DNA of 64,000 nt, taken from assembly GCA_963727445.1 (NCBI GenBank), contig CAVSGI010000015.1:320001-384000 (forward strand), written 5' to 3'. The position numbers and the translations under genes were made by a program. This document shows, piece after piece, positions 1 through 64,000 of this stretch. Each line of letters starts with the position of its first letter. The first letter of the stretch is position 1. The notes under the pieces are model-generated. The model saw only the letters and a program-made list of their open reading frames with translations. It was not told where the DNA came from and searched no databases. This DNA comes from an uncultured delta proteobacterium (GTDB lineage: Bacteria > Myxococcota_A > Polyangia > Polyangiales > B10-G4).

Positions 1-1191
1 CTGACCCTCGACACCGTCGACATCGAGGACGTTCACGAGTTCGGTCTGCTCTCCTACCACGACGACACCACCATCACCGCGACCCGCCTGAGCGTCTCGG
101 GGGTCGGCCCGACTGCGGACGGCGGCAAGGGCGTCGGCCTGATGGCCCTCGACGGCGGGAGCGTCGAGGCGAACGGGATCGCCGTGATGTCGACACGTGA
201 TTTCGCTGCCGCCGCAGGTGGCGTCGGGTCGCGGATCGCGATCGAAGATGCGTGGATCGAAGGCGCCCAGCCCAGCATGAGCGGAGGTCGAGGCCTCAAC
301 GTTCAGGACGGTGCCTCCGGAAGCTGTCATCGCTGCCGCATCGTCGACAGCCTGGAGGCGGGCGTCCTGGTCGGCGCGGCTTCGACGGCGGAGCTCAGCG
401 ATCTCGTGGTGGGCATCACCTCGGGCGGGATGTCCAAACGCGGCCTCGAGGCACAGAGCGGGGCGAACGTCACGGTCAGTCGTGTCCTCGTCGTCGACGG
501 TCGTGAGACCGGCCTCCTGGTCGATGGAGAGGGGACCGTCCTCACGATGTCGGACGTGACCATCATGCGCATCGCCCCCGTCGGTGAGGGCATTCTGGGC
601 CGCGCTGTGTCCGTCCAAGACAACGCATCGCTCGTGGTCAGCCGAGGACTCTTTCGAGATCTGACCGACAACGGCATCTACGCCAGCCTCGGCGCCTCGA
701 TGGAGCTCTCCGACATCACCATCCGGCACGTCTCGCCCTGGGCGAGCGGCCAGTTCGGGCGCGGCATCTCGGTGCAGAACACGTCGACCCTCCGGGGAGC
801 GCGCATCGACATCGAGGACGTCCACGACATCGGCATGTTCGTTCTGAACGACAGCGGCATCGAGCTCACCGACCTCCGCGTGGTGGGAACGCAGCCGGCC
901 ACCTGCGACTGCCCCTCTCAGCAGGGAGGACATGGCCTCGGCATCTACGGGTCCACGGCTTCGATCGACAACGTGGACCTCGAGGACCATGCCCTGTGCG
1001 GCATCCACGTCGCCAACGATGGCGACGCGATGCTCCGCATGGGCCGAGTGGTCCACAACGAGATCGGCGCATGTATCCAGAGCGATGCGCAGACCCTCGA
1101 CACCCTCCAGGACGACGTCTTCTATGTCGACAACGGGGTGAACCTTCAGGCGACCATGCTCCCCGTTCCTGCCGCTTCAGACGATCTCTGA
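1..1191 (+). CDS. Right-handed parallel beta-helix repeat protein, 5'-truncated by the window edge
   Basis: Frame is open from base 1 (LTLDTVDIEDVHEFGLL...) into ORF 142..1191; repeated GxGLxVxxGAxxxxxxxxI units typical of myxobacterial beta-helix proteins. Confidence 0.7.
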   Translation: MTLDTVDIEDVHEFGLLSYHDDTTITATRLSVSGVGPTADGGKGVGLMALDGGSVEANGIAVMSTRDFAAAAGGVGSRIAIEDAWIEGAQPSMSGGRGLNVQDGASGSCHRCRIVDSLEAGVLVGAASTAELSDLVVGITSGGMSKRGLEAQSGANVTVSRVLVVDGRETGLLVDGEGTVLTMSDVTIMRIAPVGEGILGRAVSVQDNASLVVSRGLFRDLTDNGIYASLGASMELSDITIRHVSPWASGQFGRGISVQNTSTLRGARIDIEDVHDIGMFVLNDSGIELTDLRVVGTQPATCDCPSQQGGHGLGIYGSTASIDNVDLEDHALCGIHVANDGDAMLRMGRVVHNEIGACIQSDAQTLDTLQDDVFYVDNGVNLQATMLPVPAASDDL

Positions 1192-1224
1192 GCTGTCCCG
1201 AAACGGCACAGCGTGGGCCTCCCA

Positions 1225-1421
1225 CCTGTGGGCAATTCCGGGGGAAACCTGTGTGTAGGCGATGTGGGGAAATGGGGGACGTTTCCCTCCACAGCAATCC
1301 ACTGCGTAATCCACCCACGACAGGGGTTGCTTTGTTTTGTAATCCCGAGTAGTTCGGTCCGTGGATCCCCAATCCACAACCCTTACGACGACGACGTTAA
1401 TTTAAATTACTAGATCTAATT
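1225..1421. other. Putative replication origin (oriC)
   Basis: Non-coding gap upstream of dnaN with degenerate DnaA boxes (TGTGGGCAA 1227, TGTGGGGAA 1263, CCCTCCACA 1285, CAATCCACT 1295, TAATCCACC 1307, CAATCCACA 1370), then TACGACGACGACG (1384-1396) and a 25-nt stretch with only 3 G/C (1397-1421). Confidence 0.75.
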
Positions 1422-1450
1422 CCCCGGGGTAGTTGGGGAGTGGTGGAGTG

Positions 1451-2581
1451 ATGGAGCTGACCATCTCCAAGAAGAGCTTTCTGCGTGGCCTCGCTCGTAC
1501 TCACGGCGTGGCGGATCGCAAGAGCTCGATGCCGATCCTGTCGAACATTCTCCTGTCCGCCGAGGGCAAGGACACCCTGCGTCTGGCAGCGACGGATCTC
1601 TATCTGGGCGTCAACGCCACGGTGAAGGCCGAGGTCAAGAAGGGTGGGATGATCGCGGTCTCCGCGCGGACGCTCTTCGACATCGTGAAGAACCTCCCCG
1701 AGGGGGAGATCACCTGGACGGTGGGTGAGAATCAGGCGGCCGAGATCAAGTGCGGCAAGGTCCGCTACAAGATCCCGGGGATGCCGGGGGAGGACTTTCC
1801 GCCCCTGCCCAATCCCGGCGAGGCGGATTTCGCGGAGCTCGATGCCGAGGTGCTCGGCGGGCTGATCGCGCACACCCAGTTCTCGATGTCCACCGACGAC
1901 ACCCGCCCGCATCTGGCCGGCGCGCTCTTCGAAGGGGACGGCAAGATCGTTCGCATGGTCACCACGGATGGCCATCGCCTCTCGAAGGCCGAGGTGAAGC
2001 AGGGCGACGGGGCCGCGATGCTCAACTTCTCGATGCTGGTGCCGAACAAGGGCATCGGCGAGCTCAAGCGGCTCATCGAGGATTCCAGGGCCGACAAGGA
2101 CGGCAAGCCCACCGTGGTCGGCATCGCCACCAGCGGCGGGCAACGCCTTCTTCCGCCGCGACGACATCCTGCTCTGCGTCAAGCTCGCCGACGAGCAGTT
2201 CCCGCCCTACGCCAAGGTCATCCCCCTCAAAAGGGCCAGAAGATCCGCATGGGCCGCAATCAGATCATCGAGGCCCTTCGGCGCATCTCTCTCGTGGCCA
2301 ACGACAAGAGCGGCGGCGTTCGACTTCACGTCGAGTCGGGGCAGCTCAAGATCACGAGCGAGAATCCCGATGTCGGCGAAGGCTCGGAAGAGCTCGACAT
2401 CGACTACGCCGGCGATCCGGTGAACATCGGCTTCAACGCGCGCTATCTCCTGGACGCGCTCGGCTGCCTCGTCTCCGACGACGTCTCTCTGGAGATCACC
2501 GGCGAGCTCGATCCGGGCGTGGTCAAGCCCGAGAACGAAGACGTGGACTTCGTCGGCGTGATCATGCCGATGCGCATCTAA
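1451..2581 (+). CDS. dnaN: DNA polymerase III beta sliding clamp; two compensating apparent frameshifts (~2139 and ~2221-2234)
   Basis: MPILSNILL, ATDL, DFPPLP, TTDGHRL, IGFNARYLLDAL, VIMPMRI; the conserved KLADEQFPPYAKVIP segment is in the alternate frame between the two indels. Confidence 0.95.
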   Translation: MELTISKKSFLRGLARTHGVADRKSSMPILSNILLSAEGKDTLRLAATDLYLGVNATVKAEVKKGGMIAVSARTLFDIVKNLPEGEITWTVGENQAAEIKCGKVRYKIPGMPGEDFPPLPNPGEADFAELDAEVLGGLIAHTQFSMSTDDTRPHLAGALFEGDGKIVRMVTTDGHRLSKAEVKQGDGAAMLNFSMLVPNKGIGELKRLIEDSRADKDGKPTVVGIATSGGQRLLPPRRHPALRQARRRAVPALRQGHPPQKGQKIRMGRNQIIEALRRISLVANDKSGGVRLHVESGQLKITSENPDVGEGSEELDIDYAGDPVNIGFNARYLLDALGCLVSDDVSLEITGELDPGVVKPENEDVDFVGVIMPMRI

Positions 2582-2617
2582 CCAACCCGTGCCCGTGCCC
2601 GTTCGCACGGCTCCCTG

Positions 2618-3728
2618 ATGTCCGGTCCGCCTCCTCGCCCACTGCGCATCGATCGCCTCGACGCGGCGCACTTCCGAAACCTCGAGCGCCTCTGCATCGA
2701 GCCCGGGCCCGCCTTCAACGTCGTCCACGGCGACAACGGTGCCGGTAAGAGCAGCCTCCTCGAAGCGATCTACTACCTGGGGGCGCTTCGCTCCTTTCGC
2801 GGAGCCAAGGCCGACGACCTCGTGATGCTCGAGCACGACGCGTCCCGGCTTCGCGCGCGCATCAGCGGCTCCGCGGCCCCGCGCACCTACCAGGCCACCA
2901 TTCACCGGCGAAAGGCGCGCGAGCTGAAGCTCGACGACAAGCGCCCGCGGTCGATCGGGCTCTGGCACGCGTCGGTGCAGGTGGTGCTCTTTCATCCCGG
3001 GCACCTCACTCTGGCGGCGGGCGCGGCAGAGCAGCGCCGCACCTTCCTCGACCGCGTGCTCGAGCAGCTCGACCCCACCTACGGCTCGACCCTGGCGAGC
3101 TATCAGAAGGCACTCCGCAGTCGCAATCGCCTGCTCAAGGGCGACGACCCGGATCCACGGAGCATCCGCGCCTTCGACGAGCTCCTTGGCTTCTGCGGGT
3201 GCGATCATCGCGACCACACGAGCGCGTCTGGTGGCGGACATCGCGCCCCTCACGGAGCGCGCGTTCTCGGACGTGGTGGGCGAAGATGTGCCGCTCCGCG
3301 TCGAGTACAAGCCGCGCGTCTCGCCGAGCGTGGAGGCGCTTCGCGAGGCCCTGGACCGCTCCTTCGAAAAGGACCTCGCCCGCGGGTTCACGGCCGAGGG
3401 GCCGCACGGTGACGACCTCGCTCTCGACATCGCCGACCGCGCGCCCGCTCGCTATCACGCATCCCAAGGACAGCATCGCGCGATCGTCCTCGCGCTGAAG
3501 GTCGCGGAGCTCGAAGTGCTCACGCGGCGCACGAGCAAGATTCCGATCCTGCTGCTGGACGACGTCTCGAGCGAGCTCGACCGTACGCGGAACCGTCGTT
3601 TCTTCTCGCTCCTCGGAAAGCTGGGGGGTCAGGTCTTTCTGACGACCACCCATCCCGAGTTCATCCTCCTCGAGGAGGGACGCACGGATTTCGCGGTGAA
3701 AAACGGCGAGATCACGCGGGACGGCTGA
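2618..3728 (+). CDS. recF: DNA replication/repair protein RecF; apparent +1 frameshift at ~3186
   Basis: FRNL, GDNGAGKSSLLEAI (Walker A) in ORF 2618..3412; GPHGDDL, ASQGQ, ILLLDDVSSELD in ORF 3186..3728. Confidence 0.93.
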
Positions 3729-3796
3729 GGCGTCGGCGATGGGGTCCCCCGTTCGTTTGCAACGGGAGAAACGAGGGGCTACACGCCGCACTCCCG

Positions 3797-5356
3797 ATGC
3801 GTTCGCCGCGGATCGACATCTTCCCGAAGGGCCGGTTGCTGCGCCCCGAGCCCGCGCGGAAGCGGGAGCTGAGCGACGTTCGCGCGGTGGTGATCGGCGC
3901 GGGCTTCGGCGGCCTCGCGGCGGCCATCCGCCTGCTCTGTCGCGGCTATCGCGTGACGGTCGTCGACAAGCTCGATCAGCCCGGCGGCCGCGCGCGTGTG
4001 TTCCGCGAAGGTGGTTTCGTCTTCGACGCGGGTCCGACGGTGGTCACGGCGCCCTTCCTCTTCGAAGAGCTCTGGGAGCTCGCCGGCAGACGCCTCGAAG
4101 ACGACGTCGACATGCGCGAGGTGACACCCTTCTATCGCATCCGTTTCGACGACGGACACGTCTTCGATTACACGGGCGACGCCGACGCGATGCGGCGCGA
4201 GATCCAGCGGCTCGCGCCTGGAGACGTCGCGGGATACGAGGCCTTCGTTCGCGAGAGCGAGCGCATCTTCGAGATCGGCTTCGACCGACTCGCCCACGTG
4301 CCCTTCGGCAAAGCGTCGGACATGGCGCGCATCGTCCCGTCCATGGTGAAGCTCGAGAGCTTCCGGACGGTGTACGGGCTCGTCTCGAAGTACGTGAAGG
4401 ACGAGCAACTCCGCCAGGTGATGAGCTTCCACCCGCTCCTCGTCGGCGGAAACCCCTATTCGACGACGTCGATCTACACCCTCATCGCCTTTCTCGAGCG
4501 CAAGTGGGGCGTGCACTTCCCCATGGGCGGGACCGGTGCGCTGGTGCGCGGGATGGTCGGGCTCATCGAAGAGCTCGGGGGCGAGGTGCGCCTCGGTGAG
4601 GAGGTGCAGCGCATCCTCGTCGAAGACGGCGTGGCGCGGGGCGTCGTCCTCGGCGGCGGCGAGAAGCTCCGCGCGGAGATCGTCGTCTCGAACGCCGATG
4701 CCGCCTGGACTTACCGGCATCTGGTTCCGGCGGAGGCGCGCAAGCGCTGGACCGACCGCCGTATCGCGCGGGCGCGCTACTCGATGAGCCTCTTCGTCTG
4801 GTACTTCGGCACCGATCGGAAATACGAGGACGTCGCTCATCACACCATCCTGCTCGGGCCGCGCTACCAGGAGCTCCTCGAAGACATCTTCGAGCGCAAG
4901 ATCCTGGCCGAGGACTTCAGCCTCTACCTTCACCGGCCCACCGCGACCGACCCCTCGATGGCGCCGCCCGGCTCCGATGCCTTCTACGTCCTTTCGCCCG
5001 TGCCCCACCTCGGCAGCGGCACCGACTGGTCGCGGCAGGCCGAGCCCTACCGAAAGAAGATCGAGAAGTACCTCGAAGACACGGTCCTCCCGAAGCTGTC
5101 GGATCACGTCGTCGTCTCGCGCACACTCACCCCGCAGAACTTCCTCTCCGACTACCTCTCCTTTCGCGGCGCCGCCTTCGGCTTCGAGCCGGTCCTCACC
5201 CAGAGCGCCTACTTCCGCCCCCACAATAGGAGCGAGGACGTGAAGCATCTCTATCTGGTGGGCGCAGGGACCCACCCCGGCGCCGGCATGCCGGGCGTGC
5301 TCAGCTCGGCGCGCGTTCTCGACACCGTCGTCCCGGACACCGAGCATTTTCAGTGA
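3797..5356 (+). CDS. crtI: Phytoene desaturase
   Basis: VIGAGFGGLAAAIRL, FDAGPTV, LLVGGNP, LYLVGAGTHPGAGMPGVLSSA. Confidence 0.95.
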   Translation: MRSPRIDIFPKGRLLRPEPARKRELSDVRAVVIGAGFGGLAAAIRLLCRGYRVTVVDKLDQPGGRARVFREGGFVFDAGPTVVTAPFLFEELWELAGRRLEDDVDMREVTPFYRIRFDDGHVFDYTGDADAMRREIQRLAPGDVAGYEAFVRESERIFEIGFDRLAHVPFGKASDMARIVPSMVKLESFRTVYGLVSKYVKDEQLRQVMSFHPLLVGGNPYSTTSIYTLIAFLERKWGVHFPMGGTGALVRGMVGLIEELGGEVRLGEEVQRILVEDGVARGVVLGGGEKLRAEIVVSNADAAWTYRHLVPAEARKRWTDRRIARARYSMSLFVWYFGTDRKYEDVAHHTILLGPRYQELLEDIFERKILAEDFSLYLHRPTATDPSMAPPGSDAFYVLSPVPHLGSGTDWSRQAEPYRKKIEKYLEDTVLPKLSDHVVVSRTLTPQNFLSDYLSFRGAAFGFEPVLTQSAYFRPHNRSEDVKHLYLVGAGTHPGAGMPGVLSSARVLDTVVPDTEHFQ

Positions 5357-6292
5357 GCAGGCGCGTGGGGGGACATTCGGAGGACATCGACTTCTGCCTG
5401 GCGCTCCTGCGCCACGGATTCGAAGAGCTTCCACGCCGCGTCTCTCCTGCTGCCGCGGCGCCTGCGCCCGGACGTCGCCGCGGTCTACGCCTTCTGCCGC
5501 GTCTCGGACGACGCGGTGGACGAGAACGACGATCCCATCGCCGCCCTCGCGCGCCTCGAGCAGCGGCTCGATCACGTCTTTGGCGGAGCGCCCGAGGCCG
5601 ACCCCGTGGACCGGGCGCTGGCGGACGTCGTCCGGCGTCACCAGCTGCCGCGCGCGCCTTTCGACGCGCTCCTCGAGGGGTATCTCTGGGACGCGGAAGG
5701 TCGCCGCTATGAAACGCTCGACGACCTGCTCGCCTACTGCGTGCGCGTGGCGTCGACGGTCGGCGTCGTGATGACCTCGCTGATGGGCGAGCGCCGCGGC
5801 CCGGTCCTCGATCGCGCGAGCGATCTCGGCATCGCCATGCAGCTCACCAACATCGCCCGCGACGTCGGAGAGGACGGGCGAAAGGGACGCATCTACCTGC
5901 CGATGGGGTGGCTCGAAGAGGTCGGCCTCGGCGCTTCCGATCTCGTCCCGGAGCCGCGCATGCGTCCCGAGCTCGGACTCGTCATCAAGCGCCTCCTCGG
6001 GGTGGCGGACGTCTATTACGCACGCTCCCAGGCAGGGATCGCGCACCTGCCGCGGGATTGCCGGGTGGCCATCGCCGCCGCCGCGCGCATCTACCAGGAC
6101 ATCGGCAGAGCGATCGTCGCCAGCGGATACGACAGCGTGAGCCGTCGCGCCTACACCTCGGGCGTGCGCAAGGCGTGGCTCGTCTGCGCCGCGCTTCCCC
6201 ACGCGGTTGGAGGGGCGGCGGGGCCGAGCGGTCCCCCCGCGGCGCTCGCGGCTCGGCCGCTGATCGAAGCGACGGCGGAGGCGGGGCGATGA
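5353..6292 (+). CDS. crtB: Phytoene synthase; apparent +1 frameshift at ~5419
   Basis: HGSKSFHAAS and VYAFCRVSDDAVDE are restored by removing one base; YCVRVASTVG, LGIAMQLTNIARDVGED, GRIYLP; GTGA overlap with the crtI stop. Confidence 0.92.
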
Positions 6293-6999
6293 GCCTGCGC
6301 GAAGCGAAGCGGCGCGTCCCGAAGGAATTCGACCGCGTCGCGCAGAGCTACGATCTGTTGACCGGGAAGAACCCCGGCTACGCGCGTCACCTCGCGATGA
6401 GCGCGGCGCGGCTGCGGCTCGGGCCGGGAGCGCAGATCCTCGACCTCTGCTGCGGCACGGGGATCAGCACCGAAGCCGTCTCGAGCGTCTACCCGGACGC
6501 GGAGATCACCGGCCTCGACGCTTCCGAGGGGATGCTCGAGGTGGCGCGCAACAAGCCCCTCGCCGAGCGAGTGCGATTCCTCTCGGGCGACGCGATGGAC
6601 CCGGGCGCCACCATGGGCGCCGAGGGACCCTTCGACGGGATCCTCATGGCGTACGGGATCCGCAACATGCCCGATCCCGATCTCTGCCTCGAAAACCTCC
6701 GGGAGCTCCTGGTTCCGGGCGGCGCCATCTGCTTTCACGAGTACTCGGTTCGCGATTCGGTGCGGAGCCAGGCCTTGTGGAACGCCGTGACCTTCGGCCT
6801 GATCATCCCGGGGGGACTGGTGACCGCGGGGTCGACCAAGATCTATCGCTACCTGTGGCGGAGCGTCCTCGACTTCGACGGTGTGGGCGCCTTCGAGGCA
6901 CGCCTCGCGCGCGCCGGCTTCGAAGAGATCCGCACCTATCCCATGGACGGATGGCAGCGCGGCATTCTGCATTCCTTCGTGGCGCGGAGACCGCGATGA
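6289..6999 (+). CDS. Class I SAM methyltransferase (UbiE/CrtT-like) in the carotenoid operon
   Basis: FDRVAQSYDLL, ILDLCCGTG, GLDASEGML; ATGA overlaps on both sides. Confidence 0.85.
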   Translation: MSLREAKRRVPKEFDRVAQSYDLLTGKNPGYARHLAMSAARLRLGPGAQILDLCCGTGISTEAVSSVYPDAEITGLDASEGMLEVARNKPLAERVRFLSGDAMDPGATMGAEGPFDGILMAYGIRNMPDPDLCLENLRELLVPGGAICFHEYSVRDSVRSQALWNAVTFGLIIPGGLVTAGSTKIYRYLWRSVLDFDGVGAFEARLARAGFEEIRTYPMDGWQRGILHSFVARRPR

Positions 7000-8522
7000 T
7001 CGTTCGCCGGCGGTTCGGCAAGCAGCGCGTCGCGCCGCTGTCGCCGGGGGGTGCGGAGAAGGTCGCGCCCGGCGCCAGCGCGGTGGTGGTCGGTGGCGGC
7101 ATCGCCGGGCTCGCGGCGGCGACGGTTCTCGCCGAGCGGGGCGTCGCGGTCACGGTGATCGAGCGTGAAGGCTTCCTCGGCGGTCGGGCGGGCGCCTACG
7201 CCGACCATCTCGCCGACGGAACGCCCTTCGCGATGGAGCGCGGCTTCCACGGCTTCTTTCGCCAGTACTACAACCTCAGGGCGATGCTCCGGCGCGTCGA
7301 CCCGGCGCTCTCCTTCCTGGTGCAGCTCGAGGACTACCCGCTCCTCGGGCCCAACGGCGCGCGCGAGTCCTTCTCCGATCTTCCGAAGCGCGCGCCCTTC
7401 AACATCGTCGAGCTGATCCGCCGAACCGAGAGCCTGCGCCTGAGAGATCTGCGCAGCATCGCCCCGCGGCCGGCGCTCGCGATGCTCACCTACGACGGCG
7501 ACAACACCTACGCGCGCTACGACGAGATGAGCGCCCGGGCCTACCTCGACTCGCTCTGCTTCCCGAAGCACGCGCGCCAGATGCTCTTCGACGTCTTCAG
7601 CCACTCCTTCTTCAACCCGGAGGAGGGGCTCTCCGCGGCCGAGCTGCTGATGAGCTTTCACTTCTATTTCATGGGCAACCCGGAGGGGCTGATCTTCGAC
7701 GTGGTCGACGATCCCTTCTCGGTCGCGCTCTGGGATCCGTATCGGCGTTACCTCGAAGAGCTCGGCGTGCGCTTTCGCCTCGAGACGACGGTGGAGCGAG
7801 TCGAACGCGACGCCGGGAAGATGCGCGCCGTCACCACGGGCGGCGAAGAGGTCGAGGGCGACGCGATGGTGCTCGGTGTCACCGTCCCGGCCCTGTCGGC
7901 GATCGTCGCGGCGTCCCCTTCTCTCGACGACGCGGGCTTTCGCCGGCGCATCGAGGCGGCGGGCGTGACCCTCCCCTTCGCGGTGCTTCGCCTCTGGCTC
8001 GATCGAAAGGTGCGCCCGGGCCGAGCGCCCTTCGTCGGGACCGCGGGCCTCGGCATCCTCGACAACATCTCGATCTACGAGCTCTTCGAAGGCGAGAGCC
8101 GGGCGTGGGCCGAAGCGCACGGCGGCTCGGTGGTGGAGCTGCACGCCTACGCGGTCCCCGAGGAGATGAAGGAAGAGGCGATCCGCCGCGAGCTGCTGTT
8201 CGGCCTCCATCACCTCTATCCCGAGACGCGCGACGCCACGATCCTCGAGGACCGCTTCCTGTTGCGCCGCGACTGCCCCTCCTTCGGGCCGGGGCGATAC
8301 GCCGATCGGCCGACGGTGCACACCCCGTGGAGCGAGCTCTGCCTGGCGGGGGACTTCGTGAAGACGCCTTTTCCGACGGCGCTCATGGAGCGCGCGGCCT
8401 CGAGCGGCTTCATGGCCGCGAACCGCATCCTCTCGCGGTGGCGGGGGCGTGAGGAGCCCCTCTACTGCGTGCCGCCGCGTGGCCTCCTCGCCGGCTTCTC
8501 CGCGTCCTCTCTGGCGAGCTGA
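6996..8522 (+). CDS. crtU: Isorenieratene synthase-like carotenoid ring desaturase/methyltransferase
   Basis: VVGGGIAGLAAATVLAERG, RGFHGFFRQYYNLR, SFHFYFMG, VVELHAYA, ALMERAASSGFMAAN resemble actinobacterial CrtU as I recall it. Confidence 0.8.
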   Translation: MIVRRRFGKQRVAPLSPGGAEKVAPGASAVVVGGGIAGLAAATVLAERGVAVTVIEREGFLGGRAGAYADHLADGTPFAMERGFHGFFRQYYNLRAMLRRVDPALSFLVQLEDYPLLGPNGARESFSDLPKRAPFNIVELIRRTESLRLRDLRSIAPRPALAMLTYDGDNTYARYDEMSARAYLDSLCFPKHARQMLFDVFSHSFFNPEEGLSAAELLMSFHFYFMGNPEGLIFDVVDDPFSVALWDPYRRYLEELGVRFRLETTVERVERDAGKMRAVTTGGEEVEGDAMVLGVTVPALSAIVAASPSLDDAGFRRRIEAAGVTLPFAVLRLWLDRKVRPGRAPFVGTAGLGILDNISIYELFEGESRAWAEAHGGSVVELHAYAVPEEMKEEAIRRELLFGLHHLYPETRDATILEDRFLLRRDCPSFGPGRYADRPTVHTPWSELCLAGDFVKTPFPTALMERAASSGFMAANRILSRWRGREEPLYCVPPRGLLAGFSASSLAS

Positions 8523-8529
8523 GCGTCGC

Positions 8530-9516
8530 TCAGGGCACGAGCGAAAGGCGGCGCTCGCGCACCTCTTCGCCGCTCTTTCGCCGGAGGGCGTAGCGCCGCT
8601 CGGCGTACTCCGTGTCCTCGATCCAGAGCCGCCCGGCGCGGCGTTCGATCATGGGGCGGAGCAAACCGCCCGCGAGGCGCGCGAGGCGAAAGCCCATGCG
8701 CTCGGAGGTCGCGATGGTCGCTTCGACGATGCGCGTGCGCCCGGGCCCGATCGGTGTCGCGTGGGTCTCCACGACGGAGCCCACGCCTTCGCCGTCGACG
8801 ATGGTCATGGTGATCGTGCGCGGCTCGGGGGAGTGGAAGGTCGCGTCGACCTCCATGCAGATCGGGCCGAGGATGCGATAGGAGACACGCAAGCGCAGGA
8901 CGTCGTCGTCCGCTTCGAGGAGCCGGAGGCGAGCGAAGCTGTGCGGGTGGTAGTGGACGCCGTGCCAGGGGTCGAGGCGGTTGGCGATCACGTCCTCGGG
9001 CTCGCAGGCGCCTTCCATCGCCATCACCCCGCTCACGCGCGCGTCCCCGGGTCGGGGAGAGACGATGGGCAGCTTCGTCGGCGTCTCGTCTCGCTCCGGC
9101 AGGCGCACCCAGGACAGCACGCCGTCATCGAAGCTGGGCAGAGGACGCCATCCACCGTGGCCCTCGGCGCCGAGGGTGAGTCCGTGCCACGGACAGACGA
9201 GGCGGCCCTCGGCCAGGTGACCACGACAGAGGTCGGCGCCCATGTGGGGGCAGGCGGCGGGCGCCACGCGAAGCGTCCTCGAGGCGTCGCGCCACGCGAC
9301 GAGCTCTTCGCCCTCGACCACGAAGCGCGTGGGCGTATCGACGGCGACCTCGCGACTCGCGCCGAGGACGTACCAGCCGCCGGTGGGCCGTTCGAGCGCG
9401 CGGAAGAGCGCGCGTTCGATGCGTGCGGGGTTGGCCTGTATCCAGTCCGGGCGCTCGCTCATCGAAGGTTTGAACGGCGGCCGGCGGCCGATGTGCAGGA
9501 GCTTGTCTCGGATCAT
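8530..9516 (-). CDS. Rieske [2Fe-2S] / DUF5914 protein (CrtV-like)
   Basis: CPHMGA...CPWHG Rieske ligands; ANRLDPWHG, GEGVGSVVETHATP, LWIEDTEYAERRY. Confidence 0.8.
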   Translation of the reverse strand: MIRDKLLHIGRRPPFKPSMSERPDWIQANPARIERALFRALERPTGGWYVLGASREVAVDTPTRFVVEGEELVAWRDASRTLRVAPAACPHMGADLCRGHLAEGRLVCPWHGLTLGAEGHGGWRPLPSFDDGVLSWVRLPERDETPTKLPIVSPRPGDARVSGVMAMEGACEPEDVIANRLDPWHGVHYHPHSFARLRLLEADDDVLRLRVSYRILGPICMEVDATFHSPEPRTITMTIVDGEGVGSVVETHATPIGPGRTRIVEATIATSERMGFRLARLAGGLLRPMIERRAGRLWIEDTEYAERRYALRRKSGEEVRERRLSLVP

Positions 9517-10742
9517 GGCGAAGGCCTCGGGAGCGCCGCAGCGCGCCGACGGACGAGGCCGTCGAGGGCGCGCACCATCGACTGAGCGAAGGGCCGGGTG
9601 GGCAGCGAGCGCATGATGCAGAAGTCGTCGCTGAAGGAGCTCGTCTCGGAGAGGAAGCGGACCAGGATCTCGGGCGGGACGCGATCGAAGAGGCGCGTGA
9701 AGATCGCCGGCGCCTCCTCGGGGTGCTCCTCGAGGTGGCTGAGGAAGCAGCGGTCGAGGATCTGGGTGCGCTTCGTGTGGGCGGGGGGAGGGGCCGGCGC
9801 TTCTTCGAGCGAAGCGGAGGCGAGGGCGCGCGCCATGGCGCTGGAGAAGCGTTGGATGGCCAGGAACGCGTAGCCGGTCGCGGGCCGGGCCATGCCGCCG
9901 ACGAGGCCGATGCGATAGATCCGGGACGCGCTCCGTTGCTCGAAGGACTCGGTGGTCATCGGGATGACGCCGCGCTCTTCGTGCGTGATCACGTACTCCT
10001 CGACGCCGCGCTTGGCGAGGTGGCCGCGGAGCGTCGCCTCGTATGCCTGTTGGCCGAGGACCTCGGTGGAGAAGTAGGTGTCTTCGACCAGGGCGCGTCG
10101 CTCGCTCATGGGCAGCGTGTAGAGGAAGTGGATGCCGCGGCTCTGGTCGACGCGGAAGTCCATGAGCGTCGCGACCTCCGGATCGAAGGCGGGCTCTGGG
10201 GTCTCGATGAACCAGCCGCGGAAGTGCTGCAGGAGCCGGACCTCTCGGGTGCCGTCTTCGGCGCCCGGAAAGGTGCGCGCGGTCCCGGGGCGCCCGTCGA
10301 AGGCGAGGCGCGCCGTCACCGGGCCGCCGTCGGTCTCGACGATCACGTGATCACCGGCGTCGCGGACCGAGAGCGCGCGCGTGCCGAGCGCGAGCTCGTA
10401 GGTGGGTGCGGCGGCGATGCGCGCGAGGGCGCTCTGGTAGAAGCGCTCGCCCGGCAGGTACTGATACGCGTAGGCGTCGGAGCTCTGCTCGACGACGTCC
10501 TGCTCGCTCGCGACGCGCCAGCGGCGCCAGCGGTGGTCGATGGCGTCCTCGAAGGGATGGCGGGTGACGTCGAAGAAGCACCAGGTGCGGTCGTTCGGAA
10601 ACGAGGTGCGTGGATCGACGACGAGCACGCGGCGCGCGCCCAGACCCGCGTCGAGCATGTGGACCGACAGGCTGAGCCCGGCGCAACCCGCGCCGATGAC
10701 GACGTAGTCGTAGTCGAAGTCGGACGTCACGGAGCTCACCAT
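9513..10742 (-). CDS. crtY: Lycopene beta-cyclase family protein
   Basis: VVIGAGCAGLSL, NDRTWCF, QHFRGW, LMDFR, FLYTLP, ERGVIPM, ARPATGYAF. Confidence 0.85.
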   Translation of the reverse strand: MVSSVTSDFDYDYVVIGAGCAGLSLSVHMLDAGLGARRVLVVDPRTSFPNDRTWCFFDVTRHPFEDAIDHRWRRWRVASEQDVVEQSSDAYAYQYLPGERFYQSALARIAAAPTYELALGTRALSVRDAGDHVIVETDGGPVTARLAFDGRPGTARTFPGAEDGTREVRLLQHFRGWFIETPEPAFDPEVATLMDFRVDQSRGIHFLYTLPMSERRALVEDTYFSTEVLGQQAYEATLRGHLAKRGVEEYVITHEERGVIPMTTESFEQRSASRIYRIGLVGGMARPATGYAFLAIQRFSSAMARALASASLEEAPAPPPAHTKRTQILDRCFLSHLEEHPEEAPAIFTRLFDRVPPEILVRFLSETSSFSDDFCIMRSLPTRPFAQSMVRALDGLVRRRAAALPRPSP

Positions 10743-10782
10743 ATCAGGCTCATAGTCGCGGAAGTCGCCCGCGCCGGTCCAT

Positions 10783-11631
10783 TCAGTCCGCGGAGATCCG
10801 GTGCCGGGCACGGAGCTTGGCGTGGATCGACAGCGCGATGAAGAGCCACGGGATCTCGAAGAGCGGATAGACGGCGTCGAGCGTAGCGAAGGCCGGAGAG
10901 TCGGATACGGCCTCGGGCGCCAGGAGCGCCACGCTCCCCACGTACTGAATGACGAGGAACGGCAGGACCCAGACGACGATCACCAGTGGGGCGAGGGCTT
11001 TTCGATGGCCCTTCATCCGCTTGTAGCTCTCGTGCAGGCACGAGATGGCGCCGGCCTCGCCGCTGATCACCAGCGGCATGACGATCGCGTAGGAGAGCGA
11101 CTTCACGATCCCGGGAACGATCAGGAAGACGAAGTGCAGGACGATGATCATTCCGGCGAGGGATTGCGCGAGCAGTGCGGGGAGAAATTTTCGGATCCCG
11201 ATTCCGAAGGACGCAGCGAGAGAGCGTTCCTCGCCATCGAGCGCCCTGAGACCGAGGTCGTAGGCCGTGACCGTGAACAGGAGCCCGACGATCTCCACAC
11301 CGAAGGCGATGGGGATCTGCACGCTTTCGTCCAGGGCCGCATACTTCAGCGCGACAGTCGTCACCAGCGTGTAGCCGGCTATCAGTCCGACGACCCACCA
11401 CCCCACGTCCCTGAAGAGCGCGACGGCGCCGCGGATCACCTCGCTGCCCGTCACCTCTCCGCGCTCCGCCGCGTGCGTGTTGTCCTCGATGCACGCCTCG
11501 CAGAGCACGCGCCTTCCGTGCCAGAAGAGCGGTCGCGCCTCGCCGCAGGAGGGGCAGGGCTCGTGCTCGACCGTGCGCTTCTCGGGCTTCGGTGAGCCCT
11601 TGCCCTTCTTCTTCTTCTTGCTCTTCGCCAT
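10783..11631 (-). CDS. Hypothetical multi-pass membrane protein with Lys-rich N-terminus and two CxxC pairs
   Basis: KSKKKKKGK, CPSCG...CEAC, several hydrophobic segments, FLIVPGI motif. Confidence 0.7.
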   Translation of the reverse strand: MAKSKKKKKGKGSPKPEKRTVEHEPCPSCGEARPLFWHGRRVLCEACIEDNTHAAERGEVTGSEVIRGAVALFRDVGWWVVGLIAGYTLVTTVALKYAALDESVQIPIAFGVEIVGLLFTVTAYDLGLRALDGEERSLAASFGIGIRKFLPALLAQSLAGMIIVLHFVFLIVPGIVKSLSYAIVMPLVISGEAGAISCLHESYKRMKGHRKALAPLVIVVWVLPFLVIQYVGSVALLAPEAVSDSPAFATLDAVYPLFEIPWLFIALSIHAKLRARHRISAD

Positions 11632-11637
11632 CTCGAG

Positions 11638-12939
11638 TCAGCGCGCGAGCTCGCGCAGCTTCGCGATCGTGCTTTCGAGGGTCTCGCGCTCGTCCTTGCC
11701 CTGACGCAGGAAGGCCTCGATCGCGTCGATGCGCGCGAGGGCCGCGTCCAGCCGGCGGTCGCTCCCCTTCTGATAGGCGCCGAGGCTCACCAGGTCGCGC
11801 TTCTCTTCGTAGATCGCCAGATGCTCGCGGAGCTTCCGCGCCGCCTCGCGCTGGGCCTCGTCCGTGACCGCGTCCATCACCCGCGACAGGCTGTGCAGGA
11901 CGTCGATGGCCGGCCACCGCCCGCGCGCGCCGAGCCCGCGGTCGAGGAGCACGTGGCCGTCGAGGATGCCGCGCACCTCGTCCGCGATCGGCTCCTCCAT
12001 GTCGCCGCCCTCCACCAGCACCGTGTAGATCGCGGTGATCGAGCCCTTCGCCGCGGTCCCGCTCCGCTCGAGGAGTCCGGGCAACGCCGCGAAGACGCTC
12101 GGCGGATAGCCGCGCCGCGCCGGCGGCTCACCCGCGGCCAGGCCCACCTCGCGCCCCGCCCGTGCGAATCGCGTCACGCTGTCCATCAAGAGCAGCACTC
12201 GCTTGCCGCGGTCCCGAAACCACTCCGCGATCGCCGTCGCCACGTAGGCGCTCTCGAGGCGCACCAGCGCGGGCGCGTCGCTGGTCGCGCAGACGACGAC
12301 GCCGCGCTTCATCCCCTCTTCGCCGAGGCTGTCCTCGAGGAACTCGCGCACCTCGCGCCCGCGCTCGCCCACCAGCGCCACCACGAAGACGTCGGCGTCG
12401 GCCTGTCGCGCGATCTGCCCGAGGAGCGTGCTCTTGCCCACGCCGCTGCCCGCGAAGAGGCCGATGCGCTGCCCGCGCCCGATGGTCATGAGACCGTCGA
12501 TGGTCCGCACACCCGTCGTCAGCGCTTCGGTGATCCGCGGGCGCTCCATCGGGCTCGGCGGCGTCCGCATCAAGGGCGTGCGCTCTCCTTCGATCGCCGG
12601 TCCGCCGTCGATGGGCTGGCCCAGCCCGTCGAGGACGCGTCCCAGGAGCGCTTCGGAGCAGGTCACGGAGAGGGGCTCGCCAGTCGGCCGCACCGGATCG
12701 TCGGGCGCCACGCCTTTCGGATCGCCGAGCGGCAGGAGCGTGGCGTCGTCGAGGGCGAAGCCGACCACCACCGCGAGCAGCGGCGCGTCGCGTCGCTCGA
12801 TGCGCACCACCTCGCCGAGACGCACGCCGGGGATCGCGGCGCGGATCGACAAGCCGGTCAGCGATCGCACCCGCCCTTCGACCTGCACCGACTCGGCGCG
12901 GGACATGGCGTCGAGCATGCTGTCGAGCTCACGGGGCAT
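11638..12939 (-). CDS. FliI/YscN (SctN) family type III export ATPase
   Basis: GQRIGLFAGSGVGKSTLL, VGERGREVREF, LLMDSVTRFARA, GEPPARRGYPPS, ILDGHVLL. Confidence 0.92.
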   Translation of the reverse strand: MPRELDSMLDAMSRAESVQVEGRVRSLTGLSIRAAIPGVRLGEVVRIERRDAPLLAVVVGFALDDATLLPLGDPKGVAPDDPVRPTGEPLSVTCSEALLGRVLDGLGQPIDGGPAIEGERTPLMRTPPSPMERPRITEALTTGVRTIDGLMTIGRGQRIGLFAGSGVGKSTLLGQIARQADADVFVVALVGERGREVREFLEDSLGEEGMKRGVVVCATSDAPALVRLESAYVATAIAEWFRDRGKRVLLLMDSVTRFARAGREVGLAAGEPPARRGYPPSVFAALPGLLERSGTAAKGSITAIYTVLVEGGDMEEPIADEVRGILDGHVLLDRGLGARGRWPAIDVLHSLSRVMDAVTDEAQREAARKLREHLAIYEEKRDLVSLGAYQKGSDRRLDAALARIDAIEAFLRQGKDERETLESTIAKLRELAR

Positions 12940-13014
12940 CGGCGGCGTGCATGGTACTCCAGAAGCGGAGCCTTCGCCGAGTCGCCGTCCGCCCTCAACC
13001 CGCCGCGCCCAGGC

Positions 13015-14115
13015 TCAGTCGAAGAGCGCTTTGAGCTTTTCGAGGAAGCTCGACTGCTGGGGATGGGTGTCGATGCCCATCTCCTCGGCGAGCTCTTCGA
13101 GGAGCTTGCGCTGCCGGCGGTTGATCTTCTCCGGCACCTCGACCAGGACCTTCACCAGCTGGTCGCCCTTACCGGCGCCCCCGAAGACCGGGATCCCCTT
13201 GCCGCGCAAACGGAAGATGCGCCCCGACTGGGTCCCCGGCGGCAGCTTCATGTTCACCTTGCCCTCGAGGGTCGGTACCTCGATCTGGGCCCCCAGGACC
13301 GCTTGGGGGAAGCTCACCGGCACCGTGCAGTGGATGTCGGCGCCCTCGCGGGTGAAGAGCGGATGGTCCTCGATGCGGATGGTGACGTGGAGATCGCCCG
13401 CCTCGCCGCCCGCCTGCTCGCCAGCGCCCCGCACGGTGCGCACGGCTCCGTCGGCGACGCCGGCCGGGACCTTCACGGTCAGCTCGGCCTTCTTCGGGAC
13501 GCGCCCCACGCCCTTGCACGCCTTGCACGGCTTTTCAATCTTCTGGCCGGTCCCATCGCAGCTCTGGCAGGGACGCGAGGTGGAGAAGAAGCCGCGTTGG
13601 TAGCGCACGGTGCCGCGCCCGCGACACGCGCTGCACTCGGTCACGCTGGTGCCCGGCTCGGCGCGCGAGCCCTGGCAGGCCTCGCAGATCTCGGGGCGCG
13701 TCACCTCGATGGTCTTCTCTACGCCGGTCGCCGCCTCGACGAAGGAGAGCGTCAGATCGTAGGTGAGATCCCGAGCGGAGCGGCCGCGCCGTCGGCGCCC
13801 GCTGAAGACGTCGCCGAAGAACCCTTCGAGGATCTCCGCCATCGAGCCGATGTCCACGGGATCGAAGCCCCCGGCGCCACCCCCACCGAAGGCCGCGTGG
13901 CCGAAGCGGTCGTAGCGCGCGCGCTTGTCGGCGTCGCTGAGCACGGCGTAGGCCTCGCTCGCGACCTTGAAGCGCTCCTCGGCCTCGGGATCGTCCGGAT
14001 TCTTGTCCGGGTGGAGCTCGATCGCTTTCTTGCGATAGGCAGCCTTGATCTCCTGCGCCGTCGCGGTCCTCTCGACCTCGAGGACGGCGTAGTAGTCGGG
14101 CTTGTCTGCGCTCAC
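13015..14115 (-). CDS. dnaJ: Chaperone DnaJ (class A)
   Basis: DYYAVL...HPDKNP J domain, G/F region, four CxxCxG zinc repeats, C-terminal domain; GTG start inferred. Confidence 0.92.
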   Translation of the reverse strand: MSADKPDYYAVLEVERTATAQEIKAAYRKKAIELHPDKNPDDPEAEERFKVASEAYAVLSDADKRARYDRFGHAAFGGGGAGGFDPVDIGSMAEILEGFFGDVFSGRRRRGRSARDLTYDLTLSFVEAATGVEKTIEVTRPEICEACQGSRAEPGTSVTECSACRGRGTVRYQRGFFSTSRPCQSCDGTGQKIEKPCKACKGVGRVPKKAELTVKVPAGVADGAVRTVRGAGEQAGGEAGDLHVTIRIEDHPLFTREGADIHCTVPVSFPQAVLGAQIEVPTLEGKVNMKLPPGTQSGRIFRLRGKGIPVFGGAGKGDQLVKVLVEVPEKINRRQRKLLEELAEEMGIDTHPQQSSFLEKLKALFD

Positions 14116-14218
14116 CGGGGGGAGTGTTGCCACGAAGCCCCCGCGGGGCAAGGCTCGTTGTCCTCGACATCTCGCTCCCAGGCTCGGACAATCGACGGGT
14201 GCGGAATTCGACCCCGGG

Positions 14219-15178
14219 GTGCTCCCCCTGAGCGCAGCGGCGTTCAGCTTCGAGGTGGACGAGACCGAGTCGGGGCGGCGGCTCGACGTGGTCGTCGTCG
14301 CACGCGTCTCCGGGATGAGCCGGGCGCGGGCACGAAGGCTCGCCGAGGAGGGGAAGATCCAGGTCAACGGCCGTCCGGCCCGCAAAGGGCGGACGCTGAC
14401 GACGGGTGAGAAGGTCTCGCTCCTCGAGCTGCCGCAGTCGCCGGCCTTCGCCGCGCTCCCCGACTCGAGCCTCGACCTGATGGTGCTCCACGAGGACGCG
14501 CATCTGGTCGTCGTCGACAAGCCGCCGGGTATCGCCAGCCATCCGCTTCGCTCCGACGAGCTCGGCACCGTCGCGAGCTTCCTCGTCGCGCGCTACCCCG
14601 AGATGGCCGACGTTGGCTACGCCGCGCGCGAGCCCGGCATCCTGCATCGCCTCGACATCGGCACCAGCGGCGCGCTCCTCGCGGCGCGGGACGTCGCGAC
14701 CTTCGACGCCCTCCGCGACGAGCTGCGGCGCGGCCACGTCGACAAGCACTATCTCGCGCTCTGTCGCGGCCGGGTGACGGCGCCGATGGTCATCGAGGCC
14801 CCCATCGACGCCGACCCCAGCGATCGGCGCCGCGTCCGCGTGCACGAAAAGGGTCATGCACCCGCGGGTGCGCGCCACGCCCGCACCGAGGTGGTGAGCG
14901 CCAGGCACGGCGAGACCATGAGCCTGGTCGACGCGCGGGCCCGCACCGGCGCCCGCCATCAGGTGCGCGCCCACCTCGCTCACGTGGGCCATCCCCTCGC
15001 TGGCGACGCGCGTTACGGCGGGCCGGTCGTGCCCGGGCTCGCGCATCACTTCCTGCACGCGCACACTCTGGCGTTCACGCATCCCGTCACCGGGGAGCGC
15101 GTCAGCGTCGAGGCGCCGCTGCCCGCGGATCGGCGCAAGGTCCTCGAGGCGTCGGGATTGGCGATCGACGATGGATGA
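14219..15178 (+). CDS. RluA/RluD family pseudouridine synthase with S4 domain
   Basis: RLDVVV, DKPPG, HRLDIGTSG, TGARHQVRAHLA...GDARYG; start uncertain. Confidence 0.88.
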   Translation: MLPLSAAAFSFEVDETESGRRLDVVVVARVSGMSRARARRLAEEGKIQVNGRPARKGRTLTTGEKVSLLELPQSPAFAALPDSSLDLMVLHEDAHLVVVDKPPGIASHPLRSDELGTVASFLVARYPEMADVGYAAREPGILHRLDIGTSGALLAARDVATFDALRDELRRGHVDKHYLALCRGRVTAPMVIEAPIDADPSDRRRVRVHEKGHAPAGARHARTEVVSARHGETMSLVDARARTGARHQVRAHLAHVGHPLAGDARYGGPVVPGLAHHFLHAHTLAFTHPVTGERVSVEAPLPADRRKVLEASGLAIDDG

Positions 15179-15830
15179 CGCCGCCTACGCCCTCGCGCGC
15201 GAGCGAATGGTCGACGAGCAGCTCCGCCGCCGCGGGATCGGCGACCGGCGAGTACTCGACGCGATGGCCGCCGTGCCGCGCCACCTCTTCGTCGCCCCCG
15301 AGCTTCGCTACCGGGCCTATCTCGATGGGCCGCTGCCCATCGGGGAGAACCAGACCATCTCGCAGCCCTTCATGGTCGCGCTCACCTGCCAGCGCGCGCA
15401 GGTGAGGCCGGAGGCGCGGGTCCTCGAGGTGGGCTGCGGCTCGGGATACCAGGCGGCGGTCCTCGGCCAGCTCGCGCGCGAGGTGTGGACCATCGAGCGC
15501 ATCGGTGCGCTGGCGGCGAAGGCGCGCGTCAACCTCGCGGCGGCTGGCGCGGACAACGTCCACGTGGTCGTCGGTGACGGCACCCTCGGCCATCCGGAGG
15601 CCGCACCCTACGACGCGATCGTGGTGGCCGCGGCGGCGCCGAAGGTCCCGCCCGCCCTGGTCGCGCAGCTCGCGGAGGGAGGCCACCTCGTGATCCCCGT
15701 CGGCTCGCGCAGCATGCAGTCGCTCCGCATCCTCACCAAGCGGGGCGGTGAGGTGACGGAGGTCGGCAGCGAGGCCTGCGTCTTCGTGCCCCTCGTCGGA
15801 AAGGACGGGTGGACGGAGGGGTTCGCGTGA
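15171..15830 (+). CDS. pcm: Protein-L-isoaspartate O-methyltransferase
   Basis: VPRHLFV, QTISQP, VLEVGCGSGYQAA, APYDAI, FVPL. Confidence 0.95.
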   Translation: MDDAAYALARERMVDEQLRRRGIGDRRVLDAMAAVPRHLFVAPELRYRAYLDGPLPIGENQTISQPFMVALTCQRAQVRPEARVLEVGCGSGYQAAVLGQLAREVWTIERIGALAAKARVNLAAAGADNVHVVVGDGTLGHPEAAPYDAIVVAAAAPKVPPALVAQLAEGGHLVIPVGSRSMQSLRILTKRGGEVTEVGSEACVFVPLVGKDGWTEGFA

Positions 15831-15860
15831 GCGACCCCCAGTACTGCGCCTGCGGCCGCC

Positions 15861-17033
15861 TCAAAAAGGAACGCGCAGCGCGACCTGGCCGATGATGCCG
15901 TTGCCGAAGCGGTTCGTGCGCCAGACGTACTCGAGGCCCAGCTCGAGGGTGGCGTTCCAGGCGAAGTCCAGGGGCGTCCGTTCGAGGAATCCGAGGTGGA
16001 CGAGCAACAGGCCCCCGACCAGGTGGCTGTGAAAGGCGGTCATCTTCGGGTCCGCCGTCCAGTACTGATCCGTCAGCGAGTATCCGGCGTCGTGCTGGAA
16101 GAACGCGTGGGTCTGGTTGTAGTAGCGGTAGCGAGCGCGGAGCATCACGATGTCGCCGATCTCCTGGTAGAGCCGGATCTCGGGCGTCAGCGCGGCGATG
16201 TCCCAGTTGTCCACGTAGGCTCGATAGAGCAGGTGGATCGCCGTGTTCGTGGGCTCGAACAAGTAGGCGAGGCGCCCGTGGACCGTGTGACGCGTGCGTT
16301 GGTCCGGGTGGTGCTCGCGCATCAGCATCCCGTCGATGGACACCTGGCGATAGGCGTTCTGTAAGAAGCCGGTGAGGACGCCGAGGTCGTAGCCGATGTC
16401 CAGCGTGAGCACCGGCGTCAGCGTCTGACTCCAGACGAAGTTCATCACGACGCCGTTGAAGTCGCCCTGTTTGCCGCGATCGGAGAGATCGCGCCCCGTG
16501 GGGTCGGTCCGGGTGTTGCCGCGGAAGCGCTGGCCCACCTCGTCGTGGAAGACCGTGAGGTTGTAGCGCAGAACGGTGGCGCGCTCCGCGAGGGACAGGG
16601 CGGTGGAGACGGTCCCCGCCAGCGACGAATAGTCGGGCTCCTGGCTGTATCGCGCGCGGACGTTGGTATCGAGGTTGGCGTCGCCTAGATCGAACTCGTA
16701 GCCGGTGCCGAGCGCGAAGTCGTTGCGAAGCTCGGTGAAGCGCACGTCGGTGATCGCGCCGGCGGCGACGCTTGCGCTGGTGATCGAGTCGAGGAGGTAG
16801 TGGCCGTTGACGCGAACGCCGTTGGGGGCTTCGAGGTTCAAAGTGACCTCGGGCGCCACCACGCGGGTGCTGGTCTCCCAGTAGTAGTTGCCTCGCGCCT
16901 CGAGGTTGCCGGTCCACGTCCCCGACGTCTCGTCGGCCGCCGCCGCCAGTGGCAGGATCGCCACCAGCATCGCGAGCACGAGCGCCGTGGCTCGCCGCGC
17001 AGCCGGGCGAGCGTCCCGGGAGGGAGGGCGCAT
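15861..17033 (-). CDS. DUF3570 family exported protein, predicted outer-membrane beta-barrel
   Basis: Signal peptide, LDSITSAS, SQEPDY, GFLQNAYR, EHHPDQRTR, YVDNWDI, RYRYYNQ, terminal Phe. Confidence 0.8.
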   Translation of the reverse strand: MRPPSRDARPAARRATALVLAMLVAILPLAAAADETSGTWTGNLEARGNYYWETSTRVVAPEVTLNLEAPNGVRVNGHYLLDSITSASVAAGAITDVRFTELRNDFALGTGYEFDLGDANLDTNVRARYSQEPDYSSLAGTVSTALSLAERATVLRYNLTVFHDEVGQRFRGNTRTDPTGRDLSDRGKQGDFNGVVMNFVWSQTLTPVLTLDIGYDLGVLTGFLQNAYRQVSIDGMLMREHHPDQRTRHTVHGRLAYLFEPTNTAIHLLYRAYVDNWDIAALTPEIRLYQEIGDIVMLRARYRYYNQTHAFFQHDAGYSLTDQYWTADPKMTAFHSHLVGGLLLVHLGFLERTPLDFAWNATLELGLEYVWRTNRFGNGIIGQVALRVPF

Positions 17034-17242
17034 CAGTTACACCCGCAGCCGCCGCCGGTGGTCGACATCCCGCCCGTCGCGCCTTCGCGCGAGTCGTTCA
17101 CGTGGGCGTGGAAGGTCGCTTCACCCGACTCACGGCTGGTGTCCATGCTCGGGCGCGTGAGGTTCTCGCGCTCGTAGGGCGAGACCGTCGCGCAGCCAGC
17201 CAGCGACGAAATCGCCAGGAGAAGGAAGAGAATGCGTCGCAC
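17033..17242 (-). CDS. DUF4266 family small lipoprotein
   Basis: LAGC lipobox, VSPYERENL, C-terminal GGGCGCN. Confidence 0.88.
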   Translation of the reverse strand: MRRILFLLLAISSLAGCATVSPYERENLTRPSMDTSRESGEATFHAHVNDSREGATGGMSTTGGGCGCN

Positions 17243-17266
17243 GGGGTCCTCGCGGGGCAGGCGCCT

Positions 17267-19156
17267 CTAGTCGAGCCACTCCGCGATGCGGAGAAGCGGC
17301 GACAGCATGATGCGCGTCAGGCCGCGGAGGGTCTCGTGGGAACGGATGACGTCGGCCGCGTGGGGGCCGACGGTGTAATAGAGGTCGACGAAGGCACGCC
17401 CCGCGGCGTTCGTCAGCAAGTGGCGGTCGCGGAAGCGACGCAGGGTCCCGATCTCCGAAGCCATGGGTGAGCCGTAAGCGGCGGTGGCGACGAAGCAGGG
17501 GGTCACGGTGGTGAAGTTGATCTCGGTGGTGGTGATCTCGGCGACCTCGATGGGGCCGCGATCGTTGCAGCGGTCGACGGCGCGAATGCCGACGTAGTAG
17601 TGCGACTCCGGCTGCATCCCGCCGAAGTCCACCTCGATGGTGTCTCCGGCCGCGGCGTCGGTGGGCACCACCAGCTCGATGGAGTCGAGGTCCGCGGCGA
17701 AGGCGGGCTGCGCGCGCATGAAGCTCTCCTCGTCCACGATGGGATGGAGGCCGTAGCGCACCTCGTAGCGACCGAGCTCGCGGTCGCTCGGTGGCACCGT
17801 GAAGGAGAGCGTCGCCCACTGGTGCGAGTGCTTCTCGTCGGCGTAGGTGCTGATGGTGAAGTCCGAGACGGCGGCCGGGGGCATGTCCAGGTCGCACAGG
17901 CCGACGCAGGTGTTGTCCGGCGCGCAGATGAAGTTCGCGGCGCAGGGCTGGGCGTCGCTGCACTCGACGCCGCACTCGGGGGGTGGGTCCTCGGCGGCGC
18001 AGACGTTGGTGGAGATCATCCCGACCCGCAGTCGATTGCCGTCGCCCATGGCGCGGAGGCGGTCGACGCCGCTGCCGGGGGCGCTCGCCGGATCGTCGGT
18101 GATGATCCCGTTCATCGGCGACATGTCTCCGGTCATCCCGTTGACGTCGCTGTAGCCGACCGGCATCGCGCTTCCCCACATCCCGCCGGCTGGGCCGAGG
18201 GTGAAGGGCACGGAGTAGACCACCGAGGGCTGGCCGCGGTAGGGGTAGCCGTAGTTCTGCGCCCAGTAGTCCCAGGTGCCGCTCGGGTTGGTCGGCGTGG
18301 GATAGGTGGTGTCGTTGAACTCGTCGTTGTAGTCGCCCTCGACGTTCACCTCGACGAAGAGGACGTAGTCGCCGTCGGGCCAGGTCTCCGGGACGTCGTA
18401 CTGCACGCGGCGCAGCATGTCGCCAGCGGGGGTGGCCATGGTGACGGCGTCGATGTCGGGCATGATGGTCCGGACGTCGTCGTCGTAGTGCGCGACGTCC
18501 GCGTGATCGTTGCAGCCCGGGGTATCGCAGAAGACGACGTCGCGTCGCGGGGGGTAGATCGAGCCGATGCTCAGGGGACGCATGTCGGCCGAGCCGCCCT
18601 CCTCGAAGGGCTCGCTGTAGCCTCCGGAGACGTCGTCCTCGGTGAGGTAGCGGCCCTTGTCGGAGTTGAAGATGCTGGCGCAGCTCACCGCGTCGAGGGC
18701 GTCCTTGCGCGTCGTGGAGACGTCGAAGGAGAGGCAGTAGTACTCGTCACGGCTGAAGTCGTTCGAGGTGCGCGAGGCGAAGCCCTCGGAGTTGCGGTCC
18801 TGGAAGATGACGCGGGGGAAGAGCTCGGCGCCCGGCGCGCTGGCGCGGCGATGACCCCAGACGGGAAGCACGTTCTCGCGGCGGCCGTAGGGCCAGCGGA
18901 AGCCGCTGTTCATCTGGGACGCGCCCGGGCGGTTGCCGATCCCGCGGTAGGCGGTGGCCTGGGTGAGGGCGACGGTGTCCATGAAGGTTCCGTCGTCGCG
19001 CTCGACCCAGATGGCGATCTGCGCGCGCGCGGTCGGCGTCAGCTCGATGTCGATCACCCGGCTCGCGCCAGACCCCATCGGATCCTGCGCGGAGGCCGGC
19101 AGGGCACAGAGCAGGGCGAGCCCCAGCCCGATCACGAGGCGACGGAACGAACGCAT
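17267..19156 (-). CDS. Exported protein: DUF2271-like N-terminus, Cys-rich linker, FnIII-like domain, CFI-box-CTERM tail
   Basis: [46 protein letters not shown]...LRRFRD...GRAFVDLYY. Confidence 0.75.
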
Positions 19157-19331
19157 CGGACGGACGAGCATATCAGAGCGACGACGCGCGACGCCTCTGT
19201 TTGCGGGGCGAGACCGCGGGGTCCCCTCAGAAAGCCTCACGTTTTCAGATGTAGTCCGCGGAAAGGCTCACGTCGAGGCCTCCTTCGCGCTCGATTCATT
19301 CGACGCCAACAGCGAAGGATGTGCGACGGCA

Positions 19332-21369
<2,038 letters not shown>

Positions 21370-21426
21370 GGGGGAGCCTTAGCACGGGCTCATGACAGGG
21401 GTCTGTCAGTTGGGTCGCGTCACGGC

Positions 21427-21738
21427 TCAGCCGTCGAGGAGCGCCGTCAGCCGGGCTTTGGGCTGAAGGCCGACGGCCTGGGCGGCGGGCTGCCCCTCGC
21501 GGAAGACCATGAGCGTCGGCAGCGCGCGGATCCCGTAGGTCGCGGCCACCGAAGGCGAGTCGTCGACGTCGATCTTCACGATGCGGACGTCCTTTCGCGC
21601 CTCGGCGAGCTCCTCGAGGATCGGCTCCTGGCGCTTACAGGGCGCACACCACACGCCGCCGAACTCGACCAGCACGGGTCGGTCCGAGCGAAGCACCTCG
21701 GCGTCGAAGCTCAGGTCGTTCACGTCGTCGATCTTCAT
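21427..21738 (-). CDS. trxA: Thioredoxin
   Basis: WCAPC active site, KIDVD, IRALPTL. Confidence 0.88.
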   Translation of the reverse strand: MKIDDVNDLSFDAEVLRSDRPVLVEFGGVWCAPCKRQEPILEELAEARKDVRIVKIDVDDSPSVAATYGIRALPTLMVFREGQPAAQAVGLQPKARLTALLDG

Positions 21739-22076
21739 GATGCGATCTCCTCTGCATGCTCAGCCGTCGTTCCGAACGGCAGACTCTCGAGCACGGCGCT
21801 CACCTCGGGCCGAGCGAGGCGGTAGTAGCGGCGGCGTCCGTCGCGCACCGCGAGCACCACGCCCGCCTCGCGCAGCACCTTGAGGTGGCGTGAGATGAGC
21901 GCCTGGGGATGGCCGAGGCATTCGACCATCGAGGTCACGTCCGCCGGGCCCTCCGCGAGCCCATCCACGATCTGAAGGCGGATCGGGTGGGCGAGCGCCA
22001 AGAGCAGATCTGCGTTCCGCTTCAGGTCGAGCGGGCTGAAAACGCGTGGATTGGCGAATCCTGACACATGCGACAT
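21735..22076 (-). CDS. ArsR/SmtB family transcriptional regulator
   Basis: ALAHPIRLQIV, ISRHLKVLREAGVV, RRYYRL; start uncertain (22076 or GTG 22067); ATGA overlap with trxA. Confidence 0.85.
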   Translation of the reverse strand: MSHVSGFANPRVFSPLDLKRNADLLLALAHPIRLQIVDGLAEGPADVTSMVECLGHPQALISRHLKVLREAGVVLAVRDGRRRYYRLARPEVSAVLESLPFGTTAEHAEEIAS

Positions 22077-22088
22077 ATGGAATATATG
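22074..22088. promoter_or_regulatory. Candidate ArsR operator overlapping a -10 box
   Basis: AT-rich inverted repeat CATAT-N5-ATATG at the 5' end of the ArsR gene; contains minus-strand TATATT. Confidence 0.45.
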
Positions 22089-22140
22089 AGGGCCGATGTC
22101 AAGCCCGCTCCTTCGCTGCGGCTGGGCGCGAATGCGAGGC

Positions 22141-22998
22141 TCAGTCGACTTCGCGCACGTCGACGATGCGCCGGATCCAGCTGGCGTTGTCGGGGTGGAA
22201 GGTCGAGGCGTAGACGCTGAAGCGCTGGGTGTCGCTCTCGGCGCCCGAGCCGCCGGAGAGCACCCCGACGATCCAGGTGCGCTCGCCGAGGCGCGCCAGA
22301 GCGGGACCGCCGGAGTTGCCCGAGCGAGTCGTGAAGCCCATGGGCTGCGCGACCTGTCGCGAAGGACGGGTGGTGAGGACACCGTCATCGAGGCGGCTCA
22401 CCTGATTCCAGCCGTGGTAGCGCCGCGCTTCACCGTAGCGCGCGGGCCAGCGATTCCATCCCACGAGCTGCACCGGCCGGTCGACCCAGCGCTCGGGCGC
22501 GTCGTCCGCGCCGAGGAGCACCGGGGTGGTGCGGGCCAGGGTCTCGGGGACGGGTGCATGGAGCTCGAGGAGCGCGAGGTCGTGACTGCGATCGAGGTCG
22601 GCCGGGGCGGGGTCGTCGCCGCAGGCGGTGGGCTCGCCGTAAGCCAGCGGGTGGATGTGGCAGCGCGCCACCCCGAAGGAAACACCCTCGGCGTCCCCCG
22701 CGGGATCGACGTCGACCATCGGCAGTTGGTCCCCGTGCGACACGCAATGGGCGGCGGTGAGGACGTGGCGGGGGCCGATCAACGTGCCGCTGCAGCCCGT
22801 CGAGAGGCGCACCACCTCGCGGTGAGCGATGTCGCGATTCCCCTCCGCGGAAGCGTAGAAGATCATCGACCAGGTGACGGGGTCCGGCCGGGAGGCGCCG
22901 CATCCAGCGAGCAGCGGGGGCAGGAGCAGGAGGCAAGCGAGCGCAGCGTTGGCTTTCGACCAAATACTACCGCCTCGCCCTTGCACTTCAGAATTCAA
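22141..22998 (-). CDS. Trypsin-like (S1) serine protease, probable lipoprotein
   Basis: CSGTLIG..HVLTAAHC, HDLALL, GNSGGP; LLAGC lipobox; true start probably downstream of 22998. Confidence 0.82.
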   Translation of the reverse strand: MNSEVQGRGGSIWSKANAALACLLLLPPLLAGCGASRPDPVTWSMIFYASAEGNRDIAHREVVRLSTGCSGTLIGPRHVLTAAHCVSHGDQLPMVDVDPAGDAEGVSFGVARCHIHPLAYGEPTACGDDPAPADLDRSHDLALLELHAPVPETLARTTPVLLGADDAPERWVDRPVQLVGWNRWPARYGEARRYHGWNQVSRLDDGVLTTRPSRQVAQPMGFTTRSGNSGGPALARLGERTWIVGVLSGGSGAESDTQRFSVYASTFHPDNASWIRRIVDVREVD

Positions 22999-23053
22999 TC
23001 TATGTCCGAATTCGGTCGACGCAACCTCACCTTTATTCCAATTTCGCCACGCG

Positions 23054-23836
23054 ATGAAGTCGCTGCCCTTACGGATGGTGCGAATCGTCCTCGTGGGGGT
23101 GGGGGCGTACGCGGCGTATCTGCTCCTCGAGCCATTGGGGCTGAGCTGGATCGTGCTTCCGCTCGCGGTGGCGGCGATCGGCGGCTTCGTCCTCCTCCGC
23201 TACCTGCGGGGTCGGCGTTTCGCGAAGGAGGCGGCGCGGGAGGAGGCGTGGTCCTCGGCGGTGCTCGATGGGGCGCGGCGTCCTGCGGCCATCGCGGAGG
23301 TGCGGGCCGCGCTCGCGGACGCGAGCGACGACGCCGACAAGGTGCGGCTGACGGTGCTGCTCTCGGATCTGGTGGACGCCGAAGGCGCGCGCGAGGAGGC
23401 GCGCAAGCTCCTCGAGGATCTGGATTTCCGCTCCCTGCCCGCGATCGAATGCGCCGTGGTCCGCCACGCGCTCGCCACCCTCCACTTCCGGGCCGGCGAC
23501 GCCGAGGGGGCGCGCGCCGTACTGAAGCCCCGGGCCCCCCGCTGCGGAGATGCGGACCTCGACCGGCGTCTCGAGCTCCTGGACGCGACCGCGGATCTCG
23601 AGCTCGGCGAAGCGGATGGAGCGCTCGAGATCGCGACACGGATCCGGCGCGCGGCGGGCGCGGACGAGGCCCTGGCCCTCGAGGCGCGGATCGTGCGCGC
23701 GGCGGCGCTCGACGCGCGGGGCGATCACGCCGAGGCGCTGAGCGCCCTCAGCAACCTCGGCCCACAGATCGTCGAGGCGCTCTCGACTCTTGGTGGCCCG
23801 CGCATCCGCGCCCTCGCCGAAGAGCTGATGGAGTGA
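23054..23836 (+). CDS. Hypothetical membrane-anchored helical-repeat (TPR-like) protein
   Basis: Two N-terminal hydrophobic segments followed by Ala/Leu-rich helices. Confidence 0.6.
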   Translation: MKSLPLRMVRIVLVGVGAYAAYLLLEPLGLSWIVLPLAVAAIGGFVLLRYLRGRRFAKEAAREEAWSSAVLDGARRPAAIAEVRAALADASDDADKVRLTVLLSDLVDAEGAREEARKLLEDLDFRSLPAIECAVVRHALATLHFRAGDAEGARAVLKPRAPRCGDADLDRRLELLDATADLELGEADGALEIATRIRRAAGADEALALEARIVRAAALDARGDHAEALSALSNLGPQIVEALSTLGGPRIRALAEELME

Positions 23837-23849
23837 GCCGGGGCCTCCG

Positions 23850-24881
23850 TTGAAGAAGGTCGTGATCCACGAGCCGGGCGGCTACGACCGACTGCGCGTC
23901 GAGACCCACCCCGACCCCGAGGTCGGCCCGGGCGAGGTGCGGGTGGAGGTGGCCTTCGCGGGCGTGAACTTCGCCGACTGCATCGTTCGGATGGGGCACT
24001 ACCAGTCCGCGAAGGAGCTTGTCGGCTGGCCGATCACGCCGGGCTTCGAGGTCTCGGGCGTGGTCGATGCGGTGGGGCAGGGCGTCGAGGGCGTGAAGAA
24101 GGGCGACGAGGTCGTCGCCGTGACCCTCTTCGACGGCTACGCGAGCCACCTCGTCGTCCCGGCGCATCAGGTCTTCCCCATCCCGCCGCCCCTGACCCTG
24201 GTCGAGGCGGCGGCCTTCCCTTCGGTTCACCTCACGGCCTGGTACGCCCTCGCCCATCTCGCCCATCCGGAGAAGGACGAGCCGATGCTCATCCACTCGG
24301 CCGCAGGCGGCGTGGGCAGCGTCCTGGTGCAGATGGGCCGCATCTACGGCGCGCGAACCGTGGGCGTGGTCGGCCGCAGCCACAAGGCGCCGCACGTGGA
24401 GGCGCTCGGCGCCGATCGCGTCATCGACAAGTCGAAGGAGGATCTCTGGCGTGCCGCGGAGGTCGCGCATCCGGAGGGCTATCGCATCGTCTGCGACGCG
24501 AACGGCGTCGCCACGCTCCGCGAGAGCTATGCGCATCTATCGCCGGGCGGCCGCCTCGTGGTCTACGGCTTTCACACCATGTTCGACGCCGGCCGCGGGC
24601 GAACGCCGCTGTTGAAGCTCGCCTGGCACTGGCTGCGCACGCCGCGCTTCGACCCTTTGCAGATGACCGGGGACAACAAGAGCGTGCTCGCCTTCAACCT
24701 GAGCTACCTCTTCGCCGAGACCGCGCTGCTCGCCCGCGCCTGGGCCGAGCTCGCCGACTGGCTCGCCCGCGGGGCGCTCGTCGCCCCGGTCGTGGAGGCG
24801 CATCCCTTCGACGACGTAGCCGAGGCCCAGCGCGCCCTCGAGTCGGGTCAGACCGTGGGCAAGCTCGTGCTCGCGCTCTGA
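23850..24881 (+). CDS. MDR-family NADPH:quinone oxidoreductase (VAT-1-like)
   Basis: AGVNFAD, TPGFEVSG, LIHSAAGGVG, GRLVVYG, GKLVL. Confidence 0.85.
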   Translation: MKKVVIHEPGGYDRLRVETHPDPEVGPGEVRVEVAFAGVNFADCIVRMGHYQSAKELVGWPITPGFEVSGVVDAVGQGVEGVKKGDEVVAVTLFDGYASHLVVPAHQVFPIPPPLTLVEAAAFPSVHLTAWYALAHLAHPEKDEPMLIHSAAGGVGSVLVQMGRIYGARTVGVVGRSHKAPHVEALGADRVIDKSKEDLWRAAEVAHPEGYRIVCDANGVATLRESYAHLSPGGRLVVYGFHTMFDAGRGRTPLLKLAWHWLRTPRFDPLQMTGDNKSVLAFNLSYLFAETALLARAWAELADWLARGALVAPVVEAHPFDDVAEAQRALESGQTVGKLVLAL

Positions 24882-24883
24882 AT

Positions 24884-25978
24884 TCAGGCGTTCGCTTTCG
24901 CGAAGGCGGCCATGAACTCCACCAGCTTCTCGGCGCCCTCGACGCTCATGGAGTTGTAGAGGCTGGCGCGGATCCCGCCGGCCGAGCGATGGCCCTTGAG
25001 GCCGAAGAGCCCCTGCCCCTCTGCCTCTTTCACGAAGCGCTGGTCGAGCTCTTCGCTCGGCAGGTTGAAGACGACGTTCATCACCGAGCGCGAGCCCTTC
25101 TCGACCGGCGCCCGATAGAAGTCGGGCGCTGTGTCGATCGCCGCGTAGACCAGGCCGGCCTTCTTTCGGTTGCGGCGCTCCATCTCGGGGAGGCCGCCCT
25201 GATCCGCCATCCAGGCGAGGACGTTGCGAACCATGTAGATGGCGAAGGTGGGCGCCGTGTTCTGGAGCGAGTCGCCCTTCACGATGGTGCGGTACTGGAA
25301 GATGGAGGGGATGTCTTTGCGACCCTTCTGCACCAGGTCGTCGCGCACGATGACCAGGGTGACGCCGGGCGGGCCGAGGTTCTTCTGGGCGCCGGCGTAG
25401 ATCAGCCCGAAGCGCGACAGATCCATGGGGCGCCAACCGATGTCGCTGGACATGTCGACCACCACGGGCACGTCGCCGGCGTCGGGGTAGTCGAAGACCT
25501 GCGAGCCGTAGATGGTGTTGTTCGAGGTGAGGTGCAGGTACGCCGAGTCGCTCGGCACCTTCAGCTCTTCGTTGGTCGCGACGCGCCGGTAGCGCCCGTC
25601 CTCGCTCTTGGTGTTCACGACCTCGCGGGCGGAGCCGACGATGCGCGCCTCGTCGATGGCCTTCTCGCCCCAGGTTCCGGCCACCGCGTAGTCGGCGGTG
25701 GCCCCCGCTGGCAGGAAATTCATCGGCACGATGGCGAACTGACCGCGTGCGCCACCCTGCATGAAGAGGATGTGGTAGCCGTCGGGGATCTGGAGCAGCT
25801 CGCGGAGCAGCGCCTTCGCCTCCTCGTGCACCTTCATGTAGTGAGCGCCGCGGTGGCTGTGCTCGAGGATCCCGATCCCCGTCCCCTGGTAGTCGAGGAG
25901 ATCGTTCTGGGCGCGCTCGAGCGCGGGCAGCGGCAGGGTCGCGGGGCCGGGGGCGAAGTTGAAGACGCGGTGCACCAT
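24884..25978 (-). CDS. serC: Phosphoserine aminotransferase
   Basis: FNFAPGPATLP, EHSHR, SNNTIYG, DMSS, YAGAQKNLGPPG, LKGHRSAGGIRASLYN. Confidence 0.95.
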   Translation of the reverse strand: MVHRVFNFAPGPATLPLPALERAQNDLLDYQGTGIGILEHSHRGAHYMKVHEEAKALLRELLQIPDGYHILFMQGGARGQFAIVPMNFLPAGATADYAVAGTWGEKAIDEARIVGSAREVVNTKSEDGRYRRVATNEELKVPSDSAYLHLTSNNTIYGSQVFDYPDAGDVPVVVDMSSDIGWRPMDLSRFGLIYAGAQKNLGPPGVTLVIVRDDLVQKGRKDIPSIFQYRTIVKGDSLQNTAPTFAIYMVRNVLAWMADQGGLPEMERRNRKKAGLVYAAIDTAPDFYRAPVEKGSRSVMNVVFNLPSEELDQRFVKEAEGQGLFGLKGHRSAGGIRASLYNSMSVEGAEKLVEFMAAFAKANA

Positions 25979-26085
25979 GGGCGGCAGGGTAGCGCCGCCC
26001 ACGACGCAGTGGGAGGTGGCAAGTGGGTGAAAGGACCCGGCGGGCCAAGGGTGGCGATGGACGCGTAGGGCGCTATGGTCGCCCC

Positions 26086-26466
26086 ATGCGGACCCGAGGA
26101 GACCACTTCGAAGTGGTGAAAGAGCGGGGGGGAATCGTTCGTGTCGTTCGTCTGCCGAATGACTTCGCATCGATGGCCGACATGGAGGAGGCGATGGAGG
26201 AGCTGAACGCCCACCTGGACTCGCTGGGCCGGGCGAAGCTCCTCCTGCTGGTCGACACGCGACGCGCCAAGCCGCGGAACGACCCCGAGTTCGAGGCCGC
26301 CTTCGCGCCCCACCGCAAGCGCATGCTCTCCGGCTTCAAGCAGCAGGCGGTCCTGGTGCGGACCGAGGTCGGCCGCCTCCAGGTCAACCGCCACGCCCGC
26401 ATGGACGGCACGGAGCTCCAGGCCTTCTGTGACGAGAAGAAGGCGGTGCGATGGCTGCTGGTCTGA
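26086..26466 (+). CDS. Hypothetical protein (myxobacterial STAS/SEC14-like)
   Basis: LLVDTRRA.PRNDPEFE, AVLVRT.VG.LQV, AF.DE..A pattern; normal high-GC codon usage. Confidence 0.6.
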   Translation: MRTRGDHFEVVKERGGIVRVVRLPNDFASMADMEEAMEELNAHLDSLGRAKLLLLVDTRRAKPRNDPEFEAAFAPHRKRMLSGFKQQAVLVRTEVGRLQVNRHARMDGTELQAFCDEKKAVRWLLV

Positions 26467-26721
26467 GCCATCCAGGCACTAATCTGTAGGGCGTGAAGCA
26501 TGTCGTCCCCGCGCTCCTCTTGCTCACCGCCACGGCCTGCGGAGGAGTGGGCGATCTCATCGAACGAAGAGCTCGCGACGGTGGGAGGCGAGCTCACGGC
26601 CTACTTCCCCGACGAGCGGTTCTTTCACGCTCGGTTTTGATGGGGGCGTGGCAGTGTGGCGGCTCAGGACCCATGGCCGCTGCGGTCGCGGGTTCGTGCC
26701 GATCAATTCAGTCGGGTGAAA

Positions 26722-26761
26722 CGACGAAGGGCCCCGGCAGCGTTGCGCGGAGCCCTCGTCG
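26722..26761 (-). terminator. Hairpin downstream of tRNA-Ala, possible terminator
   Basis: CGACGA...TCGTCG and GGGC...GCCC arms immediately 3' of the tRNA; only a short T-run follows. Confidence 0.35.
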
Positions 26762-26765
26762 ATCT

Positions 26766-26841
26766 TGGTGGAGCTGAGGGGGATCGAACCCCTGACCTCT
26801 AGAGTGCGATTCTAGCGCTCTCCCAGCTGAGCTACAGCCCC
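26766..26841 (-). tRNA. tRNA-Ala (anticodon CGC)
   Basis: GGGGCTGTAGCTCAGCTGGGAGAGCG CTAGA-ATCGCAC-TCTAG AGGTCAGGGGTTCGATCCCCCTCAGCTCCACCA, 76 nt, G3:U70 pair, encoded CCA. Confidence 0.97.
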
Positions 26842-26852
26842 GGGGAGGGCGC

Positions 26853-26880
26853 ACTATACTCACGGGCGGACGTCGCGCAA
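26853..26880 (-). promoter_or_regulatory. Sigma70-type promoter of tRNA-Ala
   Basis: Minus strand TTGCGC-N16-TATAGT followed by a GC-rich discriminator GCGCCC. Confidence 0.65.
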
Positions 26881-27098
26881 TCACCAAGGATGTTGGAGGG
26901 GACGCAGCTCGGTTTTGTGGGGCTCGCCGAGCCCTCCGCGGCAGAACCGGGGCGATGAGCGGACGGCGGCGAAGCGAAAACCGAGCGACTTCCCCGGTTG
27001 GTCGGAGAGGGCGTCTCGAGGTGAGCCCACCCGCCCAGCCCCTCGACGCCGCAGCCTCTTCGTGGCACTCCGTCGCCTCTTTCCCAGGAGCGGACCCC

Positions 27099-28265
27099 AT
27101 GGCGCAGAGCCTCGACTATTACCTGATCGATGAAGAGCTGACCGATGAGGAGCGGCTCGTGCGGGACAACGTGCGGCGCTTCGTGGATCAGAAGATCCGG
27201 CCCTCGATCGCGAAGCATTACGAGAACGGGACCTTCCCCACCGAGCTCATCCCGACCTTCGGCGAGCTCGGCCTCTTGGGGTCGAACCTCTCGGGCTACG
27301 ACTGCCCGGGGATGGGGGACGTCGCCTACGGGCTCGCGATGCAGGAGCTCGAGAAGGCCGACAGCGGCATCCGCTCCTTCTGCTCGGTGCAGGGGAGCCT
27401 GTCGATGTATCCGATCCACGCCTTCGGGAGCGAGGAGCAGAAGCAGAAGTACCTGCCGAAGATGACCCGCGGCGAGATGATCGGCTGCTTCGGTCTGACC
27501 GAGCCGGACTTCGGCTCGAACCCCACCGGGATGATCACGCGCGCCGAAAAGCTCCCGAGCGGCGGTTACAAGCTCAACGGGGTCAAGCGCTGGATCACCA
27601 ACGGCAACCTCGCGCACCTCGCCATCATCTGGGCGAAGCTCGACGGCGTCGTTCACGGCTTCATCGTCCCCACCGAGACCAAGGGCTTCACGGCCGAGAA
27701 GATCGAGGGCAAGTGGTCGCTGCGCGCGAGCGTCACCTCCGAGCTGATCCTCGAGGACGTGGAGGTCGGTGAGGACGCGATCCTTCCGAACGTGAAGGGC
27801 ATGCGCGGGCCGCTGAGCTGCCTCAGCCAGGCCCGCTACGGCATCTGCTGGGGTGTCATCGGCGCTGCCATGGACTGCTACGACACCGCCCTCGCGTACG
27901 CGAAGGAGCGGGTGCAGTTCTCGAAGCCTATCGCTGGCTACCAGCTCGTGCAGCAGAAACTGGTGCACATGCTGACCGAGATCACCAAGGCGCAATGCCT
28001 CACGCTGCGCCTCGGCCGCATCAAGGAGGCGGGCAAGTGGCGCCCGCAGCACATCTCCCTCGCCAAGCGGAACAACGTGTCCATGGCCCTCGAGATCGCC
28101 CGTCTCGCCCGCGACGTCCTGGGGGGCAATGGTATCATGTATGAGTACAGCCCCGGCCGCCACATGATGAACCTCGAGACGGTCTACACCTACGAGGGCA
28201 CCCACGACATCCACACGCTGATCCTCGGTCAGGACATCACGGGGATCGCGGCTTTCGACGGCTGA
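27099..28265 (+). CDS. gcdH: Acyl-CoA dehydrogenase, glutaryl-CoA dehydrogenase type
   Basis: DSGIRSFCSVQGSL, IGCFGLTEPDFGS, KRWITN, LGGNGI, NLETVYTYEGTHDIHTLILG; GGAG SD upstream. Confidence 0.85.
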   Translation: MAQSLDYYLIDEELTDEERLVRDNVRRFVDQKIRPSIAKHYENGTFPTELIPTFGELGLLGSNLSGYDCPGMGDVAYGLAMQELEKADSGIRSFCSVQGSLSMYPIHAFGSEEQKQKYLPKMTRGEMIGCFGLTEPDFGSNPTGMITRAEKLPSGGYKLNGVKRWITNGNLAHLAIIWAKLDGVVHGFIVPTETKGFTAEKIEGKWSLRASVTSELILEDVEVGEDAILPNVKGMRGPLSCLSQARYGICWGVIGAAMDCYDTALAYAKERVQFSKPIAGYQLVQQKLVHMLTEITKAQCLTLRLGRIKEAGKWRPQHISLAKRNNVSMALEIARLARDVLGGNGIMYEYSPGRHMMNLETVYTYEGTHDIHTLILGQDITGIAAFDG

Positions 28266-28281
28266 CAAGTCGGCGACGTGC

Positions 28282-28966
28282 TCACCCGAGCACGAGCTCG
28301 ACGAGGCCGGCGGACTCGACGACGTGGGCGAGGGCCTCGTCGTCGTCGCGCGCCGCCGCGACCTCCAGCACTGGCGCGGTCGATCGCGCGGCGAGGATTT
28401 GCCGGTTGCGGCGGGCGCTCTCGTCGGGCTTGTCGGTGGGGGTGAGCACCACCGCGCGCACCGCGAGGCTCCGCGCCTCGGCCGCCTCGAGGGCGGTGAG
28501 GGTATGGGACAGGACGCCGAGGCCGTTCTGCGCGACGAGGAGGATTGGCATGGCGAGCGCCACGGCGAGGTCGGCGACGTCGTGGGTCTCGTCGACGGGA
28601 ACGAGGAGGCCACCGGCGCCTTCGACGAGGGCGAAGTCGGCGCCCGCCATGCGCGCGCGAAGGGTCGCGGCCAGGGCTTCGATGTCAGGAGGCGCGGTCT
28701 CGCCAGCGAGGGTGGCGGCCCAAGGTGAAAGCGGCGGGGTGGCGCGGTAGAGGCCTTTTGCGTCGGCGAGGGTGGGGTCGCCCGCGGCGGCTGCGAGCGC
28801 GCGCGCGTCGAGGGCTCGTGGCGCACATCCGGTCTCGTAAGGCTTGAGGGCGGCGACGCGGAGCCCGCGGTCGCGGGCCGCGCGGGCCAGGCCGCGGCTC
28901 ACCCAGGTCTTGCCGACCTCGGTGCCGGTGGCGGTGACGAAGATCTCGGTGGCGCGGAGCGCTCAT
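28282..28966 (-). CDS. bioD: Dethiobiotin synthase; apparent indel just after the ATG (~28951)
   Basis: IFVTATGTEVGKTWVS, LKPYETG, LVEGAGGLLVP, LGVLSHT. Confidence 0.88.
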
Positions 28967-30138
28967 GGATGCGCGGGGGCGCCGGTTCGGGGGCGGAGCG
29001 CGGCGAAGGCTTCGACGACACGGTCGATGTCGGCGTCCTCGTGGACCGCCATGGGCACGAGGCGGATGCGGCTGGTGCCCTCGGCGACGGTGGGCGGGCG
29101 GATGCCGTGGGCGAAGATGCCGCGCTCGAAGAGGGCGGCGGAGAGCGCCATGGTCGCGTCGGCGTCGCCGATCAGAACGGGGACGATCGGTGTGTCGTCG
29201 CCAAGCACTTCGTAGCCGAGGCCGCGGAGCTCGCGTCGCAGTCGGGAGGCGTGATGGAACAGGCGCGCGCGGCGGTCGTCCGCGTTCTCGACGAGGTCGG
29301 TGGCGGCGAGGATGGCGGCGGCGAGGGCAGGGGGGGAGGCCGTGGAGAAGACGAAGCTGCGGGCGCGGTTCTGGAGGAGATCGATGAGCGGGGCCGAGCC
29401 GGCCACGAAGGCACCGAGCACGCCGAAGGCCTTGCCGAGGGTGCCGACGCGGATCTCGGGGGTGACGCCGACAGCGGCGCTGAGGCCGCGCCCGTGGGGG
29501 CCCACGACACCGAGAGCGTGGGCCTCGTCGACGAAGAGCCAGGCGTCGTGTCGTGTGGCCAGCTCGCGAAGCGCCACGAGGTCGGCGCGATCGCCGTCCA
29601 TCGAGAAGATCGCATCGGTGACCACGATCGCGCGCCGTGCTCTTGGGCGATGCACTTTCAAGAGCGCGTCCAGGGCGGTCGTGTCGCGATGCGGGTAGAC
29701 GACGACCTCGGCCTTCGACAGACGGCAGCCGTCGATGATCGACGCGTGGTTGAGCGCGTCGCTGAAGACGATGTCCTCGGGGCCGACAAGAGCGGAGAGC
29801 ACCCCGACGTTGGCGGCGTAGCCGGAGCTGAACAGGAGCGCGGACTCGGTTCCGACGAAGCGCGCGAGGCGGGCCTCGCATTCGAGGTGAGCGCGGTGGT
29901 TGCCGGAGATCAGGCGCGAGGCGCCGCTGCCCACGCCGTGTCGTCGCGCCGCCTCGCCGAGGGTTTCGGCGAGGAGGGGATGACCGGCGAGGCCGAGATA
30001 GTCGTTCGAGGAGAGCGAGATTGCATCGCGTCCATCGAAGCGCGCGACGGGAAGATGCGCGCTGCCGAGCGCGCGGGGCGCGCGGTAGAGCCCACGTGCA
30101 CGCAACGACTCCAGCTCCTCTTTCAACGCATCATCCAT
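28963..30138 (-). CDS. bioF: 8-amino-7-oxononanoate synthase
   Basis: SSNDYLGLA, GSGASRLISG, DALNHASIIDG, FSMDGD, DEAH, GTLGKAFG, IRPPTV. Confidence 0.95.
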   Translation of the reverse strand: MDDALKEELESLRARGLYRAPRALGSAHLPVARFDGRDAISLSSNDYLGLAGHPLLAETLGEAARRHGVGSGASRLISGNHRAHLECEARLARFVGTESALLFSSGYAANVGVLSALVGPEDIVFSDALNHASIIDGCRLSKAEVVVYPHRDTTALDALLKVHRPRARRAIVVTDAIFSMDGDRADLVALRELATRHDAWLFVDEAHALGVVGPHGRGLSAAVGVTPEIRVGTLGKAFGVLGAFVAGSAPLIDLLQNRARSFVFSTASPPALAAAILAATDLVENADDRRARLFHHASRLRRELRGLGYEVLGDDTPIVPVLIGDADATMALSAALFERGIFAHGIRPPTVAEGTSRIRLVPMAVHEDADIDRVVEAFAALRPRTGAPAHP

Positions 30139-30279
30139 CGCGGAGCGGTGTGGGTATCGCAGTTGTCGGACAACGCAAGGAGGCGTGCAGAGGCGGGGAG
30201 GTGCGTTCCTTAAGTCATCGGAATAACTCATAAAAAGCGACGTGCGCGTTGGCGCGACGACCTGCTAAGCTGCCGCACG

Positions 30280-32484
30280 ATGCTTCCGCGCCTCCTCGCG
30301 TTGATGCTCCTCGTCGCCTGTGACGACCCTGCTCCGCAGCAGCAAGACGAGCGGGTCGAGAGCGAAGAGGCGTCGTCCGAAGGCCAGACGCGACGCGCGC
30401 TGATCGAGATGGCCGATCGTCGTGTGGCGCCCGATCAGCTCGCGGAGGCCCTCGCTTCAGGCGATGCAGAGGCGCGGCGCCAGGCTGCGCTCTCCCTCAG
30501 TCGCCTCCACGACCCCGCCGCCATCCCGCTACTGCGCCGCGGCCTTCGAGACGTCGATCCCGAGGTTCGCCGCAACGCGTCTCTCGGCCTTGGCGCACTC
30601 GAGGAGAGCGCACCTCCGGCGGCGGAGCGCCTGCTCCTCTCCGCCCTCGCTGCGGAGGGCGTCCGGGACAACCGAGCCGCCTACCTCTGGGACCTCGGAC
30701 GGGTCGCAGGGGAGGGGGCCTTGGGCGTGTTCCGGCATGCGCTGGCCGACACGGCGGGTCCCATTCGCGAGGCCGCCTGTCGCGGGCTCGGCGGGTATGG
30801 CCTGCGGCGCCGCAGTCTCGACCCCGCGCTCCTGCGCCGCGTCGCCACCCGAGTGCGCGACGATCGGGATCCAGCGGTACGACTCTCCTGCGCTCATGCC
30901 CTCAGCCGGATCGAGCCCCCCCCGGAAGGAGCCGAGCGGGACGCCATTCGCCAGGACCTGCTCCCGGCGCTCGAGGACCCCGAGGCGGAGGTTCGAGCCT
31001 TCGCGGTGCGGGCGCTCGGCAGCTACCCCGGGGCCGAAGAGGCGATCGCCAGGCGAGCGCTCGATCCCGACTGGCAGGTCGCGACCCAGGCGTTTCGTTC
31101 TCTCGGTCGCCACGTCGAGGAGGACCGAGGGCGGCTCCTCGGCCAGGTGTTCCGGCGAGCCTTCGATGCCGCCCTCGAGGATCGCAGGCTGAGCCCAACC
31201 GAGTCCCACGTGCTGACCACCGGTCTCGCGGCGATGGCCGGGGCGGCCCGGAACGAGCCCGTCTTCGCTGTTTCACGTGAAGCATTCGAACGTCTCTCCG
31301 AGCCCCCCGGCGATGTCCCCCTCTCCCGGGCCTGGGGCCTGACTCACTGCCGCGCCGCGACGCTCTACGACCTGGGCCGCGGCTGGCCCAACACCGTCGA
31401 TGAGTGTGGTCTCGAGCAGGTGTCCGAGGAGGAGCGGCGATTGATGGCGGTGGAGGTGCTGGCCCACGGGGAGGGGTCCGAAAGCCAGCGTTCGACCTAT
31501 TTGCGCCGCCTCTTCGACGAGGGCGGCCCGCGGGTGCGAGAGGCCGTCCTCACCGCCGCCCCCTCCATTCCCGATCCCGATCTCTCGGCCCTCGTGCTGC
31601 GCGCTCTCGAGGGCGACGACCCAGGCGTGGTCATCACCGCCTGCGATGCCGTGGCCGGGCTGGCGGAGACCTGGGCCGAGACCGTGGGCGGCGACGCGCC
31701 CGTGCTCTCCATTCGCCCGGCTGGGGAGCCTGGACCCGCGGTGGAAACCGCCCACCGCCGCGGTCCTCCCCTCTCTCGAATCCACCGGGGCCTGGCCCAC
31801 GCCCACGACACCCTCCTCGAAGGTCAGGATCTGGAGGGCCTCCAAAGCTGGATCAACGCCGCGCGCGCGATCGGTGACGCAGGATTCCTCCCCCAGCTCC
31901 GCGCTCTCGCCGCCCACTACAATCCGGCCGTGCGAGACGCGGCTCGTCGTGCGCTTCCAGCGGACGCGGAGGTCGATCCCCCAGCGGCCGTGCCCAATCC
32001 GATCTCGACCGACGCCATCCCGGAGCCTTCGACGATTCGGGTGACGCTCCACACCCAGGAGGGTCCCATCGTCGTGGCCCTCGACGCCGCCTCGGCGCCC
32101 ACCACCGTCGGCCGCTTCGTCGCCCTCGCGCAGGATGGTTTCTACGATGGGCTGAGCTTTCACCGGGTCGTTCCCGCCTTCGTCGTCCAAGGAGGCGACC
32201 CCCGCGGGGACGGCTATGGCGGTCCCGGTTTCAGCCAGCGATGCGAGGACAACCGGCGGAGATACGAGCGTGGCACCATCGGCATGGCCCTCTCTGGACG
32301 CGACACGGGAGGGAGTCAGTTCTTCATCACCCATGGTCCTCAGCCCCATCTCGAGGGGCGCTACACGGCCTTTGGCCGCGTCGAGGATGGGATGGACGTC
32401 GTCGATCGTCTCCTCGTGGGAGCGCGCATCGAGCGCATCGAGGCGCCGGTTTCACGTGAAACGGACGAGCCGACTCCGAACTGA
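30280..32484 (+). CDS. HEAT-repeat lipoprotein with C-terminal cyclophilin-type peptidyl-prolyl isomerase
   Basis: LLVAC lipobox; repeated D.DP.VR..A..AL units; FYDGLSFHRVVPAFVVQGGDP, GMALSGRDTGGSQFFI, YTAFGRV. Confidence 0.88.
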   Translation: MLPRLLALMLLVACDDPAPQQQDERVESEEASSEGQTRRALIEMADRRVAPDQLAEALASGDAEARRQAALSLSRLHDPAAIPLLRRGLRDVDPEVRRNASLGLGALEESAPPAAERLLLSALAAEGVRDNRAAYLWDLGRVAGEGALGVFRHALADTAGPIREAACRGLGGYGLRRRSLDPALLRRVATRVRDDRDPAVRLSCAHALSRIEPPPEGAERDAIRQDLLPALEDPEAEVRAFAVRALGSYPGAEEAIARRALDPDWQVATQAFRSLGRHVEEDRGRLLGQVFRRAFDAALEDRRLSPTESHVLTTGLAAMAGAARNEPVFAVSREAFERLSEPPGDVPLSRAWGLTHCRAATLYDLGRGWPNTVDECGLEQVSEEERRLMAVEVLAHGEGSESQRSTYLRRLFDEGGPRVREAVLTAAPSIPDPDLSALVLRALEGDDPGVVITACDAVAGLAETWAETVGGDAPVLSIRPAGEPGPAVETAHRRGPPLSRIHRGLAHAHDTLLEGQDLEGLQSWINAARAIGDAGFLPQLRALAAHYNPAVRDAARRALPADAEVDPPAAVPNPISTDAIPEPSTIRVTLHTQEGPIVVALDAASAPTTVGRFVALAQDGFYDGLSFHRVVPAFVVQGGDPRGDGYGGPGFSQRCEDNRRRYERGTIGMALSGRDTGGSQFFITHGPQPHLEGRYTAFGRVEDGMDVVDRLLVGARIERIEAPVSRETDEPTPN
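31269..31284. promoter_or_regulatory. parS site
   Basis: TGTTTCACGTGAAGCA, one mismatch to the consensus TGTTTCACGTGAAACA. Confidence 0.75.
32448..32463. promoter_or_regulatory. parS site
   Basis: GGTTTCACGTGAAACG with a perfect 14-bp palindromic core GTTTCACGTGAAAC. Confidence 0.8.
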
Positions 32485-32487
32485 GCG

Positions 32488-33429
32488 TCAGAGCTTCAGC
32501 TTGTTGCGGATGTCGCCGTCGTAGAGCGCGTCGAGCTCGTCGAGGCTCTTCTCCACCGTCTCGTTTCCCGCCGGCGGGAGTTGGGGCTGGAGATGTACAT
32601 AGAGGTCTCCTCGCTTACCGCTCCGCTCGACGCCTTTGCCGCGGAGCCGGAGCGTCGCGCCCGGCTGGCTCCCTGCCGGGACGGTCAGCGAGACCTCACC
32701 ATCGAGGACGGGGACGCGGATCTTGGCGCCTCGGTAGGCCTCTCCGAGGGTGATGGGCACGTCGAGGTGGAGGTCGTCCTCCTCCCGGCGGAGGATGGGG
32801 TGGGGCGCGACCTCGAGGGTCAGGAGCAGGTCTCCCGCTGGGCCGTTGTTGGGGCTGGGACTGCCCTGCCCCTTGAGGCGCAGCACATCCCCGTTTCGGG
32901 CGCCCTTCGGGAAGCGCACCTTGATGTGCTTGCCGCTCCCGAAGCTCAGCTCGCGCTCGCCACCGTGGAGGGCTTCGAGGAAGCCGAGGCGAAGGGTCGC
33001 GGTGATGTTGTGGCCACGTCGCGGGCCCCGCTGCCGAGGCGCGCTGAACCCGTCCATGTTGCCGTTGAAGAGGTCCTCGATGTTGAACGAGAAGCCCCCC
33101 TGGCCGCCCCGTCCACCGCCCCGCAAGACGTCGTCGAAGCCTCCGAAGCCTCCGCCTCCTCGCTGCTGCCAGCTCTGGTACTGGCGGTACTGCTCCGGGT
33201 CGAAACCCTCCTTGAGGCCGATCTCTCCGAACTCGTCGTAGAGCTTTCGCTTCTTGTCGTCGTTCAGGATTTCGTAGGCGTAGCTGACCTGCTTGAACCG
33301 GTCTTCGGCGGCTTCGTTGTCGGGGTTGCGGTCCGGGTGCAGCTCGCGCGCGAGGCTCCGGTAGGCCTTCTTGATCTCGTCGTGAGAGGCGGTTCGGGAC
33401 ACGCCCAGGGTGTCGTAGAGATCCTCCAT
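32488..33429 (-). CDS. DnaJ class B / CbpA-like co-chaperone
   Basis: DLYDTLGV...HPDRNP J domain, G/F-rich region, no zinc finger, DnaJ C-terminal domain. Confidence 0.88.
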
Positions 33430-33575
33430 CGACCCATAGAAGTAAGTCCTAGGCGTGGCCCTGTCCAACTCGCGACTCGACGACCTGGGCGTCCAGAGAG
33501 ACGGCTCACGCCCTCGTGGACACCACCGGGCCTTCAGCGATTGCCGGCGGGCGAGTCTGGTGATACGCGGCCACG

Positions 33576-34373
33576 ATGGCCTTGGTGGATGTTTCGTCGG
33601 TCCCGACCCACGTCGCGATCATCATGGATGGCAACGGGCGGTGGGCTCAGCAGATCGGGCGACCGCGACCCTTCGGTCATCGCGAAGGAAGCGAAGCCGT
33701 TCGCCGGACCGTCCGCGCCGCCCGCCGCCTCGGCATCAAGGGGCTGACCCTCTACGCCTTCAGCGAGCAGAACTGGGAGCGGCCGCGGCCCGAGGTGCGC
33801 GCGCTCATGTCCCTGCTCCGCGAGTTCCTGATCACCGAGCGGAGCGAGATCATGGACAACGAGATCCGTCTCCGCACCATCGGCCGCATGGACCGTCTCC
33901 CCAACGACGTTCGCGAGGTGCTCGAGCCGCTGATCGAAGAGAGCGCTCACCACCGCGGGATGAGCCTGACCCTCGCGCTGTCCTATGGTGGGCGCGAGGA
34001 GATCGTGGACACGGCGCGCGCCCTCGCCGAGCAGGTGAGCCGTGGGGAGATCGATCCTGGGGACATCGACCTCGCCGCTTTCGACACCGCGCTGCCGTCC
34101 GCGATGAACGGTCCGGTGGATTTGCTGATCCGCACCGGCGGCGAGATGCGGACCTCGAACTTCCTGCCCTGGGGCGCGGCCTACGCCGAGCTCTACTTCA
34201 GCGATGAGCTCTGGCCGGACTTCGGTGAAGAGCAGCTGTATGAGGCCGTCGCGGAGTATCAAAAACGACACCGCCGCTTCGGACGTGTCGAGTCCCTCGC
34301 GGTCGAGCCGGCGATCGCTCCCGTGTCGGCGGCCGCGACCAGCGACGACGTGTCGAAAAACGTCGCGGGCTGA
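33576..34373 (+). CDS. uppS: Undecaprenyl diphosphate synthase
   Basis: [41 protein letters not shown]. Confidence 0.95.
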
Positions 34374-34421
34374 AGGGCTCCTCGGCCCGCCGACTTCAAA
34401 CCTGGTATAGGGCCCGACGAC

Positions 34422-35279
34422 ATGGCCGAGCCGACACCCGACCAAGGAGCCGGCGCCACGAAGAACAAGGGGATGTCGAACCTCGTCGTTCGTCTCCTCA
34501 CCGCCGTCGTCGTGGTTCCGATCCTGCTCTACGCGCTCTTCGGTGCGCCGTGGCAGCTCTTCTTCGGCATCGTCGTGCTCGCCTCGATCATCAGCGCGGT
34601 CGAGATGGCGACGATGATGCTCCCCGGCCAGCGTCTGCTGATGGGGTGGGCCGTCGTCGCCAGCCTCGGCGTCTTTGCGGCCTTCTACTTTCAACCATCG
34701 GCGCTCGCGATCATGACCGGGGTGCTCGGCGCGCTGGTCCTCGGCTTCCTCGGTGGCTTGATGGTCCCGGACCCGATCCCGTCGGCGTCCAACCGGATGG
34801 GCTTTCTGGTGGTGACCCCTCTGTACGCCGGCGGCCTGCTGTCGACGATCGCGCTCTTGCACCGGCTCGATCACGGTGGCGCCTGGGTCGTCTTGTCGAT
34901 GATGCTCGCCTGGTTCGGCGACACGGGCGGCTACTTCGCCGGTCGCGCCTTCGGCAAGCACAAGCTCTACCCGAAGGTCTCGCCGAAGAAGACGATCGAA
35001 GGCGCCATCGGCGGCGGCCTCGCCAGCATCGGCGGGGCGTTGCTCGCGCACTTCTGGTACCTGCCGGCGCTGCCACTGGTCGACGGGATCCTGTTGGCCA
35101 TCGGCGCCAGCATCCTCGGCCAGTCGGGGGACCTGATGATCTCTCTCATCAAGCGGAGCGCCGACGTCAAGGACAGCGGCTTCATCGTACCCGGGCACGG
35201 AGGTCTGCTGGACCGCATCGACGCGCTCACGATGACCGGCTTCAGCACGTGGCTCTACACGGCCTGGTTCCTTCACTAG
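34422..35279 (+). CDS. cdsA: Phosphatidate cytidylyltransferase
   Basis: DTGGYFAG, SPKKTIEG, KRSADVKDSG, PGHGGLLDRID; follows uppS. Confidence 0.95.
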   Translation: MAEPTPDQGAGATKNKGMSNLVVRLLTAVVVVPILLYALFGAPWQLFFGIVVLASIISAVEMATMMLPGQRLLMGWAVVASLGVFAAFYFQPSALAIMTGVLGALVLGFLGGLMVPDPIPSASNRMGFLVVTPLYAGGLLSTIALLHRLDHGGAWVVLSMMLAWFGDTGGYFAGRAFGKHKLYPKVSPKKTIEGAIGGGLASIGGALLAHFWYLPALPLVDGILLAIGASILGQSGDLMISLIKRSADVKDSGFIVPGHGGLLDRIDALTMTGFSTWLYTAWFLH

Positions 35280-35443
35280 GCAGGCGCTGGCGCCGCGCAC
35301 CGCCGTTCCTATCTGACTCCCGACGCACGACGTCCAGGAGACGATGGATGCGCTGCGTCAACGGCAGGACCGTGAGAGAACCCCCGCTCACACGTGTCAG
35401 CAGAATTGACCAACCGCCCCCGGGGTAGGGACACTTCGCGTAG

Positions 35444-36727
35444 ATGACAGACGCAAACGACGAGCGGGTCCGGGAGTATCGTTTCTTCGATGTGGTCAGC
35501 GGCTATCTCGACGAAGCCGCACGGATCGTGAACCTGCCGGCACACGTCGAGCAGATCCTCTCGCAGCCGAAGAACGAGCTCATCGTCAACTTCCCAGTGC
35601 TGATGGATGACGGCACGCACAAGCTCTTCAAGGGCTACCGCATTCAGCACAACAACATGCTCGGACCCTACAAGGGCGGCATGCGCTATCACGCGACCGT
35701 CAGCCTCGACGACCTCAAGGCGCTCGGTTCGATGATGACGTGGAAGTCGGCGCTGATGGAGATCCCCTTCGGTGGTGCGAAGGGCGGGGTGAAGATGAAC
35801 CCCTACAAGCACTCCAAAGCGGAGCTGCGTCGCCTGACCCGTCGCTTCACCCACGCGCTCGGCGCGAACATCGGCCCCGAGTACGACATCCCCGCGCCCG
35901 ACGTCGGCACCAATGGTCAGACGATGGTGTGGATGATGGACACGTACATGAACACCGTCGGCCACGTGGAGAAGAACGCGCAGCGTCGTGTGGTCACGGG
36001 CAAGACCCTCAACAGCGGCGGCTCCCATGGACGCGAAAAGGCGACGTCCCAGGGCGTCGTTCACTGCCTGGTCGAGTGGGCCAAGGAGAACCGCTTCGAC
36101 CTCGAGGGCAAGACCGCCATCATCCAGGGCTTCGGGAACGTCGGCAGCAACGCGGCCGTCATCCTGAACAAGCTCGGCGTCTCCACCGTCGCGGTCGGTG
36201 ACCACAGCGGCTACATGCGCAACGACGAGGGCTTCTTCCCGCACAAGCTCGCCGAGCACGTGAAGAAGAACGGCTCCATCGCGGACTATCCTCACGGCGA
36301 AAAGATCAGCCGCGAGGAGTTCTTCGAGACGCCTGCCGACATCTTCATCCCGGCAGCCCTCGAGAACCAGGTGGGCGCATCGGAGGCGCAGGGGCTCAAG
36401 GTGCGGGTCATCGCCGAGGGCGCCAACGGCCCGGTGAACCCGGAGGGCGAGGGCGTGCTGCGCGAGCGCGGCATCCCGATCATCCCCGACGTCCTCGCCA
36501 ACTCCGGCGGCGTGACCGTCAGCTACTACGAGTGGTGCCAGAACAAGCGCAGCGAGCGCTGGGACCTCGCCGAGGTCGACGCCAAGCTCCACAAAGCGAT
36601 GACCGCCGCCTATCACCGCGTCTTCTATTACGCGCGGGAGAACGACCTGGAGCCGCGCCTCGCCGCGTACTGCCTGGCGCTGCAGAATCTGGCCGGCGCC
36701 TACGAAGAGCGCGGCATCTTCCCGTGA
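35444..36727 (+). CDS. gdhA: Glutamate dehydrogenase (Glu/Leu/Phe/Val family)
   Basis: GPYKGGMRY, GGAKGG, DIPAPDVGT, QGFGNVG, EGANGP, NSGGVTVSYYEW. Confidence 0.9.
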   Translation: MTDANDERVREYRFFDVVSGYLDEAARIVNLPAHVEQILSQPKNELIVNFPVLMDDGTHKLFKGYRIQHNNMLGPYKGGMRYHATVSLDDLKALGSMMTWKSALMEIPFGGAKGGVKMNPYKHSKAELRRLTRRFTHALGANIGPEYDIPAPDVGTNGQTMVWMMDTYMNTVGHVEKNAQRRVVTGKTLNSGGSHGREKATSQGVVHCLVEWAKENRFDLEGKTAIIQGFGNVGSNAAVILNKLGVSTVAVGDHSGYMRNDEGFFPHKLAEHVKKNGSIADYPHGEKISREEFFETPADIFIPAALENQVGASEAQGLKVRVIAEGANGPVNPEGEGVLRERGIPIIPDVLANSGGVTVSYYEWCQNKRSERWDLAEVDAKLHKAMTAAYHRVFYYARENDLEPRLAAYCLALQNLAGAYEERGIFP

Positions 36728-36734
36728 CGACGGC

Positions 36735-37490
36735 GTGGCCCTGACGCTTCGCGACTGGCTCCACGAGGGCCCTTACGCACTCGCGCTCTCTTCCGGCTTC
36801 TTCGGCTTCTTCGCCCACACCGGGATGCTCACGAGCCTGCTCGAGGAGGCTCAGGCGCCCAACCACACGAGCGGCGCGAGCGCCGGCGCGCTGGTCGCCG
36901 CGGCCCACGCCGGGGGCGTTTCCCCCGAGGCTCTGGTGGAAGAGCTCGTGGGCCTGAGGCGCGAGGACTTCTGGGACCCGGGGCCCGGGCCGGGGCTGCT
37001 TCGCGGGCGGCTCTTCCGCCAGCACCTCGAGCGCCTGCTGCCGCGGCGCTTCGCCGAGTGCGAGACGCCGGTCGCGGTGTCGGCTCACGACGTGCTCCGG
37101 CGGCGGCCGGTGGCGCTCGCCGAAGGGGACCTGCCCGCCGCCGTCCACGCCTCCTGCGCCGTGCCCTTCATGTTCCATCCGGTTCGCATCGACGCGCGGA
37201 TCTTCATCGACGGCGGCGTCAGCGATCGACCGGGGATGGTCGCCATGCCGTCGGGCCGGGTGCTCTTCCACCACCTCGCTTCGCGCTCCCCCTGGAGGCG
37301 TCGCGGCTCGCCCGCGCTCTCGCTGCCGCGTCGCGCACAGATGGTCTCGCTGATCGTGGAGGGGCTCCCGAGGGCTCACCCCTTCGCCCTCGACTCGGGC
37401 CGCGCCGCTCTCGACCTCTGCCGCCGCGCCACCCGGCGCGCCCTCGACCAGCCGATCGAAGCGGGCGGCGTCGTGAGGGTGCATGCTTGA
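36735..37490 (+). CDS. Patatin-like phospholipase
   Basis: SSGFFGFFAH, GASAG nucleophile motif, ASCAVP, DGG. Confidence 0.85.
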   Translation: MALTLRDWLHEGPYALALSSGFFGFFAHTGMLTSLLEEAQAPNHTSGASAGALVAAAHAGGVSPEALVEELVGLRREDFWDPGPGPGLLRGRLFRQHLERLLPRRFAECETPVAVSAHDVLRRRPVALAEGDLPAAVHASCAVPFMFHPVRIDARIFIDGGVSDRPGMVAMPSGRVLFHHLASRSPWRRRGSPALSLPRRAQMVSLIVEGLPRAHPFALDSGRAALDLCRRATRRALDQPIEAGGVVRVHA

Positions 37491-37525
37491 CAACACCCTC
37501 TGCCTCGTCGCCATGATTCGCCGCG

Positions 37526-38758
37526 ATGCGTGAAGCCGTTCTCTCTGGGGAGATCACGGATGAGGGGGTCATCATGCTCCTCGCCGAGATCGAGGAGCGC
37601 CGAACGAGCGGTGTCCTGCATTTCGAGGCGGGAGACGTCAGCGGCGACATCGAGCTCGTCGCCGGCCAGCTGGCCCTCGAGCAGCCGTCGATGGACGACG
37701 GGCGTGACCCGGTCGAGGTGCTCCTCTCGCTCAGGGAGGGATCCTACGAGCTCTTTCAGCGCCTCCCAGCCCTGGCCGTCTCGAAGGGCGACGAGCAGGC
37801 GCGTGAGGGGAGCCTCGACGTCCACGTCCCGGCCGACCTCATGAACTACTGCGAGACGGCGGGGCTCACGGGCAAGCTCCGCCTCGAGCAGGACGGCAAG
37901 AGCGCCGAGGCGATCTACGACCGAGGTGAGCTCAAGGCCATCCGCGTCGACGGCACCGCGGATGACGACCTGCACGAGGTCTTCGGCTGGAGCGAGGGGC
38001 ACTTCGAGATCACCGCCTTCACCATCGCGCCGAAGCTCGACGTCGACGAGCTCGAAGAGGTGCAGGAGCAGCAGGAGGAGGAAGAGGAGGATCCGCTCGA
38101 GCGCGAGCCGACCATCCGCTTCACCCGTCGCCGCAAGCAGGATACGAGCGAGATCTTCCTCCGTTCTGTGGAGGTCGCGCTCACCGACATCCTCACCGAG
38201 CGCGAGAAGCGGCGCGGTCCCGACAAGCGCACCAGCCCGCCCGCGGCGATGCGCAAGGTGCGGGAGAGCTCGATCCCGGGCGTGGAGAAGGTGGTCCGGA
38301 TCCACGCGACGAAGAAGCGCAAGCGCCAGCCGACGGTCCGGATCGTCTACGCCAGCAATCGCGAACCCGGCGAGGCACTGGGCACGACGCGCCACGTGGC
38401 CAAGGGAGGAAGCGAGAGCAGCGTCGACGTCGTCCTGCCGGAGGCGTCGCCAGACAGGGTACCCGCCGTCGAAGCGGCGAAGCGAAAGGGATCAGAGACG
38501 GCCAAGAAGAAGAAAAAGAAGGGTGGGGGCGGTCCGAAGAAGAAGGTGCGGAAGAAGAAGGAGAGCGCTCAGGAGATGAAGGTCATGACCGACGACACCG
38601 AGAAGGTGCGTCGTGAAAGGAGTGACCCGCCGGAAAAGGAGCGCGCCCCCCGCCCCAGCGCCAAGAGGACGCTCGAGACCCTCGGGTGGGTCGCGGCGGT
38701 CTTCCTGCTCCTGGTGATCAGCCTCTTCATTCTGGCCCGGCTTCCGCCGCTGGGCTGA
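37526..38758 (+). CDS. DUF4388-like domain protein with acidic and basic tracts and a C-terminal TM helix
   Basis: Two PatA/DUF4388-like repeats (TGKLRL...GEL...FGWSEGHF), poly-E, poly-K, terminal hydrophobic helix. Confidence 0.7.
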   Translation: MREAVLSGEITDEGVIMLLAEIEERRTSGVLHFEAGDVSGDIELVAGQLALEQPSMDDGRDPVEVLLSLREGSYELFQRLPALAVSKGDEQAREGSLDVHVPADLMNYCETAGLTGKLRLEQDGKSAEAIYDRGELKAIRVDGTADDDLHEVFGWSEGHFEITAFTIAPKLDVDELEEVQEQQEEEEEDPLEREPTIRFTRRRKQDTSEIFLRSVEVALTDILTEREKRRGPDKRTSPPAAMRKVRESSIPGVEKVVRIHATKKRKRQPTVRIVYASNREPGEALGTTRHVAKGGSESSVDVVLPEASPDRVPAVEAAKRKGSETAKKKKKKGGGGPKKKVRKKKESAQEMKVMTDDTEKVRRERSDPPEKERAPRPSAKRTLETLGWVAAVFLLLVISLFILARLPPLG

Positions 38759-38802
38759 GAAACTCGACCTCCCTCGCGCCACGCCCTGCTAGGGTTCGCC
38801 CC

Positions 38803-40536
38803 GTGCAGGCGCGGGTAGCCCATCTCGCGCTCTTCCTGGGGGCGCTGGCACTGCCATGGGTCGCGGCTGCGCAAGACGGTGGCGCGCCGGCGGCGCCCGA
38901 TGCGGGCGTGGCTTCGGACGAGCAGACCCCGGGCGAGGGCGACGGGCCGGCCGATGGGGGCAGCGGAGAGCCAGGCGACGCGGAGCGCTCGCGGGAGTAC
39001 GTGCCCGTCTGGGACCGCGCGCCCGAAGGCCAAGGCGAAGCTGAGGAGCCGACCACCGGCGGGCACGACGACGACGATGCAGACGATGCGCAGTCGGAGG
39101 GTGCGGCCGAGGAGTCCGCCATCGCCGGCGAGGAGGCCCTCGAGAGCCTGCCGACGATCCGTTACGAGCTCGAGCGCATCGAGATCCGCGGCAACGACAA
39201 GACCGCCGACTTCGTCGTGCTGCGCTATGTGCCCTTCGCCCCCGGCGACGAGCTCGACGTCGACGACCCCCGCATCGAGGCGCTCCGCTATCGGCTCCTC
39301 GGAACCGGCTACTTCGACACCGTCGACCTCTCCCTGACCCGCGGGTCGCGGCGAGGCCGGGTCGTGCTGGTGATCACCGTCACCGAGCGGAACACGATCC
39401 TCGTCGAGAAGCTCCAGCTCGGCATCTCCCGCGGCGTCGAGAACACCAGCGACGTCAACCCCGAGCTCCTCCCCTACCTCGGCCTCACCCTGGCCGAGAC
39501 CAACCTCCTCGGGACGGGCATCTCTCTGTCCTTGAGCGGTCTGGTCTCGGAGCGCCAGCAGGGCGTTCGACTCCGCTTCAACGATCCCACCTTCCTCGGC
39601 TCGCGCTTCAGCCTCGGTCTCGCCGGCCTCTTCAACAACGCCCGCGAATTCTTCGGCAACGAGGACGTGCGGGTCGTTCCGCGCTGTCCGGCGCCGCCCA
39701 CCCCCATGAGCGAATGCCCAGTGGCGCACGCCGTCGTGTTCTACCGGCGTTACGGGGTCTCCCTCGGCTCGGGCTACGACGTCGGCAGCGGGCTCTACAT
39801 CACGCTCGATTGGCAGCCGGAGATCGTCGACGTCCTGAGCCGACCCGACGCCGCGAGCAGCGCCCGCGGCACCACCACGGAGCCCATCGACTTCTCGATC
39901 CGCGATGGGACCAGCTTCCTCTCCACGCTCCGCCTCGGCATCCACTACGACAATCGCGACGACCCCGCGATGCCGAACCGCGGCTCGCTGGTGCACCTGC
40001 AGATGGACGGCTCGAGCCCGATCCTCGGCAGCGACTACAACTTCCTGAAGGTCTATGGCCTGGTCCGTCACTACATCCCGATGCCCTGGGGACATGGGCA
40101 CACGCTGCGTCTCGGCCTCTTCGGCGGGGTGCTCTTCGGCGACGCGCCCTTCTTCTTCAAGTTCTATCTCGCGGACCTCACGGACCTGATCCCCTCGCGC
40201 ATCCTCGAGATGAACGTCGACGATCGCGGGCCCCCGAACCTCCTCGGCACCTCGATCGCCCAGATGCGCGGGCAGGAGCTCGCCGGGCGCGTGGACTTCG
40301 AATACAGCCTGCCGATCTATCAGGGCCACGGGGGCCTTCGCGGGATCTACGGCTACTTCGGGGGCGGTCTCTACACACTGGCCGACCGCCGTGACCTCGC
40401 CCTGGGCATCCCGGGTTACGAGGGCGCGCAGAAGATCCCCATCGACCTCACCTTCGACTTCGGCTTCCGCATCGACACCTCGGTGGGGATGTTCCAGGTC
40501 GGCTTCTCCTCGCTGCTGGGGTTCTTGGAGCTCTGA
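38803..40536 (+). CDS. Omp85 (BamA/TamA) family outer-membrane protein with one POTRA domain
   Basis: Signal peptide, acidic linker, IEIRGNDKT...LLGTGYF..V POTRA, ETNLLGTG, YDNRDD..P.RG. Confidence 0.8.
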   Translation: MQARVAHLALFLGALALPWVAAAQDGGAPAAPDAGVASDEQTPGEGDGPADGGSGEPGDAERSREYVPVWDRAPEGQGEAEEPTTGGHDDDDADDAQSEGAAEESAIAGEEALESLPTIRYELERIEIRGNDKTADFVVLRYVPFAPGDELDVDDPRIEALRYRLLGTGYFDTVDLSLTRGSRRGRVVLVITVTERNTILVEKLQLGISRGVENTSDVNPELLPYLGLTLAETNLLGTGISLSLSGLVSERQQGVRLRFNDPTFLGSRFSLGLAGLFNNAREFFGNEDVRVVPRCPAPPTPMSECPVAHAVVFYRRYGVSLGSGYDVGSGLYITLDWQPEIVDVLSRPDAASSARGTTTEPIDFSIRDGTSFLSTLRLGIHYDNRDDPAMPNRGSLVHLQMDGSSPILGSDYNFLKVYGLVRHYIPMPWGHGHTLRLGLFGGVLFGDAPFFFKFYLADLTDLIPSRILEMNVDDRGPPNLLGTSIAQMRGQELAGRVDFEYSLPIYQGHGGLRGIYGYFGGGLYTLADRRDLALGIPGYEGAQKIPIDLTFDFGFRIDTSVGMFQVGFSSLLGFLEL

Positions 40537-41183
40537 TGCGGCGCGGGCTCTTCATTCTCGGGCTGTCCGTCGCCTCGCTCCTCGCGGGCGCGCCGCCCGC
40601 GTCGGCACAGGAGGAGGTCCCGTCGCGCCGCCTCGGCGTCTCCTGGGATGAGGGCGCCCCCCGCCTCACCTTCAACGCGCGCGACCTCGTGAACCGAGAG
40701 ACGCAGGACAAGCTCGAGAGCGGCCTGCCTCAGACCGTCGCCATGCGCATCTATGCCTATCGCGACGGGGACTCGGACCCGCTCGCGATCACCGTGCGCA
40801 CCTGCCGCGTGGTCTACGACCTTTGGGAAGAGGTCTATCGCGTGCAGGTCCAGACCGCGCGCCGGGATCGCACCTACACCGAGCGGAACATCGACGGGGT
40901 CCTCGAGCGCTGCGTGGTGGTGAGGCGCGGGCGTGTCGGCCGCGCCGCCGACTACCGACGGGTCCACGGGCGGCGCGTCTACTTCGCCGCGCTCTTCGAG
41001 CTCAACCCCATCTCGACCGACGACGTCGAGCGGATCCGGCGGTGGCTCGCACGGCCGAGCGGCGGGCGCGTCGAGAGCGAGGCCTTCTTCGGCTCCTTCG
41101 TGAGCCTCTTCGTGAACCGGCGGATCGGCGACGCCGAGCGCATCCGGCGCTTCCGCTCGCAGACTGTGCGGGTGCCGCGATGA
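40536..41183 (+). CDS. DUF4390-like exported protein
   Basis: Signal peptide; KLESGLP...VVYDLWEEVYRV; lies directly upstream of an NtrY-like kinase. Confidence 0.6.
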   Translation: MRRGLFILGLSVASLLAGAPPASAQEEVPSRRLGVSWDEGAPRLTFNARDLVNRETQDKLESGLPQTVAMRIYAYRDGDSDPLAITVRTCRVVYDLWEEVYRVQVQTARRDRTYTERNIDGVLERCVVVRRGRVGRAADYRRVHGRRVYFAALFELNPISTDDVERIRRWLARPSGGRVESEAFFGSFVSLFVNRRIGDAERIRRFRSQTVRVPR

Positions 41184-42685
41184 GGATGACCCGCTTCGAG
41201 CGGAAGATCATCGCCGCCATCCTGGCGGTGGCGCTCCTGCCCTTCTTCGGCACCATCGCCCTCGGCTATGTGGGCTTCCGCGAGGCCTATCAGGTCGGCG
41301 TGAACCCGCGGGTCGAGGCCCAGCTCGAGAGCGCGCTGTCCATCTACCGCGCCCACTTCGTGGCCCTCCGCGAGGGCGCCGAGCGTACGGCGGACGCGAT
41401 CGCCTACGACCGTCGCCTCTCGGAGGCCCTGGCGACGGGGGACCGCGACGAGCTCCGGGCGTGGGTGGGCGGCGAGCTCGAACGCTACGACGACGTCGCC
41501 CGGATCGAGATCCGCGGCGCGGACGAGGTGCTCGCCAGTGAAGCGAAGGACGCGCTCCTCGACGAAGAGCGCTACCGGCACCTCTCGCTCACGCGGGACA
41601 TCGAGCCCGCGCCGGGACCTGCGCCCCTGATCGTGGACGTGACCGTGGCGACCGAGGCCGAGCCCTTCATCGAGTACCAGCGGGCGGGCGAGGTGGCGGA
41701 GGTCTACTCCCGGCTCGAGGAGGGGAGCGCGGAGGTGTCGCTCTTCTATCTCGCCGTCTACGTCGGATTCCTTCTGAGCGTGATGGTGGTGGCGGTGGCG
41801 GTGGGGGTGGTCGCCTCGCGGCGGGTCACCGGGCGCGTCGCGGATCTCGCGGCGGCCACCGAGCGGGTCGGCGCCGGCGATCTCGACGTGGTGGTGCCGA
41901 CCGATGTGAACGACGAGGTCGGCGAGCTCACGCGCGCCTTCAACGAGATGGTCCGTGATCTGCGCGAGTCACGGGACCGCATCGAGTACCTGCAGCGGAT
42001 CGGTGCGTGGCAGGACTTCGCCCGGCGCCTCGCGCACGAGATCAAGAACCCGCTCACGCCGATTCAGCTCGCGGCCCAGGAGGTGGCGCGGGCCTATCGG
42101 GGTGACGACCCGGCCTACGGGGCGAAGGTGGAGGAGGCCCGCTCCATCATCGAAGAGGAGGTGGCGACACTGCGGCGCCTGGTGGGGGAGTTCAGCGAGT
42201 TCGCGAAGCTGCCCCGCGCGGAGCTCTCCGAGGCGGACCTGGGTGATTTCCTCACGGATACGGAGCGGTCGCTGCCCGCCGCGCTCGCCGCGCCAGAGGG
42301 GGTGGAGGTGCGCTTCGAGGAGGTGGCGGAGCCGCTGTCGGTGCGGGTCGATGCCATGATGCTCAAGCGCTGCGTGGACAATCTGGTGCTGAACGCGGTG
42401 GAGGCGCTCGCGGAGGAGGGACAGGGCGGGGAGGTCGTGGTGCGCGGGCTCAGAGATGGGTCGAGGGCGGTGATCGAGGTCGCCGACGACGGCCCGGGGA
42501 TCGACGGAGACCCTGCGCGGATCTTCGACCCCTACTACACGACGAAGTCCGAGGGCACGGGGCTCGGGCTCGCGATCGTGAAGAAGGTCGTCCTCGAGCA
42601 CGGCGGCGCGATCGGGGTGACGAGGAACGAGGGGGGTGGATCGGTCTTCCGCATCTCCCTTCCCCTCACGGAGAAGGGGTCTTGA
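41180..42685 (+). CDS. NtrY-like HAMP sensor histidine kinase
   Basis: Two TM segments, HAMP (DEVGELTRAFNEM), AWQDFARRLAHEIKNPLTPIQL, DDGPG, GTGLGLAI. Confidence 0.9.
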   Translation: MRMTRFERKIIAAILAVALLPFFGTIALGYVGFREAYQVGVNPRVEAQLESALSIYRAHFVALREGAERTADAIAYDRRLSEALATGDRDELRAWVGGELERYDDVARIEIRGADEVLASEAKDALLDEERYRHLSLTRDIEPAPGPAPLIVDVTVATEAEPFIEYQRAGEVAEVYSRLEEGSAEVSLFYLAVYVGFLLSVMVVAVAVGVVASRRVTGRVADLAAATERVGAGDLDVVVPTDVNDEVGELTRAFNEMVRDLRESRDRIEYLQRIGAWQDFARRLAHEIKNPLTPIQLAAQEVARAYRGDDPAYGAKVEEARSIIEEEVATLRRLVGEFSEFAKLPRAELSEADLGDFLTDTERSLPAALAAPEGVEVRFEEVAEPLSVRVDAMMLKRCVDNLVLNAVEALAEEGQGGEVVVRGLRDGSRAVIEVADDGPGIDGDPARIFDPYYTTKSEGTGLGLAIVKKVVLEHGGAIGVTRNEGGGSVFRISLPLTEKGS

Positions 42686-43221
42686 GCAAAGAGTCGAAGA
42701 CGCCGTGGCTGATCGCGGTGGCGCTGCCTGCGGCCGTCTTGCTCTTCGCCGGGCTCAGCCTGTGGCTCACGGGGCGACCGGCGGCCCCCGACTTCACCCT
42801 CCCGATCGTCGCGGGGGAAGGCGCGGCCCATGGCGATCGCATCCGGCTCTCCGAGCTCCGCGGTCGGGTCGTGCTCCTCGACTTCTGGGCCAGCTGGTGC
42901 GGGCCCTGTCGCCAGTCGATCCCGATCATCAACGACGTCGCCGCCGACTACGAGGCGCAGGGTCTGACCGTCCTCGGGATCAACGTCGAGCCCGAGCTGA
43001 GCGCCGACGAGCTGAACGGCGCGCACGCGACCTTCGGCGCGACCTTCCCCTCACTCCAGGACTCGGCGCGGGATCTGGAACGCGCCTATGGGATCGACAG
43101 CCTGCCCACCCTGGTCGTCATCGACCGCTCGGGTGTCATTCGCGACGCACGGCCAGGCGTCCCTGACGAGGGGCGACTGCGCCGTTTGGTGGAGGAGCTG
43201 GTCGCGGAGAGTCAGCAGTGA
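42682..43221 (+). CDS. TlpA family thiol:disulfide oxidoreductase
   Basis: N-terminal TM, APDFTL, LLDFWASWCGPC, LPTLVVID. Confidence 0.9.
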   Translation: MSKESKTPWLIAVALPAAVLLFAGLSLWLTGRPAAPDFTLPIVAGEGAAHGDRIRLSELRGRVVLLDFWASWCGPCRQSIPIINDVAADYEAQGLTVLGINVEPELSADELNGAHATFGATFPSLQDSARDLERAYGIDSLPTLVVIDRSGVIRDARPGVPDEGRLRRLVEELVAESQQ

Positions 43222-43232
43222 TAGGCCAGTGA

Positions 43233-43288
43233 TATCAGATGGTTAGGGGGTGTGAAGGTTGACACCAACCCCTCGGGGCCGTTATGCT
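43233..43288 (+). promoter_or_regulatory. Sigma70-type promoter of the Fic gene with an upstream IHF-like site
   Basis: TTGACA(43259)-N18-TATGCT(43283); TATCAGATGGTTA (43233-43245) fits WATCAR-N4-TTR. Confidence 0.55.
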
Positions 43289-43331
43289 CCGCCGCCCCAA
43301 CCGACCTTTGTCATTCGGCTAGGAAAACTCC

Positions 43332-44117
43332 TTGGTTCAAATTCTCCGCGGCGGAAGTCTCGAGGAGCGGGTGACCCGCTTACACGAGGTCACTTCGAAG
43401 GCCCCCAAGTCACTTCACGACCAGTTCGCGGAGCGCCTCGACATCACGTGGATCTACCACGACAGCGCGCTCGAAGGGATCGTCTACAGCTTCGACGAGC
43501 TCAAGGCAGCCATCGACGATCGGGTCGTCAGTGATACCTCTCTGATACCTGTGTACGACGAGATCCGTCAGCACAAGGCGGCGATCGATCTCGTTCGCGA
43601 GCTCGCGGAGAAGAAGCGCCTCAGCATCAACCTCGAGGTCATCAAGAAGATCTACGTGACCCTCATCCCGGAGGAGGGTGAGGGCAAGGGCGCGCCGAAG
43701 TACCGCAAGGACATGCCGCTTCATCGGCTCTACTTCCACGACATCGCGCAGCCCGAGAAGATCCGCCACCAGACGCGCCAGCTGGTGCAGTGGATGAACG
43801 CCGCGGAGACCAAGCGGTCGACCCACTCGGTGCGACTCGCGGCGAAGGCCCACTACAAGCTCCTGCACATCTACCCCTTCGCGAAGCACAGCGGGAAGGT
43901 CGCGCGCCTGATGATGAACCTCATCCTGATGCGTCAGGGCTATCCCCCGGCGATCATCCACGCGACCGAGCGCCAGCGTTACTACGACGCGCTCAAGACC
44001 TCCGAGGACGCGACGGCCAAGCTCGTCACCGACGCCCTCGCCTCCTCGGTGGAGAGTACGATCCACTTCTACGAGGAGTCGCTCGGGCTCAAGTCGACGG
44101 TTTCGCTGGCCGACTAG
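43332..44117 (+). CDS. Fic family protein with degenerate active-site motif
   Basis: WIYHDSALEG inhibitory-type motif; LLHIYPFAKHSGKVARLMMN instead of HPFxDGNGRxxR; start uncertain. Confidence 0.8.
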   Translation: MVQILRGGSLEERVTRLHEVTSKAPKSLHDQFAERLDITWIYHDSALEGIVYSFDELKAAIDDRVVSDTSLIPVYDEIRQHKAAIDLVRELAEKKRLSINLEVIKKIYVTLIPEEGEGKGAPKYRKDMPLHRLYFHDIAQPEKIRHQTRQLVQWMNAAETKRSTHSVRLAAKAHYKLLHIYPFAKHSGKVARLMMNLILMRQGYPPAIIHATERQRYYDALKTSEDATAKLVTDALASSVESTIHFYEESLGLKSTVSLAD

Positions 44118-44144
44118 AAGCCAAGAGCGCCAGAGGGTGGCCTG

Positions 44145-44858
44145 TTACGCGTCTCCGCCCGGCAACAGGTCGTACATCTCCGGGCCCATGACCTCGCCGT
44201 GCAGGGCGATGCGGTCGCCAGCCTCGAAGTCGATCACCACCAGCGTCTTTCCGCCGGGGCCTCCGAGGATCACGTATTCGGCGCGCGCGGTGGTCAGGGG
44301 GAGATGCTCTCCCTCGGTGCGAACGTCCGCGTGACCGCGGCGGCGCAGCTTGAGCCGCAAGCCCTCGATGGGCAGCTCGGTGGGGACCGCGCCGCCCGGC
44401 ACCTCGTCGGTGTGGGCGAGGAAGGCGACGTCGCGCGCCTCGGCGTCGAGCTGGGCGATGTGGGTCGCCCGCGCCGCGCCGGGGGCCGCGAAGAGGCTCA
44501 ACGCGAAACCCTCTTCGTCGAGATACACCTCGCCGGCGAGCCAGAGCTCGGTGTCGGCGTAGAGGATCACGTCGCCTACGCGCAGGCCGCGGGGTGATTG
44601 CGGCCGCGCGCGCTTCTTCTCCTCGCCGGCCTCCGCTTCGCCCGAGGGCTCGGAGTCGCGATCCGTCTCATCGTCGTCCTTGGAGGTCTCGGCCTTCGCC
44701 GCCGACGCATCGGTCCCGTCGCCCCTCTCGAGCGCAGCTGCGGCCTCCCGACGCTTCGCGCGACGTATCGCGAGGGCGCCGAGGACGACGATCCCCGCAC
44801 CGACCGCTAGCTCGATGATCACCGTCAGGGCGTCTATCAAATCCCAGCCACGATTCAA
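44145..44858 (-). CDS. Hypothetical membrane-anchored protein
   Basis: N-terminal TM, charged linker, beta-rich C-terminus (LRVGDVILY). Confidence 0.6.
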   Translation of the reverse strand: MNRGWDLIDALTVIIELAVGAGIVVLGALAIRRAKRREAAAALERGDGTDASAAKAETSKDDDETDRDSEPSGEAEAGEEKKRARPQSPRGLRVGDVILYADTELWLAGEVYLDEEGFALSLFAAPGAARATHIAQLDAEARDVAFLAHTDEVPGGAVPTELPIEGLRLKLRRRGHADVRTEGEHLPLTTARAEYVILGGPGGKTLVVIDFEAGDRIALHGEVMGPEMYDLLPGGDA

Positions 44859-44895
44859 ATCACCGTCCGCCGGATGTGCTCTATCCTCCCGCGCG

Positions 44896-46686
44896 GTGCA
44901 GCGCCGTCCGAAGATCGTCCTCGTCTCCGCTCTCGCGGTCGTGGGGCTTCTGCTCTTCGGGCTCGCCCTCGCGCGCTACCGGACCTTTCACAACGAGACC
45001 TTCGATCTCGCGTTCTACGGGCGGATGGCCTGGGGACCGTGGCGCGGCATCTTCTGGGATCCGGTGGTCGGCGCCCACATGCTCGGGCTCCACGTCTCGC
45101 TGGTGATCCTGCCCCTCGGCGTCGCCAGTCTGATCGAGGGCGCGATCATCCCCTTTCTCCTGGCGGTGCAGGCGGCGGCGGTGGTGCTCGCCGCGATCCC
45201 CTTCGCGCGCATGGCCGAACGTCGCTTCGGGAGCTGGGGCGCCCTGGCGGGCGGGGCGGCCTGGCTCCTCTATCCGAACATCGGCCATGTCGCGACCTAC
45301 GAGTGGCATCCGGGGACCCTCGCCGTGCTTCCGCTGGCGTACGCCCTCGAGGCGCTCGACCGGCGCGCGGCCAAGCCCTTCCTCGTGAGCGCGCTCCTGG
45401 TCCTCGCGTGTCGCGAGGACCTCGGCCTCTGCCTCGCGCTCCTCGGCCTCCTCGCCTTTTGGGCCGACCCGGGCATGCGCCGCGTAGGCGCGATCCTCTC
45501 CGGCGTCTCCGTCCTCTACGTCGCGCTCTTCGCGCTGGTCCTCTTGCCGCGCCTCGGCCCCGAGACCGGCTCGGTGCATCTGCATTTCGGGAAGTGGGGC
45601 GACTCTCTGGGGGGCGCCGTCGTCGGCATGCTCACGCACCCCCGCGCGGTGCTCGAGCATCTCGCCGAGCCAGCGCGCCTGACGTATCTGCCGCGGCTGC
45701 TCCTGCCCCTCGCGGGCCTCTCGCTCCTGCGGCCGAAGTGGTTGATCCCGGCGCTGCCCTTCGTCGCCATCAACCTGATGAGCGAGTGGCCCACGACCAC
45801 CGATCTCGACAGCCACTACCAGACGATCCTCCTGCCCTTCCTCGTCGCGGCCGCCATCGACGGGGCGGCGCGCGCGAGCGAGCGGGTCGATCGCCGCGTC
45901 GTCCTCTTCGCCCTGGTGGGCGCCGCGACCGTGGGCCACGCGGCGCTCGGTGGAACGCCCCTCGCCGTCGACTTCGATGGGTCGAAGTTCACCACCGACG
46001 CGCGAACCCTCGCCGCGCGCGCGGCGCTGGCCGAGATCCCCGAGGACGAGAGCGTTCAGGCGCCTTACGCCCTGATGCCGCACCTGGTGGAGCGCGAGCT
46101 GGTGAGCGCCGCCCCGCCCCCCGACAAGAACTACGCCTTCGTGGTCCTCGATGCCTGGCATCGCCAGCGTTACGCCCAGGACGAGAGCCTGCTTCGAACC
46201 TCCGAGGAGCCCACCGTTCGCGATTGGCTCGCCCGCGACGACTACGGGTTGGTCCTGTCGCAGGCGCCGTACCTCGTCTTCGAGCGAGGTGCCGATCCGC
46301 GCGCGCTCCCTCGCGAGCGCGGTATCCTGCGCAGGGGCGGTGAGGCGGCCGACGCGCGCGGGGTCCGCCTCACCGCGTGTCTCTATCTGGTCGGCTGGTC
46401 GCGCGCGGAGCACGAGCTCCATCTCGACATGCGCGCGGTCAGCGAATGCGGGGCCGACATGGCGATCCGGATCGGCCGGGGTGAGCGACCTTCTCGGGTG
46501 GACCTTCTCTTCGGAGGGCTCCTGTCGCCAGCGCATCTCGAGCCAGGGGATCGCCTGCGCTCCGCGCATCCCCTGGACGACGCCGAGGCGCGCGCCTTCG
46601 ACGCGGGGGAGCTCCGAGTGGGCCTGTTACGCTCGAGCGGCGCCCGCCCCTCCCACGGCGATCCGGTCTCGGTGCCGCTGCGCTGA
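44896..46686 (+). CDS. DUF2079 family polytopic membrane protein
   Basis: FDLAFY, LGLHVS, YEWHP, LACREDL, SHYQ; many TM segments. Confidence 0.75.
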   Translation: MQRRPKIVLVSALAVVGLLLFGLALARYRTFHNETFDLAFYGRMAWGPWRGIFWDPVVGAHMLGLHVSLVILPLGVASLIEGAIIPFLLAVQAAAVVLAAIPFARMAERRFGSWGALAGGAAWLLYPNIGHVATYEWHPGTLAVLPLAYALEALDRRAAKPFLVSALLVLACREDLGLCLALLGLLAFWADPGMRRVGAILSGVSVLYVALFALVLLPRLGPETGSVHLHFGKWGDSLGGAVVGMLTHPRAVLEHLAEPARLTYLPRLLLPLAGLSLLRPKWLIPALPFVAINLMSEWPTTTDLDSHYQTILLPFLVAAAIDGAARASERVDRRVVLFALVGAATVGHAALGGTPLAVDFDGSKFTTDARTLAARAALAEIPEDESVQAPYALMPHLVERELVSAAPPPDKNYAFVVLDAWHRQRYAQDESLLRTSEEPTVRDWLARDDYGLVLSQAPYLVFERGADPRALPRERGILRRGGEAADARGVRLTACLYLVGWSRAEHELHLDMRAVSECGADMAIRIGRGERPSRVDLLFGGLLSPAHLEPGDRLRSAHPLDDAEARAFDAGELRVGLLRSSGARPSHGDPVSVPLR

Positions 46687-46696
46687 CTGGAACCCT

Positions 46697-47053
46697 CTAA
46701 CTCTCGATGTCGTCGGGATTGACGAGGATGTAGCGACCGGCCGAGGAGCGCCTCTTTCGGGCGGGCTCTTCCGGAGCTGCTGCGGGCGGCGCCTCGCTGA
46801 GCGGCGGCGGGCGATTCGAGGGCGAGGCCATCATCTCCGCCAGCTCTTCGGGGGAGCTCTTCGCGTCTTCGAGAGCGTTCTGCACCTTGCGGGTGTGGGC
46901 GATCATCGCCAGGACGCTGCGCGCGCGAGCGTACTTGCGGCGGAGGTCCACGAGCTCTTCGCGGGCCTCGGCGAGAGAGCGCTTCGTGTCTTCGAGCTCT
47001 GCTTCGAGGCGATCGATCTTCGCGGCGAAGGCGTCGTCTTGATCGCGATACAC
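46697..47053 (-). CDS. Hypothetical coiled-coil protein
   Basis: MYRD start, heptad-rich helix, Pro-rich tail. Confidence 0.55.
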   Translation of the reverse strand: MYRDQDDAFAAKIDRLEAELEDTKRSLAEAREELVDLRRKYARARSVLAMIAHTRKVQNALEDAKSSPEELAEMMASPSNRPPPLSEAPPAAAPEEPARKRRSSAGRYILVNPDDIES

Positions 47054-47110
47054 GGGGCGGATCCAGCCTACGTTGGCGATGTGCAGCGCCGAAGCGCTAC
47101 GCGCGCAACC

Positions 47111-47416
47111 TCAAAGGGACGGGATCTTGCGCGCCGGCTGTGCGATCGCGCCGGGAAGGCGCTGCGCGAGAGGCCAGTTGGGCGCGGGGCGCGTCGCACG
47201 CTCGAGGACGGCGCGCTTCTCGGCGGGAAGGCTCACGAGCCACGCGTCATCGGCGTGGGGCTTCTCGCGGGTGAGGGTGAAGGGCAGAGCCGGGGGCTCG
47301 GGCGCCGAGACCAACTGCGCCTCGTGGCTTCCGTCGACCACGGTGGGCATGTCCTCGAAGCCCGTGGGCATGAGCTCGAGCTCCTTCTTCATCTCCGCTG
47401 CGGTGACTTGCTTCAT
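47111..47416 (-). CDS. Hypothetical protein
   Basis: High-GC3 ORF with GAGGAG upstream of ATG 47416. Confidence 0.5.
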   Translation of the reverse strand: MKQVTAAEMKKELELMPTGFEDMPTVVDGSHEAQLVSAPEPPALPFTLTREKPHADDAWLVSLPAEKRAVLERATRPAPNWPLAQRLPGAIAQPARKIPSL

Positions 47417-47568
47417 GACCCAACTCCTCGTCTCGACCCGGAACAACGCAGGCTCCATGCCACCTGCACCTACATGGGTCAAGCGGGAGATCATTGTGGA
47501 AAAGCACCAGCAAGGTGGCGGATCGATCAGCCAGCACTGACAAGCGCGTCGTGGATCTGTGAGCTGAC

Positions 47569-48699
47569 TCAGAGGCGAGCGCGTTCGCCGAACTGCCGCT
47601 CCATCTCGGCGGCGTGCTCGAGGACGTGATCGCGGCGCTCGAAGAGGTCGTCGAGCTGCCTATCGCTCAGGAACGGCGCGAGGGGATCCTGGGCCATGCG
47701 CCGCTCGAGGCGCGCGCGGTCGAGCCGACGGAGACGCCCGAGCGTGCTCCACCGGAAGCGCTGAAGGGCGTGGAGGCGCGCGTCCATGAGCGGCACGCGC
47801 GCGCCGCGAGGACCCGCCGTGAAGCCAGCGCCGTTGTCGAGATAGATCAGCGGGCCGGCCTCGCCGCGGGTGCGCACGTTCTGGAAGTTGCCACCCCAGC
47901 GGTCGACGTTCGTGGTCAGGTAGTCGAAGACGATCATGTCGCTGAGCTCGGCGGCGCGGTCTTCGGTGTCGGGGGTGTCGGCGGCGATCTCGCCTTCGGT
48001 CTGCACGTGGGCGTCGCGCCAGTCGCGCGGGCGCTGGTAGGGCGAGATGAGCAGCGAGCTCTCGTTGCGCACCCACTTGTCCCACCGTCGGCCGGCGTTC
48101 AGTCGCTCGAGTCGCTCGGGGATCCACCAGATGAAGGCGCCGCGCACGGTGCCGTCCTCCTGGACGATCACCTCGTCCACGCGCTCGTCGCCCATCGCCG
48201 CCTGACGGAGCGGCTCCCATTCGATCACGCGACCGATGGTCGGCGGGACCCGGCCGAGACCGAGCTCTCGGTCGAGGTAGTAGGCGCCGAGCTCGGAGTA
48301 GAAATGCGCAGCCGAGAAGGTCTGCTCCGGCTTGTAGTAGCCGACGGTTCCGTCGGCGAGGGTGACCTTGAAGGCGAGAGAGCGTCCGCCGTGGCCGCGC
48401 TCGACTTCCACGATCTCCTCGTTGGCGAGGGCGTCGCGCATGTCGTGATCGAGCTCGCCCAGGAAGCGGCTCCGGCGATCGACCTCGACAGGCGTGGGCG
48501 ATTCCGCCGGCTCTGGGGTGGGCGCTTCGGCTTCGGCGGGCTCCTGCTGGGCGCCGGGATCGTCGGGGGCGACGGTCGGCGCGGGCTCATGCGCGCGCAT
48601 GACCGGCGGGTTCGGGGGGGCGGAAGCAGAAGCCTGATCGCAGGCCGAGAGCAGGGGGGCCGCCGCCACCGACAGGACGAGGAGGAGGTGTCTACACAT
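47569..48699 (-). CDS. Lipoprotein with Fam20C/Four-jointed-like atypical kinase domain
   Basis: LLSAC lipobox, Pro/Glu linker, GGRSLAFKV...YYKP, SELGAYYLDRELGLGRVPPTIGR, DMIVFDYLTTNVDRW, LIYLDNGAGF. Confidence 0.75.
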   Translation of the reverse strand: MCRHLLLVLSVAAAPLLSACDQASASAPPNPPVMRAHEPAPTVAPDDPGAQQEPAEAEAPTPEPAESPTPVEVDRRSRFLGELDHDMRDALANEEIVEVERGHGGRSLAFKVTLADGTVGYYKPEQTFSAAHFYSELGAYYLDRELGLGRVPPTIGRVIEWEPLRQAAMGDERVDEVIVQEDGTVRGAFIWWIPERLERLNAGRRWDKWVRNESSLLISPYQRPRDWRDAHVQTEGEIAADTPDTEDRAAELSDMIVFDYLTTNVDRWGGNFQNVRTRGEAGPLIYLDNGAGFTAGPRGARVPLMDARLHALQRFRWSTLGRLRRLDRARLERRMAQDPLAPFLSDRQLDDLFERRDHVLEHAAEMERQFGERARL

Positions 48700-48842
48700 G
48701 CGTCTTTCCTTTGTCGCTCGGATCAGCGAATCGGGCCAGAAACGTGTCCTGGCGCACGCGATCGTGTCGCCGCTGGAACACGCGATGGCGTCGATTGCCA
48801 GGGCCTGAGCGTGGGTCCGGCGGTTGCAGCAGCGGAGGCTCG

Positions 48843-49931
48843 ATGCGCGGGACGCTGCTCTTTCTTCTGTTCACGATCGCCTTGTCGTCGGGGCGCGCGC
48901 TCGCGCAGGAGGCGCACTCGGACGTCTGGTCCGAGCCGAATCCGGGCGTTCGATATCTCCACCGCACGACGGACCTGCCGTGCACCATCCATGCCCTGGT
49001 CGTGGACCTCTCGGCGGACGGCGTGCGGATCGAAGCGACGCCCTACGAGGAACGCTGGCAGTCCGTGGGGAGCTGGGCGCGTGAGACGGACGCCGTCGCC
49101 GCGGTGAACGGCGGGTTCTGGAGCGGGTTCGCGCGTCCCGATGGCATCGCGGCCGGCGGCGGCGAGCCGTGGCCCGGCGCCGAGGACGACGCCGACCACG
49201 GCTTCTTTGCGGTGGATGATTCGGGTCGCGCGTTCATCAGCCCGCCCGAGGTGGTGGAGGAAGAGATCCCATCACGGGTGCGCGGCGCCGTCTCCGGCCG
49301 GCCGATGATCGTGCGCGGCGGCGAGGTCGACACGCTGTCCCTCGACACCTTCGAGCACGCGCGCAATCGGCACCCCCGGACCGCGGTGGGCGTGTCGCGG
49401 GATGGGCGCACCGTGTACTTCGTGGTCGCCGACGGGCGGCGCGCCCACAGCCGCGGGCAGAACCTCTACGAGCTCGCGGAGCTCATGCGGGAGCTCGGTG
49501 CCTACGACGCGATCAACCTCGACGGCGGCGGGTCGAGCACGATGTACGTCGAGTCCCTCGGGGGCGTCGTGAACGCGCCGAGCGGCGGGCGATGGGAGTC
49601 GGCGTTGGGGCTCGGCGCCGACGAGGAGGTGGCGCGAGAGCGGGTGGCGCGAGACGGGATTCAGGAGAGCTGGGTGCGCGGTGTCGAGCGCGAGGTCATG
49701 AATCACGTCGGCGTGTTCGCGCCGCGCCCGGAGTCGATGGACGTGGCTTCGGCCAACGACACGCTGCCGCGACCGGACGACGTTAGAGCGCCCTCGGCCC
49801 CGCCACCGCGCGCGCCGCTCTTCCGTCTCGGCACGGCGCGCGAGGTTCTCTATCCACTGCTCTGGGGATTCGTCTGCGCCGTCCCGCTCTTCCTCGCCCT
49901 CGCGATCTGGAGACGTCGCCGTCGCGCGTGA
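48843..49931 (+). CDS. Phosphodiester glycosidase (NAGPA/DUF2233) family exported protein with C-terminal TM anchor
   Basis: Signal peptide, AAVNGGF, RHPRTAVG, VVADGR, AINLDGGGSSTM, hydrophobic helix plus RRRRR tail. Confidence 0.85.
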   Translation: MRGTLLFLLFTIALSSGRALAQEAHSDVWSEPNPGVRYLHRTTDLPCTIHALVVDLSADGVRIEATPYEERWQSVGSWARETDAVAAVNGGFWSGFARPDGIAAGGGEPWPGAEDDADHGFFAVDDSGRAFISPPEVVEEEIPSRVRGAVSGRPMIVRGGEVDTLSLDTFEHARNRHPRTAVGVSRDGRTVYFVVADGRRAHSRGQNLYELAELMRELGAYDAINLDGGGSSTMYVESLGGVVNAPSGGRWESALGLGADEEVARERVARDGIQESWVRGVEREVMNHVGVFAPRPESMDVASANDTLPRPDDVRAPSAPPPRAPLFRLGTAREVLYPLLWGFVCAVPLFLALAIWRRRRRA

Positions 49932-49975
49932 GGTTTCACTGGATCGGCGGCCACGCATTGGCGACATTTCCGCTG

Positions 49976-50917
49976 ATGACGGCGGTCGCGCAGCAGGTCT
50001 TCGTCTGTCGCGTCCTGCCCGTGGACGCCAAGTCCTTCTTCGGGCCGGGGGTGAAGGTGAGCGTCTTCGATGCGCCGCGCCCGCCGACCCGCGCCGAGAT
50101 CCTCGAAGAGGCGAAGGGGGCGGGAGGCCTCGTGACCCTGCTCTCGGACGAGGTGGACGGAGAGCTCCTCGATGCGCTCCCCGACGTCCGCGTCGTCGCG
50201 AACTTCGCCGTCGGCTACGACAACATCGACGTCGACGCATGCACCGCCCGCGGCGTTTGGGTCACCAACACGCCCGACGTGCTGACCGAGGCCACCGCCG
50301 ACCTCACCCTCGCATTGATCCTCGCGGTCGCCCGGCGTCTGCACGAGGGCGAGCGACTGGTGCGCGAGGGACGCTTCGATGGATGGAGCCCCACGATGCT
50401 TCTCGGGATGGAGCTGTCGGGGAAGACCCTCGGCATCTACGGACCGGGGCGCATCGGTCAGGCGGTGGCGCGTCGTGCCGAGGCGTTCGGGATGGAGATC
50501 CTGGCGACGGGACGGGGCAGCGGCGTGCCTTTCGAAGAGCTCCTCGCGCACTCGGACGTGATCAGCATCCACGCGCCCCTCACCGAGCAGACGTGGCACG
50601 CCTTCGACGACGCCGCTTTTGCCCGGATGAAGCCGACCGCGCTCCTCATCAACACGGCGCGCGGGCCGATCGTCGACGAGGGGGCCCTGGTGGGCGCCCT
50701 CCGCGCGGGCCGCATCGCCGGCGCGGGCCTCGACGTCTACGAAGAGGAGCCGCGCGTCCACGAGCGTCTTCTCCGCCGAGACGACGTCGTGCTCCTCCCC
50801 CATCTGGGGAGCGCCACCCGCGAAACGCGTCGGGCCATGGCGCAGCTCGCCCTCGACAATTGCGCCGCCGTGCTGCGCGGCGAGCGTCCGCCCAATGCAG
50901 TGAACGAGTTGGGATGA
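49976..50917 (+). CDS. D-2-hydroxyacid dehydrogenase (glyoxylate reductase/D-glycerate dehydrogenase)
   Basis: AVGYDNID, NTPDVLTEATAD, GPGRIG, INTARG, GLDVYEEEP, PHLGSAT. Confidence 0.9.
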   Translation: MTAVAQQVFVCRVLPVDAKSFFGPGVKVSVFDAPRPPTRAEILEEAKGAGGLVTLLSDEVDGELLDALPDVRVVANFAVGYDNIDVDACTARGVWVTNTPDVLTEATADLTLALILAVARRLHEGERLVREGRFDGWSPTMLLGMELSGKTLGIYGPGRIGQAVARRAEAFGMEILATGRGSGVPFEELLAHSDVISIHAPLTEQTWHAFDDAAFARMKPTALLINTARGPIVDEGALVGALRAGRIAGAGLDVYEEEPRVHERLLRRDDVVLLPHLGSATRETRRAMAQLALDNCAAVLRGERPPNAVNELG

Positions 50918-51846
50918 GCGAGGCCGAGCCGCGCGTCCAGGACTTCCTGCCGGACCTCGAGGTGGCGCGCGGCGCCGGGCTCCGGCTTCCTGCGCGCGTC
51001 TGGTGGCGGCTCGGTCTCGAGGTCGATCTCATGGATCGCGATCCCATCGAAGTGCGCCGCGTCGCGGCGATCATCGTGAGCGCACGCGTCTTGCGTCGTC
51101 GTCGTCTCGCCTACCAGCAGGAGGTCCCGGCGGCCGAGGCGGCACGCGCACCCGAAGCGATTCCGAAGCCGATCATCGACTTGAATCACGAGTCGCGACA
51201 GAGGGTGATCACCGATGTCGTCGCCGGTCCGGAGCGCTGCACGCGTTGCGTGAACGGGCAGGTGAGCTGCCTGGTCTGCCTCGGCCGAGGCTACGTCGAC
51301 GTCAGCCAGAGCAGCTATGAGGCGGCGGCGACTCGGCCGTGCAGGGCCTGCGCACAGCGAGGGACGCAGACCTGTTCTCATTGTGGCGGGAGCACGGAGA
51401 CGATGCGGGTGCGATGCGTCGACGTGATCGATGAGGTGGTGCGCCTCGACTACCCCTACGTGCCCACCATGTCCTTCGCCCTCGAAGAGAAGGTGCGTAC
51501 GGCCTTGGAGGAGGAGCTCGGCACCGAGCGCGCCGTCGCGAGCTGCCTCCGGGTAGACCTCTCGTCACAGAGACACGGCGGACCGTACCGGGAGGCGAAG
51601 CGAGAGCCGACGTTTCGAGGCTTCGTCTATGCCGACGCCCTCGGCAAGGCGCGCGCCGCTCTGGCTCAGCTCCGGGGGGAGGAGCCACTGGCGGAGGAGA
51701 TCCTGATCCACGCGCGCCCCATCTCGTGGCTCCGCTACGAGGCGTGGGGTGTGACTCGGGAAGTCGCGCTCTTCGTCGACCTCGTCGGGGATCTCCGGGC
51801 CATGGTCGCCGACGGTGGCCTTTCGGGAGTAGAGTCCGCCCCGTGA
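50914..51846 (+). CDS. Hypothetical protein with DnaJ-type zinc-finger repeats
   Basis: CTRCVNG, CLVCLGRG, CRACAQRG, CSHCGG; overlaps both neighbours by 4 nt. Confidence 0.65.
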   Translation: MSEAEPRVQDFLPDLEVARGAGLRLPARVWWRLGLEVDLMDRDPIEVRRVAAIIVSARVLRRRRLAYQQEVPAAEAARAPEAIPKPIIDLNHESRQRVITDVVAGPERCTRCVNGQVSCLVCLGRGYVDVSQSSYEAAATRPCRACAQRGTQTCSHCGGSTETMRVRCVDVIDEVVRLDYPYVPTMSFALEEKVRTALEEELGTERAVASCLRVDLSSQRHGGPYREAKREPTFRGFVYADALGKARAALAQLRGEEPLAEEILIHARPISWLRYEAWGVTREVALFVDLVGDLRAMVADGGLSGVESAP

Positions 51847-52535
51847 CGGATTCCATCTCCTTCGAAGTTCAAGACGACGTCGCCGTGCTGCGCATGGACG
51901 ACGGCAAGGTCAACGCGCTTTCGCCCGCGGTGGTCGACGCGCTCACCGAGCATCTGCCGCGGGCCATCGCCGAGGCCAAGGCGCTGGTGATCACCGGGCG
52001 ACCGGGTGCTTTCTCGGCGGGCTTCGACCTGAAGGTGTTGATGAGCGGGCCGGAGGCGGCGCGCGATCTGCTGACGCGCGGGGGCGAGCTCTTCATGCGC
52101 ATCTACGAGCACCCGCAGCCGGTGGTCGCCGCGGTGACCGGGCACGCGCTCGCGGGCGGCGCGCTCCTCTCGGCATCGTGCGATCTGCGCATCGGCGCGA
52201 CGGGCGCGTTCAAGATCGGGCTGAACGAGATCCAGGCTGGAATGCCCGTGCCCATCCTGGCGCACGACCTCGCACGCGATCGTCTCGACCCGCGCAAGCT
52301 CACGGAGTCCGTTCTCTTCGCCCGCATGTACACGCCGGGCGAAGCGGTGGAGGTCGGGTGGCTCGACCGCGTCGCCGAGGCCGACGAGGTGGAGGGCGAA
52401 GCCGTCCGCATGGCGAAGGAGCTCGGCCAGCTCGCGCCGGGGCCCTACGCTCGCACCAAGGCGAGCCTGAGGCGCCAGACCATCGACCACATCCGCAACA
52501 CGCTCGAAGCGGACCTCGACAGCTTCGCGCGCTAG
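51843..52535 (+). CDS. Crotonase/enoyl-CoA hydratase family protein
   Basis: DDGKVNAL, FSAGFDL, GHALAGG, IGLNE. Confidence 0.88.
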   Translation: MTDSISFEVQDDVAVLRMDDGKVNALSPAVVDALTEHLPRAIAEAKALVITGRPGAFSAGFDLKVLMSGPEAARDLLTRGGELFMRIYEHPQPVVAAVTGHALAGGALLSASCDLRIGATGAFKIGLNEIQAGMPVPILAHDLARDRLDPRKLTESVLFARMYTPGEAVEVGWLDRVAEADEVEGEAVRMAKELGQLAPGPYARTKASLRRQTIDHIRNTLEADLDSFAR

Positions 52536-52547
52536 TCTAGACTGGCT

Positions 52548-53108
52548 CTACTCGTGCGCGGTGCGCGAGGCGCCTTCGATGCGGGGGCGCTCGAGCATGT
52601 GGCTGTAGCCCTCGTTCGGGCGGCGCAGGCCGCGGCTGCTCTCGCTGACCACAGGCTCGACGTGGCGGTCGAGGGCCCAGGTGGCCTCGTTGGTGCCGCG
52701 AGCGAACTCCTCACCCACGGTGGAGAAGGTCAAAAGGTGCGGGTCGACGCCGACGGCGACCAGGTAGTCGCGCACCGTCTGGGCGCGGCGCTCGCCGAGG
52801 GCCAGGTTGTACTCTTCGGTGCCGCGGGGATCGGCGGAGCCGACCAGGTGGACCGGCATGCCGCGCTCGCGCGAGACGCACTCGGCGATGCGCTCGAGCT
52901 CGAAGGTGGAGCGCGCGTCGAGATCGGCCGAGTTGTAACCGAAGAAGAGCGTGCCCACCTGACAGGGGTCGCCCAGCGACAGCACCTCTACCTCGGTGTC
53001 ACCGTTTTGCGCGCGCACCCGCAAGGGGTCCTGTCGTTCAGTGGTCTTGGCGCCGCCACAGGCGGCGAGAAATGTGATGAGCGCGAGGCTCAGGATCGTG
53101 CGGTTCAT
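52548..53108 (-). CDS. OmpA/Pal family peptidoglycan-associated lipoprotein
   Basis: FLAAC lipobox, FFGYNS, GSADPRGTEEYNLALGERRA. Confidence 0.85.
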   Translation of the reverse strand: MNRTILSLALITFLAACGGAKTTERQDPLRVRAQNGDTEVEVLSLGDPCQVGTLFFGYNSADLDARSTFELERIAECVSRERGMPVHLVGSADPRGTEEYNLALGERRAQTVRDYLVAVGVDPHLLTFSTVGEEFARGTNEATWALDRHVEPVVSESSRGLRRPNEGYSHMLERPRIEGASRTAHE

Positions 53109-53214
53109 CTGTCTCCCTCCGTGAGCCGCGCATCGTTCGCCCGCGCCGGCTTCACTTACCCCCGAAGTGCACGACACCCCCTCGGGTGGTCAAAAAAGCG
53201 GCGCGCGGCGCGCG

Positions 53215-56200
53215 TCAGTGAAAGTCCCGAGATGGGGGCGCCGCCTGGAGGTCGAGCTCCGGGAGGAAGAGCGAGTCGGCCACCAGGTGGGTCACGCCCT
53301 CGCCGACCTGGAGCTTGCCGCGTATGCCGAGGAGCTTCGCCGTCTTGCCGATGAGCTCGTGCTTTTCGAAGACGCGGCGCCACACCACGACGTTCACGAA
53401 GCCCGTCTCGTCCTCCATGGTGAAGAAGACGACGCCGCTCGCCGTGCCGGGGCGTTGGCGGCAGAATCACCATGCCCACGTAGGTGAGGCGGTGGCCGTC
53501 GGGGAGCTGGCCGACGGTGCGCGCGTCGGGGATGCCCTTTCCCCGCAGGGCGTCGCGATGCTGCGACATGGGGTGGCCGCGGGTGGAGTGAGCGCTCGCG
53601 CGATAGTCCCAGCTCACTGCCTCGGCCGCGCCCAGCGCCGGAAACGCCACGCGCCGCTTCGCGGGCGTCAGCGGCAGCGGGTCTCGCGCGTGCGGCGCGA
53701 GCCCCCGCACCTGCCACATCGTCTCGCGCCGCCCCTCGCCGAAGGCGTCGAGGGCGCCAGCCTCGCCGAGGCGCACCAGCGCGCGCTCCGGCAGGCGCGT
53801 CCCGCGGACGAAATCCTCGAGGCTCTCCCAGCGCGGGCCCGGCCCCAGCCAGGGCTCGAGCGCCTCCTTTTCGCGGGTCCCGAAACCCTTCACGTAGCGA
53901 AGCCCCATCCTGAGAGCGAGCCCGCCGCGCGAGGCCTCGGACGGCTCGAGCCCGCAGTCCCAGCCCGAGCGCGTCACGTCCACCGGCCGCACCTCGACCC
54001 CCGCCCGCTGCGCGTCTTCGACCAGGGTCGAGGGCGCGTAGAAGCCCATTGGCTGGGCGTCCAACATGGCGCAGGCGAAGGCCGCCGGATGGTGGCGTTT
54101 GAGCCACGCCGTCACGTAGGAAAGGAGCGCGAAGCTCGCTGCGTGGCTCTCGGGGAAGCCGTATTCCCCGAAGCCCTCGATCTGCGAAAAGACCCGCTCG
54201 GCGAAGGCCGCGTCGACGCCCTTTTCGATCATCCGCGAGACCAGGCGTTCGCGGTGCTGCTCGATGCGGCCCTTGCTGCGCCAGGCCGCCATGTCGCGGC
54301 GCAGCTGATCCGCCTCACCCGGCGTGTAGTCGCCGACGATGACGGCGAGCTTCATCACCTGCTCCTGGAAGATCGGGACGCCCAGGGTCTTCTTCAGCAC
54401 CGGCTCGAGGGTCGGGTGGGGATAGACCACCGGCTCCTCGCCCTTTCGCCGCCGGAGATAGGGATGGACCATGTCCCCCTGGATCGGCCCTGGCCGCACG
54501 ATCGCCACTTCGATCACAAGGTCGTAGAAAGTCCGCGGCTGAAGGCGCGGCAGCATCGCCATCTGCGCGCGGCTCTCGATCTGAAAGACGCCGACAGTGT
54601 CGCCCTCGGAGCACATCGCGTAGGTCGCGGGGTCCTCGGCGGGCACGGTCGCGATGCCGAGGTCGAGATCGTCGTGGGTGCGCAGCAGGTCGAAGCAGCG
54701 GTGGATGGCCGTGAGGCAGCCGAGCCCGAGGAGATCGATCTTGAACAGGCCCAGATCCTCGACGTCCTGTTTGTCCCACTGGATGACCGTGCGGTCCTCC
54801 ATGGTGGCCGGCTCGATGGGCACCAGCGTGTCGACGGGCTCAGCGCCGAGGAGAAAGCCGCCTGGATGGATCGACAAGTGGCGGGGGAAGTCGAGGAGCT
54901 CGGCGGTGAGGGCGAGGAGGTGCCGGGTCGCGGGCGCGCTCACGTCGAGCCCCGCCGAGGAGAGGGTCTCGAGGTCGACCGTGTCGCTGTGGTAGCTGAG
55001 CAGGCGCGCTACGCCGTCGACGTCGGTCTGGGGGATGCCGAGCACCTTGCCCACGTCGCGCACCGCCGATCGGGCGCGATACCGGATCACGTTCGCCACC
55101 ATCGCGGCGTGGCGCCGGCCGTAGCGTCGATACACCCACTGGATGACCTCCTCGCGGCGCTCGTGTTCGATGTCGAGGTCGATGTCCGGAGGCTCGGCGC
55201 GCTCGCGGCTGAGGAAGCGCTCGAAGAGCAGGTCCATGCGCACCGGGTCGATGGCGGTGATGCCGAGGCAGAAGCACACCGCGCTGTTCGCGGCGCTGCC
55301 GCGGCCCTGGCAGAGGATCTGCTCGCGGCGGCAGTGCTCGACGATCTCGTACATCGTCAGGAAGTAGCCGCCGTATTCGAGGGAATCGATCACCTCGAGC
55401 TCTCGCTCGAGCTGCGCCGCCACCTTTGTGGGCACGCCGCCCGGATAGCGCTTCTGCGCGCCCTCGAAGGTCAGGTGACGCAGCCAATCGGACTCAGCGT
55501 AGCCCTGGGGTGGCGGCTCGGCGGGGTAGCGATAGTCGAGGTGGTCGAGGCGGAAGGCGCAGCGCTCGCCGATCTCGAGGGTGCGATCGACGGCGGCCTG
55601 GTCGTCGCGAAAGAGCGCCCGCATGGCCGCGACCGAGGCGATGGCGTGCTCGGCGTTCTGGCGGATGCGCGTGCCGGCGTCCGCGAGGCGCACCCCGGCG
55701 CGGATGCAAGCGACCACGTCCGCCACCGCCCTGCGCCGCCGCGCGTGATAGAGCACCTCCTGCCCGGCCACGATGGGAAGATTGTGAAGGCGGGCGGCGC
55801 CGCGGAGCGCCTGCTCCACCGGGATCTCCTCGGCGCAGAGGTGTCGGGTGACGAGCGTGAAGGCATCCTCGCCGAAGGACTCGGCCGCGAGGGGGATCAG
55901 GGCGACGTCCGGACAGAGCGCCACCAGCCCACCGCTGCGCCCTGCATCGCGCACCTCCGCGGGCCGGCTCAGGCTCTCGCCCTTTTCGGAGCGAAGCCGG
56001 CCGAGGCTCAAGAGCCGGCAGAGCGCGCCATAGCCCGCGCGGTCTTTCGCGAGCAGGACCAGGCGTGCGGGCGGGGCACCGGGCTCGCCCACCGAGACCT
56101 GCGCGCCCGCCATCGTATCGAGGCCGATCTCCTTCGCCTTCATCCAGGCGCGGACCAATCCGTACACGCCATCGCGGTCGGTGATGGCGATCGCGGGAAG

Positions 56201-56308
56201 GCCGAGGGCATGCGCCGCGGTGACCAGCTCCTCGGGGTGGCTCGCGCCTTCGAGGAAGGAGTAGTTGCTCTTCACCCAGAGCGGCACATAGGGGTGGGCG
56301 TTCGTCAA
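53215..56308 (-). CDS. dnaE2: Error-prone DNA polymerase DnaE2/ImuC; apparent frameshift at ~53465
   Basis: SNYSFLEGASHPEEL, GRGSAANS, PPDIDLDIEH, FQIESRAQM, YGFPESHAASFA; RQRPGTASG...EDETG...SRDFH C-terminus in the shifted frame. Confidence 0.93.
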
Positions 56309-57822
56309 TCGACCATCCCGTGGAGAAACCACCGCTTGCGCGGCCGGTCCCAATAGAGCCAAAGCAGCTCGCCGCTCGCGGTCTCGGCGTAGTAGTAGTC
56401 GCGCTCCACCTTGCGCACCCACCAGCCGCCGCTGATGCGGTAGGGCCCGAAGAGACGGAGCACGGCGTCGCCGTCGTCGAGCATCGGGCCGGCGCTCGGA
56501 TCCGAGGCGTCGCGGCTGCTGAGCGGGCGCGGCTTCGAAAGTACCCGGCGCATCAACGGCGGCGCGCTGTCGCCGGTGGGCTCGCGGGCGGCTTCATCCG
56601 TCTTCGAAAGACGCAGGCGATCGGCGGGCTCCCAGGCGAAACGCGCCTCGGGCAGGTGCGCGTCGCGGAGGCGTGGCCGCGTGACCGAGCCCTCCCCGAA
56701 GGCCGCGCGCACCCGCGCCAGGGCACGCTCGCCTGCGGCGAGATCGCGTCGCGGGCCGAGGCGGAACATGGCGAGCTGATCGCCCTCGGGGCGCGCCGTC
56801 TCGGCGACGAGGGTCAGGCGCTCGACGGCGGCGGGGAGCGTCGTGTCGCCGAGGCGGAGGCGTACGAGGTCGAGCAGGAGCATGGCGTCGCGGGTCGGCG
56901 TGGCGGGCTCGATGCGCTCGGCGTGCGTGTGGCCATCTTCGAGGTGGAGCTTCAGATGGAGCGCGCCGAGGACCAGGGCGCGGGAGCGGACGTTCGTCAG
57001 GAGCTCGTGCAGGGCGCCCTTGATGCCGAAGAGGAGGCGTGCGTGGTCGTCGTCGGGGGGATCGATCTCGAGGCTGACCTCGATGGGCTCGTCGAAGGCG
57101 CGCGGCTGGATCGGGAGCTGGGCCTCCTCGGCGGCGGCGGCCTGCAGACGCCCGGTCTCCTCGCCGAAACGCGACTTCAGCTCGCCCGCGGGCAGGCGCA
57201 GGAGATCACCGATGGTCCGCACCGAGAGCGCGGCGAGATCATCCCTGAGACGCGGCGACAGGCCGAGGGCGGCGAGCGGGACGGCCTCGAGGCGGCGGCG
57301 GGTCGCCCGTGGATCGGCCAGGACCCGGGCGCCGCCCGTGGTGCGCGCGATGGCGAAGGCGGCGAAGCGGCCGTGGGCGATGACCACCGAGGCGACGAAG
57401 CCGCGGCCCTTGAGGTAGCCCTGCACCGCGTCGGCCCAGGTGCGCGGATCGCCGTAGATGCGACCGAGCCCGGAGGGATCGACGTAGAACGTGCCGGGGC
57501 GCTCGAGGTCGGGCTCGACCCGCGGCGAGAAGGTCTGCAGCGCGATCACCAGCTCCTCGACGATGCGGGTGATGCGCTCCGCAGAGATAGGGCCAGCGCG
57601 CAGGGCGGGGACCAGGTTCCGCGCGGCGCCGTAGCGCATGCCAGTGCTCAGGTGCAGGCGCGACGCCTTGGCGTCGACGTGGGTCAGTGGCGCTTCGGGG
57701 CGATCCTCGGCGACCACGGCGAGGGGGTGACCGACGAAGTCGGGCCGATCTCGGCGAAGGATCTGCAGCGGCAGATCCGGAAGGTCGACGCACGCGAAGA
57801 GAGCACCGCCCCTGTCACCCAC
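56305..57822 (-). CDS. imuB: ImuB, inactive Y-family polymerase
   Basis: Y-family-like N-terminus without catalytic motifs; GPYRISGGWW, ERDYYYA, WFLHG C-terminus; between imuA and dnaE2. Confidence 0.88.
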   Translation of the reverse strand: MGDRGGALFACVDLPDLPLQILRRDRPDFVGHPLAVVAEDRPEAPLTHVDAKASRLHLSTGMRYGAARNLVPALRAGPISAERITRIVEELVIALQTFSPRVEPDLERPGTFYVDPSGLGRIYGDPRTWADAVQGYLKGRGFVASVVIAHGRFAAFAIARTTGGARVLADPRATRRRLEAVPLAALGLSPRLRDDLAALSVRTIGDLLRLPAGELKSRFGEETGRLQAAAAEEAQLPIQPRAFDEPIEVSLEIDPPDDDHARLLFGIKGALHELLTNVRSRALVLGALHLKLHLEDGHTHAERIEPATPTRDAMLLLDLVRLRLGDTTLPAAVERLTLVAETARPEGDQLAMFRLGPRRDLAAGERALARVRAAFGEGSVTRPRLRDAHLPEARFAWEPADRLRLSKTDEAAREPTGDSAPPLMRRVLSKPRPLSSRDASDPSAGPMLDDGDAVLRLFGPYRISGGWWVRKVERDYYYAETASGELLWLYWDRPRKRWFLHGMVD

Positions 57823-57837
57823 GATCCCCTCACCCGA

Positions 57838-58467
57838 TCAGGGGAGCCCCCACGGCGCTCGCCGCCGCTCCGCGCTCAGCGCCCCTCCCCCGAGCTTGTC
57901 TTTCATGATCCGCTGCTCGACGGCGAAGCGGCCGGGCGCCCGTCGCTCGTGGCGCGGGGCGATCCGAAGCGACACCATCGCCCCGAGCGAAGGGTCGCCC
58001 TCGTCGCGATCGCTGAGGAGGATCACGCGTGATCCGTGCTTGCGCGCCATCGCTGAGAGGCGGCCCTGCCATGCGTCCCCGCGAGGAATGCCCGCGGTGA
58101 GATCGACGACCACCAAACCGAACGCGCCGGAGCGCAGGAGCATCTCGGCTGCCTTCGAGATCCCATGCGCCCCGGCACGCCGAGGAATTCGAATGACGAT
58201 CAGGGCATCGAGATCGATCCCCGAGTCCGCGAGGTCCGGCGGATAGAGGGAGCCGTCCTCGAGCTGCACCCACACCACCGGCTCGTCGGCGCGCTGCGCC
58301 CTCATCACGAGGGAGACCGCCAGCGTGGTGCGCCCGGAGGAACGCCTTCCGCTCAGCTCCGAGAGTCGGCCGGGATCGACGCGCTCCGCCAGCGACTTCG
58401 GCGGCGCGAGTGGGGCCTCACGCCTTGGCTTTGCGCTCGCAGAAGAGAGTGAAACGACGGCCGCCAC
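57838..58467 (-). CDS. imuA: ImuA, RecA-like protein
   Basis: GRLSELSG..SSGRTTL, YPPDLADSGIDLDAL, LLRSGAFGLVVVD; GTG 58467 chosen from the promoter position. Confidence 0.85.
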   Translation of the reverse strand: MAAVVSLSSASAKPRREAPLAPPKSLAERVDPGRLSELSGRRSSGRTTLAVSLVMRAQRADEPVVWVQLEDGSLYPPDLADSGIDLDALIVIRIPRRAGAHGISKAAEMLLRSGAFGLVVVDLTAGIPRGDAWQGRLSAMARKHGSRVILLSDRDEGDPSLGAMVSLRIAPRHERRAPGRFAVEQRIMKDKLGGGALSAERRRAPWGLP

Positions 58468-58474
58468 GTCACCC

Positions 58475-58502
58475 AATATACTGAACCCATGTCCAGTGTC
58501 AA
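58475..58502 (-). promoter_or_regulatory. imuABC promoter with a LexA-like (SOS) box in the spacer
   Basis: Minus strand TTGACA-CTGGACATGGGTTCAG-TATATT; the spacer is an imperfect palindrome resembling the Myxococcus LexA box CTRHAMRYBYGTTCAGS. Confidence 0.8.
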
Positions 58503-58590
58503 GGCGGTATCGATCGGGATCACTTTCGACACTCGCATGGGCCATGGCGCACGTCGAGGACGGGTGGGGCCAGGACCGACTGACAGGCGC

Positions 58591-58700
58591 GCGAAAAGTT
58601 GAAAAGTGTAGACCGTCCCCGTTTGGGATTTCGAGCGGGAAAGCGGAGCGATTTCGAGGGCGGCGGCGGGGGCGAAAGTTGAAAAGTTTAGACCGTCCCC
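58591..58700. repeat. Pair of ~29-30 bp direct repeats
   Basis: GCGAAAAGTTGAAAAGTGTAGACCGTCCCC (58591-58620) and GCGAAAGTTGAAAAGTTTAGACCGTCCCC (58672-58700). Confidence 0.85.
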
Positions 58701-59620
58701 TTTTTTTCGCGTTTTAGCTCTTCGAGCTCTTCGAGGGTTTTGGGCCAGTCGCCTTTGAGGAGGCGCGAGAGGCTGCGGTCGGCGAGGAGCTTGCCGCCGG
58801 TCTGGCAGGTGGCGCAGTAGTTCACTTCGTTGTCGGCGCGGCGGATGCGCTGGACCGGGTCGCCGCAGCGCGGGCAGGGCTCACCGTACTTGCCGTGCAC
58901 GGCCATCTCGGGACGGAAGGCCGTGACCTTGTCGGGGAAGCCGTCGCCCACCTCCGCGATGAGGCGGTCGCGCCACTCCGCGAGGACCTTCTTCGTGACC
59001 TGGTGCAGGCGCGCGATCTCTTCGTCGTCGAGGCGACTCGTCCACTTCACGGGGCTCAGCTGCGCCTCCCAGAGGATCTCGTCCGAGTAGCCGTTGCCGA
59101 CGCCGCTCAGGATCCGCGGATCGGTCATGGCGCGCTTCACGGTGTGGTTCTTCTCCGTGAGCGCGGCGCGGAATTCCTCGAGGCTCGCGGACAGGACGTC
59201 GATGCCGCCCGGGTCGTGGGCCGCGAGCCCAGCCTCACCACGCACGCAGTAGAGCGACGCCCGCTTCTTCTTGCTCGCCTCGGTGAGCATCAGCGTGCCC
59301 TTCGGAAAGTCGAGGGCGGCGAGGCTCAGGCGGCGGTTGAGCTTGGCGTCGCGCTCCTTCCACCGGAAGCGGCCTGCGATCATGAGGTGGAAGACCATGA
59401 AGAGGGCTCGCTCCTCACCGTCCTGACGACCCATCTCGAAGACGATCCGCTTGCCGATTCGGCGCAGCCCGACGACCGCGCGCCCTTCCATCGCGGAGAT
59501 CGGCGGGTCGACCGAGCGGAGCAGGAAGGGGCTCGCCAGGCGAACCCTCTCTAGCACCTCACCTTTCACGTGGCGCTCGAGAGCCGAGAGGTAGAGCTCG
59601 ATATCCGGGAGCTCGGGCAT
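58688..59620 (-). CDS. Fpg/Nei family DNA glycosylase
   Basis: MPELPDIE N-terminus, HLMIAG, GVGNGYSDEIL (H2TH), CPRCG...CATCQ zinc finger. Confidence 0.9.
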   Translation of the reverse strand: MPELPDIELYLSALERHVKGEVLERVRLASPFLLRSVDPPISAMEGRAVVGLRRIGKRIVFEMGRQDGEERALFMVFHLMIAGRFRWKERDAKLNRRLSLAALDFPKGTLMLTEASKKKRASLYCVRGEAGLAAHDPGGIDVLSASLEEFRAALTEKNHTVKRAMTDPRILSGVGNGYSDEILWEAQLSPVKWTSRLDDEEIARLHQVTKKVLAEWRDRLIAEVGDGFPDKVTAFRPEMAVHGKYGEPCPRCGDPVQRIRRADNEVNYCATCQTGGKLLADRSLSRLLKGDWPKTLEELEELKREKKGTV

Positions 59621-59702
59621 GGGTAGGAGTATCGAGCCCCTGCCCCTTTTCGTCGATTCGTCGACAGGTGGCCCTCGCGCCAGGGACAATGGATCGATCG
59701 CG

Positions 59703-62700
59703 ATGTCCCCCGTGCGGCCAATCTGGATATTCCTCATTGTTTTCGCGGCGCTCTGCCCAGTGGCGACGGCGTTCGGGCAGGAGCCAGTGGACGCGGGGGT
59801 GGTGGACTCGGCCGTCCCTGCGCCGGGCGAGGCTGACCGGGTGGAACGGCGCGAGCTCGAGGCCTCGCTGGACGCGCTGTCGAAGCTGGAGCAGGGCCAG
59901 CGGCCAGCCATCGACCCCACCGAGCTGCTCGGCTGCGACCCCGTCGACCCACAAGCCGTCGCCCTCCGCCTCGGGGAGCTTCAGGCCCAGGCCGAAACGC
60001 TCCGGGCATCGCTCACGACGCCGCAGCCGCCCAGCAGCACATCTGCCGACGCCGGGGTGCTGGCTGCTGACGCAGCGGCGCCGGTCGCCGAAGCCGCCGA
60101 AGCTGCCGCGGAGCCACTGAGCCTCGACGCCCTTCGCCTCGAGGTCCTCGACCGCTCGATCAGCTTCCTCGAAGAGCCGCTCCACGAGCGCGCCCTGGCC
60201 GTGGCGAACGACGAAGAGTCACGCCACCTCGCGCAGGAGCTCACCAGCTCGGCCGAGGAGGCGGCGCGCGCGCAGGTCGCCGCCAACGAGGCGGGCGAGG
60301 CGCGCCAGGCGGCCCTCGCCGAAGCGCACGCCGCTCTCGAGGGCGCCGCGCGGGAGCTCGGTGAAGAACGCGCCCGCGCCCTCGCCGTCAAGCGTGACCT
60401 GGCTCAGGCGTCCGGTACGCAAGCACGCGAGCGCAACCGCCTCGCGCGCGATGGCCGGCGGTGGTCGGCGCTCGTCTCCGAGATCAACCTCGTGGTCCGC
60501 CACGGCGAGCCCACCACCGAGGTCGCCGACGCGCTCTATGACCAGGTCGTCGTCGCTCTCGACGAGAGCCGCGGCGCCTTCGATCGGGCGCTCGAGGCCC
60601 TGGACGCGCCTTCGGATCAGCCCATCTACGAGCTCTCCCTCGATCTGTCGGCGGATCGCTACCGCGCGCATCCCAACGAGCGCGAGGACCTCTTGCGCGT
60701 CGTACGCGAGGTCGGCGAGATGCGCGACGAGGCCGTCGCCAAGGAGCGCAACTTCCGTTGGGATCGCGCGAAGGTGCTGGCCGCGGACGTGCGGAGCCTC
60801 GACGCGGCCCGCCGCGAGCTCCTGCCGCATACCAGCGCCGCGAAACGCCAGCGCCTGTTGAGCCTCGGCCCCGAAGGCATCAACCAGATCAAGCGCGAGG
60901 CGTACCACCTGGGCTTGATGGCGCGGTGGTATGCGCGGACCCGTCCCGCCGAGCTCGCCCAGCTCCCGAGCTTCCTCACCGACTCCCTGGCCCACTCCCA
61001 GAGCCGCTGGATCCTGATCCAGCTGTTGTTGGTCGTGCTCATCGCGCTCTTCCTCGTCGCCAGGCGTGAGACGCTCGCGACGCGCGTTCGCGAGATCCTC
61101 CTCAGCAACGCCGACACGCCGGACTCGATGGCGGTCGCCGATCAGTGGGCGCGCACCTTCGCCGCCCTCGCGGTACCACTCGCGATCCTCGCGGCCGTCT
61201 ACATCGGCTTCTCTCTCGCCGCCGAGCTGGGCGAGCCCCCAGAGCTCTTGCTCCTCCGCGCCGTCGCCGAAGCCCTCGCCTGGTACGGCGCGATCCTCTC
61301 GTTCGTCCACTACGGCATCGTCAGCCTCACGCGGGCGCGGCGCGCCGACATCCCACCCGCGCTGAGCCGCCGCATCCTCTCGTCGCTACGCCTCGTCGCC
61401 GGCTACGTGCTCTTCGCGGTGGTGCTCACCATCCTCGACCTGCACCTCGTCGGTCGCGGCTACATCCAAGAGCTGGTCTCCGAGTTCGCATGGATCGGCG
61501 CCTTCCCGATCCTCTTCGTGATCCTCCGGCAATGGCGCCTCGAGGTCACCAACCTCTACGGCCGCCTCCACCCCGCCTCGGCGCTCGCGCGTCTGCTCGA
61601 GCGCGGGCGCGACCGCTTCTGGTCCACCTTCGTGGTCCTGCCCGCGGCGCTGCACCTCGCCGTCCACGGCCTCTCCACCCTGGTGCAGGACACCGCCCTC
61701 CGCTTCGATCGCATCCGCCGCGCGCTCGCCTACCTCTTCCGCCGGCGCCTCGAACGCACCGCCGAGACGCTGGGCCACGGCACGGCCGACGTCACCGAGC
61801 TCCCCATCGCCCTGCGCCGCGCCTTCGAGGCGCGGGAGCTCTCCGCGGACGAGAAGGTCGATCGTTTCCCCGCCCTCGACGAGGTCCTCGAGCACGTCCT
61901 GACCTGGAAGAACGGCGGCGCAGGCATGAGCCTCGCGCTCGTCGGCCCCACCGGCGTGGGCAAGAGCACCTGGATCCGCGAGCTCAAGCTCCGCGCCGGC
62001 GAAGTGGACATCGTCGAGAGGACCCTCGACGACTCCCTCGAAGACGAGGCGGCGGTCGTGGGCGCCCTCGCCAAGACCTTCGGCCTCGAGGAGGTCCCCA
62101 CCACCGCGGATGCCCTGATCGAGGCGCTGAACGAGCTGCCTCCGCGGATGGTCCTGCTCGATCACGGCCAGAACCTGCATCTGCGCTGCGTGGGAGGCCT
62201 CGAGGGCCTGCGCGTCTTCGCGGTGATCGTGCGCCGCACGTCGCAGCGCTTCTTCTGGGTCAGCGTCTTTTCCCAGTACGCCTTCGAGCACATCAGCTAC
62301 GTCGTCGGCGGGACGCGCTCGCTCTTCATGCGGGTGGAGAAGCTGCCCGGCTGGAGCGAGGAGGAGCTGGGTCAGCTCATCGATCGCCGCATGGAGCACG
62401 CTGGTCTCATCGCCGAGTACGACGACCTCTTGCCGCCCTCCACGAGTGACATCGAGCGGGAGGCCGAGCTCACGCGCACACGCCTCAGATACCTACGTCT
62501 GCTCTGGGACTATACGGACGGGCTGCCCCGGGTGGCGCTCTACTACTGGCTCCGCTCGCTGGTCCTCGGAGACGGCGACACCGTTCGGGTCCGCCTCTTC
62601 GATGCGCCCGACGCCGACGACCTCGAGCACCTCGATCCCAGCACGCGCTTTCTCCTCCACGCCATCATCACTCACGAGAACCTCTCGATCGCGGAGGCGG

Positions 62701-62861
62701 TGCGGGTCCTGGCCATGCCCTCCGACGAGCTCAGCTCGCTCTTCGAGATCCTGCGCCTCGAGGGCTACATCACGCGCCATGGGGATCGGTATCGCGTCAC
62801 GACGCGCTGGGACCGCGCCGTGGTCGCGTACCTGCGACGAAAGCACCTGCTCTACACCTGA
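59703..62861 (+). CDS. Large membrane protein: exported coiled-coil region, multiple TM helices, P-loop ATPase domain
   Basis: Signal peptide, Ala/Glu/Arg helices, about 6-7 hydrophobic segments, LVGPTGVGKST Walker A, MVLLDH Walker B-like, TDGLPR..L..W. Confidence 0.8.
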   Translation: MSPVRPIWIFLIVFAALCPVATAFGQEPVDAGVVDSAVPAPGEADRVERRELEASLDALSKLEQGQRPAIDPTELLGCDPVDPQAVALRLGELQAQAETLRASLTTPQPPSSTSADAGVLAADAAAPVAEAAEAAAEPLSLDALRLEVLDRSISFLEEPLHERALAVANDEESRHLAQELTSSAEEAARAQVAANEAGEARQAALAEAHAALEGAARELGEERARALAVKRDLAQASGTQARERNRLARDGRRWSALVSEINLVVRHGEPTTEVADALYDQVVVALDESRGAFDRALEALDAPSDQPIYELSLDLSADRYRAHPNEREDLLRVVREVGEMRDEAVAKERNFRWDRAKVLAADVRSLDAARRELLPHTSAAKRQRLLSLGPEGINQIKREAYHLGLMARWYARTRPAELAQLPSFLTDSLAHSQSRWILIQLLLVVLIALFLVARRETLATRVREILLSNADTPDSMAVADQWARTFAALAVPLAILAAVYIGFSLAAELGEPPELLLLRAVAEALAWYGAILSFVHYGIVSLTRARRADIPPALSRRILSSLRLVAGYVLFAVVLTILDLHLVGRGYIQELVSEFAWIGAFPILFVILRQWRLEVTNLYGRLHPASALARLLERGRDRFWSTFVVLPAALHLAVHGLSTLVQDTALRFDRIRRALAYLFRRRLERTAETLGHGTADVTELPIALRRAFEARELSADEKVDRFPALDEVLEHVLTWKNGGAGMSLALVGPTGVGKSTWIRELKLRAGEVDIVERTLDDSLEDEAAVVGALAKTFGLEEVPTTADALIEALNELPPRMVLLDHGQNLHLRCVGGLEGLRVFAVIVRRTSQRFFWVSVFSQYAFEHISYVVGGTRSLFMRVEKLPGWSEEELGQLIDRRMEHAGLIAEYDDLLPPSTSDIEREAELTRTRLRYLRLLWDYTDGLPRVALYYWLRSLVLGDGDTVRVRLFDAPDADDLEHLDPSTRFLLHAIITHENLSIAEAVRVLAMPSDELSSLFEILRLEGYITRHGDRYRVTTRWDRAVVAYLRRKHLLYT

Positions 62862-62873
62862 GGCAGACCGACG

Positions 62874-63716
62874 ATGGACGACACCACACAGCTCTTTCAA
62901 TTCCTGAAGCCGGGTGGCGTGCTCCCCGCCGCGCTCGTGATCGTCGTCACCTGGCTCGCCGCGCGGACGTTGACCCGCTTCGCCGAGGGGCTCGGCGCTC
63001 GCTTCACCCAGCGCCGGCTCTTTCTCAACCAGGGCGCCACCATCATCCGCCTGGTGCTCTACTTCATCGCAGCGATCGTCGTCGTCGCGCTGGTGCTCGA
63101 CCTCTCCCGGGAAGCGTGGCTGGCGGCTGGCGGCACGCTCGCGGTCGCGCTCGGCTTCGCGTTCAAGGACTTCGCCGCATCCATCGTCGCAGGGGTCATG
63201 ATCCTCGTCGATCGACCGTTTCAGGTGGGCGATCGCATCACCTTCGGCGAGCACTACGGCGAGGTGCGCCAGATCGGTCTGCGCACCGTACGCGTCGTCA
63301 CCCTCGACGACAGCGTGGTCACCATTCCGAACAACAAGTTCCTCATCGACCCCGTGACCTCTGGCAACGCGGGCGCCCTCGACATGATGATCGAGATGAG
63401 CTTTCACGTGGGCGTCGACCAGAACCTCGACGTCGCCATGCGCATCGTCCGTGACGCGCTGACCTCGAGTCGCTACGCCTACATCGAAAAGCCGTGGCAG
63501 ATCGTGGTCTCGGAGATCATCCAGGACGGCTACTTCGCGCTTTGTCTCACGGCGAAGGCGTACGTCCTCGACGTGCAGTACGAGAAGGCGTTTCAGACCG
63601 ACGTGACCGCGCGCGTTCATCGCGCCTTCCGCGAGGAGGGGATCCGTCCTCCCTCCGTTCTTCACCGCGGCATCGGCGAAGGTCGGGCGCGCCCGCAGAA
63701 GATAGAGGCCGCTTGA
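62874..63716 (+). CDS. MscS family mechanosensitive channel
   Basis: ALGFAFKD, RPFQVGDRI, GEVRQIGLRT, VTIPNN. Confidence 0.9.
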   Translation: MDDTTQLFQFLKPGGVLPAALVIVVTWLAARTLTRFAEGLGARFTQRRLFLNQGATIIRLVLYFIAAIVVVALVLDLSREAWLAAGGTLAVALGFAFKDFAASIVAGVMILVDRPFQVGDRITFGEHYGEVRQIGLRTVRVVTLDDSVVTIPNNKFLIDPVTSGNAGALDMMIEMSFHVGVDQNLDVAMRIVRDALTSSRYAYIEKPWQIVVSEIIQDGYFALCLTAKAYVLDVQYEKAFQTDVTARVHRAFREEGIRPPSVLHRGIGEGRARPQKIEAA

Positions 63717-64000
63717 GCGAGCTCGACTTCGTCCGCGAAGCGTCGGCGCTCCGCGCCTCGCTGGTGTCGGGGCGGGGGCACTACGAGTCGGTGATCGAGG
63801 CGGTGCGGAGCGCCGAGATCAGCGTCTGGATCGCGACCGCCAACCTGAAGGAGCTGATGGTCGAGGACCATCGACTCATACCCGGCCGCCGCCGCACCCG
63901 CGGGCGCAGCGGCTATCGCTCCATCATCGAGGAGCTGGGCGAGCTCGCCGCTTCGGGCGTCGAGATCCGAGTCCTGCACGCCTCGCTGCCTTCGCGCGCG
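63713..64000 (+). CDS. Phospholipase D-like domain protein, 3'-truncated by the window edge (absent from the ORF track)
   Basis: My translation from TTG 63713: ...HYESVIEAVRSAEISVWIATANLKEL...LAASGVEIRVLH, like a PLD N-terminal half; an HKD motif would lie beyond the window. Confidence 0.6.
   Translation, partial: MSELDFVREASALRASLVSGRGHYESVIEAVRSAEISVWIATANLKELMVEDHRLIPGRRRTRGRSGYRSIIEELGELAASGVEIRVLHASLPSRA

Follow-up and report, generated by a model that had tools for sequence, protein, structure and literature searches.

A predicted lipoprotein of Polyangiales belongs to a bacterial branch of the Fam20 kinase family

The window analysed here, a stretch of 64,000 nucleotides, carries an intact gene, P0001, whose features and neighbors are collected in Table 1. 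The gene has a GC content of 0.70, like its surroundings, and a purine run, AAAGGAAAG, ends 4 nt 5' of its ATG; a scan of 46600-49000 found neither a promoter nor a terminator. At the N-terminus of the protein, MCRH is followed by LLLVLSVAAAPLL and then by the lipobox L17-S18-A19-C20, at which lipidation is predicted. The residues behind it are unconserved and form no secondary structure in the structure model (pLDDT about 46-81). An earlier note, made from the DNA letters, had described a lipobox and a flexible linker ahead of a series of kinase motifs. Both are there (LSA-C20 and a 54-residue, low-confidence Pro/Ala/Glu stretch), and every one of the quoted motifs (GGRSLAFKV, YYKP, SELGAYYLDRELGLGRVPPTIGR, DMIVFDYLTTNVDRW and LIYLDNGAGF) is found in the ORF.

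Table 1. Features of the P0001 gene and of its surroundings, in window coordinates
Feature	Position	Strand	Remarks
Kinase gene P0001	47569..48699	-	intact ORF, 376 aa, ATG start
Predicted lipoprotein signal peptide	48640..48699	-	residues 1-20, lipobox LSA-C20, Asp at +2
Tether, Pro/Ala/Glu-rich	48478..48639	-	residues 21-74 (54 residues), by composition
Fam20-fold kinase domain	47572..48477	-	residues 75-376, zero Cys
Gly-rich loop GGRSLAF to YYKP strand	48328..48390	-	GGRSLAFKV 104-112, YYKP 121-124
Helix SELGAYYLDRELGLGRVPPTIGR	48229..48297	-	residues 135-157, contains E136
Catalytic segment DMIVFDYLTTNVDRW	47896..47940	-	residues 254-268, contains D259 and D266
Metal-binding LIYLDNGAGF	47821..47850	-	residues 284-293, contains D288
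NAGPA-family phosphodiester glycosidase	48843..49931	+	PF09992 E 2e-38; PDB NAGPA matches; divergent neighbor, 143 nt away
DUF2079 membrane protein	44755..46686	+	PF09852 E 1e-44
Small ORF, 127 aa	47111..47494	-	no Pfam match; downstream of the kinase, same strand
Omp85/POTRA protein, unknown exported protein, HAMP histidine kinase, TlpA thioredoxin, Fic protein	38686..44117	+	conserved near the kinase across the order
imuA/imuB/dnaE2-type mutagenesis cassette	53156..58545	-	RecA-like, IMS, error-prone polymerase; ordinary

Sequence and fold alike place P0001 in a bacterial branch of the Fam20 kinases. It matches the Pfam family Fam20C (PF06702) at 39.6 bits (E 6e-10; cut-off 26.8) and FAM198 at 10.6 bits, and the HipA, PI3/PI4 kinase and CotH families of Pfam give no match to it at E 1. 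When the PDB was searched with P0001 by phmmer, five Fam20 chains were returned (E 6e-8 to 9e-7), no unrelated chain came in below 0.5, and a profile built from 90 family sequences reached Fam20C at E 2e-41 and PI4KII at 0.02. A structure model of P0001 built from 39 relatives (pLDDT 84) was then compared with known folds. Foldseek placed Fam20C, A and B on top (E 5e-15 to 4e-13; 5yh0 at 5e-15) and PI4KII next (2e-6), and VIA-align against 48,161 chains gave Z scores of 24.2 for hydra Fam20 (5xom; 270 residues superposed, rmsd 3.2, 23% identity) and of 24.1 and 23.3 for Fam20C. The non-Fam20 folds followed with 16.5 for PI4KII, 14.7 for CtkA, 13.5 for actin-fragmin kinase and 11.6 for both CotH and HipA; PI4KII, CtkA, actin-fragmin kinase and HipA have the superfamily fold in common with P0001 but all lie well below Fam20. 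The earlier note had proposed a Fam20C/Four-jointed-type kinase, and the Fam20 part of this identity is borne out by Pfam, phmmer, the profile, Foldseek and VIA-align alike. The structural comparison with Fam20, CotH, HipA and PI4K that it had suggested ranks Fam20 first, far above PI4KII. Since the best structural match is Fam20, and neither a PI3/4K nor HipA, this comparison leaves the proposed identity standing. The collinear motifs of human Fam20C that were cited in that note can be seen when the family profile is aligned with PDB 5yh3_C by HMMER.

The catalytic center of the bacterial proteins is conserved. In an alignment of 90 diverse family rows, which are 24-49% identical to P0001, K123 is kept in 85, E136 in 86, D259 in 90, D266 in 88, R267 in 90, N274 in 89, D288 in 90 and R355 in 90. 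The catalytic and metal-binding Asp residues anticipated from the letters are thus kept, and the catalytic Lys and Glu are conserved family-wide as well. By sequence alignment, K123 and E136 match Fam20C K285 and E311; these two labels, like K271 and E306 below, follow the usual Fam20C numbering, transferred to the 5yh3_C alignment. D259, D266, D288 and R355 match D451, D458, D478 and R549 in the same way, and all six Fam20C residues have identical counterparts in P0001. The positions were counted along the profile-to-5yh3_C alignment and anchored on D451 and R549, the Raine positions according to the accessible part of Worby 2021 (PMC7948968).

Other features of the animal enzymes are missing. 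The four disulfides of animal Fam20B/C are absent: residues 75-376 have zero Cys, as do 127 of 193 relatives. In animal Fam20B/C the acid of the ion pair sits five residues before the alpha-C Glu (hydra D152, human E306, worm E213); in the sequence alignment it faces Ala131 of P0001, where the loop is 13 residues shorter. This column varies (S in 33, A in 24, T in 15 and E in 7 of 90 rows), and the Lys at the K271 position of Fam20C has no conserved counterpart in the bacterial family. In Fam20A, the change of the ion-pair acid to Gln is part of what makes the protein a pseudokinase, as stated in the accessible part of Zhang 2018 (PMC5865150). The apparent loss of this acid, in a column that the alignment gives as unconserved, is a caution that was overlooked in the earlier note. 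The Glu aligned with the canonical ion-pair Glu is kept in the bacterial proteins, from which we infer that they use it.

Comparison with characterized kinases sets P0001 apart from each of them. Fam20B (hydra Fam20, 5xom/5xoo; PMC5865150) shares with P0001 the top fold match, the catalytic core and a predicted extracytoplasmic site, and the dimer inserts of Fam20C are absent from both. However, the Gal-Xyl pocket of Fam20B is replaced in P0001 (T114/Q115 by R106/S107, H301 by W268, K321 by A291), its Y148-Y151 loop is missing, Y253 aligns near W209/V210, D152 has no acidic counterpart, and P0001 has a lipoprotein anchor and no disulfides. Fam20C, the Golgi casein kinase (5yh0, 5yh3, 4kqa), is the best match of both the profile and Foldseek (E 2e-41 and 5e-15), yet its E306 and K271 are not kept in P0001, which also has neither the 13-residue loop that bears F299/F300 nor the Cys-rich insert of the N-lobe that serves dimer activation. 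The dimer motifs of Fam20C (the D-F-F-Y-F-S-D loop and the F-x-S-P insert) are alignment gaps in P0001, the Arg that follows DNG is Ala291, and R408 aligns with Asp207; the S-x-E preference of Fam20C is not predicted for P0001. With the Fam20B pocket, the ion-pair acid, the disulfides and the Fam20C dimer inserts all lost, P0001 is neither Fam20B nor Fam20C, and because the substrate residues of these two enzymes are not kept, its acceptor cannot be read from the sequence. The pseudokinase Fam20A (5wrr) resembles P0001 in its fold and in also missing the ion-pair acid, but unlike Fam20A, P0001 gives no sign of a dedicated activator role and its other catalytic residues are near-invariant. The spore-coat kinase CotH (5jda) is bacterial, belongs to the same broad group and acts on cell-surface proteins (PMC7821199, accessible part). 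It is far more distant from P0001 (Z 11.6, 10% identity, no Pfam CotH match), which, unlike CotH, would be a lipoprotein of a Gram-negative non-endospore former.

An N-terminal export signal is a family trait. Signals were scored with a hydropathy rule in place of SignalP, and 34 of 227 full-domain proteins, being too short at the N-terminus, were left out. A hydrophobic N-terminal segment was found in 166 of the remaining 193 full-domain relatives versus 13 of 243 cytoplasmic neighbor enzymes, and 73 of the 193 fit a strict lipobox rule. Close relatives of P0001 divide into lipoproteins and proteins with Cys-free, cleavable-type signals, and members from other orders have a membrane anchor. 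The type of signal thus varies (lipobox, cleavable-type, membrane anchor or multi-pass fusion) while export is kept throughout the family. The residue after the lipobox Cys bears on membrane destination by the +2 rule of E. coli, and in a hand-picked alignment 20 of 37 rows have D or E there, which by this rule suggests an inner membrane location.

The family is near-core in the order, with members in 39 of 41 genomes (those of 2.7-3.3 Mb included), and common in the class, where it was found in 62 of 81 genomes (61 in the main search, plus G210). A strict first look at 122 other genomes of the phylum found it in at least 17, of which 15 belong to family f32. Even genomes as small as 1.8-3.3 Mb retain it (the 1.8 Mb case is G123). 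There are usually one or two copies per genome, with expansions to 5-6 in G016 and G230; the genome of P0001 has a second copy (C21) of 27% identity with intact catalytic residues. None of 14 control genomes has a match to the Pfam Fam20C family. A profile search returned 681 unlabelled representatives at E 1e-10; the named relatives of P0001 are Myxococcota, mostly Polyangiales, and databases already give them the Pfam label. Among viral contigs, none of 74 pattern matches was a relative, a plasmid search gave no match, and a first metagenome scan with P0272 as query found nothing. A weak search with A2, which covered proteins of 834-2380 aa, found no longer relatives, although longer members are known in f32. 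In that family (L146-L155, from another class of the phylum), the Fam20-like domain lies C-terminal in long proteins, mostly of 840-1260 aa, which carry a CxxC..CxxC motif at the N-terminus and also contain an extended disordered stretch and a membrane segment. In one of its paralogue groups the catalytic residues are intact, and the other group is degenerate (D266 changed to E, D288 to H, or more degenerate still), possibly a kinase/pseudokinase pair that recalls Fam20C/Fam20A. Since the degenerate f32 paralogues have lost catalytic residues, they show how relaxed copies look, and the query clade keeps those residues.

The published picture of Fam20 is an animal one. The family is described from sponge to mammals in Worby 2021 (PMC7948968), in the accessible part of which the word "bacteria" occurs once, in a reference title; it does not occur in that of Zhang 2018 (PMC5865150). 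Some Legionella families have been grouped with FAM20/CotH (Krysinska 2022, PMC9758233), with no mention of the myxobacterial branch in the accessible part of that paper. A literature search that mostly covered journals free of subscription found no paper on a bacterial Fam20 branch or on a periplasmic kinase with a transporter.

Most of the neighborhood of the kinase gene is an inherited gene block. At 80 loci of the order, which are dominated by one lineage, the genes near the kinase are aguA (70 loci), aguB (67), Fic (56), an ornithine-cyclodeaminase-like gene (47), TlpA (46), dnaE2 (36), DUF2079 (17), NAGPA (10) and NTT (8), with MFS-X at none. At the agu loci the kinase usually heads a same-strand run, and the ornithine-cyclodeaminase-like gene precedes it in 47 of the 80. 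The window has NAGPA, DUF2079, Fic and TlpA genes and no aguAB at the locus, and no aguA above the cut-off was found in the genome of P0001 (86% complete). This absence, together with the different neighbors seen in other orders, rules out aguAB as an obligatory partner of the kinase. The small 127-aa ORF is kept behind the kinase in close relatives (5 of 80 loci), and no immunity or secretion genes were seen among the kinase neighbors.

Two neighbors in the window are possible partners of the kinase: the NAGPA-family protein, which has a signal-like N-terminal segment and a hydrophobic C-terminal tail, and the DUF2079 protein, which has no sequence match in the PDB and which we take to be a GT-C-type glycosyltransferase. 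An exported phosphodiester glycosidase and a DUF2079 protein lean weakly toward glycan chemistry. A candidate protein substrate was noticed elsewhere in the order. A parvulin-like lipoprotein whose linker is very acidic is encoded near the kinase at 4 of the 80 loci (L117:6943-7509, L105:4077-4646, L110:8777-9391 and L083:7250-7882), and its linkers at L117 and L105 are rich in S-x-E. It is not adjacent to the kinase in the genome of P0001, where no clear candidate for an S-x-E-rich lipoprotein stood out among 649 lipoprotein-like ORFs.

Transporters are physically tied to three separate kinase clades. In family f65, from another order, the kinase is followed at 12-23 nt by a co-oriented NTT gene (ATP/ADP translocase family) in 6 of 6 genomes, which represent two genera; these operons were found after the transporter hypothesis, which had itself been prompted by the TLC/NTT neighbor in the order. 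An MFS gene, here called MFS-X, is present in 24 class genomes. Of these, 23 also have a kinase, and in 21, spread over ten families other than f65, the two genes share a strand and MFS-X lies 15-1595 nt downstream; the genome of P0001 has no MFS-X. Fusions of an MFS protein to the kinase occur in 6 protein clusters and 2 metagenome contigs/ORFs. In these the MFS part stands in front, the reverse of the operon order, so that read-through does not explain them. The fused MFS is ~30% identical to MFS-X, and an extra hydrophobic segment would put the kinase outside, a topology drawn independently of the fusion protein model (pLDDT 56, low confidence). In a quick tree, the query, f65, MFS-X operon and fusion clades are separate (SH-aLRT 96, 100, 100 and 99).

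The nearest NTT gene in the genome of P0001 (L145:6367-7755 on G000:C15), which the Pfam TLC search missed and a custom profile picked up, lies ~400 nt past the end of the window and 15.7 kb from the kinase. It encodes a single-domain protein, with a PLD-like gene before it and dppCB and a lytic transglycosylase after it. In the order, an NTT gene is found within 6 kb of the kinase at 8 of 80 loci and within 16 kb in G000, G005 and G023, and it is clearly distant in G014, G020, G022, G031, G037 and G039. Because this linkage is far below that of the housekeeping genes aguA (70 of 80) and Fic (56 of 80) and the genes are distant in six genomes, their nearness here may be inherited gene order. 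Of 18 selected kinase-bearing genomes, 14 gave no NTT match at E 1e-10, and 9 of these 14 are without MFS-X as well; in a looser search, 3 of 9 kinase-free genomes turned out to carry NTTs. Two broader patterns were considered and dropped: (i) mutual exclusion of NTT and MFS-X, as both are present in 8 of 81 class genomes, and (ii) co-occurrence of either transporter with the kinase (44 of 61 kinase-bearing versus 2 of 20 other genomes), which was set aside because related genomes are not independent, G210 proved to be kinase-positive and 3 of 9 kinase-free genomes have NTTs. Thus, the transporter-kinase link is a lead and not a rule; it is neither needed nor exclusive.

The linked NTTs are single-domain homologues of PF03219 (PDB 9j3j at E 3e-5). 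Against TIGR00769 they score 26 and 71 bits (cut-off 387), which makes them homologous to the characterized ATP/ADP translocases but places them outside that group, among NTTs with unknown substrate. Complex prediction for an f65 kinase and its operon NTT gave a score of 0.01 versus a mark of 0.32, which counts neither for nor against a complex. MFS-X resembles efflux pumps weakly and looks like a small-solute carrier. NTTs occur in free-living bacteria, with roles given as unknown in the accessible part of Major, Embley and Williams 2017 (PMC5381601). Characterized NTTs import nucleotides into parasites and plastids, and an export role in the service of an exported kinase is not described in that part.

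Several other arrangements of kinase and transporter genes were seen. At L183:1460-6869 (G193), a single NTT gene lies between two Fam20-like kinase genes, of which one is upstream and co-oriented and the other, of divergent sequence, converges from downstream. At L159-L182, which come from several further orders, the kinase and MFS-X are often separated by the gene of a membrane protein that has a CxxC motif at its N-terminus and HEAT repeats at its C-terminus; a TlpA thioredoxin gene is found upstream and rimO downstream. Three genomes of family f9 have a longer NTT-type gene at a distance of 7-14 kb from the kinase (L138:15468-18110, L139:13472-15532 and G079:C5:35981-37183). At L141-L143, from small-genome members of the order, a second class of single-domain NTT adjoins a presumably dksA-like gene, and in family f62 (L184, L194) the kinase itself adjoins such a gene. 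Fam20-like domains also stand behind multi-pass membrane regions other than MFS-X (L198:4198-6003 and L199:3642-5882).

We favor the reading, at a probability of roughly 0.55, that P0001 is an active, periplasm-facing, membrane-tethered kinase that acts on the cell's own envelope. The protein would, with high probability, be exported, lipidated at Cys20 and held on a flexible tether, most likely at the periplasmic face of the inner membrane. It would probably bind metal-ATP there and move the gamma-phosphate to a hydroxyl group, with the canonical alpha-C Glu136, instead of the Fam20-specific acid, predicted from the alignment to hold Lys123. The acceptor is somewhat likely to be part of the cell's own envelope, where a glycan or glycoconjugate would be slightly preferred over Ser/Thr of exported proteins because of the ancestral Fam20B-like chemistry and the glycosidase and DUF2079 neighbors. 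More tentatively, ATP might reach the periplasm via an inner-membrane exchanger, which could be the NTT in the genome of P0001 and in part of the other lineages, with an unrelated MFS perhaps taking this role elsewhere. The idea of an active periplasmic or surface kinase, first raised from the sequence letters, is favored by export signals and catalytic residues that are conserved family-wide, while activity and an ATP source are parts of it that we infer. Of the two targets named at that time, own envelope or prey, the former is favored and prey becomes the weaker option; the one or two copies are intact, vertically kept within conserved housekeeping blocks and retained even at genome sizes of 1.8-3.3 Mb, which speaks for a target in the envelope of the cell itself.

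There are several alternatives to this reading. P0001 could be a pseudokinase that, as a sensor or scaffold, binds ATP or ADP in the periplasm and transfers no phosphate, like Fam20A. Such a role would suit a protein that lacks both a conserved acid at E306/D152 and a Lys at K271, in a periplasm regarded as having no steady ATP pool. We nevertheless consider it unlikely, as N274 and the four catalytic positions hardly vary among rows that share only 24-49% identity with the query, and the query clade keeps both D266 and D288, which the degenerate f32 paralogues lose (to E/H). Equally unlikely is a kinase that acts on a small molecule or on the head group of a lipid, and whose linked transporter would move the substrate or product and not ATP. 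A polyamine or amino-acid derivative as acceptor would fit the loci with aguA (70 of 80) and aguB (67 of 80), the ornithine-cyclodeaminase-like gene that precedes in 47, and the small-solute look of MFS-X; an envelope lipid would fit PI4KII as the next fold after Fam20 (Z 16.5). However, the genome of P0001 has no aguAB at the locus and no aguA above the cut-off (at 86% completeness), the neighbors differ in other orders, and the 80 loci come mostly from one lineage.

Phosphorylation might also be directed outward, with an ecto-kinase that takes ATP from lysed prey or neighbors and modifies prey or matrix molecules. Myxobacteria are predators, two genomes (G016 and G230) have 5-6 copies, and, with many kinase-bearing genomes lacking a linked transporter, ATP from outside would solve the supply problem. 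This fits poorly with the low copy number (usually one or two per genome), with the stable gene blocks, in whose vicinity immunity or secretion genes were not seen, with the many members that have inner-membrane-type anchors or multi-pass fusions and with retention in reduced genomes, and we regard it as quite improbable. Recent transfer from an animal, or contamination, would leave the gene with no settled bacterial function. The characterized Fam20 proteins are animal ones, and the accessible part of the family's review treats it from sponge to mammals (PMC7948968), but this explanation is largely refuted and very improbable: the GC content of 0.70 matches the surroundings, the bacterial gene order is conserved, 62 of 81 class genomes have the family, its paralogue clades are deep, and the proteins have neither the disulfides nor the inserts of the animal enzymes.

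The Pfam label on these proteins was already known, the transporter link is not universal, and the kinase activity is a prediction from conserved residues. What is added is that Fam20, described as an animal secretory-pathway family, has a conserved, exported bacterial branch with intact catalytic residues. Its small, Cys-free domain makes it an easy model enzyme. The branch opens the question of ATP-dependent phosphorylation in the periplasm and of its ATP supply, and the adjacency and fusion of transporters hint, short of proof, at ATP being brought outside the cytoplasm for envelope phosphorylation. The operons and fusions name candidate ATP carriers and, if this is true, would give a function to the NTTs of free-living bacteria. 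It is a speculative step further that Polyangia might have a dedicated extracytoplasmic ATP-dependent phosphorylation, in which an inner-membrane NTT, or an MFS that in some cases is fused to the kinase, exports ATP and a Fam20-type kinase modifies envelope glycans or proteins; this would be a bacterial counterpart of Golgi-lumen phosphorylation and may be its source. The bacterial branch also bears on the origin of the Fam20 kinases.
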